Source: Clostridia bacterium (GTDB taxonomy: Bacteria > Bacillota > Clostridia > TANB77 > CAG-508). From it: a stretch of DNA of 64,000 bases. Location of the stretch: assembly GCA_017528085.1 (NCBI GenBank), contig JAFXPH010000002.1:145071-209070 (forward strand). Reading direction: 5' to 3'. Made by a program: the position numbers and the translations under genes. Positions 1-64,000 of this stretch are shown here, piece by piece (positions within the stretch are counted from its first letter, which is position 1; every line of letters starts with the position of its first letter). A model generated the notes under the pieces. It did not search any database. It saw only the letters and a program-made list of their open reading frames with translations, and was not told the DNA's origin.

Positions 1-420
1 TATATTTTTATTTTTAGTTTTATAAATCTCAATTGTAAAATCATTTGTAGTAGAACCAATAGTTAAAACAAAACCTTTTTCTTTTAAAAGTTTTAGTAGT
101 TCTACTGCACCATCTTTATAATCTACTTTAGTTTTAACAAATTCTTTTGATGTTCTATCTCTTGCTTCTTTTATTTCTTCTACTGAATAATCAGATAAGT
201 ATTTATTCTTAAGTTCTGTACAATATCCTTTATATGTATCTTCTGTATAGAAGTATTTTGCAAGCCATGCATCTCTTTGCTTTCCTACATCTATATCATC
301 CTCTAGTGGTTTTTTACAGTATTTTTCAATAACTGCTCTATCTACATCATTCCACACTCCAACTGAATCTATAAGTGTTCCATCTAAATCAAATATTATA
401 ACCTTCTTGCCTTTAAACAT
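1..420 (-). CDS. HAD-family hydrolase (beta-phosphoglucomutase-like), N-terminal part; C-terminus lies beyond the window start
   Basis: Reverse complement of 361-420 translates to MFKGKKVIIFDLDGTLIDSV, which is HAD motif I (DxDGT). The open frame continues to the window edge. Confidence 0.7.
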   Translation of the reverse strand, partial: MFKGKKVIIFDLDGTLIDSVGVWNDVDRAVIEKYCKKPLEDDIDVGKQRDAWLAKYFYTEDTYKGYCTELKNKYLSDYSVEEIKEARDRTSKEFVKTKVDYKDGAVELLKLLKEKGFVLTIGSTTNDFTIEIYKTKNKNI

Positions 421-423
421 GTC

Positions 424-744
424 CTACTCCTCTTTAGTATTTTCATCTATCCATTTGAAATAATCTTCTAATCCACAAGTAAAATCAGTTGCAACTATTT
501 CTGGTAAATCATAGTCATGAATGAAAAGTATTTGTCTTTTTACTTCTTCAAATAAACTTTTTCTTGTCTTCATGATAATTAATATCTCATTTTCGTTTTC
601 TCTTTGTCCTTGCCATACATAGCTAGAATTTATATTTAACTTTTGTGCACATGCAATTAGTCTTTCATCTAATAGCTTCTTTATAATTTCATTTGCTATT
701 TCTTCTTTATTACATGCAGTTGTTATTTGTATATAATCGCTCAT
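424..744 (-). CDS. cutA: divalent-cation tolerance protein CutA (CutA1 family)
   Basis: MSDYIQITTACNKEEIANEIIKKLLDERLIACAQ...DYDLPEIVATDF has the ~105-aa CutA1 fold signature. ATG at 744 is preceded by AGGAGG; the ORF-track start at 795 lacks an RBS. Confidence 0.7.
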   Translation of the reverse strand: MSDYIQITTACNKEEIANEIIKKLLDERLIACAQKLNINSSYVWQGQRENENEILIIMKTRKSLFEEVKRQILFIHDYDLPEIVATDFTCGLEDYFKWIDENTKEE

Positions 745-826
745 ATATCCTCCTAAAATCAACCTCATAATATCATAAAAGCAAGCAATTATCAAATTGC
801 TTGCTTTATATTCTTGTCTTTATAAA

Positions 827-1462
827 CTATTTTATTATTTCATATTCACTAATATTTGGTTCAACAAATACTTTATCATCAACATTATTAAATTCATATT
901 CTCTTGAAATAGTAGCTTGATTATCAATTACTTTATAAATTAATCCTGTCTCGGAATCTATTAGCATTTCTTGATTTTCTGTATATAAATTATTATGTGA
1001 TTTAAAATTCCTTAAACTATAATATTTCTTTCCATTTTCATTAACTGTTTTTATTTTTGTAATAACACTTAAAAATACTTTTTCAACAAAAGATTCTGTA
1101 GTACTACCATATACAACTTGAACCTCTATAAAACCAGCATTTAAGTTTACAGTTTTTCTTCCATCGCCTTCATTAAATGTATGATGAGTAGTTTCATTAT
1201 CATATATACTCATTTTACTAACTGATTCACCATTTTTTCTTTCTAAAAATACTACTTTATTATTATCTTTAGTATAGTAATTTGCAGTAATTATAGTACC
1301 ATCATTTTGACTAGTTACTATTTTAACATGGCAATTATCAATGTCTTTATATTCAGTAGCATTGTTTTGAATTTTTGTAAGAATTATAAAATTTCTTGTA
1401 GTATATATTCCACACACTAATATCAGAAGTATAATTACTCCGAGTATAATTTTCTTTTTCAT
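827..1462 (-). CDS. secreted/lipoprotein-like hypothetical protein
   Basis: N-terminal MKKKIILGVIILLILVCGIYT signal/lipobox-like segment (Cys after a hydrophobic stretch). No recognisable domain. Confidence 0.5.
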   Translation of the reverse strand: MKKKIILGVIILLILVCGIYTTRNFIILTKIQNNATEYKDIDNCHVKIVTSQNDGTIITANYYTKDNNKVVFLERKNGESVSKMSIYDNETTHHTFNEGDGRKTVNLNAGFIEVQVVYGSTTESFVEKVFLSVITKIKTVNENGKKYYSLRNFKSHNNLYTENQEMLIDSETGLIYKVIDNQATISREYEFNNVDDKVFVEPNISEYEIIK

Positions 1463-1479
1463 ATTTTACTTACCTTTCT

Positions 1480-1998
1480 TTATTTCTTCTTTTTATCTTC
1501 TTCTCGTTTTTTATTTAATTCTTCTTTTCTTCTTTTATTTGAATCTTTCATAACTTTTATTTGATTTACATATAAATCAAATAAAGCATTTGTTTCTTCT
1601 TCAGACATATTTTCAACAGTTATTGCTCCTGACCTATACTTATCTTGAAGTTCTTGAAGTCTTTCTCTAGTATAATTTATCTCTTGTTCTGTTTCATTTA
1701 CTTCTTGTGATACAGATTCAACTCTTTCTAAAGATACTTCTTCATTTTCAGATGTTTCATAGTTAAACTCATCTTTTTTGCCAGCAACTTGATTATACAT
1801 TTCAGAATGCTTTTTAGCTTCTTCTCTTTGTTTTTTAACTATCTTCTTTTCTTCAGGAGAAAGGAAAAAGCCTTCTAACATATAAGCGAACTTATCAAAG
1901 ATATTGTCTTTTTGCTCAACTATATTTGTATTTGAAACTATTTTATTTTTATTTCTTGAATTAAATAATGAATTAAAAAATTTACTTCCAAAACCCAT
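1480..1998 (-). CDS. hypothetical charged, coiled-coil-rich protein
   Basis: 172-aa ORF, K/E-rich, immediately downstream of and co-directional with 2003..3202. No motif recognised. Confidence 0.45.
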   Translation of the reverse strand: MGFGSKFFNSLFNSRNKNKIVSNTNIVEQKDNIFDKFAYMLEGFFLSPEEKKIVKKQREEAKKHSEMYNQVAGKKDEFNYETSENEEVSLERVESVSQEVNETEQEINYTRERLQELQDKYRSGAITVENMSEEETNALFDLYVNQIKVMKDSNKRRKEELNKKREEDKKKK

Positions 1999-2002
1999 TT
2001 CT

Positions 2003-3202
2003 TTACTCCTGATCCTTTTTTGAAGCTTTCTTTTTCTTCTCTAAATCTTTTTTCAAAGATTCTTTTTCAGTAATTAATCCTTCTGTTTTTCTAAGCATTT
2101 TATTTTCTTCTATTGCTTTTATTAATTCATCTTGCTTCTTATCAATTGCTATTTTTGCAACAAACCATCTAAGTGAAAGTGGACTTACTACTTCTCCATC
2201 TTTTGTGTGAAGTTCTTCTTCACCAATTTTATATCCATCTTCATCAACTGGCATTTTATTAAGCTCAGTCTCAAATAGTTTTGTTACTTTTTCTGCAAAC
2301 TCTTTAGTATATTTATTTTCAACTATTAATGTACTATAAGCTCTTAAATATTTACCTCTAGAGTTTTGTATTTGATTCTCTGTATCTTTTATTTCTCTTA
2401 TATCATTTTCTTTTTCTTCTAGCACTAAGCCTTCTTCTAATACATCTTCAACTGTCTCTAAATAGCTTTTAATTGCTTCTTTTTGTTCTTTTGAAAATGC
2501 TTTATAAAGCTTATACTCTTTATCAACTTCTTCTTTTCTCTTTATACTATTTTGAAGAAGATTTAGCTCTGTTTTCATCCCTGCTAATTCTTTTTCTTTT
2601 TCTTTTTTATTTACTTGAGGTACTCTTAGTTTTATTTCTAAGTTAGTTATATTATTAATTAAGTCTTCTTCTTTTTTAGATAGATTTTCTTCACCTAAAG
2701 CTTCTTTTTCTGCTTTATGTGCATCTTTATACTTTTTGCCATCTTCAGCTAAAGTCTCTAAGTCTAGTTTTAAACCATTAAATTCAATTGGATATGTAAC
2801 TTCTGCTAGTTCATACTTTTCATTAACATTTTTAAAACTATCTTCAGTTGTAGGAGAAGCAACATATGTATATGGTGTTTCATATTTTCTAGTAACATTA
2901 ACTCCAAGTTCTTCTAAAGTCATAAGTTTGTCTTCTACTAGTTCATCTAGTATTAAAGACTTTTGACATACCTTTTCAAACTCGATGTTAGCTAGAACTA
3001 AATCGTCTCTATCAACTTTTTCTGCATATTCATTTATGTCCATAAAGAATTGTAGAATCTTTGGATCTTGATTTACTTTAGCTATCATATGTTCTTCATA
3101 GCTATATCTTTTCAAAATCTTTTTGATTTCTAAATCTTTGATTCCTTCTATATCGTCATCATCTAGTTCATTTATGGAATTAGTAGCAAAAATTGGTACC
3201 AT
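2003..3202 (-). CDS. hypothetical coiled-coil protein
   Basis: 399-aa ORF dominated by charged heptad-like segments. No catalytic motif recognised. Confidence 0.5.
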   Translation of the reverse strand: MVPIFATNSINELDDDDIEGIKDLEIKKILKRYSYEEHMIAKVNQDPKILQFFMDINEYAEKVDRDDLVLANIEFEKVCQKSLILDELVEDKLMTLEELGVNVTRKYETPYTYVASPTTEDSFKNVNEKYELAEVTYPIEFNGLKLDLETLAEDGKKYKDAHKAEKEALGEENLSKKEEDLINNITNLEIKLRVPQVNKKEKEKELAGMKTELNLLQNSIKRKEEVDKEYKLYKAFSKEQKEAIKSYLETVEDVLEEGLVLEEKENDIREIKDTENQIQNSRGKYLRAYSTLIVENKYTKEFAEKVTKLFETELNKMPVDEDGYKIGEEELHTKDGEVVSPLSLRWFVAKIAIDKKQDELIKAIEENKMLRKTEGLITEKESLKKDLEKKKKASKKDQE

Positions 3203-3333
3203 TAATCCTTTTCTCCTTAGTATATAATCTATCTATATTATATGATACAAATAAACTCAAAAAATTACAATAAGCTTTAAAAAAATGTAAAAAAATAGAC
3301 TACTAATCGTAGCCTACATTTGTTTTTTTAGTA

Positions 3334-3961
3334 TTAATCTTTAAAATATTTATATTCTAGACACTTATCAAGCATTATTTCTAATATTTTACCTGAATTC
3401 GAATCAGTATCTAAATAATATTCTCCACCTTTAGAATCGTATATTTGTATAATTACAAATGCTCTATCCGATTCTATAGCATCAGTTCTTGACATTACCT
3501 TTTCTACAGTTATACTTTTATTATCTCTTGAAAAAAGATTATCTATGTTAAACTCTCTACTATTATTAATTGTAAATGTGTTTAGCTGTTTAGTATTTGT
3601 ATTATATACTAAAGCATTGGTCCTATTTTTTTGTTCTTTTTTAAGCACATTATTAATTAATAATTTAATTGTATTAACCTTTAATAAAGATATCCTTCTT
3701 GTTTTTTTAGCTCTCTCAAAATACTCATTATACCTGACTTGAGAAATCACCACCATTTTGATATACAGTTCCATCATCAAATAGCGTAGTTCTATTTATA
3801 TCAAACCCTCCTTCAATTTTAACAGCAAGAATCTTTTTTTCATCATCAGGCTTTTTAGGTCCAGGTATATTAATTACTATTAAAACCAATAATAAAATAA
3901 TAGCAATACGTTTTACAGTATCTTTATTTAATCTTTTCTTTTCTACTTTATTCCCTTCCAT
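3334..3961 (-). pseudogene. probable frameshifted paralogue of the 3991..4647 gene (two overlapping ORFs, 3728..3961 and 3334..3780)
   Basis: The 77-aa ORF starts MEGNKVEKKRLNKD plus a TM helix, almost identical in architecture to MEENKVEKKKIDIKD plus TM of the neighbour. The 148-aa ORF ends with YDSKGGEYYLDTDSN, resembling YDAGHGYYLFYDSKN of the neighbour. The two ORFs overlap by 53 nt in different frames. Confidence 0.35.
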
Positions 3962-3990
3962 ATTCTACTCCTATAGTTTTATTAAAATAA

Positions 3991-4647
3991 TTATAAATAA
4001 TTCTTAACCATTTTTATAAGTAAATTTTCATTATCAGTTCTATTATGAGTTTGTCTTATATCTTCGCTTAATGTTATTTCCTTATTTTTTGAATCGTAAA
4101 ATAAATAATATCCATGCCCCGCATCATAATCAAAAGCTTCATTTCTATACATGATTTTTTGAATTTTTATATCATTATTCCCTACTGAAAATAATTTTTC
4201 ATTTAGATAATTATTATCATTTTCAAAAGTTAATAATCTAAGGGTTTTAAAGTCATTATTTAATCCATATGAAACTTTTTTAGATTGTGCTTCTTTAGAT
4301 ACTTTTTCAATTAAACTAACTATCTGTTCTAAATCTTCTTTTGGAACCTTTTTATCAGTTTTTTTAGTATTTTTCAAAACCCATCTAGTACTATTAACAA
4401 ATTTTTCTCCTGGATTTTCTCTATCAAAACTCCACTCATAGATAGATCCATCTTCTAAAATAACTTTTCCACTATATGTATATCCCCATGAATTATTTTC
4501 ACGAATTCTTGCAGCAATTATTTTCTTATTATATGTCTTATTAATTAAAAGAAGTATCACAACAAAAATAAAGAATAATGCCAAAACTACTACCAAAATC
4601 TTATCTTTTATATCAATTTTTTTCTTTTCTACTTTATTCTCTTCCAT
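3991..4647 (-). CDS. membrane-anchored hypothetical protein (N-terminal TM, extracytoplasmic domain)
   Basis: MEENKVEKKKIDIKDKILVVVLALFFIFVVILLLI is a single TM anchor, followed by a 180-aa soluble domain. Confidence 0.5.
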   Translation of the reverse strand: MEENKVEKKKIDIKDKILVVVLALFFIFVVILLLINKTYNKKIIAARIRENNSWGYTYSGKVILEDGSIYEWSFDRENPGEKFVNSTRWVLKNTKKTDKKVPKEDLEQIVSLIEKVSKEAQSKKVSYGLNNDFKTLRLLTFENDNNYLNEKLFSVGNNDIKIQKIMYRNEAFDYDAGHGYYLFYDSKNKEITLSEDIRQTHNRTDNENLLIKMVKNYL

Positions 4648-4707
4648 TTATATCTCCTCATATTTTGATTAATTAAATTATATGTATAATTTTTAAAAAA
4701 ATAAAGA

Positions 4708-4800
4708 CTATTCATGCAATTATGAAGTGAACCCCAAATAGTTTTTTATTATTAGTCTACTATTTGGGGTTCACTTCAATGTAAAATGAATAGTCTTATA
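4708..4800 (-). terminator. long imperfect inverted repeat / rho-independent terminator after the ITPase gene
   Basis: GTGAACCCCAAATAG...CTATTTGGGGTTCAC forms a 15-bp perfect stem with about 20 further bp of imperfect pairing. A T-run follows on the minus strand. Confidence 0.55.
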
Positions 4801-4803
4801 AAA

Positions 4804-5361
4804 TTAATTTTTATTTTTTAAATATTCTGCTAAATCCTTATAAGCATCTTGACTCCACATAAGAAGTCTTTCGTCATCTTCAAAGCATCCAAGTGTCTTA
4901 TCTTTTCCTTCTGGGATAAATATAAAATCCCAACTCCAGCCATGTGTACCTTGTTTTTCTAAAGATATTGTTCCTGGTGTTTTAGATACAAATGTTACTG
5001 GATCTTTTCCATATTCACAATACGCCAAACATTCCATAAAGTAAGCATTTCTATTTTCTACACCATCCATCATCTTTAAAATGTTATCCATTCCTAAATG
5101 TTCATCTACATAGTGTGTATATGGTCCCGGGAATCCTCCTAGTGCTTCTATTACGATTCCTGAATCGTTTTTTAGTACATCACATTTTAATACTTCTGAT
5201 GCTTCTTTAGCAGAGTGGCTAGCCACTTCTTCTACAGTATCTGCTTGTATTTCTGTTGTTTCTATTTTAATGTTATCTATTTCGAACCCTAGTGGTTCTA
5301 ATATTAATTGAGCTGATTTTAATTTTGCCCAATTTTTTGTTACATATGTTATCTTTTTCAT
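4804..5361 (-). CDS. non-canonical purine NTP pyrophosphatase (Ham1/RdgB/ITPase family)
   Basis: Ham1-like FIPEG....FED motif (DFIFIPEGKDKTLGCFEDDE). ATG at 5361 (MKKITY) has AGGAGG upstream. Confidence 0.6.
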   Translation of the reverse strand: MKKITYVTKNWAKLKSAQLILEPLGFEIDNIKIETTEIQADTVEEVASHSAKEASEVLKCDVLKNDSGIVIEALGGFPGPYTHYVDEHLGMDNILKMMDGVENRNAYFMECLAYCEYGKDPVTFVSKTPGTISLEKQGTHGWSWDFIFIPEGKDKTLGCFEDDERLLMWSQDAYKDLAEYLKNKN

Positions 5362-5414
5362 AATATCCTCCTTTAAAACAAAAAGCATATTGTGAAACTT
5401 AAATTCTTATTTAA

Positions 5415-6983
5415 TTATTTTTTGAATAAATCTTTGAATATATTTTTAACTACTTTTTTTGCAAGTTTTTCTGCTTCGTTACTTGCAATTCTAGTAGCAC
5501 GTTTGCCTACTTTATATCCCAAAGAATTCTTTCTTTGTCTTTCGGCTTCTCTTTCAGCTTCTTTGCGAGCTCTTTCTTCAGCTTTTCTAGCTTTCTCTTC
5601 TTCACGAGCTTGCTTTTCAGCTTCTTTTTGCTCCTTTGCTTTTTGTTTTTCTTCTTCTATTCTTTGTTTTTCAGCTTCTTCTAGAGCCTTTTCTTCTTCA
5701 TATTTTTTTGATAGTACTTCGTAGGCAGATTCATTGTCTACGGCATTATCATATTTACCATTTAGTTCTGATTTTGAAATAACCATTAATCTTATTGAAT
5801 CATCAATGGCATTCATAGAACTTTGTGGTGGTAATATTGTGGCACGGTTTACTATATTAGGTTCACCTTTTTCATTTAAGAATGAAACTATAGCTTCACC
5901 AGTACCAAGTTCTAGTATTGCTTTTTCAGTATCAAAGCTTGGATTTGCTCTATAGCTCATAGCAACAGCTTTAACAACTTTTTGCTCGGCAGGAGTATAA
6001 GCTCTTAAAGTATGTTGTACTTTATTACCAAGTTGTGCGAGTACCTCTGCTGGTATATCATTAGGTGATTGAGATATAAAATAAAGCCCAACACCTTTTG
6101 ATCTAATTAATTTAACAACTTGAACTACTTGAGTTAATATGTATGATGGTATTTCATTAAATAATAAATGTGCTTCATCAAAGAAAAATACCATCTTTGG
6201 TTTATCTAAATCTCCAACTTCTGGTAAAGTATTATTTAGTGTTGTTAAAAGCCATAGTAAGAAACATGCATATAGATTTGGATTTTTATATAATTCAACT
6301 GCATGAAGTATATTAATCTTACCTTGTCCATTTGCATCTGTCTTAAAGAAATCCATTATATCTATTTCAGGTTCGCCAAAGAAGTAATTTCCCCCTTGTT
6401 CTTCAAGCATAAGCAAACTTCTTTGAATTGTTCCTACTGTTTGACTTGCAACATTACCATAGTTTACAGTGTACTCTTTGGCATTATCTGCAACATATTG
6501 AAGTACTAATCTTAAGTCTTTAGTATCTATAATGTCATACCCTTCTTCTCTTGCAATTTTAAATACAATTGCTAGTACTCCTTCTTGAGTTTCATTTAGT
6601 CCAAGCATTCTAGATAATATTGTGGCACCAACATCTTGAAGTCTAATTCTAATTGGATGACCACTTTTTCCAAATACATCCCAAAATACTACTGGGAAAC
6701 CTTTGAAATCAAACTTATCAATTCCAAGTGAATTTAGTCTTTCTTCTATTTTGGCATTTGTTTCTCCAGGAAGACATGTTCCTGCAAGATCTCCTTTTAT
6801 GTCAGCAACAAATGATGGTACGCCCATACTTGAAAAGCTTTCAGCAATTACTTTTAAAGTAACTGTCTTACCACTACCAGAGGCACCAGTAATTAACCCA
6901 TGACGGTTAGCCATCTTAGGAACTATATATAGTTCTTCTTTTTCATTTGTTTTACCAATTAAAATCTTATCATCTAAAAACAT
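5415..6983 (-). CDS. DUF853 / HerA-like P-loop ATPase (YjgR-like) with K/E-rich C-terminal tail
   Basis: Walker A GASGSGKT, Walker B/DEAH VFFFDEAHLLF, ~520 aa. C-terminal 90 aa are a low-complexity EEKQKAKEQKEAEKQAREEE repeat. Confidence 0.65.
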   Translation of the reverse strand: MFLDDKILIGKTNEKEELYIVPKMANRHGLITGASGSGKTVTLKVIAESFSSMGVPSFVADIKGDLAGTCLPGETNAKIEERLNSLGIDKFDFKGFPVVFWDVFGKSGHPIRIRLQDVGATILSRMLGLNETQEGVLAIVFKIAREEGYDIIDTKDLRLVLQYVADNAKEYTVNYGNVASQTVGTIQRSLLMLEEQGGNYFFGEPEIDIMDFFKTDANGQGKINILHAVELYKNPNLYACFLLWLLTTLNNTLPEVGDLDKPKMVFFFDEAHLLFNEIPSYILTQVVQVVKLIRSKGVGLYFISQSPNDIPAEVLAQLGNKVQHTLRAYTPAEQKVVKAVAMSYRANPSFDTEKAILELGTGEAIVSFLNEKGEPNIVNRATILPPQSSMNAIDDSIRLMVISKSELNGKYDNAVDNESAYEVLSKKYEEEKALEEAEKQRIEEEKQKAKEQKEAEKQAREEEKARKAEERARKEAEREAERQRKNSLGYKVGKRATRIASNEAEKLAKKVVKNIFKDLFKK

Positions 6984-7037
6984 AATAATTCTCCTTTTTT
7001 ATTTATCTAGAATACGTTTTTATTATATCAAAAATTT

Positions 7038-7847
7038 TTATATTTCAATAGTTCTATCTTTAGCATATTTTTCTACTAAATTAAGTAGCTTTGGATACAA
7101 TACTTTATTAGAAATAATAGCTCCATTAATCTTTGGTTCATCGTAACGATCATTTTCACCAATAAAGTTTGTTACCATTCCACCTGCTTCTTCTACTATT
7201 ATTTTAACGGCAGGCATATCAACATTTTTATTCACAGTTCCTGGGAATATAGCTGCATCAAATTTACCATCTGCAACTAATGCTCCTGCATGGATTACAC
7301 TTCCTATAGCTACTAAATAAGTTTTGTCTTGAATTTCATTTATTACAGGCAAAATGTCATAATCGGCAGTTGGCCAACAATCTATATTTACAATTGTTTT
7401 CATATTATCAAAATCATCTTCAGATACATGTATTCTTTCACCATTTTTGAAGGCACCTTTATGCTTAACTGCAGTATACATGTTTTCTGTAAATGGATCA
7501 TATATAATTCCAACAAGTGGAATACCATTTACGCAGTAGCTAAGTGAAAATACAGCAACTGGTATTTGTCTTGCATACATTGCAGTACCATCTACTGGAT
7601 CACAAATCCACTCTTTATATGATTTAGCTAAACTTTCTTCTTCGCCATAAACTGAATGGTCTGGATAAGTTTCTTTTACTCTTTTAATTAAATAATGATT
7701 AATCTCTAAGTCAGCACTTGTTACAATTGTATTATCAAATTTATAGCTTGAGCCATTATTTTCATTAAAATATTTTCTCATAATCTCGCCAGCATGTTTG
7801 GCAATATCTAGTCCAAACTCTAAAAATTCATCTAAGTTATCTTCCAT
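7038..7847 (-). CDS. inositol monophosphatase family protein (SuhB-like)
   Basis: WICDPVDGT motif plus surrounding IMPase fold signatures. ATG at 7847 with GGAGGA 7 nt upstream; the track start at 7862 is TTG. Confidence 0.75.
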   Translation of the reverse strand: MEDNLDEFLEFGLDIAKHAGEIMRKYFNENNGSSYKFDNTIVTSADLEINHYLIKRVKETYPDHSVYGEEESLAKSYKEWICDPVDGTAMYARQIPVAVFSLSYCVNGIPLVGIIYDPFTENMYTAVKHKGAFKNGERIHVSEDDFDNMKTIVNIDCWPTADYDILPVINEIQDKTYLVAIGSVIHAGALVADGKFDAAIFPGTVNKNVDMPAVKIIVEEAGGMVTNFIGENDRYDEPKINGAIISNKVLYPKLLNLVEKYAKDRTIEI

Positions 7848-7883
7848 GAAACTATCCTCCAATTCTAATTTAGTTTATAAATA

Positions 7884-8297
7884 TTATTTTAAAACTATAT
7901 CTTTATTAAGTTCTACTTGTTTTACCATATGCCCAATATTTCCTTCTCCGGCATACTTTTCATTTGAATAGAAGTCATCTTTTGAATCTATCCAATATAG
8001 TTTATTAACTTCATCTATAACTTCTTTATTCTTATTTAGCTTTCCAGCATATATTTCTAAACTCATATTTTTAAGTTCATAGTTCATATCCATAACATGA
8101 GTTAAAGTAATATCTTCTTTAGAGATACCTGTTTCTTCTTCAAGTTCTCTATAGGCAGCTAGGCTACTTTCTTCACCATCTTCTATCTTTCCACCTACTA
8201 AATTATACATACCTTTATAAGGTTCTTTTTCTCTTTTGCAAAATAATATATTTTTTTCATCATTACTATAAACAATTATTACATTATACTTTTTCAT
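7884..8297 (-). CDS. NUDIX hydrolase
   Basis: Nudix box GGKIEDGEESSLAAYRELEEETGI (GX5EX7REUXEEXGU). Confidence 0.75.
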   Translation of the reverse strand: MKKYNVIIVYSNDEKNILFCKREKEPYKGMYNLVGGKIEDGEESSLAAYRELEEETGISKEDITLTHVMDMNYELKNMSLEIYAGKLNKNKEVIDEVNKLYWIDSKDDFYSNEKYAGEGNIGHMVKQVELNKDIVLK

Positions 8298-8357
8298 AAG
8301 AAATACATCCTTTTTTCTTGCATTATATCATGATATGAGTAAAACACAACTAATATT

Positions 8358-10706
8358 TTAAAGTATCATATTTTCAGTTTCATCAGTGCTTTTTTTCTTA
8401 TCTGGATTCTTCTCTTCTTCTGTTTCTATTATTGTGCTTTTAGCATTTTCTACATCTGAAAAGCCAATTTCATCTGCACTTAAATCAATTAATCCATCAA
8501 AGAAATCTTGATGTAGCCTAGAAGGAAGCTTTCTTATTGTCTCTTCTAATTCTTCAAGTTCTTGATTTTTAGAAGCGAGTGCTGCCATAGCAGGCTGAGC
8601 ATCTAATAAATTTGCCATATAAGACCCATAAAAACTTTTTTTAATCATATCTTTTTTCATGTCAAAGACATGGGCTGCAAGTGAGTCTTTCTTTTCTTCA
8701 TCTATTTTATAAAGCTGATCAAATAGTTCTTCTATGATGGCATCTGTAAATCTTTTATCTAAACTATATGAAAAGTTTCTCATTGCATCTAAGTCGTCAT
8801 ATAACTTTTGAAATAATATTCCTTTTTTAGGCCTTGTTACTTCACCTTGGGATTCATCTTTTCTAAATACATATTCTCCACTATCTACTGCTTTTCCTAA
8901 AGAGTAAAATGCTGTGTCAAATATAATTCTATTTGCTAAATAATCAAGTGAAAGTGGTACATTGTAGTTTTCATCTTCCCACAAAAAACCACCAGATAAT
9001 ACTTCAACTTTATCAAGTACTGTATCTCTATCAATTTTTATTTTGCTTGTCTTTCCATCTTTAGTGATAGTAAATATACCTTTTTCATCATCTTCTTTTC
9101 TAACATCTATTCCATTTTGGAAATTGCTTGCTCTTGATTCTTCATCACCTTCTAAAGAGATTTCTGAAACAGATGCATTTTCAAAATCATTTATTATTAG
9201 TACTCTTTTATCATCACGAACACCAGCATAAATAGCTGAATCGCCAAATGCATCAAGTCTTATAGGTACATAATCTAAAAGTGAATCAGACTCCTGGTAT
9301 TCTCTTTCTAATAATGAGTAAGATGCTAGTGTTGGAAAAATAGCTTTTGTAAACTCTGATACTTTTTCACTATTTGTCATAGTATAGATTTTATTACTTA
9401 CTGCTTGAGATGCAATTTTTGTTAAAAGCCCTTTATCTACTCTTTCAGATTGAGCAATTATTGCAGCCAAACTTTTTAAAAATGTACTATCGTTTACAAA
9501 TGAGCCATTAATAAAATCATCTCTAATAGATTTTGCTTTATCTAATAGTACTGACGCTTGAAGTGCTGCTGCATTATATTCATATAATTCATATTGATAT
9601 ATTTTAGATGTATCAAATGGGACATAGCTTTCTATTCTATATGGTAGAATTTTAACAATTTCACCATCTTCATTTCGTTCAGCTGTTTTTATAAACTCTC
9701 TAGCAAAATGACTTGTAAGTTGACTCATAACATGTTCTTTATATCTTACAGGGTCCACTTCTTTTCCCGGTATTTGAGATTTAAAGAATGAATTTTCAAA
9801 AAAGTTATCTGCAATTTTTCTAAACAGGTCAACTGGTTGTATTTCAGCTGCTGGTATATCTGTATATAAAGAAGCTACAACAGGCATAACATCTTTAAAA
9901 AAGCCATCTATATCTAATCTTCCGCCTTTAAAGTAAGCTTGGTTTTCACACTTTAATTTCATGTAATCTACATAGTGGTCAACTAAAGCTAGTTGTCCTC
10001 TTTTTAATGCTTCTTTTCTTTCTTCTACTGAATATAAAGTACCATCTTCTTTTTCGCCAAAAGCTATATCAAAGTCTTTCTTCATAGCTGAGGCTCTTTT
10101 CCTTGCATTATCAGAATCTTTACAATTTAAAGAAGATTTCATCAAGTTTTCAAAATAATTTAAACCATTACCTGTTAAATATGCAATAATGAAACTATCT
10201 CCAAACATCTTATGAGCCATCCTTGAAGTATTTACTTCACTTACATATGAATCAGTTTGAGTTTCATTATTAACAAGCATTGATAAATATTCTGTAATAC
10301 CTTCTCCAAAGAATGGTCCAAATCCACCATAACCATTATTCATAAGCGCAGCTAAAGCATGAATAGTTTCATGAGTACCTGTTCCTTTATATCTTTTTAC
10401 TATTTCAGGATCATCAGATTTTCTTATAGTTATGCTTTGTTTAATAGTGCCATTTTCGGCAAATTTTTTATGGAATCCAAGTACATTTGGATTATCTTTA
10501 AAATATTGTTCTTTGCTTTCATCAACAACTTCATAGATAAGACTTCTAGCTAAACTACTTACTTTAGAGTTCCTTATGAATCTTGTAAAATTTCTATCAT
10601 CCATCATGTTTAGGATATTATAAAAGATTCCTTGTAGCTCATCTATTAAGTCGCTATCTACATTTCTATTTTCACTTAAACTTTTTCTAATAAATTCTAA
10701 TTCCAT
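8358..10706 (-). CDS. large cytoplasmic HExxH (zincin-like) protein, paralogue A of a tandem triplet
   Basis: 782 aa, no signal peptide. Conserved N-terminal module NFTRFIRNS...THETIHALAALMNNGYGGFGPFFGEGITEYL, i.e. HExxH plus a downstream Glu. Shares the motifs YFKGGRLDIDGFFKDVMP and others with the next two genes. Confidence 0.6.
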   Translation of the reverse strand: MELEFIRKSLSENRNVDSDLIDELQGIFYNILNMMDDRNFTRFIRNSKVSSLARSLIYEVVDESKEQYFKDNPNVLGFHKKFAENGTIKQSITIRKSDDPEIVKRYKGTGTHETIHALAALMNNGYGGFGPFFGEGITEYLSMLVNNETQTDSYVSEVNTSRMAHKMFGDSFIIAYLTGNGLNYFENLMKSSLNCKDSDNARKRASAMKKDFDIAFGEKEDGTLYSVEERKEALKRGQLALVDHYVDYMKLKCENQAYFKGGRLDIDGFFKDVMPVVASLYTDIPAAEIQPVDLFRKIADNFFENSFFKSQIPGKEVDPVRYKEHVMSQLTSHFAREFIKTAERNEDGEIVKILPYRIESYVPFDTSKIYQYELYEYNAAALQASVLLDKAKSIRDDFINGSFVNDSTFLKSLAAIIAQSERVDKGLLTKIASQAVSNKIYTMTNSEKVSEFTKAIFPTLASYSLLEREYQESDSLLDYVPIRLDAFGDSAIYAGVRDDKRVLIINDFENASVSEISLEGDEESRASNFQNGIDVRKEDDEKGIFTITKDGKTSKIKIDRDTVLDKVEVLSGGFLWEDENYNVPLSLDYLANRIIFDTAFYSLGKAVDSGEYVFRKDESQGEVTRPKKGILFQKLYDDLDAMRNFSYSLDKRFTDAIIEELFDQLYKIDEEKKDSLAAHVFDMKKDMIKKSFYGSYMANLLDAQPAMAALASKNQELEELEETIRKLPSRLHQDFFDGLIDLSADEIGFSDVENAKSTIIETEEEKNPDKKKSTDETENMIL

Positions 10707-10723
10707 TTAAGTTCCTTTAAATA

Positions 10724-13135
10724 CTATTTTGTAGTATCATCTTTTTCTTCTTTATCTTTATCTGTTACTTCTTCTGTCATATCTTGGAATAAAGCCGCGA
10801 TATTACTTTGAGTAACTCTTTCTAATCCCATATTAACTAATCCTTCAAAGAAATCTCCTTCATATGATTTTTCTTCAGTCTTTTCAATTGCCTTATTTAA
10901 AAAATACATATTTTCAGTAAGACGAACACTATCTTCATCAAGTGATGCGAGGATTGGCTCAATATCTCCTCCTAAGAAAAGAGTATTTACACTTCTTAGA
11001 GCAAACTCTTTTGCTTTTTGATTTAGCATCATATATTCATCTAGTTTTTTACGTTCTTCTGTTTTCTTATCCGTGAATAATTCTCGTGCTTTTTCTATAT
11101 CTACAGGATAAATTCTGTCAAACATTTCATCTATAAATTCATCTAATTTTAGTCTATTTACATCATATCCAAATGCTTCACATGCTATAAAGTATTCTTG
11201 TACTAAAGTTTTATAATCAATTACACTTACTTTTTGGCCGTATTTAGTAAGTTTTTTAGAAGTAGATACATATCTATCCTCACTTATTCCTTGACTAAAT
11301 TCGTAGTTGAAGACATTTGAATAGACTTCATTTTTAAGTTCTAATTCATCCATCTTATAAAATTCTTCACTTGGAGCACTTTCAGTTGTATCTGGTTCTC
11401 CATCTTCAATAAATGCTCCGCCTTTAATCTGAGTTACAAATGATGTACCTCTATCTAAAACTAGTTCTGATCTATCAGTATCATTTGATATTACTATACT
11501 ACTTTGAGTTCCTTCAATTCTGTATTTAATATCAAATCCTAAATCCATTTGATTTAGTTTTTCTTCTTGAGTTCCTTCTAAGCCTATTTCTTCTACAGTA
11601 TTATCTTTAATAGATTGAACAATTAATACTCTCTTTCCATCTTTTAGACCATAGAACAAGAACTTTCCAGGCATAGAATCAAGTCTTATTTTTCTAAGTT
11701 CTAAGAAGTTAGATTTTTCTTTATATTCATCATCTAAGAAACTAAAGTTGCTTACCGTAGGGATTAATTTAGAGGCAAAACCTTTAAATTTATCCTTATC
11801 AAATGAATACATTCTATCTACAACGCCTGGTAAAATATCTCTATCAAAATCTTCTCTAGGGTCGGTTTCTCTTTTTAATTTAACTAAGCTTTGAAATGCA
11901 ACTCTATAGTTTACTCTACCAGTTCTAGCTATAATTCTTTCTAGATTTTTTGAAAATACTTCTGCTTGTCTTTTTGTTAAATCACCATGTGATTCTACAA
12001 ATGCGATGTTAAAATCTTCTCTATCAAATTTTTCAAAATCCATTTTCATAAGTTCATAGTATGTATCAGGGGCATTAGACAAAATCTTATTAAAATGATT
12101 TTTCATTAAGAGTAATACATTTTCTTTAATTTTAGAATCATCTAATTCTTCAAATTTAGTATTAAAATATGAATGCTCAATAAGTTCTCTTGATAGTTCT
12201 TCAAACATCTCTATAGCAGTCATACCTAAATCTTTATTATCGGCACCTACTGGTTCATATCCAGCTTCTGCTATCAATACTTTAGGTAACATGTCTTTAA
12301 AGAATTTATCAAAGTCAATTTTTCCATTTGTAAAGTATTCTTGATTTCTTATTTTACTTTTAGCATATTCCATGAAGTTTTCTCTTAGAAGCTGTCTACC
12401 TTTACTTAAGTATTCATATGCTTTTTTAACTTCTAAAGCTTCTTTCTCACTATCTTTTTTACTACCGTCATCATCATCTTTATAGTAAGTTAAGTGAAAG
12501 TTTTCTAAGTACTCTTCTGCCATTTGATGCATATATGTATCTCTTCTAAATTGTTCTGGATCATCTAAATCGATTAATGAATAATCAAAGAAGAACTCTC
12601 CTCTACCTGTAAGGTAAGAACAAATAAAAGAATCTCCATATAAAAGATGAGTAGCAAGAACTGTTATAACATTTTGTCTATATGATGCATCTTTTAAATC
12701 TAATTTATTCGTTAAATATGATAGATACTCAGTTATTCCTTCTCCAAAGAATCTACTAAATCCACCGAAAGCATTTTTCCTTCTTTCAGCTAATGCGTGA
12801 ATTGTCTCATGAACTGATACTCTTAGAAATTTTTTTATAGTTTCAGCATTTTCTTTCCTAATTACTATTTCTTCACCAGAATTATCATCTTTTACTCTAT
12901 GATATCCAGCAACACTTTTATGAGATTTTAAATATTCATCTTCTTCACCCAAAACACTTTTATAAATTAAGTTTTTAGCTACATAAGTAATATCCCTACT
13001 TCTAACCCATCTTCTAAAATTCTTATTATTTAAATATCTCAAAAGATCATTAAAAGTATGATTTACAGCATCTTTTATGGATTCATCTATTAAATTATTT
13101 TCTTGAATATCTTTTAATAAATCAAGCTTTTCCAT
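10724..13135 (-). CDS. large cytoplasmic HExxH (zincin-like) protein, paralogue B
   Basis: 803 aa; NFRRWVRS...VHETIHALAERRKNAFGGFSRFFGEGITEYL. Collinear with paralogues A and C. Confidence 0.6.
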   Translation of the reverse strand: MEKLDLLKDIQENNLIDESIKDAVNHTFNDLLRYLNNKNFRRWVRSRDITYVAKNLIYKSVLGEEDEYLKSHKSVAGYHRVKDDNSGEEIVIRKENAETIKKFLRVSVHETIHALAERRKNAFGGFSRFFGEGITEYLSYLTNKLDLKDASYRQNVITVLATHLLYGDSFICSYLTGRGEFFFDYSLIDLDDPEQFRRDTYMHQMAEEYLENFHLTYYKDDDDGSKKDSEKEALEVKKAYEYLSKGRQLLRENFMEYAKSKIRNQEYFTNGKIDFDKFFKDMLPKVLIAEAGYEPVGADNKDLGMTAIEMFEELSRELIEHSYFNTKFEELDDSKIKENVLLLMKNHFNKILSNAPDTYYELMKMDFEKFDREDFNIAFVESHGDLTKRQAEVFSKNLERIIARTGRVNYRVAFQSLVKLKRETDPREDFDRDILPGVVDRMYSFDKDKFKGFASKLIPTVSNFSFLDDEYKEKSNFLELRKIRLDSMPGKFLFYGLKDGKRVLIVQSIKDNTVEEIGLEGTQEEKLNQMDLGFDIKYRIEGTQSSIVISNDTDRSELVLDRGTSFVTQIKGGAFIEDGEPDTTESAPSEEFYKMDELELKNEVYSNVFNYEFSQGISEDRYVSTSKKLTKYGQKVSVIDYKTLVQEYFIACEAFGYDVNRLKLDEFIDEMFDRIYPVDIEKARELFTDKKTEERKKLDEYMMLNQKAKEFALRSVNTLFLGGDIEPILASLDEDSVRLTENMYFLNKAIEKTEEKSYEGDFFEGLVNMGLERVTQSNIAALFQDMTEEVTDKDKEEKDDTTK

Positions 13136-13151
13136 TTTGCTCCTTTAAAAA

Positions 13152-15512
13152 TTAAATCTCATCATAATCAGAAAAGTCTGGTAAATCTCTTTGTCTTTCC
13201 TGATTCCTTTTAATTCTTTTTCCACGTTCAGATTCTAGACTGTCTTCTTTAGCAAGTTCATCTAACATCTCTTCATCGATAATGTATGGATATAATGCTC
13301 TACAAGTACATCTTATCTTACTTTCTAAACTTCTAAATCTTTCTAATTTAACACTATCTACTGGAAGAGTTTTATTTTTACTTTTAGCTACTTCTTCAAT
13401 TAAGTCCATCATTACTCTTGCCATATTGCCTTTTAAGTTTGAATAGTCAGTAGTAATTTCTTCAACATCTTCAGCTTCTTCTTCATTTAATATATCTTTA
13501 TATCTTACATCTGGGAAACCATATACTTTATCAATAACTTCTTTGCAAAGAAGTCTTGTTTGAAGAGCATTTTTTATTCCAAATAGTGAATACAAGTTTC
13601 CAGCATCTTCTGCAAATGTTCTAACATCAAGTACTCTTTTACCAAACTTAGAAGTTTTTCTTCCATGTTTTTCATAATTACCTTCTTCTAGATTTTTTCT
13701 AAGTTCAGTATGAACAGCTTCTAGTAGTACTGTCTTTTTGATAATATCAAAATCTTTTGACTGAAGTGCTACTGGCTCCTTATATGGATATTCAGTAGCA
13801 AGTGGCATATGACTATCTTTATCAAATATAATATTTGACCTAGTAGTTCCAACTCTAATGGATTTTACTTCAGCTACATCTTTAAGTGGCATTAGTGACT
13901 CACTTTCAGGTACAAATAGTTTTGATACAATTATTCCATTTGAGTTATTCTTTCTTATACTCATAGCAGAACCATCTAGTGGAACTTCCTTTATAAATCC
14001 TGTTTCAGGATTAAACGTTAAAACTAGATTTGAATCATCTTTTCTAAGTAAGAAACATATTTGATCAGGGAAACAATCTAGTTTAATTCTTCCTATATCT
14101 AAATCTGCAGATTCGTTTTGATATTTTTCTTCAATTAGTGATAATATTGCAAATGAATTTATCAAAGGACTTGAATGACTTTTAAATTGTCTTGGACTAT
14201 CTGAATAGTCTAGTGCAACTGATGAAAGTAAGTTTTGGAAATCAATATCAGAAAGTGTTCCATTTACTTTTATCTTTCCAAGTACTTCAAATATTTTTGA
14301 GTAATCAATTTCTCCATCTTCATCTTCTATGTAATCTCGCTCTAAAGACACTACTAATTGTTTAGATTCAGAGCTTCTATTTAAGTTTTCATAGAATCTA
14401 TCAGATTGATTAAACTCTGGAAAGTCTTCATCACGAAGTTCTCCATGTCTTCCAAAATTACTTGAAACTTTATTAATATAACCGTTTACATCATTAATTA
14501 TTCTTCTTCCAACTTCACCTATTTGTGATTCTGGTACATCAACTAATAGATGTGATCTTTCAATTAAATGTTTTGTAAAGTCTGCAAGCATAGTAGATAC
14601 TTCTTTTTTAGATAGTTTCCATGTCTTAGATAATTCTAATGCAACAGGAAGTGTATCTTTTACAAAAAGTCTAAAATCGACTTTCCCATCCTTATAGTAT
14701 CTTAAAGACTCTATTCTTGATTTTTCATACTCTTTATAAAGTGTTAAGATTCTATCTCTACCATCTTGAAGTAAATCTTCATTTGATTTATCTTCCATTG
14801 TCTTTTGATGATCATCATCATGAACTCTACCATGTAGTTCTTCAAATTCTTCATCCATTATTTCGATAGATTCAACTAAATCATCGTAAAGACCCTTAGG
14901 ATTATTAGAGTGCTTACTTGCAATTTTAGCCATATCTCTAAAGAAATGATTTCCTTTACCTGTTAAGTAATAACATATAAATCTATCTCCAAACATCTTA
15001 TGAACAAGTCTTACTGTATCTACATTATCTTTATAAGATGTATAGTTTCTGAATTTAACAAGTTGAGTTAGATATTCTGTAATACCTTCTCCAAAGAATC
15101 TCTTAAATCCTCCATAGCCATCTTTCATAGCACGTGCTAAGGCATGAATAGTCTCGTGAGTATCTACTCTACTTTTTTCATCTAAATCTCTTGTGTATCT
15201 TACAACGATTCTATCTTTAGCAGACGCATCATCACCTTCAGTTGTATGATATCCAGCAACATCAGGATTATTCTTTAGATACTCATCTTCTGTATCTCCT
15301 GCATACTTATATATTAAATTTCTTGCTAAAGCAGATATGTGATTTGACCTTACCCATCTTCTAAAATTCTTATAACCTAAAAAATCTAAGATTTCTCCAA
15401 AAGTATCTTTAATCTCATCTTTTAAAGGTTCTTCGATGTCATCATTTTGGTCAATATATCTACTTATTAGATCATTTTCCATCTTTAGTCCTTTTACCCT
15501 TAAAAAGGGCAT
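13152..15512 (-). CDS. large cytoplasmic HExxH (zincin-like) protein, paralogue C
   Basis: 786 aa; NFRRWVRS...THETIHALARAMKDGYGGFKRFFGEGITEYL. First gene of the apparent three-gene operon. Confidence 0.6.
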   Translation of the reverse strand: MPFLRVKGLKMENDLISRYIDQNDDIEEPLKDEIKDTFGEILDFLGYKNFRRWVRSNHISALARNLIYKYAGDTEDEYLKNNPDVAGYHTTEGDDASAKDRIVVRYTRDLDEKSRVDTHETIHALARAMKDGYGGFKRFFGEGITEYLTQLVKFRNYTSYKDNVDTVRLVHKMFGDRFICYYLTGKGNHFFRDMAKIASKHSNNPKGLYDDLVESIEIMDEEFEELHGRVHDDDHQKTMEDKSNEDLLQDGRDRILTLYKEYEKSRIESLRYYKDGKVDFRLFVKDTLPVALELSKTWKLSKKEVSTMLADFTKHLIERSHLLVDVPESQIGEVGRRIINDVNGYINKVSSNFGRHGELRDEDFPEFNQSDRFYENLNRSSESKQLVVSLERDYIEDEDGEIDYSKIFEVLGKIKVNGTLSDIDFQNLLSSVALDYSDSPRQFKSHSSPLINSFAILSLIEEKYQNESADLDIGRIKLDCFPDQICFLLRKDDSNLVLTFNPETGFIKEVPLDGSAMSIRKNNSNGIIVSKLFVPESESLMPLKDVAEVKSIRVGTTRSNIIFDKDSHMPLATEYPYKEPVALQSKDFDIIKKTVLLEAVHTELRKNLEEGNYEKHGRKTSKFGKRVLDVRTFAEDAGNLYSLFGIKNALQTRLLCKEVIDKVYGFPDVRYKDILNEEEAEDVEEITTDYSNLKGNMARVMMDLIEEVAKSKNKTLPVDSVKLERFRSLESKIRCTCRALYPYIIDEEMLDELAKEDSLESERGKRIKRNQERQRDLPDFSDYDEI

Positions 15513-15596
15513 AATTTTCCTTCTAATTTTACAATTAAATTATATGTTTAAAGCCTAAAATTTACTATAACAAGCAGTTTAAATTTTGATAACAAA

Positions 15597-15631
15597 AAAG
15601 CAAGTATTACTTAATTTTGTAATACTTGCTT
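15597..15631 (-). terminator. rho-independent terminator after the 15655..16089 gene
   Basis: Perfect 13-bp stem AAGCAAGTATTAC/GTAATACTTGCTT, followed on the minus strand by TTTTTTGTTATC. Confidence 0.6.
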
Positions 15632-15654
15632 AAACATTTTATTAGATATTATAA

Positions 15655-16089
15655 CTATTTATTTTTCTTCTTTCTCACTTTATTAATTACCTTGCAAATA
15701 ACCATTATAACTAATACTATAGCTAAATAAAAAACATATAACTTTAATACTACTTTAGTGTTAACATCTTTTAGCATAATTTTTTCAGGACTGTCTTCCA
15801 TATAATTTACTTTTATATCGAACTTAAAATTTTTAACCAGTGCCATATCTGAAGTAACTTCAGCTAAAGCTTTATACTCTTTCCCATCTACAGAATACGT
15901 AATATCTGCAGGATAGTATTTAACAATTAATCTATTTCTAGTAGGCCTTGTATTTACTAATACTAGATTGCCAGTAGTTTCTCCTTTATACTTTCTTCCT
16001 TGCAGTACTGTAAACTTTGGATCTGCAAATACTATTCCTACAAGTAGTATTAAAATAAATAGGAAAATTATTTTCTTCACTTTATTCAT
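15655..16089 (-). CDS. small bitopic membrane protein, hypothetical
   Basis: N-terminal signal/TM (IIFLFILILLVGIVFA) and C-terminal TM (VFYLAIVLVIMVIC) with a basic tail. Sits immediately downstream of yvcK. Confidence 0.45.
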   Translation of the reverse strand: MNKVKKIIFLFILILLVGIVFADPKFTVLQGRKYKGETTGNLVLVNTRPTRNRLIVKYYPADITYSVDGKEYKALAEVTSDMALVKNFKFDIKVNYMEDSPEKIMLKDVNTKVVLKLYVFYLAIVLVIMVICKVINKVRKKKNK

Positions 16090-16104
16090 AATTGCTCCTT
16101 AAAA

Positions 16105-17058
16105 CTACCTCATAAGGTATGAGAATATCATTGAGCTAATCTTCATAGAGTTATGTTTAATAGTTCCATCTTCTGTAGTAACTAAGTCTGATTCAATAAG
16201 TTCATATGGCTTACCTTTAATATTTTCATAATCTATTTTAACTGGGTCTTTTTGCTCTTTTACTAAATATCTTTCTATCATTTCGTCTGATATTTGAGCA
16301 TTATTTGCAATTACGACATCAATTGCACCTTCTCCTAGATACTGTTCTAAGCATTTAATATGATCTGAAACACCAAATCCTTCAGTTTCTCCTGGTTGTG
16401 TCATTAGGTTACAAATGTACATAAGTTTTGCATCTGAATCATTAATAGCTTTAACCATATCTTCATCTATGATGTGTGGTAAGACAGATGTATAAAGTGA
16501 ACCAGTAGATAGTACTATTAAGTCTGCTTCTCTTAATGCTTTAAATACTTCAGGAAGTATTGTAGGTTTTTCTTTATAGAAAAGTCTTTTATACTTTTTA
16601 TGTGCATAAGTAATTTCTTCTTCACCTTCTACTATTTCACCATCAGTTGTTTCTGCCATTAGAGTTAAACAGTCTTCTGAAATTGGAAGTACTGTTTGTT
16701 TAACATCTAGAAGCTTACTCATATATTCAATACTTGTTTTTAATGATCCAGTCTCTTGAATTAATTTTGTAAGCATTAGATTACCTAAAGCATGACCATC
16801 AAGCTCACCTTTTGCTTCCATTCTATATTCCATAATATCTCTTATTGGATTTGGAAGTGTTGATAGGTTAGATAATACTTTTCTTATATCTCCAACAGCT
16901 GGAGTAGAAAATTCTTTTCTTAATCTTCCAGTACTAGATCCATTATCTGATACAGTAATAACACAAGTTAGATCAACTGGGAAATATTTAAGTCCTCTTG
17001 CTATATAACTTGTTCCTGTTCCACCACCTAAAATTACTACCTTCTTATTTTCTTGCAT
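16105..17058 (-). CDS. yvcK: gluconeogenesis factor YvcK (UPF0052/CofD-like family)
   Basis: VVILGGGTGTSYIARGLKYFPVDLTCVITVSDNGSSTGRLR is the hallmark N-terminus of YvcK. RBS AAAGGAGA lies upstream of the ATG. Confidence 0.8.
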   Translation of the reverse strand: MQENKKVVILGGGTGTSYIARGLKYFPVDLTCVITVSDNGSSTGRLRKEFSTPAVGDIRKVLSNLSTLPNPIRDIMEYRMEAKGELDGHALGNLMLTKLIQETGSLKTSIEYMSKLLDVKQTVLPISEDCLTLMAETTDGEIVEGEEEITYAHKKYKRLFYKEKPTILPEVFKALREADLIVLSTGSLYTSVLPHIIDEDMVKAINDSDAKLMYICNLMTQPGETEGFGVSDHIKCLEQYLGEGAIDVVIANNAQISDEMIERYLVKEQKDPVKIDYENIKGKPYELIESDLVTTEDGTIKHNSMKISSMIFSYLMR

Positions 17059-17114
17059 AGAAATCTCCTTTTCTTTAATTGCTTTCCAATACTAATATAT
17101 AATATTCCTTTAAA

Positions 17115-17143
17115 AAAAGCTATCTTTAAAGTAAAGATAGCTT
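17115..17143 (-). terminator. rho-independent terminator after 17159..17653
   Basis: Stem AAAGCTATCTTTA/TAAAGATAGCTTT followed by TTTTTTTAAAGG on the minus strand. Confidence 0.55.
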
Positions 17144-17158
17144 TAATTCCTTTATCTT

Positions 17159-17653
17159 TTAACCAAATTGTTCTTCTTGATTTGCTTCCATAGATAGTTT
17201 TCTTGCTCTTTCTATCATGATTTTAGCATTTCTATCTCTAGTTCTTTGTAACATTTGTTCTTCGAAGCTAGAAAGTTCTCTGTTTCCAGCACTAATTTCA
17301 AAGAAAGCTGGTCCTTGTTCCATGTACTTAAGTACATTAAGTCTAACTCCCATTTCATCGCTTGGATAGATACTTGATGATTCTTTTAACATGTACGCAA
17401 CACTTTTAATAGATTTACCTTCTTTTAATGCTTTCATAATATAAATTGACTCAGGAATATCTCTTCCGTTTTTAAAAGAATCTGTAGCACTTGCACTTAC
17501 GTCTAATTTCCATTCTGTTTGAAGCTCCGGCATTACTAAATCTTCTCCTGCTTTAATCCATTGTGGAATCATGCTTGTTGCACCTGTAGCAACTTTTTCT
17601 TCCTTGAAATCAGAGTAATCGAACTTTCGAGGTTCGTCTCCTTCCATTGCCAT
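17159..17653 (-). CDS. hypothetical protein (no family recognised)
   Basis: 164-aa ORF with strong RBS AAGGAGG. Divergent from the XRE regulator gene. Confidence 0.5.
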   Translation of the reverse strand: MAMEGDEPRKFDYSDFKEEKVATGATSMIPQWIKAGEDLVMPELQTEWKLDVSASATDSFKNGRDIPESIYIMKALKEGKSIKSVAYMLKESSSIYPSDEMGVRLNVLKYMEQGPAFFEISAGNRELSSFEEQMLQRTRDRNAKIMIERARKLSMEANQEEQFG

Positions 17654-17832
17654 AAGCAGCGCCTCCTTAATTCAATTATTTAGGTCATTATATAAAACAT
17701 ATTCGAACATTTCAATTGTTTGGGCCAATTTTTCACAAAAAAAACACAAAACTTCTCGATATTTTGCCAAATGTTAAGTTTAGTTGACAAATTTATAAGG
17801 ATAATTGGTAGAGTTTACCTTGATATAATCTT

Positions 17833-17842
17833 ACAATTAAGA
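17833..17842 (+). promoter_or_regulatory. extended -10 promoter (TGaTATAAT) for the XRE regulator gene
   Basis: TTGATATAAT lies ~25 nt upstream of the ATG at 17868, with RBS AAAGGAGGA at 17851-17859. Confidence 0.4.
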
Positions 17843-17867
17843 TATAAAGATAAAGGAGGACAAAACT

Positions 17868-18836
17868 ATGGACTTTAGTGAAAAATTATTTGAATTAAGA
17901 AAGAAATCAGGTTTATCTCAAGAAGAACTTGCAGATAAAATTAATGTATCAAGACAAACTGTTTCAAAATGGGAAATGAATCAATCTTCTCCAGAGATGG
18001 ATAAACTAATTGCTCTATCTCAAATATTTAATACATCAATAGATGACTTAGTTGGAAATGAAAGATTAGAAGAAAATAAAGAAGAAGTAAATGATAATCA
18101 TACAGAAAATATGCATCCTAAAGCAAGAATGAGATATTTAGTTATAAGACTACTTTCAATAATACTAATCATTTACCTTTGTATTTCTTTATTTAAGTTT
18201 ATATTACTTACTCGTCAGTATCTAATTGCTAACAGTTTTGACGAGCCAAATTATAGTATGACACAAACTATTATTACTCATGATGATACTCTTCCAGAGA
18301 ATCCCTCATATTTAACAGTTTTTGTTGAAAAGATTGGAAATAGGTATTTAGAGACTCAGTATCCATCTCAAGTAGCTACAGGAAATCCTACAGTTATAAC
18401 TTACATTGATGCTGATAAAAAAGAGTCTTATGTTCTTTCATTAGATAAAGAAACAAATAAATATCATAAATTTGATGGATTTACATTTACAACAGATGAA
18501 GAAAAAGAAAATCATTATAAATACTATGGTTCTTCTGAACCACTTAAGAATTTATCAACTTTAGATTTAAAATTAAGAATTGGGTATTCTCTAAACCCAC
18601 TTGTATTTGTTAATCCATTTACTAAAACTACTATAGTTATTTCACCATTTACTGGAACTAGTAAATATGAGTACAATAGAGACTACTTAATGTCTAGAAT
18701 AACAATTAAACTATGGGGATCTAACAAAAACTCTGAATGGACAATTTCTTATAATTATGTCCTAGATCATTATGAAGGAAGAACTATAGAAGATCCTATA
18801 AAATCAGGTAAATATGAAATAATAAAAGATAACTAA
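17868..18836 (+). CDS. membrane-anchored XRE-family HTH transcriptional regulator
   Basis: N-terminal HTH LRKKSGLSQEELADKINVSRQTVSKWEMNQSSPEMDKLIALSQIF, then one TM segment (YLVIRLLSIILIIYLCISLFKFILL) and a ~200-aa extracytoplasmic domain. Confidence 0.7.
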   Translation: MDFSEKLFELRKKSGLSQEELADKINVSRQTVSKWEMNQSSPEMDKLIALSQIFNTSIDDLVGNERLEENKEEVNDNHTENMHPKARMRYLVIRLLSIILIIYLCISLFKFILLTRQYLIANSFDEPNYSMTQTIITHDDTLPENPSYLTVFVEKIGNRYLETQYPSQVATGNPTVITYIDADKKESYVLSLDKETNKYHKFDGFTFTTDEEKENHYKYYGSSEPLKNLSTLDLKLRIGYSLNPLVFVNPFTKTTIVISPFTGTSKYEYNRDYLMSRITIKLWGSNKNSEWTISYNYVLDHYEGRTIEDPIKSGKYEIIKDN

Positions 18837-18881
18837 TACAAAAAGGAGTTCAATCAATTTGAACTCCTTTTCTCTATTCTC

Positions 18882-20039
18882 TTAAGGTGAACATTTTTTG
18901 CAAGGTTGATATCCTCGACTTATCAAAGAATCTCGCGAACTATTTGAATACTCTTTATTCTTTTCTTTCATACTATTTACAGATGAACACCATGAATAAT
19001 GAAATTTTTTTGTGTTTTTATTTAAAACATATGTAGCTTCATTATTAGTACTTGTAGTTTGTTCTTTTGTAGCACTAGTAGTAGGTGTTGTAGTTGTTTG
19101 TTCAGAGATTGATTTGCTACTTGATGTTTCACTGCTATTTTTTGAATTATCCATAGCAATTGATGATGCAATTGCTGTAGACTGAGTTAATTCATTTGTA
19201 GAAGTTTCTTCTACTCTTTTACTCTCTCCTGTTTTATAATCTATTTCTATTCCAGGTTGTACATTATAGCAAAAAACATTAAATTGAATGCCTTTACCAT
19301 TGTCTTCAACAGATTTAGCTTCTATTAAAACGCCTTTTGCCAACATATCATCGTCATTAAACATTGGAGTTACTCTATATAAAACATGATTTTTAGTGTT
19401 ATTAACATAGTCAGATACTCGATTTTCAAATCTTAGCATTCCTTCTGTATTCATGAATCTTGTGCCCGTCATTAAGTTCTTTTCATTCGCATTTTCGCCA
19501 GTTAATGATTGAGCTATCAAATGACATCTGTTATATAAATTACTTCCATCTATACCATTATACTTTGTATCTTTCCATCCTGTTGGTTTTATATAACTAA
19601 TGTTTTCTCTTGGCTTATCATCCATTCCTACTCCAATACAAGCAGTAGCTATACCAACTCTTCCCAATTTGTCCAATTCACTATAGTACTCATAAGAATT
19701 TGTAGTTAATTCACTATCATCAAAAAATGGTATATTTCCATTAATTTCAACATACGGAGTACTTTCAAATTCTGGTATATCTAGTAATGTGATTTTATTA
19801 GTTGTATCTACTAAATTCCTTTTCTCTTCATCTTTTGCTTTTTCATTTATTATATTATTATTAACTTCTTCATTATTTATTTTATCTATTTCAATTTGTT
19901 TGTTTTCAGCAACAATAACATTTTGATTTACTTCATTTGAAGATATATTATTACCAACTCCAGCTATTCCTACAATAACTACTAAAGTTAGTATTCCTAT
20001 CATAAATCCTATAAACCCTGATATTATTTTACTTCCCAT
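18882..20039 (-). CDS. membrane-anchored secreted DNA/RNA non-specific endonuclease (EndA/Endonuclease_NS_2-like), paralogue 1
   Basis: N-terminal signal anchor, then a nuclease core containing YNRCHLIAQSLTGENANEKNLMTGTRFMN. C-terminal KKFHYSWC...GYQPCKKCSP is an H/C3 cluster. The core is ~55% identical to 26188..27099. Confidence 0.6.
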   Translation of the reverse strand: MGSKIISGFIGFMIGILTLVVIVGIAGVGNNISSNEVNQNVIVAENKQIEIDKINNEEVNNNIINEKAKDEEKRNLVDTTNKITLLDIPEFESTPYVEINGNIPFFDDSELTTNSYEYYSELDKLGRVGIATACIGVGMDDKPRENISYIKPTGWKDTKYNGIDGSNLYNRCHLIAQSLTGENANEKNLMTGTRFMNTEGMLRFENRVSDYVNNTKNHVLYRVTPMFNDDDMLAKGVLIEAKSVEDNGKGIQFNVFCYNVQPGIEIDYKTGESKRVEETSTNELTQSTAIASSIAMDNSKNSSETSSSKSISEQTTTTPTTSATKEQTTSTNNEATYVLNKNTKKFHYSWCSSVNSMKEKNKEYSNSSRDSLISRGYQPCKKCSP

Positions 20040-20113
20040 ATTATTTTCCCCCATATAACAATTTCTTATTTCAATAATAACTTGCTTATTATTCCAAATT
20101 AATTAAATCTATA

Positions 20114-21499
20114 TTATTCAATCCACTTTTTAAAGATTTCTATATTATCTCCTTTTCTTATATACTCAAACAATATATCTAAAATACCCTTGTATATTTT
20201 ACATCTATATTCATTGGGATTTTGTGCAAATAAATTATTGTCCTGTGCATAAGTGATTACCGGACAAGTCCCACAATATGGAGAATAAACGCAACTATTA
20301 CAAGTTGGTATGCATTCTAAACATGATGCAACAGCCAAAGATTTTGTTACATCACTATTCATCAAATCTTCGTATGAATCTTTGAATACATTTCCCAATT
20401 TAAAACTATTATCTCCCATTTCAGAAAGCATTCTAGCTTCATCGCAAGAATATATATTACCATCATAATAGTATGCTAATTGTCCAATTGCACCTCCACA
20501 TGGAGACCTTAATTCCATATAGTTTACTGGTTGGTTCATTAATATTTTTTTCAAAAAAATTGATGCAAGGCTTTCACTTAAGAAATAACCTTCTTTATTT
20601 TTTTCTATAATATATTTTAACGATTTGTCATAAAAACTCAAAAATTCATCTGCTTCATAGCCGATTTTTTCCCAATTTGAATCTGCTTTTCCTAATTGAG
20701 TTAATGGCCTTAGTGAAATACTATCTAGTCCTAATTTTACATACTCATCTATTATTTCTCTATAGTGATTAAAGCTATATTTTGATGTAGTTTCAATAGC
20801 ATTTACTTTGGTATTCATTTTTTGAATATCCTTTATCCTTTTTACTGTACATTCATAAGAATCATTCTTAGGAAAAGGTCTATTAGTATTGTGTAATTTT
20901 TTATTCCCATCAATAGAAGTACATATATTAACATTATGATTTATTAAAAATTCTAACATTTCTTCTGACATTAATGTTAAATTACTTACTAAACTAAACT
21001 CTATTATTTTATCGCTATTAATAGATTCAGTATATTCAACTATATATTTTATTACATCAAAATTAGTTAATGGTTCTCCTCCTTGAAATTCAAATGTCAT
21101 TATTTCAGATGGAGATTGCATAGCTATATCTACTGCTTTTTTTGCAATTTCTTTAGTCATCTTATAATCATTCTTTTCATCTAGATTACCAGCCTGACAA
21201 TATATACATTTAAAATTACAATTTTTACTCACCACAAAAATATGCAAAGATGTAGGTATGAATAAATATTCTTTCATCTTTCGTACTTCTTTTGAATAAC
21301 TATTTGAAAAAATTTCATCACTACAATTATAAATAAAGCCTTTTTCTATGAGTTCATCTTCAATATCCTTTTTTAATTCTGATTTTTTTAAAAGATTATT
21401 AAAAGTTTTTTCATCTATAAATGCATATTTTCCAGCATCAGTTGTTATTAAATATCCATTATCTATTTGTTTAAAATTAAAATAATTCAATTTATACAT
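20114..21499 (-). CDS. hxsB: His-Xaa-Ser system radical SAM maturase with C-terminal SPASM domain (HxsB-like)
   Basis: CNFKCIYC is the Cx3Cx2C radical-SAM motif. C-terminal Cys-rich SPASM region CGGAIG...CDEARML...CLECIPTCNSCVYSPYCGTCP. Located in the Hxs locus. Confidence 0.65.
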   Translation of the reverse strand: MYKLNYFNFKQIDNGYLITTDAGKYAFIDEKTFNNLLKKSELKKDIEDELIEKGFIYNCSDEIFSNSYSKEVRKMKEYLFIPTSLHIFVVSKNCNFKCIYCQAGNLDEKNDYKMTKEIAKKAVDIAMQSPSEIMTFEFQGGEPLTNFDVIKYIVEYTESINSDKIIEFSLVSNLTLMSEEMLEFLINHNVNICTSIDGNKKLHNTNRPFPKNDSYECTVKRIKDIQKMNTKVNAIETTSKYSFNHYREIIDEYVKLGLDSISLRPLTQLGKADSNWEKIGYEADEFLSFYDKSLKYIIEKNKEGYFLSESLASIFLKKILMNQPVNYMELRSPCGGAIGQLAYYYDGNIYSCDEARMLSEMGDNSFKLGNVFKDSYEDLMNSDVTKSLAVASCLECIPTCNSCVYSPYCGTCPVITYAQDNNLFAQNPNEYRCKIYKGILDILFEYIRKGDNIEIFKKWIE

Positions 21500-21512
21500 A
21501 TACTTTCAACTC

Positions 21513-22661
21513 CTATTTTACAGGCTTTATCCTTGCTTCTTTTAAATTAATTGTTGAGTTAAATAATCCCCCACATTCCTTCTTTAGTGTGCAACCACTG
21601 CATTCTTCTCTATATCTTACTTTATAATCAGATATGCTCTTTACAGCAAAAGCATATACTCTTTCATCTAAAGCACATAACGGAAAATTATATAAATTAA
21701 CTATAATCCCATGTTTTATTAGTTCCAAACAAGCTTTATAAACAGGTTCCTTTATATCTTCATAATCTACCCATATCTGATTTTTATTTATAATTGCATT
21801 ACCACACATTTCTAAAGACATAATATTAACCATTGTTATAGTAGGTATTTCATTGCATATAAATCTTGCTATTTTATCTAAAATTTTATAATTTAATTTT
21901 TGAACCACAATTCTTATTTCAACATCTATTCCTCTATTTAACAGTTTCTTTATACCACAAACAGCTTGTTTAAAGCTATTATCTGCACGTGTGATACTAT
22001 CGTGCAATTCAGGTTCATCAGCGTATAATGGGATGCCTACTCTAGTATATTTTGGTACAACAGATTTAAATTTATCTACAAATTCTGTATTAGAGAAAAT
22101 TCTTCCATTACTTAATAATAAAAACTCTGTATTGGGAAGATATTTCTTACATTCAGCAAATATTTTTATCAGATCATCTTTCAATAATCCTGGTTCTCCA
22201 CCAGTAATAGTAATGTGACTGGTATCATTTGGTATAGCTCTAATATGATCTAAGATTACATTTATACTTGGTATATCTTTTGTATTTCTTACAGAATCTG
22301 CATCTGGACACATAATACAATTCGAATTACATTGATTAGTAACTAAAATATAATTATCATTTGAATCATCTCTATACAAAACTCTTATATTTAAATCTTT
22401 AATTATTTCTATAACATCATAATTACTTAAACTATCAATATCTTTAACACCCAAACAATAATTATCTAAATTGCTATTACAAGAATCACATTCTAAAACA
22501 TAGGCTTTATATCCTATTTCTGGTTTGTCCATATTATCTTTGCTTAATACCTGTATGTAATCCTTTTTATTCTCAGCATTATCATTTTTTATAACTTTTC
22601 CTATTATATATTCTTCTCGTATCTTTATTGTTCCAGTTAATATATTCATTCTTTTTTCCAT
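21513..22661 (-). CDS. hxsC: His-Xaa-Ser system radical SAM protein (HxsC-like)
   Basis: LVTNQCNSNCIMCPD is the Cx3Cx2C motif. There is no SPASM tail. ATG at 22661 has AGAGGAG upstream; the track start at 22682 overlaps the upstream gene. Confidence 0.6.
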   Translation of the reverse strand: MEKRMNILTGTIKIREEYIIGKVIKNDNAENKKDYIQVLSKDNMDKPEIGYKAYVLECDSCNSNLDNYCLGVKDIDSLSNYDVIEIIKDLNIRVLYRDDSNDNYILVTNQCNSNCIMCPDADSVRNTKDIPSINVILDHIRAIPNDTSHITITGGEPGLLKDDLIKIFAECKKYLPNTEFLLLSNGRIFSNTEFVDKFKSVVPKYTRVGIPLYADEPELHDSITRADNSFKQAVCGIKKLLNRGIDVEIRIVVQKLNYKILDKIARFICNEIPTITMVNIMSLEMCGNAIINKNQIWVDYEDIKEPVYKACLELIKHGIIVNLYNFPLCALDERVYAFAVKSISDYKVRYREECSGCTLKKECGGLFNSTINLKEARIKPVK

Positions 22662-22671
22662 AATTTCTCCT

Positions 22672-23709
22672 CTATAATACAACTTTTAAAACAAAGAATA
22701 AAATTTCTCCTAAAAGAATAAAAGGTGCAAAAGGCATATGCCTTACAATAGTTATCTTATCAGTTCCTTTTGGAGTTTGACTCCATCTTTTTATACTTTC
22801 TACTTCTTCATTAGTCAATCTACAATCCGTTGATTCATCTGAGAATTTTGGCAATCCTTTAACCTTAGAGTTATAAAATGGTATAACACTATCAAAAGAT
22901 AAAATCATTCTCTCTTTTAAATCCTTAACTGAGATTGTTTTATAATTATATTTTTCTGATATTTTTCTAAAAATCATTATTAATACTATTATTACTAATA
23001 GAGAAACATCTATTGTATAAGCTTTTATTCCATATAAAATTACATACCCAATATTAATAGCAAGCAATGTGATTAAAGATATAATTTTAACTTTATTCTT
23101 TCTATTAATTTGATAAAAGAACAAAAGCATTACTACATTTATAATATAAACCAATTCATTGTTATACATAACATAAGTAGTAAAAAATGTATTAATAATG
23201 TTATAAAACAAGATAGATAGTAAATAGCCATTTGTAAAATCAACTATATAGTCAATAAAAATCTCTTTAGTAAATTTACTGCTTTTTATATTGTTTAATT
23301 TTTCTTTATCAATCAAGAATAATACTATTGTTTCAATAAAGACATAAATAAAAGCAATAGAAAACACATAAATCAACAAATACATACTTGCAAAATAGTT
23401 GTTATTACTAACTTCATACAATTCATATGGAATAATAAAAGTTAAAGCAATAAATAGTTTTGCATCTCCTGCTCCCCATATTTTAAAATAAAAAAAAGCA
23501 AACGATACTATACATGATATAAAAAAATTTACTAAATGACTTTTTACATATGTTTCATCAATTTGCTGAAAAAAAACAAGATACATAAGAGCACTTAATG
23601 ATACTGCTACAATAATAGATTTATTATATATTTTTTGATTTTTAAAGTCAGAAATAGCTGATACAATTCCTATTAATAATGCAATAACAATTTGAGTATA
23701 AACTAGCAT
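22672..23709 (-). CDS. polytopic membrane protein, A24 prepilin-peptidase-like (putative leader peptidase of the Hxs locus)
   Basis: About 8 predicted TM helices. WGAGDAKLFIALTFIIPYELY resembles the prepilin peptidase (A24) GxGDxKL catalytic Asp region. Confidence 0.45.
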   Translation of the reverse strand: MLVYTQIVIALLIGIVSAISDFKNQKIYNKSIIVAVSLSALMYLVFFQQIDETYVKSHLVNFFISCIVSFAFFYFKIWGAGDAKLFIALTFIIPYELYEVSNNNYFASMYLLIYVFSIAFIYVFIETIVLFLIDKEKLNNIKSSKFTKEIFIDYIVDFTNGYLLSILFYNIINTFFTTYVMYNNELVYIINVVMLLFFYQINRKNKVKIISLITLLAINIGYVILYGIKAYTIDVSLLVIIVLIMIFRKISEKYNYKTISVKDLKERMILSFDSVIPFYNSKVKGLPKFSDESTDCRLTNEEVESIKRWSQTPKGTDKITIVRHMPFAPFILLGEILFFVLKVVL

Positions 23710-23711
23710 TT

Positions 23712-24140
23712 TTAATCCTCTTTCCTTCTATTAAACCAATTAATTGCAATATCATTTATATCATAATCTTCATCTTCTTCATAATACTCCTTTTTAGTAT
23801 CATTTATTATTTCATTTGAATTATCAGATTTTATACAAGAACTATACAATGCTCGTCCCAATATAAGTTCTCTAATGTCTTTAGTTTCTACAGAAATCTC
23901 ATATCTCAAAGATTCTCTATTACAATCATTTAGTAAATCTTTAATAGTATTATCATCTATTAACTCATCTTCTTTTTTAGTTTCTATTAATAATTCAATT
24001 CTATTTCTTTTCTCTTTAATAGTAATATAAAAATCATTTAAATAATTAAAAATAGCTTTTTTTACAGAAGATAAAGGATAAACATTTTTATTAATCTTTA
24101 TGACTGCTTTATTATCATTAATCTTATAACTTGTATTCAT
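23712..24140 (-). CDS. hxsD: His-Xaa-Ser system protein HxsD
   Basis: Contains LLNDCNRESLRYE, matching the family-defining LLNDYxLRE motif. 142 aa, located directly downstream of hxsA. Confidence 0.6.
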   Translation of the reverse strand: MNTSYKINDNKAVIKINKNVYPLSSVKKAIFNYLNDFYITIKEKRNRIELLIETKKEDELIDDNTIKDLLNDCNRESLRYEISVETKDIRELILGRALYSSCIKSDNSNEIINDTKKEYYEEDEDYDINDIAINWFNRRKED

Positions 24141-24152
24141 AATACTATTCCT

Positions 24153-24554
24153 TTACATTATTTTAGGCATACTTCCAGATTTCTGTGGTGTTTGAAAAGT
24201 TGGTAATGATGAGTGAACATTATTGTGTGTAGTAGTTGCTGGGCTACTTGAATGTGTACTTGCCGCACTACTTGAATGATTAGAGTGTGTACTTGTTGAA
24301 CTGCTTGTATGACTTTGGTGACTAGTATGACTATAATGTCCTCCACTTCCTGATCTATGTGAACTATGTGATCTATGTGAGCTATGTGACCTATGAGCAG
24401 CAAATACGTAATTTGAAAAAATAATTCCTGCAACCAACATTAGTGATCCAACTGTTAATATTTTTCCTCTACTGATATTACCTTCTTCTTCATATAAAAA
24501 ATCAATTAATTTTCTATTGTTTTTTCTACCATCTATATCATTATTTGTATCCAT
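24153..24554 (-). CDS. hxsA: His-Xaa-Ser repeat precursor protein HxsA (single TM anchor plus HRS/HSS repeats)
   Basis: AAHRSHSSHRSHSSHRSGSGGHYSHTSHQSHTSSSTSTHSNHSS, preceded by the TM helix ILTVGSLMLVAGIIFSNYVFAA. RBS GGGGAG upstream. Confidence 0.65.
   Translation of the reverse strand: MDTNNDIDGRKNNRKLIDFLYEEEGNISRGKILTVGSLMLVAGIIFSNYVFAAHRSHSSHRSHSSHRSGSGGHYSHTSHQSHTSSSTSTHSNHSSSAASTHSSSPATTTHNNVHSSLPTFQTPQKSGSMPKIM
24300..24420. repeat. in-frame 9-bp tandem repeats (nCTATGTGA units) encoding the HxS repeats of hxsA
   Basis: tgatctatgtgaactatgtgatctatgtgagctatgtgacctatgag: four to five head-to-tail 9-nt units. Confidence 0.6.
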
Positions 24555-24557
24555 CTT

Positions 24558-25253
24558 TTAATACTCCCCTTTATAACTGTTCTCTGACCATGTACCTGTA
24601 TAAGACTTTCCTGTATCTTTAAATGTATATGTTCCTTCGCCATTATATTTGTCTTTAGCAAACTCTCCCTCATATTTGTCTCCATTTGCAAATATATATG
24701 TTCCATGGCCTGACATATAATCATTGCTCCATTCGCCATTATACACATCACCATTAGAAAAGTTCATTGTTCCATGGCCTTCTCTTTTTCCTTCAGAGAA
24801 TTCACCTTTATAAACACCAATTGTAGAAGCAGTTAAAGTTCCTGAACCAGACGCTTCACCATTCACAAAACTTCCTTCATAAATGTATCCATTACTAAAT
24901 TCATACTTACCAGAAGTATCCTGTTTAACGCCATTTATAATGTCACCCGTATATGTTCCATTCTTCAACTTTACAGTAACATCTCTTTGAATATTACTTT
25001 GAGGTTCTGATATTTTTTCTTCTTTTTTGTCATTTTCTATGGTTTCTACATCTTTTTCTATTTCTTTAGTATCTTCGTCATTATTAATATCTGTAGTTTC
25101 TTTATACTCTTGAACTATACTAGTATTTTTAGTAGTATTACTAGATGTATTATTATTTGCCACTTCAGCTGCTCCACCTAAAGCTGCTAAAGTCATTATG
25201 CCAACTGTTGCTCCTATTATGCCTGCCTTACTTTTATTATTGTTTTCTCCCAT
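24558..25253 (-). CDS. membrane-anchored MORN-repeat protein
   Basis: C-terminal half is made of YxGxxxxGxxxGxG MORN units (YEGSFVNGEASGSG, YKGEFSEGKREGHG, YNGEWSNDYMSGHG, YEGEFAKDKYNGEG). ATG at 25253 (MGENNNKSK) with GAGGA upstream; the track start at 25265 is GTG. Confidence 0.65.
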   Translation of the reverse strand: MGENNNKSKAGIIGATVGIMTLAALGGAAEVANNNTSSNTTKNTSIVQEYKETTDINNDEDTKEIEKDVETIENDKKEEKISEPQSNIQRDVTVKLKNGTYTGDIINGVKQDTSGKYEFSNGYIYEGSFVNGEASGSGTLTASTIGVYKGEFSEGKREGHGTMNFSNGDVYNGEWSNDYMSGHGTYIFANGDKYEGEFAKDKYNGEGTYTFKDTGKSYTGTWSENSYKGEY

Positions 25254-25510
25254 AATTGTCCTCACAAATTTTATTAGATTTACTTAATCTTTACTATTAC
25301 TTATATCATAAAATATAATTGTTCTCAATTATTATAAAAAAACTATTTTAATAGTTTACAATATACACATGAACTATATGCTTTAGCTATTAACCCATTT
25401 CTTAGGCTATAATATTCTTCTTTATTTTTATAACTTATATCAAAAAAATAGTATATTACTAAATAAAATTCATTTAATGCTTTTTATATTTATTTTCCTT
25501 AATAGCATTT

Positions 25511-25990
25511 TTAATATTTAATCTTTTTATAAGTAATACCTAAAAGATTTATAGTTCCATCATAATTTCTATACAAAATATCATCTATTTTTGTTGTTGA
25601 AATCTCGCTAGGCATTCTTATCATAGAATGATAAGGGTCAAAATCTCCATAATAATGACATAATATCTTCATATATAACTCTTTTTGATCATTGTAATAA
25701 AATTTTATTCCAACGTATTGATATGTACTATTTTGTGGAGACACAGGACTATATATACCAGCCCACGATTGTAATATATCATAATTATCTACGCTTTCTG
25801 AATGTATAGGTAATGGATTTTCAAGTGTTTTGATAAAATTATCCAGAGCAATATCATCTGTTTTGTTAGCATCTTCTATCGAAGTATTTGATATATCTGT
25901 TAGTATTCCGGATTCATAAATATTTAGTACACCAAAAATAATAAGAATACCAATAATTATAACAATGATATTCTTTTTGTATTTTCCCAT
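25511..25990 (-). CDS. membrane-anchored hypothetical protein
   Basis: MGKYKKNIIVIIIGILIIFGVLNIY signal anchor. No domain recognised. Confidence 0.45.
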   Translation of the reverse strand: MGKYKKNIIVIIIGILIIFGVLNIYESGILTDISNTSIEDANKTDDIALDNFIKTLENPLPIHSESVDNYDILQSWAGIYSPVSPQNSTYQYVGIKFYYNDQKELYMKILCHYYGDFDPYHSMIRMPSEISTTKIDDILYRNYDGTINLLGITYKKIKY

Positions 25991-26143
25991 AATACCTCCC
26001 TATCAATATAGTTTATAGTTAAGATCCTATATTTGTTACCTGTAATATTTATTTACTATCAAGTTTTAAAAGTTGTAATTTTTTACATTCATTTATATTA
26101 TATCTCATTTATAATTTATTATGAACATTTTTATTTATAATTA

Positions 26144-26172
26144 AAAAGACATTTCAAAATGAAATGTCTTCT
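26144..26172 (-). terminator. rho-independent terminator after nuclease paralogue 2
   Basis: Perfect 11-bp stem AAGACATTTCA/TGAAATGTCTT followed by TTTTTAATTAT on the minus strand. Confidence 0.6.
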
Positions 26173-26187
26173 TTTATGTCTTAAAAT

Positions 26188-27099
26188 TTATGGTTTACAG
26201 TATCCACAAGGCGTGTATCCTTGTTCTATTACTTCTGCTCTAGTTCCATAAAATTCTTTTTTATTCTTCTCTTTTATTTCTACAATATTTGGACAACTCA
26301 TTTTATGAAACTTCATACTACTTGTGTTTAATATGTATTTTGAGTTTACTACGTCTTGTTCTAAGCTATGATTAGCACCAGTTGCATAATCTATTTCTAT
26401 ACTTGGTTGAACATTATAACAATATATGCAAAACTTAATTCCTTCTCCTTTATCTTCTACTGAATATGCTTCCATAAGTACACCATCTGCAATTAGATTA
26501 TCTCCTGTAAATATTGGCGTTACTCTATACATAACATGATTGTTAGTTTTATAAATATAGTTTGCAACTTTACTTTCAAATGGTTCCATACCATCTGTAT
26601 TCATATATCTAGTACCAGTAATAAGATTTTCTTTATTTGCATTTTCTCCAGCTAGTGAAAATGCAATTAAGTGACATCTATTATAAAGAAGTTCTCCTTC
26701 TATCCAATCATACTTTGATACTTGCCAACCAGTAGGTTTTACTTCGCTTATTTGTTCTCTAGGTTCAGTAGGCATTAAATCTTTTCCAAGACAAGCTGTA
26801 GCTTTAGTGCATCTACCAAGTTGATCTAATGAATCATATTGTTCAAATGATTTTACTACTATTTCTTCCTCAGTAAAGTATGGTTCATTACCATTAATCT
26901 CTACATATGGACTATTACTAAATTCAGGTATATCAGTTAATGAATACTTTTCAACAGTTTCAATAGATTCATTTTCAATTTCATTACTTATTTGATTTTC
27001 AATTAATTGGTTATTATCTTCTATCGGTACATTTGAAAAAAATAGTATAAGTACCACAGATAGCAAAACACTATATACAATATATTTAACAGCTTTCAT
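26188..27099 (-). CDS. secreted DNA/RNA non-specific endonuclease (EndA/Endonuclease_NS_2-like), paralogue 2
   Basis: Signal peptide MKAVKYIVYSVLLSVVLILFF. Core YNRCHLIAFSLAGENANKENLITGTRYMN. C-terminal MKFHKMSC...GYTPCGYCKP motif, as in 18882..20039. Confidence 0.6.
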   Translation of the reverse strand: MKAVKYIVYSVLLSVVLILFFSNVPIEDNNQLIENQISNEIENESIETVEKYSLTDIPEFSNSPYVEINGNEPYFTEEEIVVKSFEQYDSLDQLGRCTKATACLGKDLMPTEPREQISEVKPTGWQVSKYDWIEGELLYNRCHLIAFSLAGENANKENLITGTRYMNTDGMEPFESKVANYIYKTNNHVMYRVTPIFTGDNLIADGVLMEAYSVEDKGEGIKFCIYCYNVQPSIEIDYATGANHSLEQDVVNSKYILNTSSMKFHKMSCPNIVEIKEKNKKEFYGTRAEVIEQGYTPCGYCKP

Positions 27100-27137
27100 G
27101 CCTATTCTCCTTTTTTGTATTATCTATTGTAAAAAAA

Positions 27138-28973
27138 TTAATTATTAGACTCTTCAATAAACTTTACTATTTTTTTACAGATATTTATTGCTTGTCTAGA
27201 TAAATCATTATAATCAATTATATTTTTAGCTATTCTTTTTGAGAAATCAACTTTATTCAAAATAGTACCAGTTCCACCTTTTTTTGAGTACTTTCTACTT
27301 AATAAATAATGATCATCTATAAAGCTTCCCATATATGTTTCTTTATTCTTATATTCTCTTTCCTCATATTTTTTCTTATACTTTACTTCTTTACCATCAA
27401 ACAAAGTTCTCTCTAATACTTCTTTTGAAATTGTATTTTCAATCTCTCTAACAGTTAATTCATAAAAATTATCTTTGAAAATATCTTTTAACTTCTTCTT
27501 TCTTTCACTTTTGTTTTTAGAGTCATTATCATTATCACATATAATAAAGCTTCTATTGGTAATGCCTGATGTATTTATTGAATCTATTGAGTTTGTTGAT
27601 TCAAAATCCCAATGTGTAATATTATTTCCGCCATATTCTACAAAAGCATAATTTATATCTTCTTTATAATTTGTGTTTCCTTCATTTTCAAAATATACTT
27701 CTAAATACCTTTTTATTAGTATCTTATCACTAATTCCTTCAACCCAAATAGTACAATTAGCCATAAATACCGAAGAATTGTTTACCCCTAAGCTTTCTAA
27801 GATTGTAATATCATTAGGTAAAGTATATGAAATTCTGAATCTATTATTTGAGTTGTCAATATTAGTGAACTTAAATATAGATATATTAGAATAATCAAAG
27901 CAACTATCAATTAAATGATTCGAGTGCGTTGTTATAAAATACTGATGTTTAGCAAAAATATCTAGATGTAATATTTCCATCAATCTTCTTTGAAATCCTG
28001 GGTGTAGATTTAGTTCTGGTTCTTCAATAAAAAACACTCTTTCTCTGTCCTTATTCTCATAAATTACATACAAGATTGTAATTAATTGCTTAATTCCATC
28101 CCCTAATTCATGTAAAGGTCTTTCCTGATTACCAATTTTTACATTTATAAATCCTTCATCTTTTTGAGGTATAAGAGTAAATTCATTTCCATTATAAAAC
28201 TGTTGTGAAATAAAGTTTTGAAATTCTTTTATAAAAATTCTACCATCTTCTTTTCCTAATAATTTATTAGTTATATCTTCATACAAATTTTCAGCAGTAA
28301 ATATTAATTGTTCTTTTATTCCATAAGCTTTTTTTATCTTGTTTTGATATATTTGATTAACATTTGTTTTATATTTTTCTAAAGCATCTCTTTGCCTTTG
28401 ATTCATTAAAATAGATTTTAAATCATCATTATTATTGTTAATTTCAAAATAAATATTAAAGTTTTCTATTCCTCTTAAAATAGGTATATAAATTGGATTA
28501 CGCGCTGAAATTGATGTCTGTCGTACATTTTTGTTTTCTCTACATAGTATTTCTAATAATCTATTCATTTGACTATCTATATGAGATATATAATTACTAA
28601 CAGGATAATTATTAGATTTGTAATTGTTTTTAAACATATCTATTTTTTCTTGAATACAACAATAAAAGTCCGTATTTGTCATATCATTATTGTTATCTAT
28701 TTGAAAATCATAATTTGTGTTATTGGTAATTAGTTTTAGATTATTAATAATACTATTTCTACAATCATTTGTGTCATCTTTTACAAAATCATTAGATAAA
28801 ATTTTAACCATGTCGGAGTTTACTAAAAGCCTCATCATTTTACTTTTTCCACTATTATTTTCTCCTATAAACACATTAACTTTATTTAAATGATTTATAT
28901 ATTTAATAGGCATTCCGTTTATCCCATAATAAATATTATCAGTTGCCCCTGCAATTTGTACAGCATTAATCAT
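27138..28973 (-). CDS. OLD-family ATP-dependent endonuclease (ABC-type ATPase plus TOPRIM), standalone class-1-like
   Basis: Walker A VFIGENNSGKS. ABC signature/D-loop FIEEPELNLHP. TOPRIM residues IWVEGISDKILI (Glu) and FIICDNDND (DxD). Asn-rich low-complexity inserts. Confidence 0.6.
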   Translation of the reverse strand: MINAVQIAGATDNIYYGINGMPIKYINHLNKVNVFIGENNSGKSKMMRLLVNSDMVKILSNDFVKDDTNDCRNSIINNLKLITNNTNYDFQIDNNNDMTNTDFYCCIQEKIDMFKNNYKSNNYPVSNYISHIDSQMNRLLEILCRENKNVRQTSISARNPIYIPILRGIENFNIYFEINNNNDDLKSILMNQRQRDALEKYKTNVNQIYQNKIKKAYGIKEQLIFTAENLYEDITNKLLGKEDGRIFIKEFQNFISQQFYNGNEFTLIPQKDEGFINVKIGNQERPLHELGDGIKQLITILYVIYENKDRERVFFIEEPELNLHPGFQRRLMEILHLDIFAKHQYFITTHSNHLIDSCFDYSNISIFKFTNIDNSNNRFRISYTLPNDITILESLGVNNSSVFMANCTIWVEGISDKILIKRYLEVYFENEGNTNYKEDINYAFVEYGGNNITHWDFESTNSIDSINTSGITNRSFIICDNDNDSKNKSERKKKLKDIFKDNFYELTVREIENTISKEVLERTLFDGKEVKYKKKYEEREYKNKETYMGSFIDDHYLLSRKYSKKGGTGTILNKVDFSKRIAKNIIDYNDLSRQAINICKKIVKFIEESNN

Positions 28974-29061
28974 ATTATTTTTCCTCCATAAAAAACATAT
29001 ATTTAGTCACATAAATACTGCGATTATTCTACCATGATTAGTTATTACTTTCAACAAAAAA

Positions 29062-29086
29062 GAACACTATTCAAGTGTTCTTCTTA
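29062..29086 (-). terminator. hairpin terminator downstream of the galE remnant
   Basis: AAGAACAC-tattca-AGTGTTCTT followed by TTTTTTGTTG on the minus strand; also T-rich on the plus strand. Confidence 0.45.
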
Positions 29087-29091
29087 ATTTT

Positions 29092-29466
29092 TTATAGCTC
29101 ATAGTTTGTACTATTTTTTTCGAAATTCCATGCATCTCTGCACATATCTTCTAGGAACTTTTCTGCAGTCCATCCAAGTTCTGTTTTAGCTTTAGTAGCA
29201 TTTGCATAATATTCTGGAAGATCTCCATCTCTTCTTCCTACTATCTCATACTTAATCTTTACATTATTAACTCTTTCAAAAGTATTTACAATATCTAATA
29301 CACTATATCCTTTTTCAGTACATAGATTAAATGTATTTAGTCCTTTATGTTTTTCCATATACTCTATTGATTTAACATGGCCTTTAGCTAGATCTACTAC
29401 ATGGATATAATCTCTTACCCCTATACCATCACGAGTTAGATAATCATTACCAAATATAATTACATT
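29092..29466 (-). pseudogene. galE: 3' remnant of UDP-glucose 4-epimerase gene galE (C-terminal ~125 codons only)
   Basis: In-frame translation VIIFGNDYLTRDGIGVRDYIHVVDLAKGHVKSIEYMEKHKGL...GYSVLDIVNTFERVNNVKIKYEIVGRRDGDLPEYYANATKAKTELGWTAEKFLEDMCRDAWNFEKNSTNY matches the conserved GalE C-terminal half (IFGNDY, GVRDYIHV, RRxGD). The frame closes with a stop just upstream, and the N-terminal Rossmann half is absent. Confidence 0.6.
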
Positions 29467-30068
29467 TTTTCTAATAACTCACACAACTCTTCTTCCGAAT
29501 ATGTTGCATAATCAGCAGCTTCAAGTAAACTAGGTGCAATTTTTCTAACTCCTCCAAAAGCAATTCCTACATCTGCTATTTTTGCCATTTTTGCATCATT
29601 ACTTCCATCACCTATTGCAATTACTTTATATTCTTTTTTATTTATAAAATCCATAGCGACTTCTTCTTTATCTATCACAAAATCTATGCTTTCAATTCGA
29701 TCATTTTTAACAGTAGCTCTTGAACTAAAATAATTATTTTCCATATTCATTTTTTTCATTAACTTCTTTATAAATGTATCAACACTTCCTGATACTATGT
29801 AGCATTCATTTTTATGTTTATTAATAAAGTCAACTAATTTTTCATTGAGTGGAATATCTAGTATTGTTTCATCAATTGTACTTACTGGAATATCTTTCAA
29901 CATACCCATTCTTTTCTTAAGTCCTTCATCAAAAGGAATATCTTGGGTCATACACATTTCTGTAAGTCTTTTCATTTCATCTTCCTTACCAATCTTTTTT
30001 GCTATAGTTGGTAATATTTCGCCTTTAGTGATTGTTGAATCCAAATCAAACAAATAAATCTTTTTCAT
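29460..30068 (-). CDS. HAD-family hydrolase, phosphoserine-phosphatase-like (SerB-type fold)
   Basis: MKKIYLFDLDSTIT is motif I DxDST, with IAIGDGSNDAKM as motif IV. Its 3' end abuts or overlaps the galE remnant in another frame. Confidence 0.6.
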   Translation of the reverse strand: MKKIYLFDLDSTITKGEILPTIAKKIGKEDEMKRLTEMCMTQDIPFDEGLKKRMGMLKDIPVSTIDETILDIPLNEKLVDFINKHKNECYIVSGSVDTFIKKLMKKMNMENNYFSSRATVKNDRIESIDFVIDKEEVAMDFINKKEYKVIAIGDGSNDAKMAKIADVGIAFGGVRKIAPSLLEAADYATYSEEELCELLEKM

Positions 30069-30096
30069 ATTATAATCTCTTTCAATCTTTTAATAA

Positions 30097-31512
30097 TTAT
30101 ACTTTCGTTGGTTGTATTTTATCCAACATTTCAACAACTATTTTTTTAATAATAGTTCTAAAACAAAAGCAAAAACCAATCATTACAATAGTTGCATAAA
30201 TTACAGAAATGTACATATTTTGAATATATGATACTATTAATGAACATAACAGTAATAATGAAATACAATATATTTCTTTTTTGTTATATGTAATATTGCA
30301 ATACTTTTTGACACTTTTAAATCTTATTATAAAACATACAAAGTATGCTACAAAAGTAGATAGACTAGCTGCATATATTCCAATAGTATTTACTAAAGAA
30401 AAATCAATAATAAGATTTATTATGGCAGCAATCATTGAAGTAATGCCCAATTCTTTTGATTTTTGTAAACCTACAAATATTCCACCATAAAATTGTGATA
30501 AGCAAAGGAAAAATAATCCCAATAGTAAAATTGGTAAATGGTTATATGCATTATTAAATTTATTATTAATCAATATAGAAAACAAAATCCTTCCAAGGGA
30601 CAATAATATAATTGTTATAAAGCTTAACAATAAAAATAGTTCTCTAAAAATATTACTATAGAACACTTCTACATCACTATCTTTTTCTCTAGAAGCAGAT
30701 TCTTGCCATGCCATTTGAAATACTGAATAGCCTATAGTTATTATGTTAGGAATCTTTCCAGCAGCGGCATATAAACCATTAGCATTTAAACCACAAAATA
30801 GATTTAATACCAATTTATCAGATGCATTTAAAATCCACCAAGAAACATTATTTACTATCATAGGAATTGAATATTTCAATATTTTTTGTAATTTTTTTAT
30901 CCTAAAACAAAAAACACTAAACAATTTTATTATATTGATTTGAAACATCAAGACCAATGTTGCTAAGCAATGGGAAAGACTAAATCCCAATATATATCCT
31001 TTAACTCCCATTTTTTCTATATTAATAAAATAGATACAAAAAGCAACATTTAAAATAGATAGGATTATACTATTAAGAGAATATGCTTTATTTTTTCCTG
31101 TTCCTCTGGCAACTTGTTGAGCTAAAACATAAATACTTTGTACGTTAATTGCTATCAAATAAAGAAAGTAATGATTATATGAAAAGCACAATATAAATAT
31201 ACTAGCAAAGATATCAAGTACTAGTAAAATACAAATAACAGTCACTATTCCCGAAGATATCGTTTCTTTTTTATCTTGAATTGTTTTATCATCTATCAGA
31301 AACCTAAAGATTCCTTGTTCCAATTGGAGTGTTAAAATAGGAACCAATATAGATATAACTACATTAAAAATATCGACACTACCATATTCTTCTATGCTTA
31401 ACCACTTTGTATAAAAAGGAAGCATAATAATATTAATTAGTTTAGTGCCAATCACTCCAATAAAAAGTATTATGAAAGTTTTTATTAATCTTATTTTCTT
31501 TTTATCCATCAT
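30097..31512 (-). CDS. polysaccharide repeat-unit flippase (Wzx / oligosaccharide flippase family)
   Basis: 471 aa with ~12-14 TM helices. Composition and size typical of Wzx. Located in the glycan locus. Confidence 0.55.
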   Translation of the reverse strand: MMDKKKIRLIKTFIILFIGVIGTKLINIIMLPFYTKWLSIEEYGSVDIFNVVISILVPILTLQLEQGIFRFLIDDKTIQDKKETISSGIVTVICILLVLDIFASIFILCFSYNHYFLYLIAINVQSIYVLAQQVARGTGKNKAYSLNSIILSILNVAFCIYFINIEKMGVKGYILGFSLSHCLATLVLMFQINIIKLFSVFCFRIKKLQKILKYSIPMIVNNVSWWILNASDKLVLNLFCGLNANGLYAAAGKIPNIITIGYSVFQMAWQESASREKDSDVEVFYSNIFRELFLLLSFITIILLSLGRILFSILINNKFNNAYNHLPILLLGLFFLCLSQFYGGIFVGLQKSKELGITSMIAAIINLIIDFSLVNTIGIYAASLSTFVAYFVCFIIRFKSVKKYCNITYNKKEIYCISLLLLCSLIVSYIQNMYISVIYATIVMIGFCFCFRTIIKKIVVEMLDKIQPTKV

Positions 31513-31518
31513 TTTTCA

Positions 31519-32691
31519 TCACTTAAATAATTCTTTAATTTCCTCCATCATAGAATACACTTGTTTCTTTTGTTCAATACAATCTATTTTTTTGATATCT
31601 TTTTGAATTTGATTTACTTTTTCTATAACTATTTTATGGTTAAAATTATCATTTTTGAAACAAAAATCATCTAATTTGATTGTATTCATGAAATCATCTA
31701 CTTTATAATCATATGAAATAGCTATTGCGGGTACACCATAAGAAACAGAAACAATTATTGGATGCATTTTGGTGCTTATAACAAGTTTTCCTTCTGATAA
31801 ATATTTACACATTTGCTCTGCTGACTCACATTTAATGATCTCACAGTTATGAAGTTTGTTATTATTTGTTAGATAATTAACAAATTTTAAATCCCAATTC
31901 CATTTAACACTCATGACAAATCTAATTCTATTATTATTTGATAATTCAGTTATTATTTTTTTCCATTCTTTTTTATATTTTAAACCAACAATGGAGAATC
32001 TTTTTTTTATTTTCTCAAGTATTTTATTTTTCTTTTTACTATTAATATATCTATAACTTGTATATGCTGCTGGCATAACATTTATAAAATCATGAGGTTC
32101 ACTTGCAATAATATAATCCGATATTGTTACAGCTAAATCTGGATTTAACTTGATAATACTACTTGGATTTATATTTTTTAATAGATTTTGTGAACTACTA
32201 TCTCTCACACTAATATAATCGCACAAATCCAAAATTTCCTTTAATAATAATCTTCCTTTTGTTGAAAAAACTGGTCCTATTGATTGTCCAATTATTACAA
32301 CCTTAGCTCCTTTCATATGAGCAATATATATTTCTAATAATCTTGAAACAAATTGAGTAATCCAATTTTCTGAAAAGTATCCACCTCCAGACATAACAAA
32401 AACAGTATTAGCATCAAACATACTTATATATTCTTTAAGGTTATAATCTAACATGTTATTTTTTATTAATTCAAAATCATCTAAACTACGAATATTTTTT
32501 TCCAGATAACTATGAATAGATGGATATGCTTCTATATTATGAATTTTTAAAAAGTCACTAGTTTTATATGAAGTGTACATAATTGTGTCGTTCTTAAAAA
32601 ACTTACTAAATAACTCTATAGTGGATTTAGCTATTACTTCGTCTCCAATATTCCCATATGACCATCCACCTGATATTATATATTTCATCAA
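31519..32691 (-). CDS. polysaccharide pyruvyl transferase family protein
   Basis: N-terminus MMKYIISGGWSYGNIGDEVIAKS matches the PS_pyruv_trans GxxGxxNxGDEAI signature. Confidence 0.55.
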   Translation of the reverse strand: MMKYIISGGWSYGNIGDEVIAKSTIELFSKFFKNDTIMYTSYKTSDFLKIHNIEAYPSIHSYLEKNIRSLDDFELIKNNMLDYNLKEYISMFDANTVFVMSGGGYFSENWITQFVSRLLEIYIAHMKGAKVVIIGQSIGPVFSTKGRLLLKEILDLCDYISVRDSSSQNLLKNINPSSIIKLNPDLAVTISDYIIASEPHDFINVMPAAYTSYRYINSKKKNKILEKIKKRFSIVGLKYKKEWKKIITELSNNNRIRFVMSVKWNWDLKFVNYLTNNNKLHNCEIIKCESAEQMCKYLSEGKLVISTKMHPIIVSVSYGVPAIAISYDYKVDDFMNTIKLDDFCFKNDNFNHKIVIEKVNQIQKDIKKIDCIEQKKQVYSMMEEIKELFK

Positions 32692-32702
32692 TAATTCCCC
32701 TC

Positions 32703-34007
32703 TTAATTACAAGTTTCCTTTTCTTTTATATTTATATATGCTACTAATAATCCAAAGAAAATCCAGAATAATTCATGGACTCCCGAGATTGATAACATCA
32801 TTAAAAAGTAACCCACAAAAAAGTACTTAAACAATTGAATGATATTATCATTCTTTTCTTTTCTATTAAAAACAGTTTTAATAATGAATGAATATAAAAA
32901 TAAGTGTGCTATTATTCCTATTAGTCCGTATTGACATGCTATAGCAAAATAACCCACATCAAATGTATCACTATTTTCTAGTTTATTAGTATATGGATTA
33001 AACCATTTTAATGTTCCTCTTGATTGAGCTTTTTCTCCTAGTCCAAATAAAAAATTTCTACTTAAAGAATATTTTACTTGTGAAAATTGAGAAGTTCTAG
33101 ATAGAATTCCTGATTTATTATCGCCATATCCCTCAATCTCAATTTCATCTACAGTAAAAGTTTTTATAATTGATATTCCAACATTATTAATATATTTTTG
33201 AATCGTCGGACTAACTAATAATACAATTATGATTAAAAGAATAACAAAAACTATTCCTAATAAATATTTTTTTAAAACAATTGATTTTTTCTTTAAAAAC
33301 ATATATGTCAATAGCATTATAGCAATTATTAGAGATCCTCTTGAGTTTGATATTATTAAGCCGATCATATTTAAAATAAAACAAACAATATATTTAATTT
33401 TATTATTAGAATGTTCTATTAAATACATTGCTATTGGTAACATACATAAACAGTAACACCCGTAATAAACTGCATGTCCAAATCCAGCTTCGGCTCTAAC
33501 TATGCCTAGTCTTGAATAATTGGCCATTAACATATTTCTATTAACAGTGTCTAACTTATAAAATAAATTTTCTCCTATTATTACATTTATAATTGTTATT
33601 ATAGCTACTATTCCAGAAGAAATTGTAAGTACTTTCAGTACTTGTTCTAATTTAAGATCATTATCAATAATATTAGCTATTATCCAAACTACTATTAACT
33701 CTTCAATAATTAAAGTACAAATTCTTTTAACTGCTTCATTTGTTACCGGAACATAATAAACATTTGTAATTATCATTAGCCAAAAGTAGCAAAGAAAAGC
33801 AATTTTTGAATAATTATTGTTAAATATTTTTAAAGGAATTTTACCATTGTTTTTAAAAATATAAAATAATACTAGTAGCATTAGCAATACTCTACTTCCA
33901 GTTATTAATGGCAAACTTTCTGATATTTCTAATGCAAAATAACTTGGTAAAATAATATATAAAGTAAAAAATAAAACTTCAATAATTGATAATTTATATT
34001 CTTTCAT
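32703..34007 (-). CDS. O-antigen ligase / Wzy-type polymerase-like membrane protein
   Basis: 434 aa, ~10-12 TM helices with a large periplasmic loop. Glycan locus context. Confidence 0.5.
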   Translation of the reverse strand: MKEYKLSIIEVLFFTLYIILPSYFALEISESLPLITGSRVLLMLLVLFYIFKNNGKIPLKIFNNNYSKIAFLCYFWLMIITNVYYVPVTNEAVKRICTLIIEELIVVWIIANIIDNDLKLEQVLKVLTISSGIVAIITIINVIIGENLFYKLDTVNRNMLMANYSRLGIVRAEAGFGHAVYYGCYCLCMLPIAMYLIEHSNNKIKYIVCFILNMIGLIISNSRGSLIIAIMLLTYMFLKKKSIVLKKYLLGIVFVILLIIIVLLVSPTIQKYINNVGISIIKTFTVDEIEIEGYGDNKSGILSRTSQFSQVKYSLSRNFLFGLGEKAQSRGTLKWFNPYTNKLENSDTFDVGYFAIACQYGLIGIIAHLFLYSFIIKTVFNRKEKNDNIIQLFKYFFVGYFLMMLSISGVHELFWIFFGLLVAYINIKEKETCN

Positions 34008-34029
34008 CTATTTTCCTTTCTTTTGTATT

Positions 34030-34938
34030 TCATCTACTCCCATTAAGAATGGCTAAACGTATCATTATCTTCATTCTAAGAGAAGAATATTTCAATTTTG
34101 GTGAAAAAGCTAACGATAGTTTATTAAAAAAATGAGTTTTATACTCAGACACTTTTTTTAAGAAATCCTGATTATATGGGCATATTTCATTTGAATATAA
34201 TCTTAATATTTCCTCTGCTTGTTCACTTATTGAAATACTTCTTTTTTGAAATATGTCTTTAAAAAATTTAATGACTTTTTTTACTAATCCTGTTTTTACA
34301 CCTATGACATTATTACTATGCTGACGATATTTCATATAAGCATTATCATCATATATTATCTTTCCTCCTACAGAAACACATACCTTACAAATATAAGAAT
34401 CATGCATTTCAACTACATTTGGTTTTTTGTATTTTCTAATAATTCCTAATAGACTGTTGTTAAAAAGTATAGTGCATCCTATTGCATTAACTCCACAAAT
34501 AACAGATTCAAAATTATTGGATGGTACACTCTTATATACTTTTCTTCCTAATGATTTTAAATTTTCATCTACTAACTCTGGATTAGAATAATAAATACAT
34601 GGAACACGATCATCTATTTTATTGATAGCGCTTTGGACCTTATTATCAAACCAATAATCGTCCTGATCAGAAAACAAATAATAATCAAATTCTGGTTCAA
34701 CCATAAATACTAGCTCAATAAAACTTCTAGCAGGTTTTAAATTTTTACCTTTATACCATAAAAGTTTTCCTTTTTTTTTATACTCATCTAATATATTAAT
34801 TGTATTATCTTTTGAGCCATCATCTCTCACAACAAGTGAAAGTTTAAAATTTCCTTTTTGACTTAAAATTGAATCAATTTGCTTTTTAATATATTTCTCT
34901 CCGTTATAGGTTGACATTAAAACACATACTTTTTTCAA
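34030..34938 (-). CDS. glycosyltransferase family 2
   Basis: MKKVCVLMSTYNGEKYIKKQIDSILSQ...RDDGSKDNT is the typical GT2 N-terminus with a DxD/DDGS signature. Confidence 0.7.
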   Translation of the reverse strand: MKKVCVLMSTYNGEKYIKKQIDSILSQKGNFKLSLVVRDDGSKDNTINILDEYKKKGKLLWYKGKNLKPARSFIELVFMVEPEFDYYLFSDQDDYWFDNKVQSAINKIDDRVPCIYYSNPELVDENLKSLGRKVYKSVPSNNFESVICGVNAIGCTILFNNSLLGIIRKYKKPNVVEMHDSYICKVCVSVGGKIIYDDNAYMKYRQHSNNVIGVKTGLVKKVIKFFKDIFQKRSISISEQAEEILRLYSNEICPYNQDFLKKVSEYKTHFFNKLSLAFSPKLKYSSLRMKIMIRLAILNGSR

Positions 34939-34954
34939 ATTAGCACCTCTTGTA

Positions 34955-35911
34955 TTATCTATCCAATATATTTTTATAAAATGTATTGGGTTTATTTTTT
35001 AATTCATCTGAAAATTTATGGCTTAACTTATGAAAAGGAGTCTGACTTTTGATTGCTTCCCAAGTATTTTTATCATATTCCTCAAATAATCTTAATAATA
35101 ATATATGTGGAGTAGAATTAGAAAAAGGAACAACTTTTTCCCAATCAACTTGATACGTTTCAATAGATATTTGAATAAAAAAATGTATCATAAAGTAATC
35201 AAAAGCACAATTGTTTTTCTTCCAAAAATTATGTAAAAGAGCTCTTGTTAACATGATGATTGGTTGATTACTAGAAGCAGTTATAAACCAACTAGATACA
35301 GATATAATATGTCCATCAAGACCAGGTTTCAATTTTTGAAACAAAAACAAATCTGATTCTAAGAAAAATTTTTCCTTAGGAAAATGGCTGCAAAAAACAG
35401 TCCCATCTAACCATGTTCCTCCATGAGTAGCCATTAGCTCAATTCTAATCAAATCAGCAAAATGTACTTTTGAAATAATTCCTTTTTCATATTTTTCTAA
35501 AATATAATCAGGGAAAGAAATGTAGTCTTTATAATTGTTTTCTGTTATTACAATAATTTTGTAACCCTTTAAATTGTCTTTCATTGATTTATAACATTTT
35601 TGTACTATTTCTGGAGCATTTTCCATTCCTTGAAGCCAAATAGTCCATATAATTTTTTCATGATTATGTTCTATATTACTAAAATCATTTTCTTTAACAA
35701 ATGTCTCTATAAACTTTTTATTTTTCTTTTTAATTTTTTTATACAATTTATAATTATAAATATTTCTTACTATTTCTAATGATTTTTTTGAAGTACCAAC
35801 AAGTGATGTTATTACCATCATGCGTATCAACATATGATTTCTAATAAAATCTTTAATTCTTTCTAATCCATTTACCTTTTTAAAAATACTTAAAAATTCT
35901 CCAGTATTCAT
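34955..35911 (-). CDS. capsular polysaccharide synthesis protein (Caps_synth / DXD sugar-binding glycosyltransferase-like)
   Basis: WTIWLQGMENAPEIVQKCYKSMKDNLKGYKIIVITENNYKDYISFP matches the Caps_synth family signature. Confidence 0.55.
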   Translation of the reverse strand: MNTGEFLSIFKKVNGLERIKDFIRNHMLIRMMVITSLVGTSKKSLEIVRNIYNYKLYKKIKKKNKKFIETFVKENDFSNIEHNHEKIIWTIWLQGMENAPEIVQKCYKSMKDNLKGYKIIVITENNYKDYISFPDYILEKYEKGIISKVHFADLIRIELMATHGGTWLDGTVFCSHFPKEKFFLESDLFLFQKLKPGLDGHIISVSSWFITASSNQPIIMLTRALLHNFWKKNNCAFDYFMIHFFIQISIETYQVDWEKVVPFSNSTPHILLLRLFEEYDKNTWEAIKSQTPFHKLSHKFSDELKNKPNTFYKNILDR

Positions 35912-36025
35912 ACTTAAACATCTCCGTTATCTTTCATAAATTCAGCAGTTCTTTTTATTCCATCCTCTAAGCTCAAAGTATTTAGTTTGCCATAACACTC
36001 TTCAGGTATGGTAACTAGATTGGTG
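35912..36025 (-). pseudogene. short C-terminal remnant of an NAD-dependent epimerase/dehydratase-like gene
   Basis: ISLFTNLVTIPEECYGKLNTLSLEDGIKRTAEFMKDNGDV* is open for only ~38 codons, preceded by two stops. It resembles a sugar-nucleotide epimerase C-terminus. Weak evidence. Confidence 0.25.
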
Positions 36026-36185
36026 AACAGTGAAATCTATCATTCTTTTGTTCCAAGTGATTAGTTTCTTCTCACCTGTACTTACTCATCATAGTGGTCT
36101 TTGGTGACTAGAAAAAAGTGACCATAAAAAAGTGACATTTTCCAAATTTTTTTACTGGTTTTTTTCATAAAAAAGTCAAAAAAAT

Positions 36186-36215
36186 GTGGCCTCAAAATCA
36201 AATTTAAGCCACTTT
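36186..36215 (-). terminator. hairpin terminator after the serine recombinase operon
   Basis: GTGGCCTCAAAATCAAATTTAAGCCAC is followed on the minus strand by ATTTTTTTGACTTTTTTATG. Confidence 0.5.
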
Positions 36216-36238
36216 TATTTTATATTCTAATATTTTAT

Positions 36239-38023
36239 TTACCTTTCAATTTCTACTCTTGTTCTTACTTCATTTACAACTGTTCTTATTCTTCTGCCAT
36301 TTATAGTTTCAAAACTTGGGAATTCTTCATTAATTAAGAAATCTAATACAACATTAAAATTACTTGTATCATAATCATGCAAATTATTATTGTTCACAAT
36401 AAATTCTGGAGTTATATTTTCTCTCGCACTATTTCCTTTTTTACATATAAACCTAACCATATATGGATTTTTAATTCCATTTTCATCATATCCTCCAATT
36501 ATTGCATAATCTATTAAACTTGCAAACAAATCTGCATCGAAAGATTTATACATATTTCTATTTCCTACACTTAGTATTTTATCTTTTATTGTATTTATTT
36601 TTGTTCCGTATCCTTCTTCATCTTCAATAATAGTATTTAACTTTTCTAATTTTTCATCACATTCTATTATTCTATTTTGAATATCCATTTGTTTTCTTTC
36701 AAAAACACTTTGTTCTATTTTTTCTTCAACATATAAATCTACTAATTTAGATAGTTTTTCTTTTAAATTTTTCTTCTCATTCATTAGTTTATCTTTCATA
36801 GTATAATTTACAGATGTTTGAGACGATTCTTTTATATTATTTATGAAATTTTCTATTGCAATTCCATCATTTGCAGTAAGCATATGATATGATTCCATAA
36901 AACATTTTTCTAAAATATCTTCTCTAATACTTTTACTACTTGGACAATATAGCCTTGCTTGTTTAAATGCGGCAAGACATTCCCATTTTGCATCCTTATA
37001 TGTTTTTCTTCTTCCAACTTTATCTCCACAAAATCCACACCAAAGTCTTCCACTAAAAACTGACCTTGAAGAATTGTATTTACTTGTTTCAATAAAGTTG
37101 TTTCTTCCTTTTCTAATATTTTGAGCTCGTTCAAAGTCTTCTCGTGAAATTATTGGTTCATGATGATCTTTTATGTAGTACTTATCTTCTTCTCCATTAT
37201 TTTTTGCTTTCTTATGAGTAATAACATTCGGAACATAAGTCTTTCCTTGTTCAACATCTCCAATATACTTTTCATTTTTAATTATTCCAAGTATTGTAGA
37301 ATCACTCCACTTTTTTAACCCATTTGGTGATAAAACTCCTTCTCTTTCTAGTTGTTGTGCAATAGTTTTTGAACCATATCCATTCAAGTACTTTTTAAAA
37401 ATATATCTTACTATTTCAGCTTCTTCTGGAATAATAGTCATTTTCTTCGTTTTATAATCATATTTATATCCATAGCAACTTACAAATCCAACTATTTCTC
37501 CTCTTTCTTTTTTCATTTTAAGTCCTAATTTTATATGTGAGGAAATAGTTTCAGATTCTTGTTGAGCAACAGATGATAAAACTGTTAAAAGAAGTTCACC
37601 TGCCATATCTAAAGTATTTATATTTTCTTCTTCAAATATAACAGCAACCTGTAATTCTTTTAATAATCTTACATATTTTAATGTGTCTAATGTATTTCTC
37701 GCAAACCTAGAAATAGACTTAGTTAAGATTAAATCTATTTTTCCATCAGTTGCATCTTTTATTAATCTCATAAAGTTTCCTCTTTTTTCTGCTCTTGTTC
37801 CTGATATTCCTTCATCTGCATATACTTCAACAAAAGTCCATTTTGGATTAGACATTATCTTATTTAAGTAATACTGTTGTTGAGATTTAAAGCTTGTTTG
37901 TTGATCTTCTAAATCTGTACTTACTCTGGCATATGCAGCCACTCTTAATTTTTGACTTCCTACATCTGCCGAATTTATATTTCTTAAACTATCATCATTT
38001 TTTCTTATTATTTCGACTTCCAT
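36239..38023 (-). CDS. large serine recombinase (resolvase/invertase N-domain plus recombinase and zinc-ribbon domains)
   Basis: LRVAAYARVSTDLEDQQTSFKSQQQYY has the catalytic Ser in RVSTD. 594 aa; Cys pairs in the C-terminal region. Confidence 0.8.
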   Translation of the reverse strand: MEVEIIRKNDDSLRNINSADVGSQKLRVAAYARVSTDLEDQQTSFKSQQQYYLNKIMSNPKWTFVEVYADEGISGTRAEKRGNFMRLIKDATDGKIDLILTKSISRFARNTLDTLKYVRLLKELQVAVIFEEENINTLDMAGELLLTVLSSVAQQESETISSHIKLGLKMKKERGEIVGFVSCYGYKYDYKTKKMTIIPEEAEIVRYIFKKYLNGYGSKTIAQQLEREGVLSPNGLKKWSDSTILGIIKNEKYIGDVEQGKTYVPNVITHKKAKNNGEEDKYYIKDHHEPIISREDFERAQNIRKGRNNFIETSKYNSSRSVFSGRLWCGFCGDKVGRRKTYKDAKWECLAAFKQARLYCPSSKSIREDILEKCFMESYHMLTANDGIAIENFINNIKESSQTSVNYTMKDKLMNEKKNLKEKLSKLVDLYVEEKIEQSVFERKQMDIQNRIIECDEKLEKLNTIIEDEEGYGTKINTIKDKILSVGNRNMYKSFDADLFASLIDYAIIGGYDENGIKNPYMVRFICKKGNSARENITPEFIVNNNNLHDYDTSNFNVVLDFLINEEFPSFETINGRRIRTVVNEVRTRVEIER

Positions 38024-38024
38024 A

Positions 38025-39794
38025 TTAGTTTACCTCTCTTTCTAATTTTTCATCTTTATCTTCGTACTCAAATCTAACATTAACATGGTCGATATTCTTA
38101 AGTTCTTTTTTCCCTGTTTTTTTATTAAATTCATAAGCTGTAAATTTAACAGGACACTTAAATTTTAGTAATAGTTTTAATTTGTTGTAACCTGAGTCAA
38201 TTGCATTATCTATAATTTCTTCATTTGTAGGCTTTTCTATTTTATCTTTATTATCTCTATATACAAACCTTATAAGTCTTCCGTCTTTTTTATAAGAGAT
38301 TCTTCCTCCAATAATTGTATATTTTATAAATCGTTTGAAAAAATCAAAACTAAATTCAAAAGTATCTTCTGCTTCTTTAACTTCATTTTCTATACTTTTT
38401 TCAATACTAACCTTTTGTTTTTCAGTTTCTAATAATTCTATACTTTTATTAATTTCAATTAATCTATCTTCATATTCTTTTTTTAATTGATTATAATCAT
38501 ATAAATTAATTTGCTTTTTCAAATATTTATCAGCAAATTCTGATAATTTAGTAAGAATTATCTCTCTTTCTTTTTCCAATTTTTTAAAATCATCTTGAGC
38601 TAATGTAACTGTACTTAATTTACTGAAATCAAATTTCTTTAATCTTTTCAAACATTCTATAAAAGCTATTTGAATTACATCTTCTCTCATTCTCATACTA
38701 TTTTCACAATGTGCACGAATTGATCCAAAATATTGTCCAGCTGAGCATTTATAGTACTTTTGATATTCTCTAGTTCTTCCTTCCGTCTTTCTAGGAAGTA
38801 CTCTTCCACAAAATCCACAACGAAACACCCCTACTAATTCTGTATCTATTTGTTTATATCTTTCCCTCGCCATTTCACTAGTAAGAAAAGAATTCTTCTT
38901 TCTTGCAAGCATTTCATGAACTTTATTAAAATCTTCTTCTGATATTATTGCTTTATGATGATTTTTTATCTTGTACATTGGCATTTCGCCTCTGTTTTTT
39001 ATTGGTTTTTTCCCTCTTTCTTTAACGTAATATTTTCCTTGTACCATCGTTCCAGTATATACTTCATTTTCAAGTATTCTTCTCACACCTTGAAATGAAA
39101 AAGAACTATTAAACTTTGTTTTATACCCTTTATCATTCATATGTTTAGCAATATTCGATATAATGTATCCATTTAAATACATTTCAAAAATAGTTTTTAC
39201 TATCTTTGCCTCTCTTTTATTTATTACTAACTTTTTATTCTCAATATCATGATCATATCCTAAACAAGGTGCATGTATCACTGCTACACCATTCTCATGT
39301 AACATTTTCAAACCATATTTTAATTTTTTACTAGCTTCTTCAGACTCTTTTTGAGCTACTGAAGACATTATAGTAATTAATAGTTCACTTTCTAAATTTA
39401 AGGTATAAATATTTTCTTCTTCAAAATAAACACCAATGTTTTTTTCTTTTAATAGTCTTACTGTACTTAAAAGATCAACAGAATTTCTTGCAAATCTTGA
39501 TACAGATTTTGTTAAAATCAAATCTATTTTCCCATTAATTGCATCTGCAACCATTTCATTAAATTCTTGCCTTTTAAATCTAGTTGTTCCACTTACTCCA
39601 AAATCTGAATAAACTTTAACTAAATTCCAATTATTATTCTTCTCTATTTTGTCTGTATAATATCTAATCATGTTCTCATAACTATGAAGTTGGTTTTCTT
39701 TTTCCGTACTAACTCTTACATATGCTGCAACATTTAACTTCTTTATTCTAAAATCAGTTACTTGCTCTTTTTTCTTTATCTTAAATACTTCCAT
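38025..39794 (-). CDS. large serine recombinase
   Basis: LNVAAYVRVSTEKENQLHSYENMIRYY. Start ATG (MEVFKIK) at 39794. Directly abuts the neighbouring recombinase genes. Confidence 0.8.
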   Translation of the reverse strand: MEVFKIKKKEQVTDFRIKKLNVAAYVRVSTEKENQLHSYENMIRYYTDKIEKNNNWNLVKVYSDFGVSGTTRFKRQEFNEMVADAINGKIDLILTKSVSRFARNSVDLLSTVRLLKEKNIGVYFEEENIYTLNLESELLITIMSSVAQKESEEASKKLKYGLKMLHENGVAVIHAPCLGYDHDIENKKLVINKREAKIVKTIFEMYLNGYIISNIAKHMNDKGYKTKFNSSFSFQGVRRILENEVYTGTMVQGKYYVKERGKKPIKNRGEMPMYKIKNHHKAIISEEDFNKVHEMLARKKNSFLTSEMARERYKQIDTELVGVFRCGFCGRVLPRKTEGRTREYQKYYKCSAGQYFGSIRAHCENSMRMREDVIQIAFIECLKRLKKFDFSKLSTVTLAQDDFKKLEKEREIILTKLSEFADKYLKKQINLYDYNQLKKEYEDRLIEINKSIELLETEKQKVSIEKSIENEVKEAEDTFEFSFDFFKRFIKYTIIGGRISYKKDGRLIRFVYRDNKDKIEKPTNEEIIDNAIDSGYNKLKLLLKFKCPVKFTAYEFNKKTGKKELKNIDHVNVRFEYEDKDEKLEREVN

Positions 39795-41271
39795 CTTTTC
39801 CCTCCTCAAAGCAAACATTTATAATTACTTTTTGGATTTTTAAAAAGACAACATGATTATTTATTATTTTTCTATATTCCATACAAGTTTTATACTTTAA
39901 TTGGATTTCATCTTTTGTTCCTCCATGATTTAAATAGTCATGCATTAGCAGTTTTATATCTAAAGCACCATTGTTATATTTTCCAATACAGATCTTACTA
40001 AAAACTTTATTAAACAGTTCTCTACTAAAAGATTTATTTAAAGTAACTCCGTTTAGTATTTCTTCCACTTGTTCATATTCTAATAGTTTTTCTCTATTCA
40101 AGTATTCTTTTAATAATATAAAAGATTCCGTTATTATTTTTTCTAAATCATCTCTTTTTATATTAAACCCTTTACACGGCTTGTCCTTCTTTCTATGTTT
40201 ACACCTATACACATTATATCTTGCACTTGATTCTCCTATACCTATTGTAATTTTAGAATTATTACAGCAACTACAATAAATCTTTCCTCTGATTGTATCA
40301 GCAAAAACATCTTTTCTAAATTTTTCATAATATTCTTCTCTTACTTTTTTTAGTCTTACTTGAACTTTATCAAATAATTTCTGAGATATGATCGCATCAT
40401 GAGAATTTTTAATAAAGAATTTTTCTCTTTCACCATTATTAATTACAGGTTTGTGTGTTAATGGATCAGGAGTATATGTTTTTCCAAGAATCAAATTTCC
40501 AGTATATTTTTCATTTGATAAAATACTATGAATATGACTATAGTGCCATACAGTGCTATATCTTTTTCTATTTTTAGGTACATGTCTTTCATTTAATGAA
40601 TTAACGATATTATTAATTGTTTCTCCATTTGCATATCTTTCAAATATTTCTCTTATAATAACAGCTTCATCTTCAACAATTTCATACTTTCTTTTCTCAT
40701 AATTAAAGATATATCCGTATAAAGCATCTGAAGGTGAAAACTCTCCTCTTTTCATTCTCATTCTATGTCCCATAGAAACATGGGCTGAAATGTTTTGAGA
40801 TTCTTGTTGAGCAATAGATGAAAGAATTGTAAGCAACAATTCTCCTGTCATATCTAATGTATTAATTTTTTCTTCTTCAAAATATACTGCTATATTCTTC
40901 TCTTTAAGTTTTCTTACATATTTAAGAGTATCAACTGTATTTCTTGCAAATCGAGAAATAGATTTAGTTAGTATTAAATCTATTTCTCCATCTAATGCAT
41001 TTTTTATCATATTGATAAATTGAACTCTTCTTTCAGTTCTTGTCCCTGACTTTCCTTTTTCAGCATAAATACCTGCAAAACTCCAATTAGGATTTTCTTC
41101 AATCTCTTTGTAATAATGTTTATACTGAGAAGAAAAACTAAAGTTTTGGATTTCATCTTCAGTACTAACTCTAACATATGCTGCAACTTTTAATTTCTTC
41201 TCTTTTAAACTGTTTAAAGTCACACTTCCTGTTAAATCAATTTTGTCTTTTCTAATAATTTGTAATTCCAT
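39781..41271 (-). CDS. large serine recombinase (shorter, 496 aa)
   Basis: LKVAAYVRVSTEDEIQNFSFSSQYKHY. First gene of the recombinase operon; its 3' end overlaps the next gene. Confidence 0.8.
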   Translation of the reverse strand: MELQIIRKDKIDLTGSVTLNSLKEKKLKVAAYVRVSTEDEIQNFSFSSQYKHYYKEIEENPNWSFAGIYAEKGKSGTRTERRVQFINMIKNALDGEIDLILTKSISRFARNTVDTLKYVRKLKEKNIAVYFEEEKINTLDMTGELLLTILSSIAQQESQNISAHVSMGHRMRMKRGEFSPSDALYGYIFNYEKRKYEIVEDEAVIIREIFERYANGETINNIVNSLNERHVPKNRKRYSTVWHYSHIHSILSNEKYTGNLILGKTYTPDPLTHKPVINNGEREKFFIKNSHDAIISQKLFDKVQVRLKKVREEYYEKFRKDVFADTIRGKIYCSCCNNSKITIGIGESSARYNVYRCKHRKKDKPCKGFNIKRDDLEKIITESFILLKEYLNREKLLEYEQVEEILNGVTLNKSFSRELFNKVFSKICIGKYNNGALDIKLLMHDYLNHGGTKDEIQLKYKTCMEYRKIINNHVVFLKIQKVIINVCFEEGKDGSI

Positions 41272-41330
41272 ACTATTCCTCCTATACTTATTTCTCTCGG
41301 ATTAAGTATACAGAAATAAGTATAATAGTC

Positions 41331-41531
41331 CTAATGTGCAATTTCGCTTTTTTTATCCCTTATGTAAACTCTAATAGAATCATATTCATCATCTGAAATA
41401 ATTCCAGACTTTCTTAAAACTGTTAGAGCTTCTATCTCTAATAAATATTGTATTTGATCTTTTGATATATAATTTTTATCTCTATTATCAATTAAAATTT
41501 TACTCACACTCATATCTTTAATCCTCCTCAT
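41331..41531 (-). CDS. small hypothetical protein (SHOCT-like C-terminal segment)
   Basis: 66 aa; LRKSGIISDDEYDSIRVYI resembles the SHOCT short C-terminal domain. Sits upstream of the recombinases. Confidence 0.35.
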   Translation of the reverse strand: MRRIKDMSVSKILIDNRDKNYISKDQIQYLLEIEALTVLRKSGIISDDEYDSIRVYIRDKKSEIAH

Positions 41532-42139
41532 AATTTAAATTAAATTATTAAAATAAATACTTGGTTAAATTAAAAAGCTATGATAAATATTTTTATTTGC
41601 AGACTCATTGTCTCAAATTTATAATAATCTTTCTTCTAACAACTAATAACTTTTTAAATTTTCCATAATATTTCTCTTCCTACCACAATTATTAGCTAAA
41701 AAACTTTAGTAATTATTAGAAGAAAAACTATTATGCTTTATGGCAAAAATATGACTTTTCTTTTTCCTTTTCCATATTTTTTCCTCCTCTCAAAATAAAA
41801 ACAAATGATCAAAGTTAAGCAATAGATTTAATATCTATTCTTACATACCTTCTTGCTGGTATATCTGCTGTCTCTGCAGACACGCTCTCATGGCTTGCGA
41901 CGGTTTTATCACGCTCGAACTATGACTAAGCGGTAAGTTACATATAAAAATATTCTATATGTAAAACTTAACTTTAATACTATTCACCTGTAATAGGATT
42001 CTGTAATTCACTATCTATAACCATTAAGGTAAAAACAAATTATAAAAATATAATTTAATCCCTACAATTATTAATAGGGGTTCATCTCCAAAAAATTGCA
42101 CATTTATTTGAAAAATTCTTAAATTTTTTTATTTTTTTC

Positions 42140-42170
42140 AAATAAAAAGAACTCTTACTGCATTAGCAAG
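42140..42170 (-). terminator. hairpin terminator after 42215..42484
   Basis: GAACTCTTactgcattagCAAGAGTTC followed by TTTTTATTTG on the minus strand. Confidence 0.45.
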
Positions 42171-42214
42171 AGTTCCCAGCTTTATTTCTAGTGTTTTTAT
42201 AGATTTTTAAAATC

Positions 42215-42484
42215 TTAATTATTATTTGTTTTTTTACTATTTCCTTCCTTAGCAATTCTATTTGCTATTGGTTTAGTTTTAATAACTTTAATAACATATT
42301 CTATTATTGTACTTTCAAGATCTTCATCATAATAAGACTTACCTGTAACTTCATCTTCTATTATTGAATACTTATGAATCAAGGGCTTCATAATATTAAT
42401 AATTTTTATTAAAGAACGACTACTATATTTTGAAGACTTTAATAATTTATAAAAATCAGTATTATACATTATTACCATCTCCAT
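42215..42484 (-). CDS. hypothetical protein (element)
   Basis: 89-aa ORF overlapping the stop of the sigma-like gene upstream. No motif recognised. Confidence 0.4.
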   Translation of the reverse strand: MEMVIMYNTDFYKLLKSSKYSSRSLIKIINIMKPLIHKYSIIEDEVTGKSYYDEDLESTIIEYVIKVIKTKPIANRIAKEGNSKKTNNN

Positions 42485-43058
42485 AATAAGAATATAATCT
42501 TTTTAGTCTTTCCTCAGCCCTTGACTTTAGTGCATAAACACCTCTCGGTTTTAAATTCAATTCTTTAGCGATTTCATCTATATTCATATTTTCAAAATAA
42601 AAATAAATAATGACATATCGCTGTGATAATGTAAGACTATTTAATGCAAGTTTTATAATGGATCTATTTTTAGAATTAATTAGATTTCTTATTGCAGATT
42701 CTTCTGTATTACATTCAGCTACAATAGAATCTAAATCTTCGTCTTTGACATACATATTTCTTCTAGATCTAATATTATTTTGAATACAATAATCTCTCTT
42801 TTTATGTATTATTGACTTTCTCATAAATAATATAAATCTAGCAAATACTATATCATGATCAAAGGTATCTTTTGGAATATTTTTAAATAATTCCATATCA
42901 AATAAGCTATGAATTTCTCGTAAAGGTTCTTCCAGTTTTTTCTTTTTAACCTTTTTATCTTTCACTCGATTTTGGTTTTTATTTTTCTTCTTGTTTTTTC
43001 TTTTTGTTTTAACTTGGTTTTTATTACCTTTATTTTCGATACTATCTATCGTTTCCAT
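42462..43058 (-). CDS. sigma-70 family protein (region 4 HTH; basic N-terminus)
   Basis: C-terminal LTLSQRYVIIYFYFENMNIDEIAKELNLKPRGVYALKSRAEERLKRL is a sigma-70 region 4 motif. ATG at 43058 has AAGGAG upstream. Confidence 0.55.
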   Translation of the reverse strand: METIDSIENKGNKNQVKTKRKNKKKNKNQNRVKDKKVKKKKLEEPLREIHSLFDMELFKNIPKDTFDHDIVFARFILFMRKSIIHKKRDYCIQNNIRSRRNMYVKDEDLDSIVAECNTEESAIRNLINSKNRSIIKLALNSLTLSQRYVIIYFYFENMNIDEIAKELNLKPRGVYALKSRAEERLKRLYSYYGDGNNV

Positions 43059-43269
43059 ATATACCAACTCCTTTAAATTATTAAATTAGTATTGGTTAGA
43101 TAGATAGTATTAACTCTTCTTATTTTTATCTTTGATAATCTTTAACTCCTTTTCTAAAAACTTATTTAGACGAAAGCACCCCTTTCTATATAATATTTAC
43201 ACTATCAATAAAGCTATAAATAGAATATATATCAATTTGTGATAAATGTAAATAAGATGCTTTATTTAT

Positions 43270-43896
43270 TTACCTTGCATCGAATTCTTCCTTTGGAATT
43301 TCATTATAATTCTCATCTACATATCTAACCCTTTTATTATACATATCATCTTTTATTTCAAGAATTGTAGTAGGTATTAAGCTTTCTAATTTCCCACTAA
43401 CATCTTTAATTATTAAGAAACTACCTTTTATTATTTCATCTTTAAGTACTATATTAGGATCTAAATCTTTTTTCTCTCGCTCTTTATCAGCAAATATAAA
43501 AATATCTTTTTTATATGGAATTTTTTCATAATCTCCTCCAATTGAAGATTTAATATCTGACCTATCTTTTTTTAACTTCCATATAACAGCAGGTTTATCA
43601 ACGCCTTTGTACATAGCTCTTACTTCGTTTCTCTTTGGTTTTTCAAAATTATCTTCATCTTCCGTGTTCTTTTTATAATTGTCTGGATCAAATTTTCTTA
43701 TTCGGTTTTCTCTCCATTTTTCAAACTTTATTTCGTCTTCTTCTGATAACTCGCCATCATCACCTTGCAGTTCATCTAAAAATCTCATCGATGCTATAGT
43801 TGTTTCAAGTTCAGCAAGAATACCGAGTATTGCTTTATGTTCTTCACTTTCTTCTTTTTCTTCATCAACATCATCATAATCATAATCATCTATCAT
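43270..43896 (-). CDS. acidic hypothetical protein (element)
   Basis: 208-aa ORF starting MIDDYDYDDVDEEKEESEE. No domain recognised. Confidence 0.4.
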   Translation of the reverse strand: MIDDYDYDDVDEEKEESEEHKAILGILAELETTIASMRFLDELQGDDGELSEEDEIKFEKWRENRIRKFDPDNYKKNTEDEDNFEKPKRNEVRAMYKGVDKPAVIWKLKKDRSDIKSSIGGDYEKIPYKKDIFIFADKEREKKDLDPNIVLKDEIIKGSFLIIKDVSGKLESLIPTTILEIKDDMYNKRVRYVDENYNEIPKEEFDAR

Positions 43897-44401
43897 TATT
43901 TAAGTCTCCTTCCTCAGTATCTTTTTCTTCTTTCAAATGTTTTTCATTCCATTTTTTTGCATAACTAAATATCTCATAAGAAGGAACTTGTTCATGCTTT
44001 GGCATTCTTCTGTTTATTTCTAATAAAAATTCATCCATATTATCTTGATGATAATCTTTGTAGTGTTGGTATTCTCTTCCAATTATTTCCCAGTTTTCAA
44101 TAATATAAACTCCATTATCATAATTATCTGTATCTAGCTTTTCATACCTATCTACACCTACAGATAATTTCCCTCCAAAGTAGTTTCCAATTACTTGGCA
44201 CAGTCTTGCCCATCCGTAATCATCTACTTCTGGAGATCTATATTCTTTTAAATCACAATATGCTAGAAAACCTTCAACAAAATCCATTGTTCCATCCCAA
44301 TGTAGATATACACCAACATCTTTATTCTTAGTTGTAATAACTGCTCTATCTCCCATTTTATTGTACCTTTCTTTTATTCTATCTTTCATTTTCTCTATCA
44401 T
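43886..44401 (-). CDS. hypothetical protein (element)
   Basis: 171-aa ORF, translationally coupled to its neighbours by overlapping ends. Confidence 0.4.
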   Translation of the reverse strand: MIEKMKDRIKERYNKMGDRAVITTKNKDVGVYLHWDGTMDFVEGFLAYCDLKEYRSPEVDDYGWARLCQVIGNYFGGKLSVGVDRYEKLDTDNYDNGVYIIENWEIIGREYQHYKDYHQDNMDEFLLEINRRMPKHEQVPSYEIFSYAKKWNEKHLKEEKDTEEGDLNNDR

Positions 44402-44795
44402 ATGGTTTTCTATAGGAATCTCTATATCCTATTTTCTTATGTACCTTACTGTAACTATTTTTGTTCTTTGAGCTATCCCTAAATACTATTTCAATATTTT
44501 TATCAGGCATAGAACATGTTCTTTTAAACTCTTTTAAAAGTCTTTGTATTAAATATTCTAAATCTTCAAAATTCAAAAGTTCTTCCATAATTAATTTATC
44601 AATTAAGCCTTCATCTTTATAATCTTTTGAATAATCAGGAAAAGCTTTTCCATATCGCATATTTTTATAGTAGCTATTAATATCTCTATCAAACTCACTA
44701 TCATCGTCATACTCTAATAACTTAGGTAAATCTAATTTTTCAGCAATCTTATCCAAGATATCTTTTTTCCTTTTTCGAGGATATTTGTTTTCCAT
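44379..44795 (-). CDS. hypothetical protein (element)
   Basis: 138-aa ORF starting MENKYPRKRKK; the track start is TTG, one codon earlier. Confidence 0.4.
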   Translation of the reverse strand: MENKYPRKRKKDILDKIAEKLDLPKLLEYDDDSEFDRDINSYYKNMRYGKAFPDYSKDYKDEGLIDKLIMEELLNFEDLEYLIQRLLKEFKRTCSMPDKNIEIVFRDSSKNKNSYSKVHKKIGYRDSYRKPYDRENER

Positions 44796-44804
44796 CAAAT
44801 TTCT

Positions 44805-44957
44805 TTAACTCCTTCTACATATTTATAATTTTCCCACTCTACAAAATTTCCATTTTTTGACATGTGTGATACATTTTTTCTATGTTTTTTAAAACTAGTT
44901 CTATATTCATCGCATGTATCTTCCACAAACTTTTTCATTTTTTCGTCAACTTTTATT
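44805..44957 (-). CDS. possible small protein (~50 aa) between element genes
   Basis: MIDRIKVDEKMKKFVEDTCDEYRTSFKKHRKNVSHMSKNGNFVEWENYKYVEGVKEI. Its stop overlaps the next gene start. Below the ORF-track size cutoff. Confidence 0.25.
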
Positions 44958-44976
44958 CTGTCTATCATAACTATTC

Positions 44977-45645
44977 TTAATAGTCCATTTTTACTAAGTT
45001 TTTGTTTATCTCTCTTAAAAGGAAAATTATTGCTTTAATATAATTTTCATCTCTAGGAGATAGATTAATTGTTTTCTTTTGACTTTCTGGAATATCATCA
45101 TCTGGTGTTAATGCTAAATCAAGTACAAAATATCCTTGCTTATCAGATTTATTATTTTCTTCATTTTTTACATTTGTCTTATCATTTGTATTATTAGATT
45201 CTTCTACTTCTTTTTCAGCTCTTTTAAGCTCATTATATTTTTTCATTTTCTCAAAAGCTTCTCTTCTCCTTTGTTCTCTTTTAGAAATAAAATGTCCATC
45301 TTCATCTTGATTAGAATAATCATGAGATATTTTATCTAATCTTTCTTTGTATTCTAAAAGATTATCTCTTGTGAAACTTGATATTTCTCCTGTTTCTTTA
45401 TCTTTAGCAACATAGAATAAATCTCCTCTAATAGTTTCTACTAATGTACTTCCTCTAGGTCTAATATAAACGTTTGGCATTAATTTTTCTCTATCTTTTT
45501 TGCAAATAATAAATGTGTCATCAAGATCTATTCTTTCAATCTCTCCATCAAGTTTTCTCTTAAATAGCTCTTCAGAGTTTTTTATTCGTAGGTACTCTGC
45601 ATTCTTCTTTGGTTCTTTGTAGATAACTACAATATCTTTGTCCAT
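44977..45645 (-). CDS. hypothetical protein (element)
   Basis: 222-aa ORF with a charged central region. No motif recognised. Confidence 0.4.
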   Translation of the reverse strand: MDKDIVVIYKEPKKNAEYLRIKNSEELFKRKLDGEIERIDLDDTFIICKKDREKLMPNVYIRPRGSTLVETIRGDLFYVAKDKETGEISSFTRDNLLEYKERLDKISHDYSNQDEDGHFISKREQRRREAFEKMKKYNELKRAEKEVEESNNTNDKTNVKNEENNKSDKQGYFVLDLALTPDDDIPESQKKTINLSPRDENYIKAIIFLLREINKNLVKMDY

Positions 45646-45662
45646 CTTTAACTCCTTAAATT

Positions 45663-45905
45663 TTATTCATATTTTTCAATATTCCAAAAGAAATCATCTA
45701 ATGCTTTTTCTTTTAATGTAATTGCTTCTGCCTTAGATATTTTTAAAGCTTGGCATAATTGTTTTAAAGAATAATTTTTCAAATATACCATAATAAATAC
45801 TTTTCTCTCTTCTTTTGGAAGTCTTAGTATGGCTTTAGTTAAAGTCCTACTTTCAAGGATTGTTTTCATCCTTAGAAATGAAATAAATGTTTTTTCATTT
45901 TTCAT
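45663..45905 (-). CDS. small sigma-70 region-4-like / late-transcription regulator protein
   Basis: RLPKEERKVFIMVYLKNYSLKQLCQALKISKAEAITLKEKALDDF, a region-4-type HTH in an 80-aa protein. Confidence 0.45.
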   Translation of the reverse strand: MKNEKTFISFLRMKTILESRTLTKAILRLPKEERKVFIMVYLKNYSLKQLCQALKISKAEAITLKEKALDDFFWNIEKYE

Positions 45906-46122
45906 ATAATAATCCTTTCAAATTATTTTCATGAATTCATGACTCGTTCGAACTGTGTATATGATACTACCATTTTTCTAAAATAGTTCATTTTACACAA
46001 AAAGTCACAAAAAATTCTAATTTTACACAAATTTACACTAAAATTTTGTTCGGAATTAAGGCAAAAAAATAAACCCTTAAAATCTTTAATTTTAAGAGTT
46101 TACTATTATCTCTTATATTCTT

Positions 46123-46827
46123 TTAATATGACTTTTTATTTGATATATCTGGATACCAAAATCCATCATTCTTTATTTGATTTAGTTCTTCATCTGTAAG
46201 AGATAATCTTTTTCTCATTTCATTTTTTTCTTTTTCATTAAGTTTATTTTTTGATATACATACTTTTTTAACAACTGGATCAAAAGAGTCATCTTTTTCT
46301 CCACATATTATTCCCATCTTGATATCATCACTCGCATATTTCATATTAATATAAATCATTACTTTTTCAAAATGATCATTTTCAACATGATAATTCTTCA
46401 TTAATATAAATGCTACTTCTGAATTTGATTCAATAGATCCTACTAAGAATATCTTATTAAGTTTTGGAACAGAAAAGTATACTTTCATAATTCCATTTTC
46501 TGACTTTATTGTAAGAAGCATTTCATATAACTTGTCTGTAGAATCTATGTAATACATGTATAGTTTATCTACTGAAAATGGATTATTTGATCTTTGTACT
46601 TCTTCGTTAACTTCTCTTTTATTAACTAAATCATTTAAATCAATTTCTAATGCATTACATATACTAAGTATCACTTCAAAATCTGGAATAATTGTATTTG
46701 CTTCATACTTGTATATTGTACTTGGAGTCTTGTTAATTCTTTCTGATAATTCATTTATAGACATCTTTTTAGATTTTCTTATTTTCCTAAAAGATTCTCC
46801 AAAATTATAATATTCTAAATTATACAT
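46123..46827 (-). CDS. XRE-family HTH repressor-like protein with C-terminal domain (element immunity/regulator)
   Basis: MSINELSERINKTPSTIYKYEANTIIPDFEVILSICNALEIDLNDLV is an HTH_XRE motif. ATG at 46827 has GGAGGTG upstream. Confidence 0.6.
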   Translation of the reverse strand: MYNLEYYNFGESFRKIRKSKKMSINELSERINKTPSTIYKYEANTIIPDFEVILSICNALEIDLNDLVNKREVNEEVQRSNNPFSVDKLYMYYIDSTDKLYEMLLTIKSENGIMKVYFSVPKLNKIFLVGSIESNSEVAFILMKNYHVENDHFEKVMIYINMKYASDDIKMGIICGEKDDSFDPVVKKVCISKNKLNEKEKNEMRKRLSLTDEELNQIKNDGFWYPDISNKKSY

Positions 46828-47299
46828 CCTTGCACCTCCAACACTTCCACAACTATTATAACACATTTTTCTTCAAAAATCTACCTCGGCAAGGTAATTT
46901 ATATAATTAATATAGTTTTGCATTGAAGTTCACATCAAAATATGCTATAATAGTTATAGTTAATAAGATATGACTGGCATGCTCTATAGTATGTAATCTT
47001 AATCAGTCGCTTGGGATAGCCCAAAACAAATCATTGGGCATCGCAAGTGCCTTATTATATTATAGAGATTTCATTTGCTCTCGAATATAAGATTTGTTTT
47101 TAAGCTTATTAACTAATAAAAAATTCGAGGTATTGCAGATGAAAATATTAGACGATGGTTTCCCTGGTGGAAAATTCATTGAATTTGATAATGAGCCAGT
47201 TTATTGGGGGAACTAGTTTTCCCCCTACCCCTTTGGGGATCTTATAACTTTGAAATAGCTTATTAACAAGTTACTTGCGATAGCTTGTTAATATATATA

Positions 47300-47342
47300 G
47301 CCATAGGTCTCGAATAATCATCTGCACCTATGGTTATTTTTT
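47300..47342 (+). terminator. plus-strand rho-independent terminator
   Basis: CCATAGGTctcgaataatcatctgcaCCTATGG followed by TTATTTTTT. Confidence 0.5.
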
Positions 47343-47543
47343 ACCTTAAAAAGGTAAAATTTTTGATTGTCTAATACTTAATACTACTGTTATTATATGC
47401 CGATAATAAAAAACTTCCTTATAAATATAAAATTACCTTGTTAAGGAAAAAACAACAATTTTTCTTCCTTAATAAGGTAATTTTTTAAATTTGTTTTATG
47501 TTAACAGTTTTGCTATACTAATCTCCAGAAGGAGGTTTTATAA

Positions 47544-47918
47544 ATGAAAAATTCATATGATTATACTAAAGATGAAAAGTATAAATCATATGAACAATTT
47601 GTTTATAAATCTTTGATTGATTTAGGTTTTAGAATCACTAATGTTGGTACAATGTATCTAAAAGATCTTATATTATTTGCATACTTTAATAACTACTATG
47701 AAATCAATGTTACTAAAATTGTTAAAGATTTTATGCAATATAAAAATATTAATTATATCTCATATAGGACATTTATTAATTGTATTGTATATTCCATTAA
47801 TAGTATAACTTATGATTCTTTTAAAAAAATATTTAAAATACATTATAATGAATACTATAATTCTACCAAAAACCTCATTATCCTCTTTATAAATATGCTC
47901 AATTATTATAAGAATTAA
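47544..47918 (+). CDS. hypothetical protein (Tyr/Asn-rich)
   Basis: Strong RBS GAAGGAGG 8 nt upstream of the ATG. It is the only convincing plus-strand gene in the right half of the window. Confidence 0.45.
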   Translation: MKNSYDYTKDEKYKSYEQFVYKSLIDLGFRITNVGTMYLKDLILFAYFNNYYEINVTKIVKDFMQYKNINYISYRTFINCIVYSINSITYDSFKKIFKIHYNEYYNSTKNLIILFINMLNYYKN

Positions 47919-47992
47919 ATATTATAGGATGCTAAAAAGAAACATATTTTGTACTTTAAGAATTTTAAAATCTTTAAGTGAATGCTTTCATT

Positions 47993-48817
47993 CTAATTAT
48001 GTAATGAAATAACGCCACTACCCCCAGTAGCATATATTGTATCTCCAACAATTAAATTTCCGTAATCACTTATTAGCATAATTGCTAAAGAAGCAATTTC
48101 TTCGGTAGTCGCCATTCTTTTTATTGGAGTACTGTAATCTAAATCAGAAGCATCCGAAGAATTTTGCATCTTTGTAGCTGTAGGTCCAGGAGCTAATGAA
48201 TTAACGATTATTCCATATGGAATTAAATTGTCAGCTAACCCAATGGTAAAACCTTTTATCGCCCATTTTGATATTTCGTAAGAAGACCAAGCAGGTCTTA
48301 AAGCTGATGAAGAACTAATGTTTAATATGTGACCTTTTATCTTTCTATCTATCAAATATTTAGCAAATACTTGACTGATAAAAAAAGTACCTTTTACATT
48401 GACTGCAATTGTTTTATCAAAATCTTCTTCTGTTGTACTAAAGAAATCCTTTCTTGGATTATAGCCGGCACAATTTACCAATATATCTATTTGAGAATCT
48501 TTAACAATTTTTATTGCATCATCTATACATTTTTTTATTGAATCTAGTTTAGATAAATCCAACACAACACCATTACAATTTTCATTATTAATCATATGGC
48601 AGGTTTCTTTTATTTTTTCCTCGCTAGTTCCTGTTATTATTACTTTACCACCAGTTTTTATTACTTTTTTCGCAATCGCTATTCCTATATCACCAGTTCC
48701 TCCAGTAATCAAAACTGTTTTTCCTTTTAAGATATTAATTTCTTCAATTAAATAAGGTATGGCTATTTTTTCTTTTTTATTTAGTTTCTTTATTATTTTT
48801 TTTATTATTTTCTTCAT
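47993..48817 (-). CDS. SDR-family NAD(P)-dependent oxidoreductase
   Basis: Rossmann motif VLITGGTGDIGIAIAKK. Catalytic SSSSALRPAWSSYEISKWAIKG (Ser...YxxxK). Confidence 0.7.
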   Translation of the reverse strand: MKKIIKKIIKKLNKKEKIAIPYLIEEINILKGKTVLITGGTGDIGIAIAKKVIKTGGKVIITGTSEEKIKETCHMINNENCNGVVLDLSKLDSIKKCIDDAIKIVKDSQIDILVNCAGYNPRKDFFSTTEEDFDKTIAVNVKGTFFISQVFAKYLIDRKIKGHILNISSSSALRPAWSSYEISKWAIKGFTIGLADNLIPYGIIVNSLAPGPTATKMQNSSDASDLDYSTPIKRMATTEEIASLAIMLISDYGNLIVGDTIYATGGSGVISLHN

Positions 48818-48821
48818 ATAA

Positions 48822-50297
48822 TTAACTCTCGTTCACTTTTTTCATATTTTTTATTTTTAATAAGCTTTCATAAATAAGTTTTCTATTTATTAGACACATT
48901 ATTAGAATGATTATTAAACAAATATATCTTATAAATGGATTAAAATTATATAATAATTGTATTAATGATCCTATCAAAAGGAAACCAATTGATATTAGAG
49001 AAAATATTTTTATAGAAATAGGTTTTTCACCATTTAATTTATCCTTACAAATCTTATGCATAAACAAATAATGCATCGCTGAATATATAATAAAACAAAC
49101 AAGAGTAGTATATCCAGCAGCAAAATATCCATAAATTGGTATAAAAATATAGTTTAAAACAATATTTAATACTGCACCAATTCCTGATGCAAGAGCAATT
49201 GTATTGGTTTTTTCGTAATAATACTCAAACACAGCAAAAAAATAATAAGAAAATGAAAAATATACACTCATTGCAGTTGGCGGAATTATCCATCTTGCTT
49301 CATAATACGCTTTTGGAGCAAATACACTAATTATTTCTGGAGCTAATAATATTAGCAATAAATTCACAATAGCTATAAAAATAAAAGATATAATGGCAAT
49401 TGGTTTAATACTATCTATTTTTTTATTCTCTATTTTCTTATACAACCAAGGTTCTTCTGTTTGAGCTAATGCAGTATTGAACATAGTCATCACTTGTGAA
49501 ATTGAATATGCTAAACCATAAATTCCAGCAGAACTTGTATTTACTAGTCTTTCTATCATTATTCTATCAGAACTATTTAATATCACTTGTGAAAGATAAT
49601 GTGGTATTAAAGGAATATTAAACATAAGTGCATATTTCCATATATTGAAATCTATAAGTCTTTTACCTTTATAAATATCACTCACAAATAGTCCAAAGAA
49701 AAAGATAAAATCCATAATAAATGTTCCGATAATTCTAGCATTTACTTTATCTGATAATATATTCATCAATGCCATACCTAACAGTTGTCCTAAAATTAAA
49801 ACTCCTATTGTAATTGGAACAATTTTTCTATATTGAAAATCAAAACGCTGTTTGGCTGCCCAAAAGCCATAAATAGTAGAAAGCCATATAGTCAATATCA
49901 TTAAAATCGTCCTTTGAGTATTTAACTTTGTTAAATAATTAATTTCTTTCGAAAATAATAAATATAAACTAATCCAAAAAATAACTAGTACAAATGTTAA
50001 AAATTGCATTGAAGAAACAAATTCTTTTTCTTTCCCCTTATATTTTAACAAGCCTCTCATAAAAACACCTGCTGAAAGATTCAAAGTAATGAAAACAGCG
50101 AAAATACTATACCATGATGAATATATGCTATATTCACCAAATTCCGATGGAGACATTAGTCTAGTAAAAATTGGTGTGGTAATGACATTAATTGCTTTTT
50201 GCATAAAAGTACAAACTAAAAACCAAAAAGAAGCTCTAACTTGTATAGGCATAGCAAAATATTTATTCTTTATTTCTTTTAACATTTTGTTCTCCAT
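48822..50297 (-). CDS. polysaccharide biosynthesis protein / Wzx-type flippase (second copy)
   Basis: 491 aa, ~14 TM helices. Glycan locus context. Confidence 0.55.
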   Translation of the reverse strand: MENKMLKEIKNKYFAMPIQVRASFWFLVCTFMQKAINVITTPIFTRLMSPSEFGEYSIYSSWYSIFAVFITLNLSAGVFMRGLLKYKGKEKEFVSSMQFLTFVLVIFWISLYLLFSKEINYLTKLNTQRTILMILTIWLSTIYGFWAAKQRFDFQYRKIVPITIGVLILGQLLGMALMNILSDKVNARIIGTFIMDFIFFFGLFVSDIYKGKRLIDFNIWKYALMFNIPLIPHYLSQVILNSSDRIMIERLVNTSSAGIYGLAYSISQVMTMFNTALAQTEEPWLYKKIENKKIDSIKPIAIISFIFIAIVNLLLILLAPEIISVFAPKAYYEARWIIPPTAMSVYFSFSYYFFAVFEYYYEKTNTIALASGIGAVLNIVLNYIFIPIYGYFAAGYTTLVCFIIYSAMHYLFMHKICKDKLNGEKPISIKIFSLISIGFLLIGSLIQLLYNFNPFIRYICLIIILIMCLINRKLIYESLLKIKNMKKVNES

Positions 50298-50300
50298 ATC

Positions 50301-52055
50301 CTATTTCTTTTTTTTCAATAAGTCCTTAATTTTTGAAGCATTCTTATCACCCATAATAGTTTTTATTGATTTTTTTAAATTGCTTTTCATCTCTTCAGAA
50401 AATGTTTCATTTCTGTTTTTATCTATTATAGTTGTTGTCGCTCTTTTCTCATCTTCTGGATCTGTAAAAATCTCAAAAATAATAGGTTTTTCACTTTCAC
50501 CAAGAAAAGAATTAATATTTGAATTAAAACTCTCTTTATTAGTTGCAGATATATAGTCAAAACCTTGGGTTCTTGCCCATCCTTCAGCATTTTTAAAATG
50601 ATTATCTGCAGCAATGTATGAACCCACGTCAGTTTTATATTGTAAGTTACCTAGTTTAAATTCAACACCTCCATTATTATTTACTAACAGTATTCTTACA
50701 TTATTTTTTATGTGCCTTATGCCTATAGCATTCATATCATAATAAAATGATAAATCACCTATTATTAAAAAGCACAATTCTTCTGTATCTACACTCTCTC
50801 CTAAAAATGTAGACAAACATCCATCAATACCAAATGATGCAACATTAGAAAAGCATTTTATCGATTCATCTATATTAAAAAGTAACCATGATCTTAAACT
50901 ATTTAAAATAGCATAATTCATATAACTATTTGCAGGAATTCTTTCACATAGCTGTTGTGCAGCATAAATATTTGAAAATGGTAATTCAATATTTCTATTA
51001 ATATTATTTTCAAATAATAACCATTTTTTGTAATATGTATGATCATTTATTTCATCATTATCTAACCATCCTTTAAAAAAATCCTCTATACTCATTTGAT
51101 ATATTCTTGTTAATTGATTATATGTATCAACTACATTTCCATCTTCTGAAATTCTCCAATGTTCATCAATCAACTTATTCAAAGAAAACAAACGCTTATA
51201 AATATTGTAGTCTCCTGTTATTCCACCAACTGTAATAAGAATATCTGGTTTTAGCTCAGAATTAAAAACTTCTTGTGACATTGCACCAATTAATAAATTG
51301 GCATTCAATGAATATTTTCCATGATAATTAGAAAGGTGATTTGTGTAAATCATAACATCATAGCAATTTGAAAATTTTTCTATTGCGTTGTATGTATTAT
51401 CTGAAACAGGAGTATTCTCACCTATTAAAATCATTATTTTCTTTTGCTTTAAATTTATATCTTTTTTCACATTATTATATCTTTCAATCATTCTAACTTC
51501 TGGTATTACCGCATTCTTATCAAATTCCCACGTTTCACTATCTAATTCTTCAATATTAAGCTGAACTGGACCAGTACCGCAATGATTTAGTTCCAGTATT
51601 GCTTCATTTACTATTCTTATACACATAGCTCTGTCGTAATCATCTTTTATTCTAGGAATAGAATAGCTTTTCTTTATGGCATCAACAGGCAATGACGTTT
51701 GAATTGGACATTGCATATATTCTTGAGATAAATACATAGGATGTTTAGACATAGTCAATGCTAATATAGGAACATGCTTATAATATGCTTCTGTTAATCC
51801 TGGAATATAATTTCTTGTTGCGTTTGCTGATGTACAAGATGTAGCAATTATTTCACCTGTTTTCAAATATAATCCTATCGCAAAGTACATTGCACTTCTT
51901 TCATCAACAACAGAATAACATTTAAAAAATGGATCTTGTTGAACAGCTTGAACAATTGGAATGTTTGAACCTCCAGGACTTAAAACAATATGTCTAATAT
52001 TATGTTTTTTTAATAAACTTATAACAATTCTTGCATTTTCTAATATAGTATACAT
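50301..52055 (-). CDS. thiamine-pyrophosphate-dependent enzyme (acetolactate-synthase-like fold)
   Basis: The N-terminal TPP Pyr domain has ARIVISLLKKHNIRHIVLSPGGSNIPIV and VDERSAMYFAIG. The middle and C-terminal TPP-binding domains carry GDLSFYYDMNAIG. About 585 aa. Confidence 0.6.
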   Translation of the reverse strand: MYTILENARIVISLLKKHNIRHIVLSPGGSNIPIVQAVQQDPFFKCYSVVDERSAMYFAIGLYLKTGEIIATSCTSANATRNYIPGLTEAYYKHVPILALTMSKHPMYLSQEYMQCPIQTSLPVDAIKKSYSIPRIKDDYDRAMCIRIVNEAILELNHCGTGPVQLNIEELDSETWEFDKNAVIPEVRMIERYNNVKKDINLKQKKIMILIGENTPVSDNTYNAIEKFSNCYDVMIYTNHLSNYHGKYSLNANLLIGAMSQEVFNSELKPDILITVGGITGDYNIYKRLFSLNKLIDEHWRISEDGNVVDTYNQLTRIYQMSIEDFFKGWLDNDEINDHTYYKKWLLFENNINRNIELPFSNIYAAQQLCERIPANSYMNYAILNSLRSWLLFNIDESIKCFSNVASFGIDGCLSTFLGESVDTEELCFLIIGDLSFYYDMNAIGIRHIKNNVRILLVNNNGGVEFKLGNLQYKTDVGSYIAADNHFKNAEGWARTQGFDYISATNKESFNSNINSFLGESEKPIIFEIFTDPEDEKRATTTIIDKNRNETFSEEMKSNLKKSIKTIMGDKNASKIKDLLKKKK

Positions 52056-52077
52056 CTTTAAAAACTCCTTTTCTATT

Positions 52078-53202
52078 TTAGTTACCCTTAAGTGCATTAT
52101 TTAAATAATTATATGACTCTTTTCTTAAATAACCTAATTGATTATTAACTTTATTATAATCAATTTCCATTACTATATTATCTAGTTTTGTGTTTTCTGC
52201 TTCTGCATAATTTAATAAATTAAATAAACTTAGTAGATCATATATCCTTGAATTTTGAGATTTCTTATCAGTATTAAGAAATCTCTGTAATACAAAAAAG
52301 TTTTTATTAAAATTGATTGATAAAGCAGTTGCATGGAAAGAATCTGTTATAATGTATTTAGCATGAAGTAAACACCATATAAACTCCTCAACACCATAAT
52401 CAACATTACCATTACCAAATGAATATTTTATATTATTTTCACTAATCGCATAATATAATTTATAGCTATTCTTTTCTAAAAACGTTTTAATTATTTCTTC
52501 ATTTCTCCTTGCATCACCAATAAAATAACCAAAAACAAATTCGTCTTTTTCATCAATATCCACTGGCTTCTTTGCAATTTTTTCCCAATCATCCTTGTCT
52601 ATTAAAAAAGAAGGATCTAAAACAACTTGAATGTCTATATTGGTTAATTCTTTTAATATCTCTTTTGCTGTCTTCTCTCTTACACCAATGTAGTCAAACC
52701 TATTTAAATATTTCTTATACATTCTCTTTTTATTATTAGGAAGTTCATTCACTCCAATACTTGAAGCATATGCGATTTTGTTTTTACCACTAGGGACAAA
52801 ACTCAATAACATCGGTGTTTTTATATAATTGGGATTCCATATTTGATCACTTCCGGTAATAAAACTATCACACTTAGATACTATTTCTTCAAATTGTGAT
52901 TTGGAATTAATTGAAATCAGCTTTGATACTTCATATGCAAATTTCTTATTTGACTCTATTCTTTTTTGAAAGATATCATTACTATTATTCTTTTTTCTTT
53001 TTATTAATTTATTAATAATTGAATCTTTTACAATTCTAATAGTTTCAATTGGATGATTTATACCATAGTAATACTTGTAACTATCTGGAATTATTACATT
53101 ATATCCTTGATTTCTTAAATATTTTGCTAATGCATAACATTGAATACAAGTTCCGTAATTTATTGAATTTCCCCATGTAACTAAACAAATATTATTTTCC
53201 AT
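52078..53202 (-). CDS. polysaccharide pyruvyl transferase family protein (second copy)
   Basis: ICLVTWGNSINYGTCIQCYALAKYL matches the common GIxTFHxxxNYGAxLQAYAL N-terminus of PS_pyruv_trans proteins. Confidence 0.5.
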   Translation of the reverse strand: MENNICLVTWGNSINYGTCIQCYALAKYLRNQGYNVIIPDSYKYYYGINHPIETIRIVKDSIINKLIKRKKNNSNDIFQKRIESNKKFAYEVSKLISINSKSQFEEIVSKCDSFITGSDQIWNPNYIKTPMLLSFVPSGKNKIAYASSIGVNELPNNKKRMYKKYLNRFDYIGVREKTAKEILKELTNIDIQVVLDPSFLIDKDDWEKIAKKPVDIDEKDEFVFGYFIGDARRNEEIIKTFLEKNSYKLYYAISENNIKYSFGNGNVDYGVEEFIWCLLHAKYIITDSFHATALSINFNKNFFVLQRFLNTDKKSQNSRIYDLLSLFNLLNYAEAENTKLDNIVMEIDYNKVNNQLGYLRKESYNYLNNALKGN

Positions 53203-53254
53203 TATTTCTCGTATAATCTATTCTAATTATACTTCTCCCTCCTTAACAATATAG

Positions 53255-54598
53255 TTAACTTATTATCTTTTCTTTTGAACAATCCATTATATTTATAGGA
53301 TATTTATTGTAAAATATTTTTTCATCTTTTTCTATATCACATTCTTTTGCTTTATGATAATTATCAATATAATAAAGTACTACTGATATATATGAAAATA
53401 TTTCATACTTATAGTCAAAGTCTATAAATCCAACAATATTTACAATTAAAAAGATAAATCCAAATTTAATTAGTAAGTTATCTTTTAATTTTCTATATAA
53501 TCTAAATAATACATTAAAAAAACAAATGCTTGCACAAATTCCCCAATACATTGAATATTGTAAAAATGCAGATTTTGCAGCTAAATTTTTTTCTGAATTA
53601 CTAGCTAAAATATTGTATATTTCATTGAAATTCAAGTTGCTATTCATTCTTTTAAGAAATCCTATATTTTTTTTAATTTCATTCGCATATACTTTTATAT
53701 AATATGAATTCCCAACTCCAAATGGGAACTTTAGAGAAACACATAATGCTGAAAAACCCATACATATCCTTGTTGCAATAGATGTATAACTCCTAATATC
53801 CTTTTGTATTAATATCATTAATTTGGGGAAAAATATCGCTAAAAATAGTATTCCCAAAGCAGTTATCCCTATCCTATGCTTTAACTTAAGATTAGCATTA
53901 ATAAACATAAAAACAACCAAAGAAATAGCAATAGCTGCAATCATACCCTTAGATGTTGTCGTCAATAGAAAAATTACAAATATTATTGTTATTATGCATA
54001 AATTAAACCTTTTAAAATTTGTATATTTTAATATATACATAATAGATAGAATATAATTCAAAAAAATTAATGTGGAAGTATTTGAAACTTCAGAACATAG
54101 TAATCTAATTCTTCCAAATGATTCATAGTAATTCGTTGTATTATGAAAAATATCTAACAAATGTGGATTGAATTTTTCTATAATCAAAATTATGAATAAA
54201 AATAGATAGCTAAAGAAAAATGGAAAAAGCATTTTTCTCTCATCAATTTTACTTTGAAGATTAAATAATAAAACTAATAATCCTACATTAGTAACCCAAT
54301 ACAAAAATCCTTTACATGCTTTTAAAGGAAGGAAAATTGAATAAAACTCTAATTCATTAGTTAGATACATATAAAGAATATATACTACGTTTATTATCAT
54401 TAGATATAGTGTTAGAAATAAAAATGGTTTCATTTCTTTTGTTATTTTTATTTTTCTTTCTTTAAAGCAAAAAATTATAAAGAAAACTATCATTATTAAT
54501 GAAGTAATTGAACTTCCATAATTTCCCATCTGTTTAAGAATGGGTATATCCTGAAAACATGTAGATAGCACTAAAATAAAATACATAAAATAAAACAT
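53255..54598 (-). CDS. Wzy-type oligosaccharide repeat-unit polymerase-like membrane protein (second copy)
   Basis: 447 aa, ~11 TM helices. Glycan locus context. Confidence 0.45.
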   Translation of the reverse strand: MFYFMYFILVLSTCFQDIPILKQMGNYGSSITSLIMIVFFIIFCFKERKIKITKEMKPFLFLTLYLMIINVVYILYMYLTNELEFYSIFLPLKACKGFLYWVTNVGLLVLLFNLQSKIDERKMLFPFFFSYLFLFIILIIEKFNPHLLDIFHNTTNYYESFGRIRLLCSEVSNTSTLIFLNYILSIMYILKYTNFKRFNLCIITIIFVIFLLTTTSKGMIAAIAISLVVFMFINANLKLKHRIGITALGILFLAIFFPKLMILIQKDIRSYTSIATRICMGFSALCVSLKFPFGVGNSYYIKVYANEIKKNIGFLKRMNSNLNFNEIYNILASNSEKNLAAKSAFLQYSMYWGICASICFFNVLFRLYRKLKDNLLIKFGFIFLIVNIVGFIDFDYKYEIFSYISVVLYYIDNYHKAKECDIEKDEKIFYNKYPINIMDCSKEKIIS

Positions 54599-54612
54599 TT
54601 TATTCTCCTAAC

Positions 54613-55509
54613 TTAAATAATATTATTCACTTTTCCCAGTATATCTTTTTTGTAGTCATGTATAGCTCTTAAGATTGCCTTATAATTATTATCTTTTTTT
54701 AGATAATACTGAATCACCCTTACATATCTTGATAAAAATGTGAAATGAATTGCTAAAGGGCTGAAAAATTTATTATGCATTTTTATATAATACAATCTAT
54801 TTCTAGTAATATAATATGTTGAAAAAAAAGAATTACTTCCACCTGTTGATCTACTTACTTTATGCCACAATATTGCTTTAGGAATATATCTTATACTTAT
54901 TTCTTTTTCTAACAAACGTAAACAAAATTCAGTATCTTCACAGTACATAAAAAATTTTTCATTTAACAATCCTACTTTTTTAAAAATATTAGAGTTAATC
55001 ATCATGCAACAGCCTGTAGCAAATGTGCACGTACATGATTTAACCTCAGTTGTATTTTTAGAATTCATTTTGAAATGCTTTGCATTACCAGTAAATTTAC
55101 TAATTTTTCCCCCAGCATACCATATTAAGTCTTTCTCATAATAATATAACATTTTAGGAACTGTTATTTGATTTTCATTTGCATTTTCAATCAGATAAGA
55201 AATCATATTTGGGTCAACTATTGTATCATTATTAAGGAGCAAAATATAATCAAAATTATTTGTTAAAGAATAATTTATTGCCAGATTATTTCCTCCGGAA
55301 AATCCCAAATTTTCTTTACTTTTAATAATGTATATGTTTGGAAATACTGCACTTAAACTATCTATATGCTCTTTATCTTGAGAATTATTCTCCACTACAA
55401 TAATCTTATAATTATTATAACTAGACTTAAGAATAGACTCTATACATTCCTTAGTATCTTGTATACCATTATAATTTACTAAAACTATTGCAATTTTTTT
55501 ACTCTTCAT
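54613..55509 (-). CDS. glycosyltransferase family 2
   Basis: KKIAIVLVNYNGIQDTKECIESIL...VVENNSQD is the GT2 N-terminal signature. Confidence 0.7.
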   Translation of the reverse strand: MKSKKIAIVLVNYNGIQDTKECIESILKSSYNNYKIIVVENNSQDKEHIDSLSAVFPNIYIIKSKENLGFSGGNNLAINYSLTNNFDYILLLNNDTIVDPNMISYLIENANENQITVPKMLYYYEKDLIWYAGGKISKFTGNAKHFKMNSKNTTEVKSCTCTFATGCCMMINSNIFKKVGLLNEKFFMYCEDTEFCLRLLEKEISIRYIPKAILWHKVSRSTGGSNSFFSTYYITRNRLYYIKMHNKFFSPLAIHFTFLSRYVRVIQYYLKKDNNYKAILRAIHDYKKDILGKVNNII

Positions 55510-56686
55510 TTTTATTTACCATTTCTATTAATTTTCTTTCAAACAAGTTTACGATATATCGCCAAGAAAACTCATCATACATTTTTTGATGTGAACATTC
55601 TATAATCCTCTTATACTTTTCAAAACTATTCATCACATTATTACATTCTGATATAAATTCATCAGCCGTATCACAAACAATAACATGTCTATCTTTCTCA
55701 AAATTTGTTCCTTCAATTCCTTTTGAAGTTGTTATTACAAGTTTTCCTTTTCCTAATGCTTCTAATAGTTTAACTTTTACTCCTCCTCCAGAGAACAAAG
55801 GAATAATAATAATCTTTGCCTTTTTATAATACTCATCTACTGAATCAACTTTGCCTGTTATTATGATATTTTCATATTTTTTTGCAATATTAATTAGATT
55901 ATTAGATGGTTCTTTTCCAACTATATAAAATTTACATCCTTTATTTTCTTTATAAACTTTTTCCCATACATTTTCTATAAACCAAATGGCCGCTTGTTCA
56001 TTTGGTAAGTATGACATTTTTGCTACGAAAGCAATATCATTTCCGTCAAAGCTGATTTTTTCAGTTATATTTGCACCAATTGGGAATAGATATGTATTAA
56101 TATTATTATACTTTTTTTCAAAACATTTTTTATCATCAATTGATACAAATGTTATTAAACTAAATTTATTATTTTTATATTGCTTATTTTCAAACATTTT
56201 CATTTGCAAAGATATTAACCTATAAGCTATCTTTTTAATAGGATTTTTTATACCCTTAGAAATATTTTTTAATGTTAAAAATTCAATATTATGTTGACAT
56301 AGTATAACTTTATATTTTTTGAACAGACTTTTTTCTATGTTGCATAACATCTGAGGAAAATCCACAATAATAAAATCTGGTGTGATTTCATTACATTTCA
56401 TTTCAATATCTTTTTTCATTTTATCTATAGTCCTAGATACAACAACAAATGGTGAAAAAAAACTTTTTATACAAACTCCAACATTTTTTTTCCTTTTATA
56501 AAACGATACAGTCTTGCAAACTTTCTGCAATTCTGGAATATACTCGTAGTCTTTTTCGTTTTCTATTAAAGAATACAAAAAAATTTCATTGTTTTTACTT
56601 AATTCAACTATTCTATTCCATACAACATTTCTTCCACCTGAATTTGGTGGATATGGGCATTCTGGAGTAATCCATATTAGTTTCAT
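55499..56686 (-). CDS. glycosyltransferase family 4 (GT-B, GT1/GT4-like)
   Basis: C-terminal GGVKVKLLEALGKGKLVITT matches the EX7E-type GT4 signature region. Confidence 0.6.
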   Translation of the reverse strand: MKLIWITPECPYPPNSGGRNVVWNRIVELSKNNEIFLYSLIENEKDYEYIPELQKVCKTVSFYKRKKNVGVCIKSFFSPFVVVSRTIDKMKKDIEMKCNEITPDFIIVDFPQMLCNIEKSLFKKYKVILCQHNIEFLTLKNISKGIKNPIKKIAYRLISLQMKMFENKQYKNNKFSLITFVSIDDKKCFEKKYNNINTYLFPIGANITEKISFDGNDIAFVAKMSYLPNEQAAIWFIENVWEKVYKENKGCKFYIVGKEPSNNLINIAKKYENIIITGKVDSVDEYYKKAKIIIIPLFSGGGVKVKLLEALGKGKLVITTSKGIEGTNFEKDRHVIVCDTADEFISECNNVMNSFEKYKRIIECSHQKMYDEFSWRYIVNLFERKLIEMVNKNEE

Positions 56687-56723
56687 CTGCTTCTCCTTGT
56701 TTTTTTATTATATTATTTATATT

Positions 56724-57848
56724 TTAAAACAATTCCATTACGGCTTTAGTTATATTGTCTTTAAATTGAGTATATAAAAAATTACTAATAACTCTATTTT
56801 TACCTTCATTTCCCATATTATCTCTAAGTTTTTCATCATTTGCTAATCTTTTAATTGCATTTGCGTATTCTACAATATTTTTATTTTCTACTTCAATTCC
56901 GTTCACATTTTTTAGACAAACATAATTAACCCCTGATCCTTTAATATTGAATGTAACTGCTGGTTTTCCAAAATACATAGCTTCGGCTAATGCTAAACCA
57001 AAAGCTTCATTTTTTGTAATAGATGGAAAACAATAAATATCCATAGCAGAATAGTATGCTTTCAATTCATCATCAGACACTACTCCTAAAAAACGAACTT
57101 TTTCATCATTCGCAGCTTCTTTTTTTAGCTTATCTGTAAGTTCACCTTTTCCTATAATAAATATTTGAAATTTATTATCCAGTAATTTACTTGCTTTAAT
57201 TAAATACTCAAATCCCTTATATTCTGTATGTCTCCCAACTGCTACACAAATGGTTTTTCCTTTATTATCTTCTTTTATTTTCTTCGCTATTTTATTTGAC
57301 TCTTCTGTTGGCTCTAATCTTTTTTCATTAATACAATTAGGTATAACAACACACTTTTCTTTAGCACTTGATAACCAAGCACTTCCTTCTATATAATTTG
57401 GACTTGTAGCAATAATTTTATTAGATTTATTAATTAACTTTTTATTTTGATTACTAAATAGTTTTCCTAACAATTTTTGTTTAACAATATCTAAATGCCA
57501 ATATATAACCAATTTACTATTTTTACTAATATATCTTAGCAATAGTGATGCAACAAATGGGTTTGGATAGTGAAAAATAATAATGTCTGGTTTAAATGAT
57601 TCAATTACTTGTTTTAATTTTTTTGCATATGAAATTGATAAAGATTGAGAAAATAATTTAGCAAAACATCCGCATCTAATTATCTCTACATCATCAATAT
57701 AGTCATTATAATCTTTTTTTTCATGATTAAAACATATTACTTTTTGTTCATAATCATTTTTTAATGCATTTACACAATCTTTAGCGATTTGCTCTGTACC
57801 ACCTCGAAAAGGGTAATAGTATTTTGATATATGCAATATTTTTTTCAT
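56724..57848 (-). CDS. glycosyltransferase family 4
   Basis: EAFGLALAEAMYFGKPAV is the GT4 signature; 374 aa. Confidence 0.65.
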   Translation of the reverse strand: MKKILHISKYYYPFRGGTEQIAKDCVNALKNDYEQKVICFNHEKKDYNDYIDDVEIIRCGCFAKLFSQSLSISYAKKLKQVIESFKPDIIIFHYPNPFVASLLLRYISKNSKLVIYWHLDIVKQKLLGKLFSNQNKKLINKSNKIIATSPNYIEGSAWLSSAKEKCVVIPNCINEKRLEPTEESNKIAKKIKEDNKGKTICVAVGRHTEYKGFEYLIKASKLLDNKFQIFIIGKGELTDKLKKEAANDEKVRFLGVVSDDELKAYYSAMDIYCFPSITKNEAFGLALAEAMYFGKPAVTFNIKGSGVNYVCLKNVNGIEVENKNIVEYANAIKRLANDEKLRDNMGNEGKNRVISNFLYTQFKDNITKAVMELF

Positions 57849-57864
57849 TTATTACCTCTCTTAA

Positions 57865-59520
57865 TTATTCAAAATATTTTTTTAGTTCTACACCTATCCT
57901 CTCATTTGCTTCTACTGATTTTTTTTTGCTTTCTAAACATGTTGATATATATATTTTAAGCTTTGGCTCTGTTCCAGAAGGTCTAATTACAATTGATGAA
58001 TTATCTTCAAGATAATATTTTAAAACATCAGATCTAGGTAATCCCTCAATTCCTTCTTTATAATCTAGTATCTTTATAACTTTAACCTTGTTTATTTCTT
58101 TAATTTTTTCATTTCTGATATTAGACATTATTTCTTGCATCTTTTTAAATCCTGATGCACCTTCATACACAAATGAATGTAATGTATTATAAGCATATCC
58201 AAATAGTTCATATATCTCATTTAATCTATCTAATAAGGAAATTCCTTTACTCTTATAAAATGAAAACATTTCAGCTATAAGATATGCACCATTTACACCA
58301 TCTTTATCTCTTACATAGCTACCTGAAAGATAACCATATGATTCTTCAAATCCAAATATATATCTATCTTCTTCGCCTTTTTTTTCTAAAAATCCAATCT
58401 GCTCTCCTATAAATTTAAAACCCGTAAGTACATTTAAAGTCTGAACACCATAATACTCGGCAATCTTTTCTCCTAACTCCATAGTAACTATTGTTTTAAT
58501 CATAATTGGATTCACAGGCATCTTTCTATGTTTTGTTCTTTGAGAACATATATAATCTAATAATAAAATTCCAACTTCATTTCCAGATAATAATTTATAC
58601 TCATTATATTTATCTTTTACTGCAATTCCAACACGATCACAATCCGGATCTGTTGCAAGCATAAGATCAGCATTATATTTCTTACAGTATTCAAGTCCTA
58701 ATTCTAAAGCTTCTTTTATTTCTGGATTAGGATAAGGACAAGTTGGGAAATTACCATCTGGATTTCTTTGTTCTTCAACAATTGTTATATTACTATAACC
58801 AGATTCTTTTAATACTCTTGATACTGGTTCAAGACCTGTACCATTAAGCGGTGAATATACAATAGCAACATTTTTATCTACTTCATCCCCATAAAGAACA
58901 GATTGTTTTTTTACTTCTTCAATATAAGCTGTTAAGACTTCTTCTTTAATATCTTCTATTTCTACATTGTTATTTCTTTTTATATCTTTAAAAATATCTA
59001 TTTTATCTATTTCATTTAATATTTCATTTGCAACTTCAGTTGTAATTTGACATCCATCATTCCCATATACTTTATAACCATTATATTTTGAAGGATTATG
59101 AGATGCAGTTATCATTACACCAGCTGAAGTCTTTAAATATCTTGTGGCAAACGAAACAGTTGGAACTGGCAACAATCTAGGCCACTTATAAACCTTAATT
59201 TTATTTGATGAAAAAACTTCTGCTACGACATTAGAAAAAACATCTGATTTTATTCTACTATCATATCCGATAACTACAGAAGGCTTTTCATAATGTAAAT
59301 TTAAATAATTAGATAATCCTTGAGTTGCTTTAGCTACAGTATAAATATTCATTCTGTTACTTCCAGCACCAATTACTCCTCTAAGTCCACCTGTTCCAAA
59401 AGATAAGTCTTTGTAAAAAGAGTCTTCTATTTCTTGTTCATTCATATTTCTTAATTCTTTTTGTATTTCTGCATCTTTTGCTTCATTTATCCATTTTAAA
59501 TATGTATCTTTATAACTCAT
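57865..59520 (-). CDS. phosphoglucomutase/phosphomannomutase family protein
   Basis: Active-site loop TASHNPSKYNGYKV (phosphoserine). FGTGGLRG substrate loop. 551 aa. Confidence 0.75.
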   Translation of the reverse strand: MSYKDTYLKWINEAKDAEIQKELRNMNEQEIEDSFYKDLSFGTGGLRGVIGAGSNRMNIYTVAKATQGLSNYLNLHYEKPSVVIGYDSRIKSDVFSNVVAEVFSSNKIKVYKWPRLLPVPTVSFATRYLKTSAGVMITASHNPSKYNGYKVYGNDGCQITTEVANEILNEIDKIDIFKDIKRNNNVEIEDIKEEVLTAYIEEVKKQSVLYGDEVDKNVAIVYSPLNGTGLEPVSRVLKESGYSNITIVEEQRNPDGNFPTCPYPNPEIKEALELGLEYCKKYNADLMLATDPDCDRVGIAVKDKYNEYKLLSGNEVGILLLDYICSQRTKHRKMPVNPIMIKTIVTMELGEKIAEYYGVQTLNVLTGFKFIGEQIGFLEKKGEEDRYIFGFEESYGYLSGSYVRDKDGVNGAYLIAEMFSFYKSKGISLLDRLNEIYELFGYAYNTLHSFVYEGASGFKKMQEIMSNIRNEKIKEINKVKVIKILDYKEGIEGLPRSDVLKYYLEDNSSIVIRPSGTEPKLKIYISTCLESKKKSVEANERIGVELKKYFE

Positions 59521-59551
59521 AGTCCTTTTCTCCTATATATTTTTTTATACA

Positions 59552-61786
59552 TTAAATACGACTAATAGCAAGTTTTAGTTTTCCTTTAATTTTTAAAATC
59601 CCTTTTTGAGCAGGTATAAAAAAACTATCTCCAGAGACAATATCCATACTATAATCTCCTATAGACATTTTTCCTGTTCCTTCTATACAAACAATTGATA
59701 AAAATCTATCATCAGAAATTCTAATATTTTTTTCTTCTACATCAATAATTTTTGTTTCAAAATACTTACAACTTATATTGTCCTTCATAGCTTTGTACTT
59801 GTTAAAATTTAATACATCAAGAGCCTTTTCTATATGCAATTCTCTTGGATTACCAAATTTATCTCTTCTATCATAATCATATAATCTATAAGTACAATTG
59901 CTTGATTGTTGAATTTCGCAAATTAAATTTCCTTTACAAATAGCATGAACTGTTCCAGCAGGTATAAAGAAAATGTCTCCTGGCTTTGTTGGATAATAAT
60001 TCAAAATTTCAGTAATTGTATTATTCTCTATTCTTCTTCTAACTTCTTCTTTTGTAACATCTTGGTTGAACCCAACGTATAAACCAGATTCTTTTTGGGA
60101 ATCAATTACATACCACATCTCATTTTTTCCATATTGATTTTCATGTTCTAATGCATAATCATCATTTGGATGTACTTGAATTGATAAATCACCTTTAGCA
60201 TCAATAAATTTTACTAACATTGGGAAGTTTTGTAATGGTGAACATTTCCATCCCAAAACATTTTTACCAACAGTTTCTATATATTTTGAAAAAGTAAGGC
60301 CTTTATGTTTTCCAGTAGCAATAATACTTTCTCCATCAGGATGAGCAGATAAAACCCAAGCTTCTGCTATTATGTCTAAATCACTTTTTATTCCATATTT
60401 ATTTTTTAATGTACTTCCTCCCCACAAATAATCTTTAAGTGCAGGTTTCAATTTTATCATAGGGTCAATAGCATATCCTAATTGAGTTTCATTTATTCTA
60501 ATTGATGTTGTAGAATTCATGTCATCATCATTAAATTCACCAAGTACAGTTTCTATAAGTTCTAGTGGTATTTCTCCTATATTGGATATTTGATGTTTTG
60601 TACCTGCTTTTGCCTTAATTGAGTCCCCCACATTCAAAGTGTTTTCCACACCATCTATTGTAAATAATCCAACACCATTTAACACAGTCCATGATTCCAT
60701 TCTTTTTTTATGAATATGCTCATAAATTGTTTTTCCTGGATTTATAATTACTTTTCTTAGTTTTAATGTTTTTTTATTTTCTATTTCTTCATAATAACCC
60801 CAATGTCGTTGAAATATTGTACTTTTATCGAAATAATCTCTTAATTCACTGTTATTTATTATTCCCTGTATATCTGATTTGTTTTTTCCAACATATAACA
60901 CATCTTGTGTATTGATTATCATTAAATCTCTAGTTTTATTAGCAACAACAGCTTTATTATTTATAGTATTGATAATCTGTGTATTATAGCCATTATTAAT
61001 TATCATTCCTTTGTTATTATAAGGTATTAAATCATCAAGATTGCGAATATCTCTATAAGAAAATTCTACTTCTACACCTTTAATATTACAATTTTTCTCT
61101 AATAAGCTTTTTTCTATAGGTACAGCTTTAATGGTAACATCATTGTAAAAAGTATTGCTACTTAATATTTCTCTTGTTTTATATGTTTTTTTAGCTTCTA
61201 ATAATATTTTTTTAGATAATGATTCTAAAAAAACTCCATTTTGAAAAACTAATAGTCCTAAATTTTTATATACTTTGCCTTTTATTGTTTTGCTCGGTTT
61301 TTCTATATACTTTTTTATTATTTCATTTTCTATTTCTACAACATAGCCATATCTCTTATCTGTTTGATTCTCTTTATTTATTAAAATACTAATCCTTCCA
61401 TCTTTTGCATTTTTCTTTGCTTTTAAAATAGCTTCTTTGTACCCAAAATCAGTTATCAAGAGATTTGTATTTGATACAAGAATGTATTCTGTTGGTTCTA
61501 TTGATAAGCATGCAAGTGTAATTGCCGCAGTAGTTCCACAGCCATTTTTTTCATATACACATCGATAATTCAAACCTTGAAAAGATTCTAGCTGATTTTC
61601 AACAATATTTTTATAATTAATATTAGTTACTATAATGAATTCATCACAAAATGGAATATTTCTAGCAATAGTATCTTGAAAAATTGAATGATTATTCTCT
61701 ATTTCTATAAACTGCTTAGGGCAATTTTTCCTAGATAAAGGCCATAGTCTTTCACCAGCCCCTCCCGTTAAAACTATACATTTCAT
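59552..61786 (-). CDS. tri-domain fusion: nucleotidyltransferase (ManC-like), type-II PMI cupin, and class-I mannose-6-phosphate isomerase (ManA)
   Basis: N-terminus MKCIVLTGGAGERLWPLS (NTP-transferase). Middle cupin domain VINPGKTIYEHIHKKRMESWTVLNGVG. C-terminal ManA-type YLWGGS...SIQVHPNDDYA...NEMWYVI. Confidence 0.6.
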   Translation of the reverse strand: MKCIVLTGGAGERLWPLSRKNCPKQFIEIENNHSIFQDTIARNIPFCDEFIIVTNINYKNIVENQLESFQGLNYRCVYEKNGCGTTAAITLACLSIEPTEYILVSNTNLLITDFGYKEAILKAKKNAKDGRISILINKENQTDKRYGYVVEIENEIIKKYIEKPSKTIKGKVYKNLGLLVFQNGVFLESLSKKILLEAKKTYKTREILSSNTFYNDVTIKAVPIEKSLLEKNCNIKGVEVEFSYRDIRNLDDLIPYNNKGMIINNGYNTQIINTINNKAVVANKTRDLMIINTQDVLYVGKNKSDIQGIINNSELRDYFDKSTIFQRHWGYYEEIENKKTLKLRKVIINPGKTIYEHIHKKRMESWTVLNGVGLFTIDGVENTLNVGDSIKAKAGTKHQISNIGEIPLELIETVLGEFNDDDMNSTTSIRINETQLGYAIDPMIKLKPALKDYLWGGSTLKNKYGIKSDLDIIAEAWVLSAHPDGESIIATGKHKGLTFSKYIETVGKNVLGWKCSPLQNFPMLVKFIDAKGDLSIQVHPNDDYALEHENQYGKNEMWYVIDSQKESGLYVGFNQDVTKEEVRRRIENNTITEILNYYPTKPGDIFFIPAGTVHAICKGNLICEIQQSSNCTYRLYDYDRRDKFGNPRELHIEKALDVLNFNKYKAMKDNISCKYFETKIIDVEEKNIRISDDRFLSIVCIEGTGKMSIGDYSMDIVSGDSFFIPAQKGILKIKGKLKLAISRI

Positions 61787-61787
61787 A

Positions 61788-62831
61788 TTATTTATTCCTT
61801 AATTCATGAACCTTAGATAAAGATTCCTTTTTTCCAACAACAACTCTCTCATCTGTTTCAATAACAAATAGATCTTCAGCATCTAAGAGAATTATTGGTT
61901 TATTAGTTGAGTATATAATATTATTTTTAGAATTATCAATTACTACATTGCCTTTTATGACATTTTGATTATTATCTACTTTAATGTATCTTTTTAATGC
62001 TTTCCAGCCACCAATATCATCCCAACCGAAATCTGCAGGAATAACATATAACTTGTCTGTTTTTTCCATTATTGCAAAGTCCACTGAAATAGATTCACAT
62101 TTTGAATAATTTTTTTCTAATTCATTATAATAATTACTTGAAGTTATCTCTGGAATAGAACCTATAATTTTATACGTTTCATTAGCATAAAGTTTGTATT
62201 GAGTTTTCATAAAATTAGCATTAAACATAAACATACCTGCATTCCACAAATAATGTCCATCGTCTAAATACTGTTGAGCAACAAACTCGTTTGGCTTTTC
62301 TACAAATCTTTTAACTTTTTTTATCTCATGGCTATTAATTATTTCGTTTGTTCTTGAAAAATTAATATACCCATATCCCGTCTCAGGCCTATTAGGAGTT
62401 ATTCCAATTGTAACAATAGAATCACTATTACTTTCAACATACTCATTAGCATCTGATAAAACAGCTAGAAATTCTGTTTCATCATTAATTTGATGGTCAC
62501 TTGGAAGTACAATAATATTCGTATTTTCATATATTTGATTTATATATGATGTAGATAATAATATACATGGGGCTGTATTCCTTCCCGTAGGTTCTAAGAT
62601 AATATTTCTTTCAGGTAATTCTGGAAGCTGCTCAAGACAAATATTTTTATACTTTTTGTCTGTACAAATAAAAATATTTTCTAAACCAATTAGTGGTAAT
62701 AATCTATGCACCGTTTCTTGAATCATAGTTCTGTTTCCAATTAAATTTAAAAATTGTTTTGGCTTTTCTTCTGTTGAAGCTGGCCAAAATCTAGTTCCTC
62801 GGCCTCCAGCCATAATTAATGCAGTTAGCAT
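61788..62831 (-). CDS. manC: mannose-1-phosphate guanylyltransferase (nucleotidyltransferase domain only)
   Basis: MLTALIMAGGRGTRFWPASTEEKPKQFL is the GDP-mannose pyrophosphorylase N-terminal signature; 347 aa. Confidence 0.7.
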   Translation of the reverse strand: MLTALIMAGGRGTRFWPASTEEKPKQFLNLIGNRTMIQETVHRLLPLIGLENIFICTDKKYKNICLEQLPELPERNIILEPTGRNTAPCILLSTSYINQIYENTNIIVLPSDHQINDETEFLAVLSDANEYVESNSDSIVTIGITPNRPETGYGYINFSRTNEIINSHEIKKVKRFVEKPNEFVAQQYLDDGHYLWNAGMFMFNANFMKTQYKLYANETYKIIGSIPEITSSNYYNELEKNYSKCESISVDFAIMEKTDKLYVIPADFGWDDIGGWKALKRYIKVDNNQNVIKGNVVIDNSKNNIIYSTNKPIILLDAEDLFVIETDERVVVGKKESLSKVHELRNK

Positions 62832-62929
62832 AAACTGCCCTCCTTCCTTAAGTTTTTTTATGATACAGCTATTTAATAAAAAGTCTTCAAATCATTTACA
62901 AATACATATTATAACAACAATATATTTGT

Positions 62930-63997
62930 TTATTTACAAAATTTATAGTAACCATATTTATATATCTTTATAATCCCGATTGTTAAAAAAACAATCAACA
63001 TTATTAGTATACAACTTCCAATTTCTTGTGATAATCCAAACATATTATTTTTCTCAAAAATTGCCCCTAGTGTCATTCTAACTGGATAATGAAAAAGATA
63101 TATATACATAGTATGTTTTCCTAGTTTAACAAATTTAGAATTATTAAGGAACTTAGTTATTTTACCACCGCCTTTTGAAAAAATATATACCAACAATGTA
63201 ACAACTATTATATCTACTATCCTTAAATATGGCTCATAAGCTGTAAATGAATTTCTAAATAAATACCAACCTATAGAAAAAGCTATTATAATAGCTTCCG
63301 TCTTAGTTCTGTACGTGATTTTAATATCTTTATATAATCTTCCAATAATCATTCCCAAAAATACATACCAACATCTTACAAATGGATGCCCATAGTATAA
63401 ATCATTTATTTTACCATCAATCAAATGTAAAGAATCAATCTTGTAAGCAACTCCTGAAGTTATTATCAAACTTACAAATGTAAAAAAAAGCAATACCTTA
63501 ACCTTTTTATTTAATTTACCATTATCAATAATATTTAAAAATATAGGAGCAAGTATGTATGTTACAAATAATGAAGACAAAAACCAACATACTCCATTAA
63601 TACCATGACTAATTGATGTTGTTCCTGTTAATGATTGCAAACAGGTTAAATCAATAATAGAACATATTATTATTTTTAAAATGCTCTTTTTCTCAATAAT
63701 CATCCAAATTATTCCCAAAAATAAAGAAAAAATATAAGCAGGATATATTTTTTTAATTTTTTCAATTGCAAATCTTACACACTCTTTAATCTTAATTCCT
63801 GGACGTTTGTCACTCAAATACATTCCAAATCCAGATAAAACAAAAAAATAATCTACGGCTAAAATTGGATTCCAAAAATGCTTTTCATACACATTTCCCA
63901 ATACAGTCTTTTTTAAAAATTCAAAATGAGAAATTACAATCATACAACACATAAAAAATCTCAAACTATCTAATTGTACTACTCTTTTTTTCCCCAT
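62930..63997 (-). CDS. acyltransferase family 3 (membrane O-acyl/acetyl transferase)
   Basis: VVQLDSLRFFMCCMIVISHF is typical of the acyltransferase-3 N-terminus; ~10 TM helices. Confidence 0.65.
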   Translation of the reverse strand: MGKKRVVQLDSLRFFMCCMIVISHFEFLKKTVLGNVYEKHFWNPILAVDYFFVLSGFGMYLSDKRPGIKIKECVRFAIEKIKKIYPAYIFSLFLGIIWMIIEKKSILKIIICSIIDLTCLQSLTGTTSISHGINGVCWFLSSLFVTYILAPIFLNIIDNGKLNKKVKVLLFFTFVSLIITSGVAYKIDSLHLIDGKINDLYYGHPFVRCWYVFLGMIIGRLYKDIKITYRTKTEAIIIAFSIGWYLFRNSFTAYEPYLRIVDIIVVTLLVYIFSKGGGKITKFLNNSKFVKLGKHTMYIYLFHYPVRMTLGAIFEKNNMFGLSQEIGSCILIMLIVFLTIGIIKIYKYGYYKFCK

Positions 63998-64000
63998 TTT

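Follow-up and report, generated by a model that had tools for sequence, protein, structure and literature searches.

Three consecutive minus-strand genes of the window, as we call the whole 64,000-nucleotide stretch of Clostridia bacterium DNA analyzed here, probably form one operon that encodes three paralogous, soluble and signal-less zinc metallopeptidases of a small, new gluzincin family within clan MA(E), a family that would be restricted to uncultured low-GC gut Firmicutes and has no entry in any library searched. The gluzincin reading is supported by the invariance of E110, H113, E132, G133 and Y152, together with conservation above 90% of H109, in an alignment of 58 long members whose mean column identity is 18% (residue numbers are those of the 803-aa copy B). 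Four rival explanations were weighed, which in falling order of likelihood are an exported effector or toxin, a pseudo-protease, an anti-phage module and a mis-assembly.

A tandem array of three diverged paralogs

The three adjacent co-directional open reading frames of 782, 803 and 786 aa described in the original prediction were found exactly as claimed, and are referred to here as paralogs C, B and A, respectively. The gaps that separate them measure 16 and 17 bp rather than the 17-18 bp first reported, and each contains a strong Shine-Dalgarno sequence. The features of the array are listed below by their positions in the window.

15598 to 15631, minus strand: terminator-like hairpin (13-bp stem, then a T-run) after the gene of the 144-aa membrane protein, from a consensus scan
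15564 to 15592, minus strand: promoter-like site TTATCA-17-TATAGT with TG upstream, before paralog A, by consensus match only
13152 to 15512, minus strand: paralog A, 786 aa (776 aa from Met11), with its putative catalytic domain at about 14616 to 15512
15144 to 15158, minus strand: HETIH of paralog A, residues 119-123
15075 to 15089, minus strand: EGITE of paralog A, residues 142-146, the first Glu being the proposed third zinc ligand
13140 to 13146, minus strand: Shine-Dalgarno sequence AAAGGAG, strong, in the 16-bp gap before paralog B
10724 to 13135, minus strand: paralog B, 803 aa
12236 to 13135, minus strand: modeled gluzincin domain of paralog B, residues 1-300, from the structure model
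12254 to 13135, minus strand: the same domain as delimited by conserved blocks, residues 1 to about 294
12797 to 12811, minus strand: HETIH of paralog B (H109, E110, H113), on the model helix 100-119
12728 to 12742, minus strand: EGITE of paralog B, on helix 128-142, with E132 as proposed ligand and E136 as proposed second-shell residue
12668 to 12685, minus strand: SYRQNV block of paralog B, which includes Y152 (invariant) as well as N155 and V156 (both nearly so)
10712 to 10718, minus strand: Shine-Dalgarno sequence AAAGGAA, strong, in the 17-bp gap before paralog C
8358 to 10706, minus strand: paralog C, 782 aa, with its putative catalytic domain at about 9852 to 10706
10359 to 10373, minus strand: HETIH of paralog C, residues 112-116
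10290 to 10304, minus strand: EGITE of paralog C, residues 135-139

Translation of paralog A may begin at 15512 or, alternatively, at Met11 (15482); the latter position, which an NCBI MAG annotation adopts, lines up with the starts of B and C. The upstream neighbors of the array are a CofD/YvcK gene and the gene of the small membrane protein (144 aa). Co-transcription with the yvcK/CofD gene, as had been envisaged, is unlikely: since the terminator-like hairpin and the promoter-like site lie in between, the triplet looks like a transcription unit of its own and not like a part of that of CofD/YvcK.

The paralogy of the three proteins is real, and because each copy matches the family hidden Markov model (HMM) with E < 1e-120, it goes far beyond chance. 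Overall protein identity is 27-31%, with 37-42% in residues 1-295 vs. 11-30% in the remainder, and the alignable DNA of A and C is limited to ~220 nt surrounding the catalytic motifs, at 76% identity. The shared blocks that had been quoted are present, namely NFRRWVRS/NFTRFIRN, HETIHALA...GGF..FFGEGITEYL, YF.NGK.D..FFKD.LP and LEGD/LEGT, the last of which reads LDGS in the first copy. The three catalytic domains form one clade in a neighbor-joining tree, and this clade, together with the domain identities, supports the proposal of an old duplication maintained as an operon. Paralog A is about as similar to P0007 (44% identity) as it is to B (41%), so that the triplication would be old, although its timing is uncertain.

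Thirteen contigs from several samples, among them a 608-kb scaffold from ruminant gut, carry an identical 786-803-782 array. Three of the array contigs were compared with the window: two match it at 100% over ~8 kb, and a single 1-nt indel sets the third apart. In the L011 assembly, a 1-nt indel in a run of A splits copy A and may be a sequencing error.

The absence of a signal peptide was borne out by hydrophobicity scans. The 19-residue Kyte-Doolittle mean of the three window proteins does not exceed 1.22, their N-termini are hydrophilic, and no transmembrane or signal-like segment was found in them or in any of the 58 members. The proteins are probably cytoplasmic or otherwise intracellular.

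A putative zinc site at the N-terminus

Pairwise identity among the 58 aligned members is only 14-26%, and the conservation of the family is concentrated in residues 1-280. In addition to the residues named above, W43, G77, T135, E136, N155, V156, Y174 and D499 are each at least 90% conserved (~90% for E136). The family signature can be written as HExxH-x(12-41)-(N/G)EG(I/L)TEY...(S/G)YxxNV...YYKDGKxD, in which 12 to 41 residues (mode 14) separate HExxH from the Glu, with exactly 18 in each copy of the window. Neither HExxH nor EGxTE has been lost from any of the 46 intact genes in 37 sequence sets, which comprise the window and 36 loci. The sole exception seen is the database representative P0005, which has YESYH in place of HExxH and suggests that some family members may be inactive.

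Of the gluzincin-type metal site first proposed, the combination of HExxH with a downstream Glu stands, but the choice of the Glu does not. The most probable third zinc ligand is E132 of copy B, 19 residues past the second His, rather than the Glu at +23 (E136), which lies one helical turn after E132 and presumably corresponds to the second-shell Asp170 of thermolysin.

Predicted fold and structural relatives

A full-length model based on five sequences was mediocre (pLDDT 61). Residues 1-300 of B were modeled from a 36-sequence alignment with a pLDDT of 90.4 and a pTM of 0.89. This model comprises N-terminal helices and a three-stranded sheet (56-61/77-81/88-93), then the HExxH helix (100-119), followed directly by the EGxTE helix (128-142) that carries E132 and E136, and finally a helical C-subdomain. 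The predicted domain has the two-subdomain fold of thermolysin-like enzymes, with a β-sheet N-subdomain and a helical C-subdomain. The remaining ~500 aa are helical, then form a β-rich block, and are helical again with an acidic tail. As a whole, the family proteins combine a large size with high acidity and a mainly helical structure.

The original prediction had anticipated a zincin fold, and structure prediction indeed gave a zincin-type model of the N-domain, with no confident counterpart in the PDB. None of the Foldseek matches of this model to the PDB had an E-value below 1, and the domain is therefore remote from every solved structure. The closest known catalytic domain is that of the M1 peptidases (aminopeptidase N, ERAP1, tricorn-interacting factor F3, LTA4H). 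Gluzincins placed lower among the top 25 structures were M3 PepF (6.7), MATCAP (6.7), M61 (6.6), thermolysin (6.4) and M36 (6.4). Profile searches of the PDB with the full-length proteins and with the N-domain gave nothing significant; the zinc site of LTA4H was among the sub-threshold sequence-profile matches (E ~1.2), and with a profile trimmed to the catalytic core the LTA4H matches were lost and only chance matches to RNase H were returned. Alignment of the family profile with residues 201-451 of E. coli PepN by hhalign covered 40 columns (pairwise E 0.0034, probability 9%), and paired H109/E110/H113 with H297/E298/H301 of PepN and E132 with its zinc-ligand E320.

The proteins had been held to resemble none of the M3 (PepF), M1, M13 or M48 peptidases, and this was confirmed at the level of sequence, as no HMM of M1, M30, M9, M3, M13 or M48 was matched at threshold. 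In contrast with M1 enzymes, the family has no GxMEN exopeptidase motif (0 of 58 members) and no β-saddle N-terminal domain, the zincin domain beginning at residue 1. Pfam Peptidase_M1 (PF01433) stays far below its gathering score, with sub-threshold matches in 2 of 36 N-domains (best E 0.034). Structure-based identity to M1 is 7-14%, the spacer, which has 18 residues in the M1 pattern HExxH-x18-E, spans 12-41 residues in the family, and the C-terminal region of the family is unrelated to that of M1 by any test run. The likeness to M30 (hyicolysin/lugdulysin, PDB 7bb8) is one of fold only, with 7% identity in the structural alignment and no match of the Pfam or NCBIfam model of M30 in the family. 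Staphylococci secrete M30 proteases, which are synthesized as precursors with both a signal peptide and a pro-region; the family described here has neither, and carries an extra ~500 residues. The M9 collagenases of clostridia and Vibrio and the generic Peptidase_MA gluzincins showed no sequence-level match, and the family differs from them in its architecture, in which accessory domains of collagenases and signals for secretion are absent. The family shares no sequence similarity with thermolysin (M4), the archetype of the gluzincins and a secreted enzyme made with a propeptide, and is much further removed from it than from M1 or M30. Overall, the predicted fold and site support the N-terminal domain as a gluzincin that belongs to no described family, given that the GxMEN motif, any family HMM match and a signal peptide or pro-region are all absent.

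Family size and distribution

The three proteins had been assigned to no recognizable family, and searches of Pfam, NCBIfam, PADLOC, PHROGs and PDB sequences likewise gave nothing at threshold for them. Only noise emerged when the three proteins and the 58 family members were scanned with the HMMs of Pfam, NCBIfam, PADLOC and PHROGs. A word-indexed search of 5.8 billion clusters found 4 proteins only, two of them the window's own genes, even when a 58-sequence profile was used, and an exhaustive search was needed to reveal the family. Using a 5-sequence profile against 1.84 billion representatives, HMMER retrieved 83 clusters at E ≤ 1e-3, 64 of them at E ≤ 1e-10, without pulling in any known family. 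In nearly all of the longer matches (~600-1043 aa) the alignment covers the greater part of the protein, and the other matches are short fragments. All 83 clusters are unnamed or annotated as "hypothetical," and come from gut MAGs of uncultured Bacilli and Clostridia. A further 27 loci, some of them from ruminant and human gut, came from scans of GTDB species genomes and JGI metagenomes, and no relative was found on 2.9 million viral contigs. A search of the literature for an earlier description of the family returned nothing relevant.

Genomic context and a small partner gene

Downstream of the array in the window lie genes for a NUDIX hydrolase, an inositol monophosphatase, a HerA-like ATPase and a Ham1 ITPase. 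In other loci, the family gene (X) is found in the contexts PPDK - X - (convergent) Lon-RimI-TsaB-TsaE, NadD-NadE - X - NAGPA-like glycosidase - VanW - TrmB, gyrA - X and pheST - X. These housekeeping contexts are conserved within clades and differ between them, as would be expected of a chromosomal gene passed on vertically more than of a mobile or defense island. A single copy is usual; two occur in tandem in L001, and two flank PPDK in L004. The three copies of the window are the maximum seen and are unmatched among the loci examined.

A link with a HerA/DUF87-type ATPase, suggested by the HerA-like gene three genes downstream, was rejected. A DUF87 protein of 505 aa is encoded in L007, and in the ~930-aa clade a gene that likewise encodes 505 aa is found repeatedly upstream of the family gene. 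The product of this recurring gene is a polysaccharide/MurJ-like flippase, and BLAST detected no relationship among the three proteins.

In about one third of the related loci, the family gene is directly followed, sometimes with an overlap, by a partner gene of ~100-175 aa. The partner is homologous across L001, L005, L007/L008, L009, L013/L014 and L034/L035, with BLASTP E-values as low as 1e-36 within the first five loci and HMM E-values of 1e-13 to 1e-65 overall, and L025/L026 have a more distant copy ~5 kb upstream. It has a conserved N-terminal core of ~90 residues and no Pfam match, and most copies end in a basic amphipathic helix, e.g., ENIFKRFFNKIIGFVFRK, which appears reminiscent of membrane-targeting sequences. 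The partner HMM found no copy in the entire 64-kb window, nor in L002-L004. It is conceivable, as a more tentative extension, that a new MEROPS-level gluzincin family, confined to a few uncultured gut lineages of Bacilli and Clostridia, and its dedicated partner constitute a proteolytic or regulatory system inside the cell, possibly associated with the membrane and so far undescribed, from which the lineage of the window would have lost the partner while the protease was triplicated and sub-functionalized.

Proposed mechanism

The analysis establishes the gene structure, the paralogy, the invariance of the motifs, the predicted fold, the rarity of the family and its genomic contexts; the mechanism that we infer from these extends to zinc binding, peptidase activity, endo- vs. 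exo-specificity, a cytoplasmic location and the role of the C-terminal region. The N-terminal ~290 residues of each copy would form a thermolysin/M1-like catalytic domain made of a three-stranded sheet, an active-site helix and a "glutamate helix." H109 and H113 of the active-site helix and E132 of the next helix would bind one zinc ion, and E110 would act as general base. E136, one turn past E132, probably orients a ligand, and the invariant Y152 is a candidate stabilizer of the transition state. Substrate binding would fall to the edge strand formed by residues 88-93. Because the GxMEN anchor of the substrate N-terminus that typifies M1 is absent, the enzymes are likelier to be endopeptidases or oligopeptidases than aminopeptidases. 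The divergent C-terminal ~500 residues most likely set the choice of substrate or partner, and the divergence of these regions suggests that the three copies are specialized.

Alternative explanations

Among the alternatives to an intracellular metallopeptidase, the one that survives best, though it is unlikely, is that the proteins are exported effectors or toxins, such as contact-dependent or non-classically secreted proteases that act on proteins of the host or of competitors. The small partner would then be an immunity protein, an inhibitor or a chaperone, and an arms race would account for the diversification of the tandem copies. Neither a signal peptide or transmembrane segment nor a domain for delivery, of the LXG/WXG type or other, was found in the 58 members, however, and secretion-system genes are not adjacent. 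The neighborhoods are housekeeping in nature, syntenic within clades and not island-like, and the catalytic motif is intact in every copy. An obligatory immunity protein is also hard to square with a window that has three copies yet lacks the partner.

We regard as still less probable a non-catalytic, zincin-like scaffold with a structural or regulatory role, which would bind peptides or proteins and keep HExxH for metal-dependent folding. The loss of the first His in P0005 would suit such a pseudo-protease, as would the size, acidity and helical content of the proteins and the failure of every peptidase family HMM to reach threshold. Nevertheless, E110, the second His, the ligand Glu and the Tyr are strictly invariant in 58 members at ~18% mean column identity, and the catalytic set is kept in each of the 46 intact genes, the pattern that catalysis rather than mere folding would be expected to leave.

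That the array is an anti-phage defense or abortive-infection module, with the protease as its effector, seems very improbable. PADLOC matches do not rise above noise, the only one for the window proteins being a 34-residue AbiEii fragment in one copy (E 0.003), and no PHROG was matched. The 2.9 million viral contigs hold no relatives. The neighbors (NUDIX, inositol monophosphatase, CofD/YvcK, PPDK, Lon, NadD/NadE and gyrA) are non-defense genes, and the fixed position of the family within clades suggests vertical inheritance.

Finally, an assembly artefact in which one gene was wrongly repeated, the outcome that would have undone the triplet as first described, has nothing in its favor beyond the general risk of metagenome assemblies, and is refuted by the low protein identity of the copies, by the short alignable stretch of DNA and by the recurrence of the array on 13 contigs from different samples and assemblers, two of them identical over ~8 kb, which excludes a collapsed or duplicated mis-assembly.

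Concluding remarks

Many uncharacterized zincin families exist, and what is new here is a family and an architecture inside a well-known clan, which overturns nothing known. The layout of the proposed metallopeptidases is unusual for gluzincins, in that the catalytic domain sits at the extreme N-terminus and is followed by ~500 residues and, in some lineages, by a linked partner gene. The predicted catalytic site of the 803-aa copy (H109, E110, H113, E132, E136 and Y152) is testable. If active, these proteins would define a new peptidase family, recognized by no current annotation resource and carried by abundant but uncultured Firmicutes of the ruminant and human gut.

A small partner gene in related loci

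In approximately one third of the distinct related loci, the family gene, which codes for a predicted gluzincin with HExxH and EGxTE motifs, is followed immediately by a conserved gene for a protein of about 100-175 aa:

L001, 6432-6935, partner gene
L005, 12291-12773, partner gene
L007, 12973-13422, partner gene
L008, 4789-5238, partner gene
L009, 8468-8938, partner gene
L013/L014, about 9246-9746, partner gene
L034/L035 (6348-6644 in L035), partner gene

In most copies, the C-terminal end of the partner protein is a basic amphipathic helix. Comparison of the partner gene with Pfam returned no match, and the gene is absent from the window.

Sequence features and natural variants of the family

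The YYKDGKxDF block is conserved in the three tandem paralogues A, B and C, corresponding to residues 267-274 of B (window 12314-12337) and to equivalent positions in A and C, and its G271 and D274 (B numbering) are conserved at 90% or more. The block bears a weak likeness to an EF-hand calcium loop; sub-threshold matches to GCAP1 (E about 0.3) pair it with 'FNKDGYIDF'.

Two plausible start codons for paralogue A, each preceded by an AGGA-type RBS, are found at 15482-15512. The downstream one, Met11, fits where B and C begin, and one NCBI annotation also uses it.

In the 797-aa database representative P0005, YESYH replaces HExxH, thereby removing the first zinc-binding His, and this protein may be an inactive family member. 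Its N-domain is 89% identical to that of another family protein, P0004, and the near-identical copies in L002 and L004 retain HESYH. Furthermore, in one assembly (ERZ28018792, locus L011), a 1-nt indel within an A-run at about 2000-2040 breaks paralogue A into ORFs of 470 and 270 aa, at a site corresponding to the vicinity of residue ~470 of paralogue A in the window. Either a sequencing error or a frameshift at strain level accounts for this indel.

Other genes of the window

Additional genes and ORFs occur near the triplet and elsewhere in the window:

5392-5724, plus strand, 110-aa low-complexity ORF (Leu/Ser/Phe/Ala), lying antisense to the HerA-like gene downstream of the triplet, at that gene's 3' end
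15655-16089 and 17159-17653, two small genes adjoining the upstream CofD/YvcK genes
20114-23709, a pair of adjoining radical-SAM proteins (461 and 389 aa), then a 345-aa protein
27138-28973, ATPase of the OLD/Abi-type family (AAA_15/AAA_21, 611 aa)
36239-41271, large serine recombinases with Resolvase and Recombinase domains, at least two of them (594 and 496 aa)

The 110-aa ORF is almost certainly not a gene. Of the small genes adjoining CofD/YvcK, 17159-17653 encodes a soluble 164-aa protein and 15655-16089 a protein of 144 aa with hydrophobic segments at both termini; neither matched any family. An A24 domain (type IV prepilin peptidase) is present in the 345-aa protein. The ATPase, a possible defence gene, is unrelated to the A-C triplet. 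Finally, a third ORF, 597 aa long, lies between the two serine recombinases, an arrangement which suggests that 36239-41271 is an integrated mobile element or a prophage remnant.

What the first reader, a model, noticed from the sequence alone, without database searches (positions are those of the whole stretch)
20114..24554. Complete His-Xaa-Ser (Hxs) peptide-modification locus with an embedded prepilin-peptidase-like protein
Five co-directional genes on the minus strand: (i) a 133-aa precursor with a TM anchor and HRSHSSHRSHSSHRS...HYSHTSHQSHTSS repeats (HxsA); (ii) a 142-aa protein carrying LLNDCNRESLRYE, the defining motif of HxsD; (iii) an 8-TM protein with a WGAGDAKL prepilin-peptidase (A24) signature; (iv) a radical-SAM enzyme with Cx3Cx2C but no SPASM domain (HxsC-like); (v) a radical-SAM/SPASM enzyme (HxsB-like). 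This system is defined only by comparative genomics and its product and function are unknown. Here the precursor is membrane-anchored and the locus contains an aspartic-peptidase-like membrane protein that is not part of the canonical four-gene description. That suggests processing or secretion of a radical-SAM-modified His/Ser-rich peptide, perhaps with a metal-binding role.
Basis: partly seen in the sequence, partly recalled or inferred. Interest (0 to 1): 0.75.

Follow-up and report, generated by a model that had tools for sequence, protein, structure and literature searches.

The report
Six-gene HXS variant with own peptidase
This is a real His-Xaa-Ser (HXS) locus, a system shown in 2026 to block phage DNA entry in E. 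coli, but in a six-gene gut-Clostridia form with its own membrane peptidase, a MORN-repeat partner and a special precursor leader that no paper found here describes.

Summary
All five minus-strand genes exist, and HxsA3, HxsD, HxsC, HxsB and Peptidase_A24 each pass their curated HMM cut-offs.

The interpretation needs three corrections:
- HXS is no longer of unknown function. A 2026 Nat Commun paper shows the four-gene E. coli system blocks phage DNA entry through a radical-SAM-matured, N-terminally processed HxsA.
- The conserved unit here has six genes. A membrane-anchored MORN-repeat gene (24558-25265) lies directly upstream of hxsA3 in 48 of 54 informative loci.
- The "TM anchor" sits between a conserved cytoplasmic leader (DFLYEEEG-NISRGK) and a signal-peptidase-I-like site, so it may be a cleavable signal sequence.

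Best reading: a monoderm-adapted HXS variant whose dedicated GxGD peptidase removes the leader. This is a new variant of a known kind. Cleavage and antiphage function are inferred, not shown.

The parts
24558..25265 (-). MORN-repeat membrane protein, the sixth conserved gene of the cassette. It has an N-terminal TM segment, a low-complexity linker and MORN repeats. Public gene calls start it at 25253 (231 aa). Its stop codon lies 3 nt before the hxsA3 start.
   Evidence: PF02493 MORN, 83.2 bits. It is directly upstream of hxsA3 in all Clostridia-type genome loci where that region is present, and in 48 of 54 informative loci seeded with the HxsA3 leader, in both gene arrangements. Gene call.
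24153..24554 (-). hxsA3 precursor (133 aa): leader, hydrophobic segment, HxS repeats, then a Ser/Thr-rich tail ending in a conserved LPxFQxPQ motif.
   Evidence: NF038309 HxsA3, 103.8 bits against cut-off 65. Family alignment. 12 HxS/T triplets.
24462..24554 (-). Leader of HxsA3 (aa 1-31), containing the conserved DFLYEEEG-NISRGK. The candidate A24 cleavage site is after Gly25 (EEG|N). The alternative site is R-G|K at the start of the hydrophobic segment.
   Evidence: D18, F19, L20, E23, E24, I27 and R29 are invariant. The residue after EE is Gly in 72 and Ala in 4 of the 76 leader segments scored, from 77 unique segments; the residue at the start of the hydrophobic segment varies between G, S and N. 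HxsA4-type precursors from CPR, DPANN and Omnitrophota have the same leader.
24399..24461 (-). Hydrophobic segment of HxsA3 (aa 32-52, ILTVGSLMLVAGIIFSNYVFA), ending in a signal-peptidase-I-like V-F-A|A junction. It is either a TM anchor or a cleavable h-region.
   Evidence: In the A3 family, position -1 is A or G in 59 of 62 and position -3 is V, I, A or G in 61 of 62. No signal-peptide predictor was available, so cleavage is inferred.
24303..24395 (-). Core HxS repeats (aa 54-84: HRSHSSHRSHSSHRS...HYSHTSHQSHTS), the presumed target of HxsB and HxsC.
   Evidence: The sequence is nearly identical to the canonical Aeromonas HxsA core AGHRSHRSHSSHRSHSSHRSH. In E. coli the +8 Da modification maps to SHRSS in an HxS repeat.
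23712..24140 (-). hxsD (142 aa), with LLNDCNRE at residue 69 and a 41-residue acidic C-terminal tail (nt 23715-23837) that carries the motif DIAINWF.
   Evidence: TIGR03976, 52.4 against 50. The tail motif IAxNWF[DE] / GIAIPWEEK is conserved in A24-linked loci from Clostridia to DPANN and CPR, and is absent from the 97-aa canonical Aeromonas HxsD.
22672..23709 (-). Hxs-associated A24-like GxGD aspartic peptidase (345 aa). The catalytic candidates are D21 (nt 23647-23649) and D82 in WGAGDAKL (nt 23464-23466). It has about 10 helices, a cytoplasmic soluble domain at aa 255-327 (nt 22729-22947) and a C-terminal PFAPF motif.
21513..22682 (-). hxsC radical SAM maturase. The probable start is 22661, giving 382 aa.
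   Evidence: TIGR03977, 323.6 against 267.9. C118x3Cx2C and C361xxCx5C. 28.9% identity to Aeromonas HxsC. Gene call.
20114..21499 (-). hxsB radical SAM/SPASM maturase (461 aa).
   Evidence: TIGR03978, 520.6 against 370. Radical_SAM and SPASM domains. C94x3Cx2C and C396x3Cx2C. 37.7% identity to Aeromonas HxsB.
18840..20054 (-). Context only, not part of the conserved cassette: a membrane-anchored non-specific endonuclease gene (18882-20054) that starts 59 nt after the end of hxsB, followed by the only minus-strand terminator-like hairpin in the region (18840-18872). It may be co-transcribed with the cassette in this genome.
   Evidence: PF13930, 81.6 bits. Terminator scan. The nuclease was found next to only one of the 160 related loci, L081.

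Best explanation
The locus is a genuine His-Xaa-Ser (HXS) system of the HxsA3 subtype, in a six-gene form: MORN-hxsA3-hxsD-A24-hxsC-hxsB. This form is typical of gut and rumen Clostridia.

Proposed mechanism:
1. HxsA3 is made with a conserved, acidic cytoplasmic leader (DFLYEEEG), then a short basic stretch, a hydrophobic segment and the HxS repeats.
2. In the cytoplasm the radical SAM enzymes HxsB and HxsC, with HxsD, modify the HxS repeats, as shown for E. coli HxsA.
3. The dedicated FlaK-like GxGD peptidase has its two aspartates and its soluble domain on the cytoplasmic face. It removes the leader, most probably after the near-invariant Gly of EEG. This supplies in cis the N-terminal processing step that is essential, but has no assigned protease, in the E. 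coli system.
4. The remaining signal-like N-terminus carries the modified His/Ser/Arg-rich effector to the outer face of the membrane. There it stays anchored, or is released at the A-x-A site.
5. The membrane-anchored MORN protein takes over the retention role played by the peptidoglycan-binding domain of proteobacterial HxsA.
6. The effector then interferes with entry of phage DNA.

What is shown here: gene identities, the strict synteny, the catalytic-residue and fold conservation, the co-variation of leader, HxsD tail and peptidase, and the absence of all of these from the canonical locus I read.

What is inferred: that HxsA3 is the peptidase substrate, the cleavage position, the topology, the role of MORN and the antiphage function of this variant.
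For: Identity:
- All four Hxs equivalog HMMs pass their cut-offs, and Peptidase_A24 passes its Pfam cut-off.

A24 is a core component:
- It lies between hxsD and hxsC in all 27 Clostridia-type genome loci.
- It is also there in 39 of 39 loci retrieved independently with the HxsA3 leader.
- None of the other window neighbours tested (five genes) recurs; the downstream endonuclease appears next to one related locus only, L081.

A24 is probably an active peptidase:
- D21 and D82 of the GxGD motif are invariant.
- Both aspartates and the soluble domain are on the K/R-rich side, 21 against 1.

Substrate logic:
- The leader FLxxEE[G/A]xI[ST][KR] plus a hydrophobic stretch is conserved from Clostridia to DPANN, CPR and Omnitrophota, always beside an A24-like gene.
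- Canonical Aeromonas HxsA has an ordinary short Sec signal and a peptidoglycan-binding domain. That locus has no leader, no A24 and no MORN gene, and its HxsD is 97 aa without the tail.

Function by homology:
- The HxS core is nearly identical to the canonical one.
- E. coli HXS blocks phage DNA entry. It needs N-terminal processing that is not simple signal-peptide removal, and the protease is unidentified.

Context:
- An OLD/GajA/AriA-like ATPase lies 2.6 kb upstream.
- Scattered defence genes occur in the flanks of related loci.
Against: - There is no experimental or structural evidence that HxsA3 is the A24 substrate.
- The candidate Gly lies 6 residues before the hydrophobic segment. Known A24 substrates are cut right at its start, and the residue at that position here varies between G, S and N.
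- A conserved signal-peptidase-I-like site downstream could account for N-terminal processing without A24.
- The charge flanking the HxsA3 hydrophobic segment does not fix its orientation.
- MORN is missing from 6 of 54 informative loci.
- The flanks of related loci are mostly capsule and polysaccharide genes, not dense defence islands.
- No relatives were found on viral contigs, and PADLOC has no model, so nothing links this variant directly to phage.
- HxsC is only 29% identical to the canonical protein, and HxsD and HxsA give no BLASTP hit to it.
Confidence: 0.6

Rival explanations
1. The A24-like protein belongs to the system but does not cleave HxsA3. It would act instead as a membrane scaffold or exporter that docks the HxsC-HxsD complex (for example through the HxsD acidic tail), as a signal-peptide-peptidase that clears the leader and signal remnant after signal peptidase I has released the effector, or as a processor of another protein such as the MORN partner.
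For: - A conserved A-x-A junction could give the mature N-terminus without A24.
- The HxsD tail and the K/R-rich cytoplasmic domain of the A24-like protein co-occur.
- The residue at the start of the hydrophobic segment is not a conserved Gly.
Against: - Both catalytic aspartates are invariant over 45-63% sequence identity and are kept in relatives at 21-30% identity.
- The MORN N-termini are not conserved and have no class-III-like motif.
- The leader, not MORN, is the feature that follows the peptidase into CPR and DPANN lineages.
Confidence: 0.2
2. One reading: the product is a secreted or anchored radical-SAM-modified His/Ser-rich peptide whose role is metal binding or some other non-defence envelope function, and the HxsA3 variant does not act against phages.
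For: - The mature region is rich in His.
- The flanks of the window and of related loci are dominated by capsule and cell-envelope polysaccharide genes rather than defence genes.
- No experiment exists for any monoderm HXS system.
Against: - The HxS core is almost the same as in canonical HxsA.
- The canonical system restricts 110 of 113 coliphages, and its HxS repeats bind DNA.
- All four maturation and effector families pass equivalog-level HMMs.
- Nothing in the cassette resembles a metal transporter or regulator.
Confidence: 0.15
3. The A24-like gene is an ordinary prepilin or competence peptidase that lies inside the Hxs operon by chance in this genome.
For: Public annotation calls it simply 'prepilin peptidase'.
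Against: - It is present in 39 of 39 and 27 of 27 related loci, in two different gene arrangements.
- It has a family-specific C-terminal domain found only in this architecture.
- No pilus or competence families were among the 25 most frequent Pfam families in the flanking genes of related loci, which is all the scan lists.
- No NCBIfam prepilin-peptidase model is matched.
Confidence: 0.02

Closest known systems
E. coli / Pseudomonadota HXS antiphage system (HxsD-HxsB-HxsC-HxsA; Li et al., Nat Commun 2026, PMC13128918)
   Same: - It has the same four protein families, all at equivalog HMM level.
- The HRSHSSHRSHSS core is nearly identical.
- It has two radical SAM enzymes with Cx3Cx2C plus C-terminal Cys clusters.
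- HxsD has the LLND..RE motif.
- The precursor needs N-terminal processing and export to the extracytoplasmic side.
   Different: - The gene order here is MORN-A3-D-A24-C-B, against D-B-C-A.
- The precursor has a conserved 25-31-residue FLxEEG leader and no peptidoglycan-binding domain.
- There are two extra conserved genes, the A24-like peptidase and MORN.
- HxsD carries a conserved acidic C-terminal tail.
- The host is a monoderm Clostridia MAG, whereas 99.7% of surveyed HXS systems are in Pseudomonadota.
- HxsB is 38% and HxsC 29% identical to the canonical proteins.
HxsA4/HxsC4-type Hxs systems of CPR bacteria, DPANN archaea and Omnitrophota (NCBIfam NF038313, NF038332; no paper on them turned up in my searches)
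   Same: - The leader architecture is the same: PKIKKxIxxFLxxEEGxIS[KR], then a hydrophobic stretch, then HxS repeats.
- They have the same A24-like peptidase with the C-terminal soluble domain.
- HxsD has the same tail motif.
   Different: - The repeats are mostly HGS and end in GQW.
- Many loci have 3-7 tandem HxsC-like radical SAM genes.
- DPANN loci are often A24-D-B-A with no adjacent HxsC.
- No MORN gene was detected.
Peptidase family A24 (prepilin peptidase PilD, archaeal preflagellin peptidase FlaK, PibD)
   Same: - The Pfam domain passes its cut-off.
- The two-aspartate GxGD active site is conserved.
- The fold matches FlaK.
- The active site is at the cytoplasmic face.
- The putative substrate has an N-terminal cytoplasmic leader followed by a hydrophobic segment.
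   Different: - There are no pilin, archaellin or secretion-ATPase genes in the cassette.
- There is no methyltransferase domain.
- There are extra helices and a family-specific cytoplasmic domain.
- The leader is long and acidic rather than short and basic.
- The conserved Gly is 6 residues upstream of the hydrophobic stretch.
- It scores far below the FlaK equivalog cut-off, 22 against 330.
Radical SAM/SPASM RiPP pathways with dedicated leader peptidases (for example sactipeptide and ranthipeptide clusters)
   Same: - A leader-bearing precursor is modified by a SPASM-type maturase. HxsB's next-best HMM hits are PapB, CcpM and SCIFF maturases.
- A cluster-encoded peptidase is the presumed leader-removal step.
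   Different: - The product is an effector of about 80 residues rather than a small peptide.
- The peptidase is an intramembrane-type GxGD aspartic enzyme. From my own knowledge, not tested here, the usual ones are C39, S8 or M16 types.
- No paper in the searched library links prepilin-type peptidases with radical SAM RiPP maturation.

Membership tests
His-Xaa-Ser (HXS) system | HxsB: radical SAM/SPASM maturase matching TIGR03978 above its cut-off | tested here: met
   520.6 bits against cut-off 370. Radical_SAM and SPASM domains. C94x3Cx2C.
His-Xaa-Ser (HXS) system | HxsC: second radical SAM enzyme matching TIGR03977 above its cut-off, adjacent to HxsB | tested here: met
   323.6 bits against cut-off 267.9. 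C118x3Cx2C. It ends 13 nt before the hxsB start.
His-Xaa-Ser (HXS) system | HxsD: small protein with the LLNDYxLRE-type motif (TIGR03976) | tested here: met
   52.4 bits against cut-off 50, a narrow pass. LLNDCNRE at residue 69. Also PF27806 in the public precomputed annotation.
His-Xaa-Ser (HXS) system | HxsA: precursor with tandem His-Xaa-Ser repeats | tested here: met
   It passes the HxsA3 sub-model NF038309 (103.8 against 65). It scores far below the canonical HxsA model TIGR03979 (20.7 against 121.65). It has 12 HxS/T triplets.
His-Xaa-Ser (HXS) system | Canonical architecture: four genes in the order D-B-C-A, with HxsA carrying a short Sec signal and a peptidoglycan-binding domain | tested here: not met
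   Six conserved genes in a different order. The precursor has a long leader and no peptidoglycan-binding domain. It is therefore a variant, not the canonical form.
His-Xaa-Ser (HXS) system | Blocks phage DNA entry; +8 Da modification and N-terminal processing of HxsA | not testable with these tools
   Known only for the E. coli system.
Peptidase A24 (GxGD aspartic membrane peptidases) | Match to PF01478 above its gathering score | tested here: met
   37.5 bits against 26.5, residues 10-123.
Peptidase A24 (GxGD aspartic membrane peptidases) | Two conserved catalytic aspartates, the second in a GxGD motif | tested here: met
   D21 and D82 (WGAGDAKL) are invariant in 31 homologues and are kept in distant relatives.
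Peptidase A24 (GxGD aspartic membrane peptidases) | FlaK/PilD-type membrane fold | tested here: met
Peptidase A24 (GxGD aspartic membrane peptidases) | Substrate with a class III signal peptide: a short basic leader ending in Gly immediately before the hydrophobic segment | tested here: inconclusive
   HxsA3 has a leader followed by a hydrophobic segment. The leader is long and acidic, the near-invariant Gly is 6 residues upstream, and the residue at the start of the hydrophobic segment is G, S or N.
Peptidase A24 (GxGD aspartic membrane peptidases) | Equivalog-level membership in FlaK, or genomic association with pilus or archaellum genes | tested here: not met
   NF040695 FlaK_Arch scores 22.2 bits against cut-off 330. 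The neighbours are always Hxs genes, and no pilus families were among the 25 most frequent Pfam families in the flanks, which is all the scan lists.
Peptidase A24 (GxGD aspartic membrane peptidases) | Proteolytic activity | not testable with these tools
   This needs a biochemical or genetic assay.

The most novel reading that the evidence does not exclude
An A24-type GxGD membrane peptidase is the dedicated leader peptidase of an ancient HXS lineage that spans Clostridia, CPR bacteria, DPANN archaea and Omnitrophota. It would cut after the EEG motif of a conserved cytoplasmic leader, and only then would the radical-SAM-modified effector be released for export, so cleavage acts as a maturation checkpoint. 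This would be the first RiPP-like pathway to use a prepilin or preflagellin-type peptidase. It would name a candidate enzyme class for the unassigned N-terminal processing step of HXS immunity, and show how a 'periplasmic' DNA-entry block is built in cells with a single membrane, with a MORN-repeat partner replacing the peptidoglycan-binding domain.
Probability: 0.4. Interest if true: 0.75.

Novelty: new variant of a known kind. Interest (0 to 1): 0.6.

Why it matters
HXS is the first bacterial system reported to block phage genome entry. Its authors could not identify how HxsA is N-terminally processed or reconstitute maturation, and their survey found the system almost only in Pseudomonadota.

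This locus shows a widespread six-gene form in monoderm gut and rumen Clostridia. Its deep relatives in CPR and DPANN lineages share three co-varying features. It encodes its own candidate processing enzyme, so the missing proteolytic step becomes directly testable with D21A/D82A mutants and mass spectrometry of HxsA3.

It also suggests how the effector is retained at the membrane when there is no periplasm. More broadly, it extends the known range of substrates for prepilin-type peptidases beyond pilins and archaellins.

Tried and rejected
- PADLOC scan of the cassette: the only hits were generic radical-SAM matches to pVip. The 2023 library has no Hxs model, so this says nothing either way.
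- Viral-contig scan with the A24-like alignment: no relatives. This gives no evidence for prophage carriage.
- Promoter scan: fewer sigma-70-like sites than in shuffled sequence in this 26% GC DNA, so it is uninformative. Only the terminator result was used.
- MORN protein as the A24 substrate: rejected as the leading idea. Its N-terminus is not conserved, has 1-3 TM segments and shows no motif.
- R-G|K at the start of the hydrophobic segment as the conserved cleavage site: downgraded, because that Gly is replaced by Ser or Asn in about half of the leaders and by other residues in HxsA4 types.
- The flanking endonucleases, the OLD-like ATPase, the XRE regulator and orf159 as system components: rejected, because they are not conserved in 160 related loci.
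- Defence-island enrichment: pooled flanks show mainly capsule and polysaccharide genes with only scattered defence genes, so this is weak support.
- Co-folding of the leader with the peptidase: not attempted. The structure tool returns no coordinates or contacts and accepts only native sequences.
- Haft and Basu's original description could not be retrieved from the library. It is cited only through PMC9062424.

Full report
**1. The observation**

The five co-directional minus-strand ORFs are at the stated coordinates. Against NCBIfam and Pfam:

| Gene (window) | Family | Score vs cut-off |
|---|---|---|
| 24153-24554 | NF038309 HxsA3 | 103.8 vs 65 (E 3e-30) |
| 23712-24140 | TIGR03976 HxsD | 52.4 vs 50 |
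| 22672-23709 | PF01478 Peptidase_A24 | 37.5 vs 26.5 |
| 21513-22682 | TIGR03977 HxsC | 323.6 vs 267.9 |
| 20114-21499 | TIGR03978 HxsB | 520.6 vs 370 |

The quoted motifs are all present: 12 HxS/T triplets, LLNDCNRE, WGAGDAKL, Cx3Cx2C in both radical SAM enzymes, a second C396x3Cx2C in HxsB and C361xxCx5C in HxsC. The window matches a ruminant-gut MAG, GCA_017475375.1.

**2. What is already known**

The statement that the system is known only from comparative genomics is outdated. Li et al. (Nat Commun 2026, PMC13128918) report the following for the four-gene E. coli HXS operon:
- It restricts 110 of 113 coliphages without abortive infection or loss of adsorption.
- It blocks DNA entry. [quoted passage not shown] The cleavage needs HxsB, HxsC and HxsD.
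- A +8 Da modification sits on SHRSS, HxsC binds HxsD, and mature HxsA binds DNA.
- Their survey finds 99.7% of systems in Pseudomonadota, more than 99.8% with four proteins and 99.6% in the order D-B-C-A.
- They could not reconstitute maturation, and they invoke 'additional host factors'.
- The paper never mentions Firmicutes, Gram-positives, a peptidase or a protease.

No other paper in the library mentions HxsA3 or HxsA2, or links prepilin peptidases with radical SAM RiPPs.

**3. The A24-like protein is a core component of this subtype**

The family itself:
- The protein has 238 homologues, almost all 342-345 aa long.
- D21 and D82 (W-x-A-G-D-A-K-L-F), a C-terminal soluble segment and PFAPF are conserved across them.

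Survey seeded with the A24-like alignment:
- A scan of one genome per species found 225 relatives.
- All 27 Clostridia-type loci (gut and rumen Clostridia MAGs, Halanaerobiales, Anaerovorax) carry the gene between hxsD and hxsC.

Independent survey seeded only with the HxsA3 leader:
- This was a metagenome scan.
- 39 of 39 loci in which both hxsD and hxsC are visible have the A24-like gene between them.
- Two arrangements occur: MORN-A3-D-A24-C-B (12 loci) and D-A24-C-B-MORN-A3 (27 loci).

None of the other window neighbours tested recurs; the downstream endonuclease appears next to one related locus only, L081.

**4. A sixth gene**

The ORF at 24558-25265 ends 3 nt before hxsA3. It encodes an N-terminal TM segment and MORN repeats (PF02493, 83 bits). 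A homologue lies directly upstream of hxsA3 in 48 of 54 informative leader-seeded loci, and it moves together with hxsA3 between the two arrangements.

**5. Anatomy of the peptidase**

- The AF2 model is confident, with mean pLDDT 83.3. It has about ten helices and a soluble domain at residues 255-327 before the last helix.
- Loops on the side that holds D21, D82 and the soluble domain carry 21 Lys/Arg, against 1 on the other side. The active site and the extra domain are therefore cytoplasmic (inference from the positive-inside rule).
- The C-terminal domain occurs in 444 cluster representatives. In full-length proteins it is always at the C-terminus of a protein of about 340-370 residues with this architecture.
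- No NCBIfam model covers the family. FlaK_Arch scores 22 bits against a cut-off of 330, and the two distant members I scanned hit nothing.

**6. Anatomy of the precursor**

Across 64 unique HxsA3-type sequences the N-terminus reads PKINKKIxDFLYEEEG-NISR[G/S/N]K, then a hydrophobic stretch of about 20 residues, then [V/I/A]-x-[A/G]|A-HRSHSSHRSHSS.
- The residue after EE is Gly in 72 and Ala in 4 of the 76 leader segments scored.
- The residue at the start of the hydrophobic stretch varies between G, S and N.
- The junction before the repeats obeys the signal-peptidase I -3/-1 rule in about 95% of sequences.

So the 'TM anchor' may be the h-region of a signal sequence that is preceded by an unusual conserved acidic leader. 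Flanking charge does not settle its orientation.

**7. Deep conservation and contrast with the canonical system**

Relatives of the peptidase at 21-30% identity, with the same architecture, lie in Woesearchaeota, Aenigmarchaeota, Nanoarchaeia, Patescibacteria, Omnitrophota, Planctomycetota and Myxococcota. They sit next to HxsB and HxsD homologues or arrays of HxsC-like radical SAM genes. Of 53 such loci, 44 have a radical SAM hit and 28 have one within 300 bp.

Thirteen of these loci encode HxS precursors with the same leader (for example MKSKFPKIKKEITSFLVGEEGKISKQHILTIGAF...HSSHSSHSS). Of the three precursors scanned, two pass the NCBIfam HxsA4 cut-off (87.2 and 74.2 bits against 55) and one falls below it (47.2).

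HxsD in all A24-linked lineages carries an acidic C-terminal tail with the motif IAxNWF[DE] or GIAIPWEEK.

The canonical Aeromonas plasmid locus is D-B-C-A. Its HxsD is 97 residues long and has no tail. Its HxsA has an ordinary short Sec signal, a nearly identical HRSH core and a peptidoglycan-binding C-terminus. The window's HxsB is 37.7% and its HxsC 28.9% identical to those proteins.

Four features therefore co-vary: the peptidase, the FLxEEG leader, the HxsD tail and loss of the peptidoglycan-binding domain. In Clostridia, MORN is a fifth.

**8. Most likely mechanism (inferred)**

1. HxsB, HxsC and HxsD modify the repeats of the leader-bearing precursor in the cytoplasm.
2. The GxGD peptidase, with its active site on the cytoplasmic face, removes the leader. 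The most probable site is after the near-invariant Gly of EEG. The alternative is the start of the hydrophobic segment.
3. The remaining signal-like N-terminus takes the effector across the membrane. It stays anchored there, or is released at the A-x-A site.
4. The MORN protein may retain it near the membrane, in place of the peptidoglycan-binding domain.
5. The effector acts on incoming phage DNA, as in E. coli.

None of the following is shown: the substrate relationship, the cleavage site, the topology, the role of MORN, or antiphage activity in a monoderm.

**9. Context**

- Upstream lie an OLD/GajA/AriA-like ATPase (27138-28973) and a capsule polysaccharide cluster.
- Pooled flanks of 27 species-level loci show mainly capsule and envelope genes, with scattered defence genes: AbiLi, AriA-like, MADS, SspH and PtuA. 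That fits a variable surface and defence region, but it is weak evidence.
- No terminator separates hxsB from the downstream membrane-anchored endonuclease gene. That gene is not conserved elsewhere.

**10. Verdict**

This is a real and correctly recognised Hxs locus. Its general function is now known from the proteobacterial system. The specific six-gene, A24-containing, leader-bearing form appears in no paper I could find. It is conserved across dozens of Clostridia species and has deep relatives in CPR and DPANN lineages. It offers a concrete candidate for the unassigned processing step of HXS immunity. I class it as a new variant of a known kind, of moderate to high interest.

Noticed in passing
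window 18882-20054 (-) and 26188-27099 (-): Two paralogous non-specific endonucleases (PF13930) with hydrophobic N-terminal segments flank the cassette. They are 42% identical and each has a C-terminal Cys-containing KFH..C...PC..C motif. The downstream one starts 59 nt after hxsB with no terminator in between, so it may be co-transcribed. Extracellular nucleases next to a DNA-entry defence fit thematically, but a homologue was seen next to only one of 160 related loci (L081).
   Followed up: partly
window 27138-28973 (-): A 611-aa AAA_15/AAA_21 ATPase whose best PADLOC hits are AriA, GajA, OLD and PtuA models. It looks like a defence-type ATPase 2.6 kb upstream of the cassette. It has no obvious partner gene and was not found in related loci.
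   Followed up: partly
window 8358-15512 (-): Three tandem ORFs of about 785 aa (8358-10706, 10724-13135, 13152-15512). The first and third are 29% identical and share a THETIHALA (HExxH-like) motif. The one scanned had no Pfam hit. They may be a paralogous family of uncharacterised metalloprotease-like proteins.
   Followed up: partly
window 29460-35911 (-), and flanks of L001-L026: Capsule and cell-envelope polysaccharide genes (flippase, pyruvyl transferase, Wzy-like, GT2, Caps_synth) lie next to the Hxs region in the window. Similar genes (Polysacc_synt, Wzz, CpsB/CapC, LytR_cpsA_psr, GlmM-like) recur in the flanks of related Hxs loci.
   Followed up: partly
L029, L036, L042, L052, L066, L073, L076, L078 and others (CPR, Omnitrophota, Myxococcota loci): Arrays of 3-7 tandem HxsC-like radical SAM genes lie immediately upstream of the distant A24-like peptidase genes. 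That is far more maturase paralogues than in any described Hxs system.
   Followed up: no
L029:2181-2747 and L060:2954-3754 (Patescibacteria): These precursors have the FLxEEG leader, but their repeats are Cys-rich (HSSCHDSHSSCH..., SCHGSHNACHA...). They suggest a Cys-containing variant of the HxS repeat substrate.
   Followed up: no
L064:12710-13312 (Woesearchaeota): An HxS precursor with the conserved leader is fused to an extra C-terminal domain of about 110 residues (…GISFEWKDG…LIAQEVEKVFPELV…). The domain was not analysed.
   Followed up: no
window 23715-23837 (-), and HxsD of L001-L070: HxsD in A24-linked systems has an acidic C-terminal tail with the conserved motif IAxNWF[DE] (Clostridia) or GIAIPWEEK (DPANN, CPR, Omnitrophota). 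The canonical 97-aa HxsD lacks it. It may be a docking element for the K/R-rich cytoplasmic domain of the peptidase.
   Followed up: partly
L020, L021, L022, L025, L047 (arrangement II Clostridia loci): In this subgroup both HxsA3 (193-263 aa, with a long Pro/Thr/Val-rich C-terminal extension ending in ...KSNGKLVK) and the MORN protein (an extra C-terminal domain ending in WSNGKCTSITYKK) are enlarged together. This fits the idea that the two proteins work as a pair.
   Followed up: no
window 25253-25265 and 20039-20054: The N-termini of the MORN protein (MGENNNKSKAGIIGATVGI...) and of the downstream endonuclease (MGENNMGSKIISGFIGFMIGI...) resemble each other. They may share a signal-anchor module.
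   Followed up: no

What the first reader, a model, noticed from the sequence alone, without database searches (positions are those of the whole stretch)
35912..47500. ~11 kb integrative element with three tandem large serine recombinases splitting a surface-polysaccharide locus
Co-oriented polysaccharide genes on both sides (30097-35911 and 47993-63997) are interrupted by a module encoding three consecutive, overlapping large serine recombinases (594, 597 and 496 aa, each with the RVST catalytic motif). It also encodes two sigma-70 region-4 proteins, an XRE repressor and several acidic hypothetical proteins. A ~38-codon epimerase-like gene remnant lies exactly at the left junction. Three cognate serine recombinases in one operon is unusual, and insertion into a capsule or O-antigen locus could switch or inactivate glycan synthesis.
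Basis: partly seen in the sequence, partly recalled or inferred. Interest (0 to 1): 0.6.

Follow-up and report, generated by a model that had tools for sequence, protein, structure and literature searches.

The report
Conjugative element carrying a polysaccharide cassette
The three tandem serine recombinases are real, but they are the integration end of a roughly 45 kb conjugative element that carries its own complete surface-polysaccharide gene set and has landed in, and partly replaced, the host's polysaccharide locus in an uncultured gut Clostridia bacterium.

Summary
There are three intact, co-oriented large serine recombinases (594, 597 and 496 aa), two sigma-70 region-4 proteins, an XRE repressor, orphan genes, and a 5'-truncated gene stub at the left junction.

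The "11 kb element" reading does not hold. Nothing marks an element end near 47.5 kb. The polysaccharide genes at 47993-64000 are a second, complete and unrelated cassette, not the other half of a split locus. The scaffold that is 100% identical to the window continues past 64000 into a frameshifted sugar transferase, then CHAP, VirB4, TrbL, VirD4, a relaxase and ParB. It ends at a 3'-truncated resident sugar-transferase gene preceded by LytR.

The best reading is a ~44.6 kb ICE (window ~36004 to window-equivalent ~80613). It has a conjugation module, a polysaccharide cargo, a regulatory module and a recombinase triplet.

The two flanks do not match: a Bac_transf 5' part on one side and an epimerase-like 3' stub on the other. 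Resident DNA was therefore lost.

Recombinase triplets are already known from streptococcal ICEs. Six of six triplet-bearing relatives examined also sit in polysaccharide loci, next to 5'-truncated, co-oriented genes.

No empty site was found.

The parts
35914..36002 (-). Stub of a 5'-truncated resident gene. About 30 codons (...IPEECYGKLNTLSLEDGIKRTAEFMKDNGDV*) with no start codon. Its stop lies 2 nt before the Caps_synth ATG.
   Evidence: sequence and frames; best match is an epimerase C-terminus, E 0.07; no Pfam hit; no full-length homologue found.
36003..36011 (-). Putative crossover region at the recombinase-side junction. It reads CCATACCTG on the minus strand. The far junction reads CCATATCTG (L090 3000-3008).
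   Evidence: The far copy ends exactly where Bac_transf homology stops. This is an inference, not an experimentally defined att site.
36012..36238 (-). Non-coding right end of the element. It contains ACTGTT-N11-TTACC next to the core and a terminator-like hairpin plus T-run (about 36178-36212) just after the SR1 stop.
   Evidence: hairpin about -10.7 kcal/mol, z-score -1.5. The consensus terminator scan did not list it.
36239..38023 (-). SR1, the external large serine recombinase (594 aa).
   Evidence: Pfam, 3 domains. RVST and SRFARN motifs. N-terminal domain matches 3g13 'putative conjugative transposon recombinase', E 6e-61; 53-56% identical to the external recombinases of related triplets.
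38025..39818 (-). SR2, the middle large serine recombinase (597 aa by ORF; 589 aa as called on public contigs).
39781..41271 (-). SR3, the internal large serine recombinase (496 aa). It overlaps the SR2 start.
41331..41531 (-). Small SHOCT-like ORF (66 aa; 60 aa as called on public contigs). It is conserved immediately upstream of every related recombinase module. Candidate accessory or directionality factor (inferred).
   Evidence: weak SHOCT hit; alignment with the 56-57 aa ORFs of L073, L079, L082 and L086; 40% identity to the L082 ORF.
42215..43067 (-). Sigma-70 region-4 protein (201 aa, 42462-43067) plus an 89 aa ORF. A sigma-r4 protein of 140-158 aa is also conserved upstream of related triplets.
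43270..44968 (-). Four orphan ORFs (208, 171, 139 and 57 aa; acidic). None hits any family in Pfam, PHROGs, NCBIfam or PADLOC.
44977..45905 (-). DUF3846-like protein (222 aa) and a small sigma-r4 protein (80 aa). A second, larger DUF3846 protein sits in the element's conjugation-proximal part (L090 5369-6721).
46123..46866 (-). XRE/HTH_19 repressor-like protein (247 aa) with an unassigned C-terminal domain.
46867..47992 (+). Internal divergent region. It holds a 25-aa ORF (47140-47216), terminator-like hairpins, and ORF124 (47544-47918, strong RBS, no family). It is not an element boundary.
   Evidence: No family hits.
47993..64000 (-). Cargo polysaccharide cassette, which continues beyond the window. 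Gene order: SDR, Wzx, TPP enzyme, pyruvyl transferase, Wzy, GT2, GT1, GT4, PGM/PMM, ManC-ManA, ManC, acyltransferase. Outside the window it continues with a frameshifted Bac_transf (BT2).
29460..35911 (-). Resident downstream cassette, now displaced. Gene order: Caps_synth, GT2, Wzy, pyruvyl transferase, Wzx, HAD. It is separated by the element from LytR and Bac_transf BT1, and no promoter-like site lies in the 330 bp upstream.
29092..29478 (-). Second 5'-truncated gene: a galE/GDP_Man_Dehyd-type C-terminal part of 128 codons, abutting the HAD stop. It marks another cassette scar at the end of the resident cassette.
   Evidence: profile positions 209-331 of 332.

Best explanation
The region is the right-hand (regulation plus integration) end of a ~44.6 kb integrative and conjugative element (ICE) in an uncultured Clostridia genome.

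Gene order, in the direction of transcription (minus strand):
- Resident LytR.
- Resident Bac_transf BT1, cut after GPRPYL.
- The ICE:
  - ParB, HTH_36, DUF3846, DUF3848, NikA-like, MobA/VirD2-type relaxase and DUF3801.
  - VirD4, pilin-like, TrbL_2, PrgI, VirB4 and CHAP.
  - A complete Wzx/Wzy polysaccharide cassette: BT2, acyltransferase, mannose-nucleotide genes, three GTs, Wzy, pyruvyl transferase, TPP enzyme, Wzx and SDR.
  - ORF124, XRE, sigma-r4, orphan genes, sigma-r4 and the small SHOCT-like ORF.
  - SR3, SR2 and SR1.
- The stub of a resident gene.
- The resident Caps_synth-GT2-Wzy-PvT-Wzx-HAD cassette.

Shown: gene content and order, both junctions, and the truncation of both flanking genes.

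Inferred:
- The three serine recombinases, probably as a hetero-oligomer and helped by the conserved small ORF, excise the element as a circle and integrate it at a CT(G) core inside CCATAYCTG.
- The relaxase and T4SS transfer the element.
- XRE and the sigma-r4 proteins control excision, as in Tn916/Tn5397-type elements.
- Insertion cuts the resident initiating transferase and separates the resident cassette from its upstream genes. The element therefore probably swaps or abolishes the surface glycan. ICE-borne BT2 is itself frameshifted, so current function is uncertain.
- The two flanks are halves of different genes, so at least ~1.2 kb of resident DNA was lost. The loss could have come from recombination of the recombinase-side end with a downstream secondary site. 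It could also have come from a second integration followed by recombination between the two copies.
For: - The window is 100% identical to ENA scaffold XIEF21-1_SAMN15830026_METAG-scaffold_3 over every overlapping locus, so L087 and L090 are its direct continuation.
- A conjugation module lies upstream of the cargo cassette. A related backbone with the same core synteny, from NikA-like and relaxase through VirD4, TrbL_2, PrgI and VirB4 to CHAP, occurs in other gut contigs.
- BT1 covers only Bac_transf profile positions 1-112 of 179. It stops after GPRPYL, whereas homologues continue for about 75 aa.
- No other recombinase lies in the conjugation part, and no transfer gene lies in the 11 kb part, so the two halves complement each other.
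- The two cassettes are each complete and are unrelated in sequence.
- Upstream LytR plus BT1 and the downstream GT/Wzy/Wzx genes together make one coherent resident locus.
- An imperfect 9-bp repeat, CCATAYCTG, lies at both junctions. At the far junction it ends exactly where BT1 homology ends.
- No junction signature lies at 46.9-48 kb.
- The triplet-at-the-extremity arrangement, co-oriented with a disrupted gene, matches published ICE modules.
- The SR1 catalytic domain is closest to a conjugative-transposon recombinase structure.
Against: - No empty site and no second insertion site of this element was found. All 12-13 contigs show the same context, so mobility and exact ends are inferred.
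- The flanks are not two halves of one gene, so this is not a textbook insertion.
- The 16/17 inverted repeat between the two ends is at chance level when the whole element is searched.
- GC content does not set the element apart: 0.26 against 0.25-0.28.
- BT2 carries a frameshift in all assemblies. The cargo may therefore be non-functional and the element may be decaying.
- Whether the related triplet modules also belong to large ICEs could not be seen, because flanks are limited to 10 kb.
Confidence: 0.7

Rival explanations
1. Composite of two elements. Here the 11 kb XRE-to-SR1 stretch is the remains of a separate small integrative (mobilizable) element, or of a second ICE, that integrated in the epimerase-like gene. 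A distinct ICE integrated in BT1. Recombination between the two then fused them and deleted what lay between.
For: - The flanks are halves of different genes.
- There are two DUF3846 genes and two sigma-r4 genes.
- Relatives look like small 10-12 kb units with a full-length gene upstream and a truncated homologue right after the recombinase end. L079 has ugd copies 77% identical. L082 shows the same pattern. L073 has copies of a 517-aa gene 91% identical.
- Tandem accretion of ICEs and IMEs is known in Firmicutes (PMC4701971).
Against: - No internal att-like copy or junction scar lies at 46.9-48 kb or anywhere inside the element.
- No gene resembling the stub lies anywhere in the element.
- The present structure would still move, if at all, as one 44.6 kb unit using the triplet.
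Confidence: 0.15
2. The polysaccharide cassette at 47993-64000+ is chromosomal. Two unrelated insertions flank it: an integrase-less remnant of a conjugative element inside the Bac_transf region, and a small recombinase-bearing element downstream.
For: - The cassette has the same GC content as its surroundings.
- BT2 is a full-length gene with its own start right after CHAP.
- The relatives seen have only polysaccharide genes in the 10 kb upstream.
Against: - It needs two tandem complete cassettes plus two insertions, each with an adjacent deletion.
- The conjugation remnant would lack any integrase, and the recombinase element would lack its second end and the other half of its target.
- BT1 is cut precisely where element DNA starts.
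Confidence: 0.1
3. The recombinase triplet is a domesticated switch. It deletes or rearranges polysaccharide cassettes (programmed or phase-variable excision) and no longer serves horizontal transfer.
For: - Every triplet relative examined sits in a polysaccharide locus next to a 5'-truncated co-oriented gene.
- Identical elements have sharp ends joined to different downstream sequences.
- L076 equals L073 minus 7,255 bp directly adjacent to the element end.
Against: - Intact relaxase, VirD4 and VirB4 genes lie in the same unit.
- No inverted or alternative configurations are seen among the 12-13 contigs of this lineage.
- Deletions are irreversible, so they cannot act as a switch.
Confidence: 0.05

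Closest known systems
Streptococcal ICEs that integrate with a triplet of serine integrases (Ambroset et al. 2016, PMC4701971; e.g. ICE_Sco1050_mutT, ICE_SanMAS624_hsdM)
   Same: - Three adjacent, co-oriented large serine recombinase genes (PF00239 + PF07508 ± PF13408) at one extremity of a conjugative element.
- The same orientation as a disrupted target gene.
- Very short repeats at the ends.
- Position-specific similarity of the external recombinase.
   Different: - The host is an uncultured gut or rumen Clostridia, not Streptococcus.
- The target is a polysaccharide gene (Bac_transf and an epimerase-like gene), not mutT, traG or hsdM.
- The cargo is a full polysaccharide cassette.
- The flanks do not match.
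- Direct orthology to the streptococcal E/M/I clades was not tested. The only streptococcal relatives retrieved were single recombinases at about 44% identity.
Tn5397 (TndX), Tn4451 (TnpX) and Clostridioides difficile CTn elements
   Same: - Firmicutes conjugative or mobilizable transposons moved by a large serine recombinase placed at the element end.
- The recombinase is preceded by an XRE plus sigma-r4-like regulatory module.
- The SR1 catalytic domain matches the PDB 3g13 'conjugative transposon recombinase' at E 6e-61 and TnpX weakly.
   Different: - Those elements use one recombinase, whereas this one has three plus a conserved small ORF.
- The cargo and the conjugation backbone are different.
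SCCmec / Ccr cassette chromosome recombinases
   Same: - More than one large serine recombinase encoded together.
- Cassettes accumulate at one chromosomal site.
   Different: - NCBIfam CcrA/B/C scores are 62-140 bits against cut-offs of 700-900, so these are not Ccr proteins.
- The target is not rlmH.
- This element has its own conjugation machinery.
Bacteroidetes ICEs carrying capsular polysaccharide loci (Jiang et al. 2019, PMC6907783)
   Same: An ICE whose cargo is a multi-gene capsular polysaccharide locus, in gut bacteria.
   Different: - Those are tyrosine-integrase elements of Bacteroidetes.
- That survey found capsule loci enriched on MGEs only in Bacteroidetes, not Firmicutes.
- Here the element sits inside the resident polysaccharide locus.

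Membership tests
Large serine recombinase (integrase/transposase type) | N-terminal resolvase catalytic domain with the nucleophilic Ser and the SRxxR motif, followed by the Recombinase domain and a zinc ribbon | tested here: met
   all three domains are above the Pfam cut-offs in SR1, SR2 and SR3. RVST at residues 33-35 and S(I/V)SRFARN at 103-105 in all three.
Integrative and conjugative element (ICE) | Conjugation module in the same unit: relaxase, coupling protein, VirB4-type ATPase and T4SS membrane components | tested here: met
   Relaxase PF03432 (E 2.5e-38), VirD4/TraG-D_C, P-loop_TraG (VirB4-like), TrbL_2, PrgI and CHAP. They lie on the scaffold continuous with the window, outside the window itself.
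Integrative and conjugative element (ICE) | Two defined ends, each abutting a disrupted target or att site | tested here: inconclusive
   Both ends abut truncated genes and share CCATAYCTG. However, the two truncated genes are different genes, and the subterminal inverted repeat is at chance level.
Integrative and conjugative element (ICE) | Presence/absence polymorphism (an empty site) or a second insertion site | tested here: inconclusive
   All 12-13 contigs with the exact flank proteins or SR1 carry the same arrangement. No close relatives were found in JGI metagenomes. No full-length version of the stub was found. The element was not found in any GTDB species-representative genome, but that collection could not be rescanned for the flanks.
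Integrative and conjugative element (ICE) | Excision to a circle and conjugative transfer | not testable with these tools
   This needs reads or PCR across the predicted joint, and mating assays. The predicted joint was absent from IMG/VR, which is uninformative.
Triplet-of-serine-integrases integration module (Ambroset 2016) | Three adjacent co-oriented serine integrase genes at the element extremity, in the same orientation as the disrupted target gene | tested here: met
   compared with the description.
Triplet-of-serine-integrases integration module (Ambroset 2016) | Position-specific clades (external, middle, internal), implying one ancestral triplet | tested here: inconclusive
   external recombinases of five triplets are 53-68% identical to each other, against 31-52% for other pairs. 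The middle and internal positions do not form clear groups by identity. No tree was built and no streptococcal triplet sequences were available.
SCC-type Ccr recombinases | Score above the NCBIfam equivalog cut-off for CcrA, CcrB or CcrC | tested here: not met
   the best score is 139.8 bits against a cut-off of 900.
   no epimerase 5' part in any frame of 46840-48000; no copy of either end sequence there; no relaxase, replication or transfer gene in 36-47.5 kb.

The most novel reading that the evidence does not exclude
The recombinase-triplet modules of gut and rumen Clostridia (sigma-r4 protein, 56-66 aa SHOCT-like ORF, and internal, middle and external recombinases) would be a dedicated vehicle for exchanging surface-polysaccharide cassettes.

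The proposed cycle:
- The modules home to conserved coding motifs of polysaccharide genes. Examples are GPRPYL in Bac_transf, the GGxCLPKD region of ugd, and GGVE in GT4.
- They arrive together with a new cassette.
- Their recombinase-side end then recombines with secondary sites downstream. Resident genes are deleted and the serotype is replaced in a directed way rather than merely interrupted.

Having several recombinases would be what allows several site classes.
Probability: 0.3. Interest if true: 0.75.

Novelty: new member of a known kind. Interest (0 to 1): 0.5.

Why it matters
Surface polysaccharides decide phage sensitivity, immune recognition and niche competition in gut bacteria. How Clostridia diversify them is poorly known.

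An ICE that carries a whole Wzx/Wzy cassette and inserts into the resident locus would be a one-step route to serotype change in Firmicutes. One survey reported capsule loci enriched on mobile elements only in Bacteroidetes (PMC6907783).

The family-level pattern is a concrete, testable lead on two questions: what recombinase triplets are for, and whether large serine recombinases can drive targeted replacement rather than simple insertion. That pattern consists of triplets always found inside polysaccharide loci, with sharp ends joined to many different 5'-truncated genes.

The multi-site behaviour is also of interest for recombinase tool development.

Tried and rejected
1. **Empty site.** Searches came back either with the element in the same context or with nothing close.
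   - Exact-protein look-ups of both flank genes, the window's last gene and SR1 all gave the same context.
   - JGI metagenome scans with Caps_synth found nothing. Scans with BT1 found nothing above 57% identity.
   - A 40-aa query built on the stub found no homologue.
2. **Small-element model for the window.**
   - I looked for the stub's 5' half and for ORFs at 46.8-48 kb.
   - I looked for internal copies of either end.
   - I looked for a stub-like gene anywhere in the element.
   - None was found.
3. **Terminal inverted repeats.** A 16/17 match between the ends is no better than chance against the whole element. I do not rely on it.
4. **BT2 frameshift as an old recombination joint.** Rejected. 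The BT2 sequence at the homologous position is CCGTATTTG, so its core differs, and the extra base lies about 15 nt upstream of the crossover.
5. **RNA genes or tRNA as target.** No Rfam or tRNA hit in the window.
6. **Ccr/SCC membership.** Fails the score cut-offs.
7. **Phage identity.** PHROGs hits are only to generic sigma/HTH families. IMG/VR holds only streptococcal-type single recombinases at 44-45% identity, and the predicted circular joint is absent from it.
8. **Plasmid database.** Only distant single recombinases were found, at 46% identity or less.

Full report
**What is in the window**

The window is AT-rich (about 26% GC) and almost every gene is on the minus strand. Three ORFs at 36239-38023, 38025-39818 and 39781-41271 each carry the Resolvase, Recombinase and Zn_ribbon_recom domains above the Pfam cut-offs. 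Each has the catalytic RVST and SRFARN motifs.

Upstream of them, in transcription order, lie these genes:
- an XRE/HTH_19 protein (46123-46866);
- an 80-aa sigma-70 region-4 protein;
- a weak DUF3846 protein;
- four ORFs with no hit in any family library;
- a 201-aa sigma-r4 protein;
- an 89-aa ORF;
- a 66-aa ORF with a weak SHOCT match.

Between the SR1 stop and the Caps_synth gene (34955-35911) lies a reading frame without a start codon. It ends ...IPEECYGKLNTLSLEDGIKRTAEFMKDNGDV* two bases before the Caps_synth ATG. The 'epimerase-like' label, however, rests only on a weak match to an epimerase C-terminus (E 0.07), with no Pfam hit.

**Why the 11 kb unit fails**

- The 11 kb contains no relaxase, replication or transfer gene.
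- The region 46.8-48 kb holds no 5' half of the stub in any frame.
- That region also holds no copy of either end sequence.
- The genes on the two sides are not halves of one locus. The left side has Caps_synth, GT2, Wzy, pyruvyl transferase, Wzx and HAD. The right side has its own SDR, Wzx, TPP enzyme, pyruvyl transferase, Wzy, GT2, GT1, GT4, PGM/PMM, two mannose-nucleotide genes and an acyltransferase.
- The functional pairs are unrelated in sequence. Only the two Wzx proteins align, at 23% identity.

**What lies beyond the window**

The window is 100% identical to ENA scaffold XIEF21-1_SAMN15830026_METAG-scaffold_3 across all overlapping fetched loci. It is 99.98% identical to NCBI MAG GCA_017475375.1, a Clostridia bacterium.

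Walking right from 64000 on that scaffold gives the following:
- A Bac_transf gene, BT2, that is full length but has a 1-nt frameshift in every assembly.
- Then CHAP, a VirB4-like ATPase, PrgI, LPD28, TrbL_2, a pilin-like protein, VirD4, DUF3801, a MobA/VirD2-type relaxase, a NikA-like protein, DUF3848, a 450-aa DUF3846 protein, HTH_36 and ParB.
- Then about 400 bp of non-coding DNA.
- Then a resident Bac_transf gene, BT1. It stops after GDMSIIGPRPYL and covers profile positions 1-112 of 179. Homologues continue for about 75 aa.
- BT1 is preceded by a LytR_cpsA_psr gene.

A related conjugation backbone, with the same core synteny from NikA-like and relaxase to CHAP, occurs on other gut contigs.

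The most economical reading is one ICE of about 44.6 kb. It would run from window ~36004 to window-equivalent ~80613 (L090 ~3009). Its order is conjugation module, polysaccharide cargo, regulatory module, recombinase triplet. It would be inserted in a resident locus made of LytR-BT1 upstream and the GT/Wzy/Wzx genes downstream.

**Junctions**

The far junction reads ...GGACCACGT CCATATCTG | TGGGTAATGACC.... The recombinase-side junction reads ...CTAGTTA CCATACCTG | AAGAGTG... on the minus strand (36011-36003).

The shared CCATAYCTG ends exactly where BT1 homology ends, which suggests a crossover in CT(G). That fits the 2-8 bp repeats reported for triplet ICEs. The motifs ACTGTT-N11-TTACC and GGTAA-N10-AACAGT flank the core in the predicted circular joint. 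This is my reading of the sequences.

A 16/17 subterminal inverted repeat is not significant against the whole element.

A hairpin plus T-run follows the SR1 stop. No sigma-70-like promoter lies between the element end and Caps_synth. The displaced resident cassette is therefore probably not transcribed from nearby; this is an inference.

**The anomaly**

The flanks are halves of different genes. BT1's 3' part and the stub gene's 5' part occur nowhere in the window. Resident DNA, at least about 1.2 kb, was therefore lost. I cannot tell which route caused this:
- recombination of the recombinase-side end with a secondary site;
- a second integration followed by recombination between copies;
- fusion of two elements.

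**Relatives**

SR1 has thousands of homologues. The closest outside its own 99%-identical cluster are only 57% identical. I examined six triplet-bearing relatives.

| Relative | Identity to SR1 |
|---|---|
| P0009 | 56% |
| P0004 | 56% |
| P0016 | 54% |
| P0010 | 54% |
| P0049 | 50% |
| Tissierella | triplet seen, context not examined |

In all five contexts examined, three features recur:
- The triplet is preceded by a homologous 56-63 aa ORF and a sigma-r4 protein.
- It sits inside a polysaccharide locus.
- It is followed, after a sharp common end, by a 5'-truncated, co-oriented gene. These are ugd, Epimerase_2, pyruvyl transferase, FrhB-like, GT4 or Wzx-like genes.

Elements with an identical terminal recombinase are joined to five (P0009) or three (P0049) different downstream sequences. 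Two P0049 junctions fall at the homologous GGVE motif of two different glycosyltransferase genes.

L076 equals L073 minus 7,255 bp directly adjacent to the element end. In L073, L079 and L082 a full-length homologue of the truncated gene lies 8-11 kb upstream.

The far ends of these elements could not be reached, so I cannot say whether they are ICEs or small units. A more distant single-recombinase relative (P0068, 47%) is not in a polysaccharide locus.

External recombinases are 53-68% identical to each other, against 31-52% for other pairs.

**Comparison with known systems**

- Triplets of serine integrases at an ICE extremity, co-oriented with a disrupted gene, are described for Streptococcus (targets mutT, traG and hsdM).
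- The SR1 catalytic domain is closest to a conjugative-transposon recombinase structure, 3g13 (E 6e-61). SPbeta SprA is far more distant.
- The proteins are not Ccr recombinases.
- ICE-borne capsule loci are documented in Bacteroidetes. That survey reported them as not enriched in Firmicutes MGEs.

This is therefore a new member of a known kind. Its host, target and cargo are new, and it carries an unexplained replacement signature.

**Limits**

- No empty site, second insertion site or circular form was found.
- Mobility, the exact ends, the roles of the three recombinases and the small ORF, and the glycan phenotype are all inferred.

Noticed in passing
window 29092-29478 (minus strand): A second 5'-truncated gene: the C-terminal 128 codons of a galE/GDP-mannose-dehydratase-type enzyme (profile positions 209-331 of 332). 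It abuts the HAD gene's stop. It looks like another cassette-exchange scar at the end of the resident cassette.
   Followed up: partly
L090 19330-19460 (scaffold continuation, window-equivalent ~64.2 kb): The element-borne Bac_transf BT2 has a 1-nt frameshift (ATAGTG-C-GGACCG) at the GDMSIV-GPRP codons. This is five codons upstream of the position where resident BT1 is cut. The frameshift is present in all independent assemblies (L087-L091). It could be coincidence, self-immunity of a target-like site, or decay; this is unresolved.
   Followed up: partly
window 26188-28973: An AAA_15/AAA_21 ATPase (PADLOC AriA/GajA-like, E 9e-23) lies next to a non-specific endonuclease (Endonuclea_NS_2), directly after the resident cassette. 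Defence-type genes also follow the truncated genes in related loci: OLD-like in L073, and DUF1016, SMEK and Mrr-nSTAND3 in L079.
   Followed up: partly
window 8358-15512: Three tandem ORFs of 782, 803 and 786 aa have no Pfam hit at all. Nearby are a HerA-like ATPase (5415-6983), CofD (16105-17058), a second Endonuclea_NS_2 (18882-20054), two radical-SAM proteins, a peptidase A24 and a MORN-repeat protein.
   Followed up: no
window 47140-47216 and 47544-47918 (plus strand): These are the only plus-strand genes in the area. One is a 25-aa ORF followed by terminator-like hairpins. The other is a 124-aa ORF with a strong GGAGG ribosome-binding site and no hit in Pfam, PHROGs, NCBIfam or PADLOC. 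Both diverge from the XRE gene.
   Followed up: partly
L073 4423-11794: One relative carries four serine recombinases. A solo one (595 aa) with its own small SHOCT-like ORF and a PemK toxin gene lies directly upstream of a small ORF plus triplet. Module size therefore varies (1, 3 or 4 recombinases).
   Followed up: no
L073 12076-13519 vs 460-1905; L079 2352-2633 vs 11964-12245: In three relatives, the 5'-truncated gene after the recombinase end has a full-length homologue 8-11 kb upstream (91% and 77% nt identity in two of them). This fits small elements that carry a replacement part of their target gene. It also fits cargo and resident cassettes being related.
   Followed up: partly
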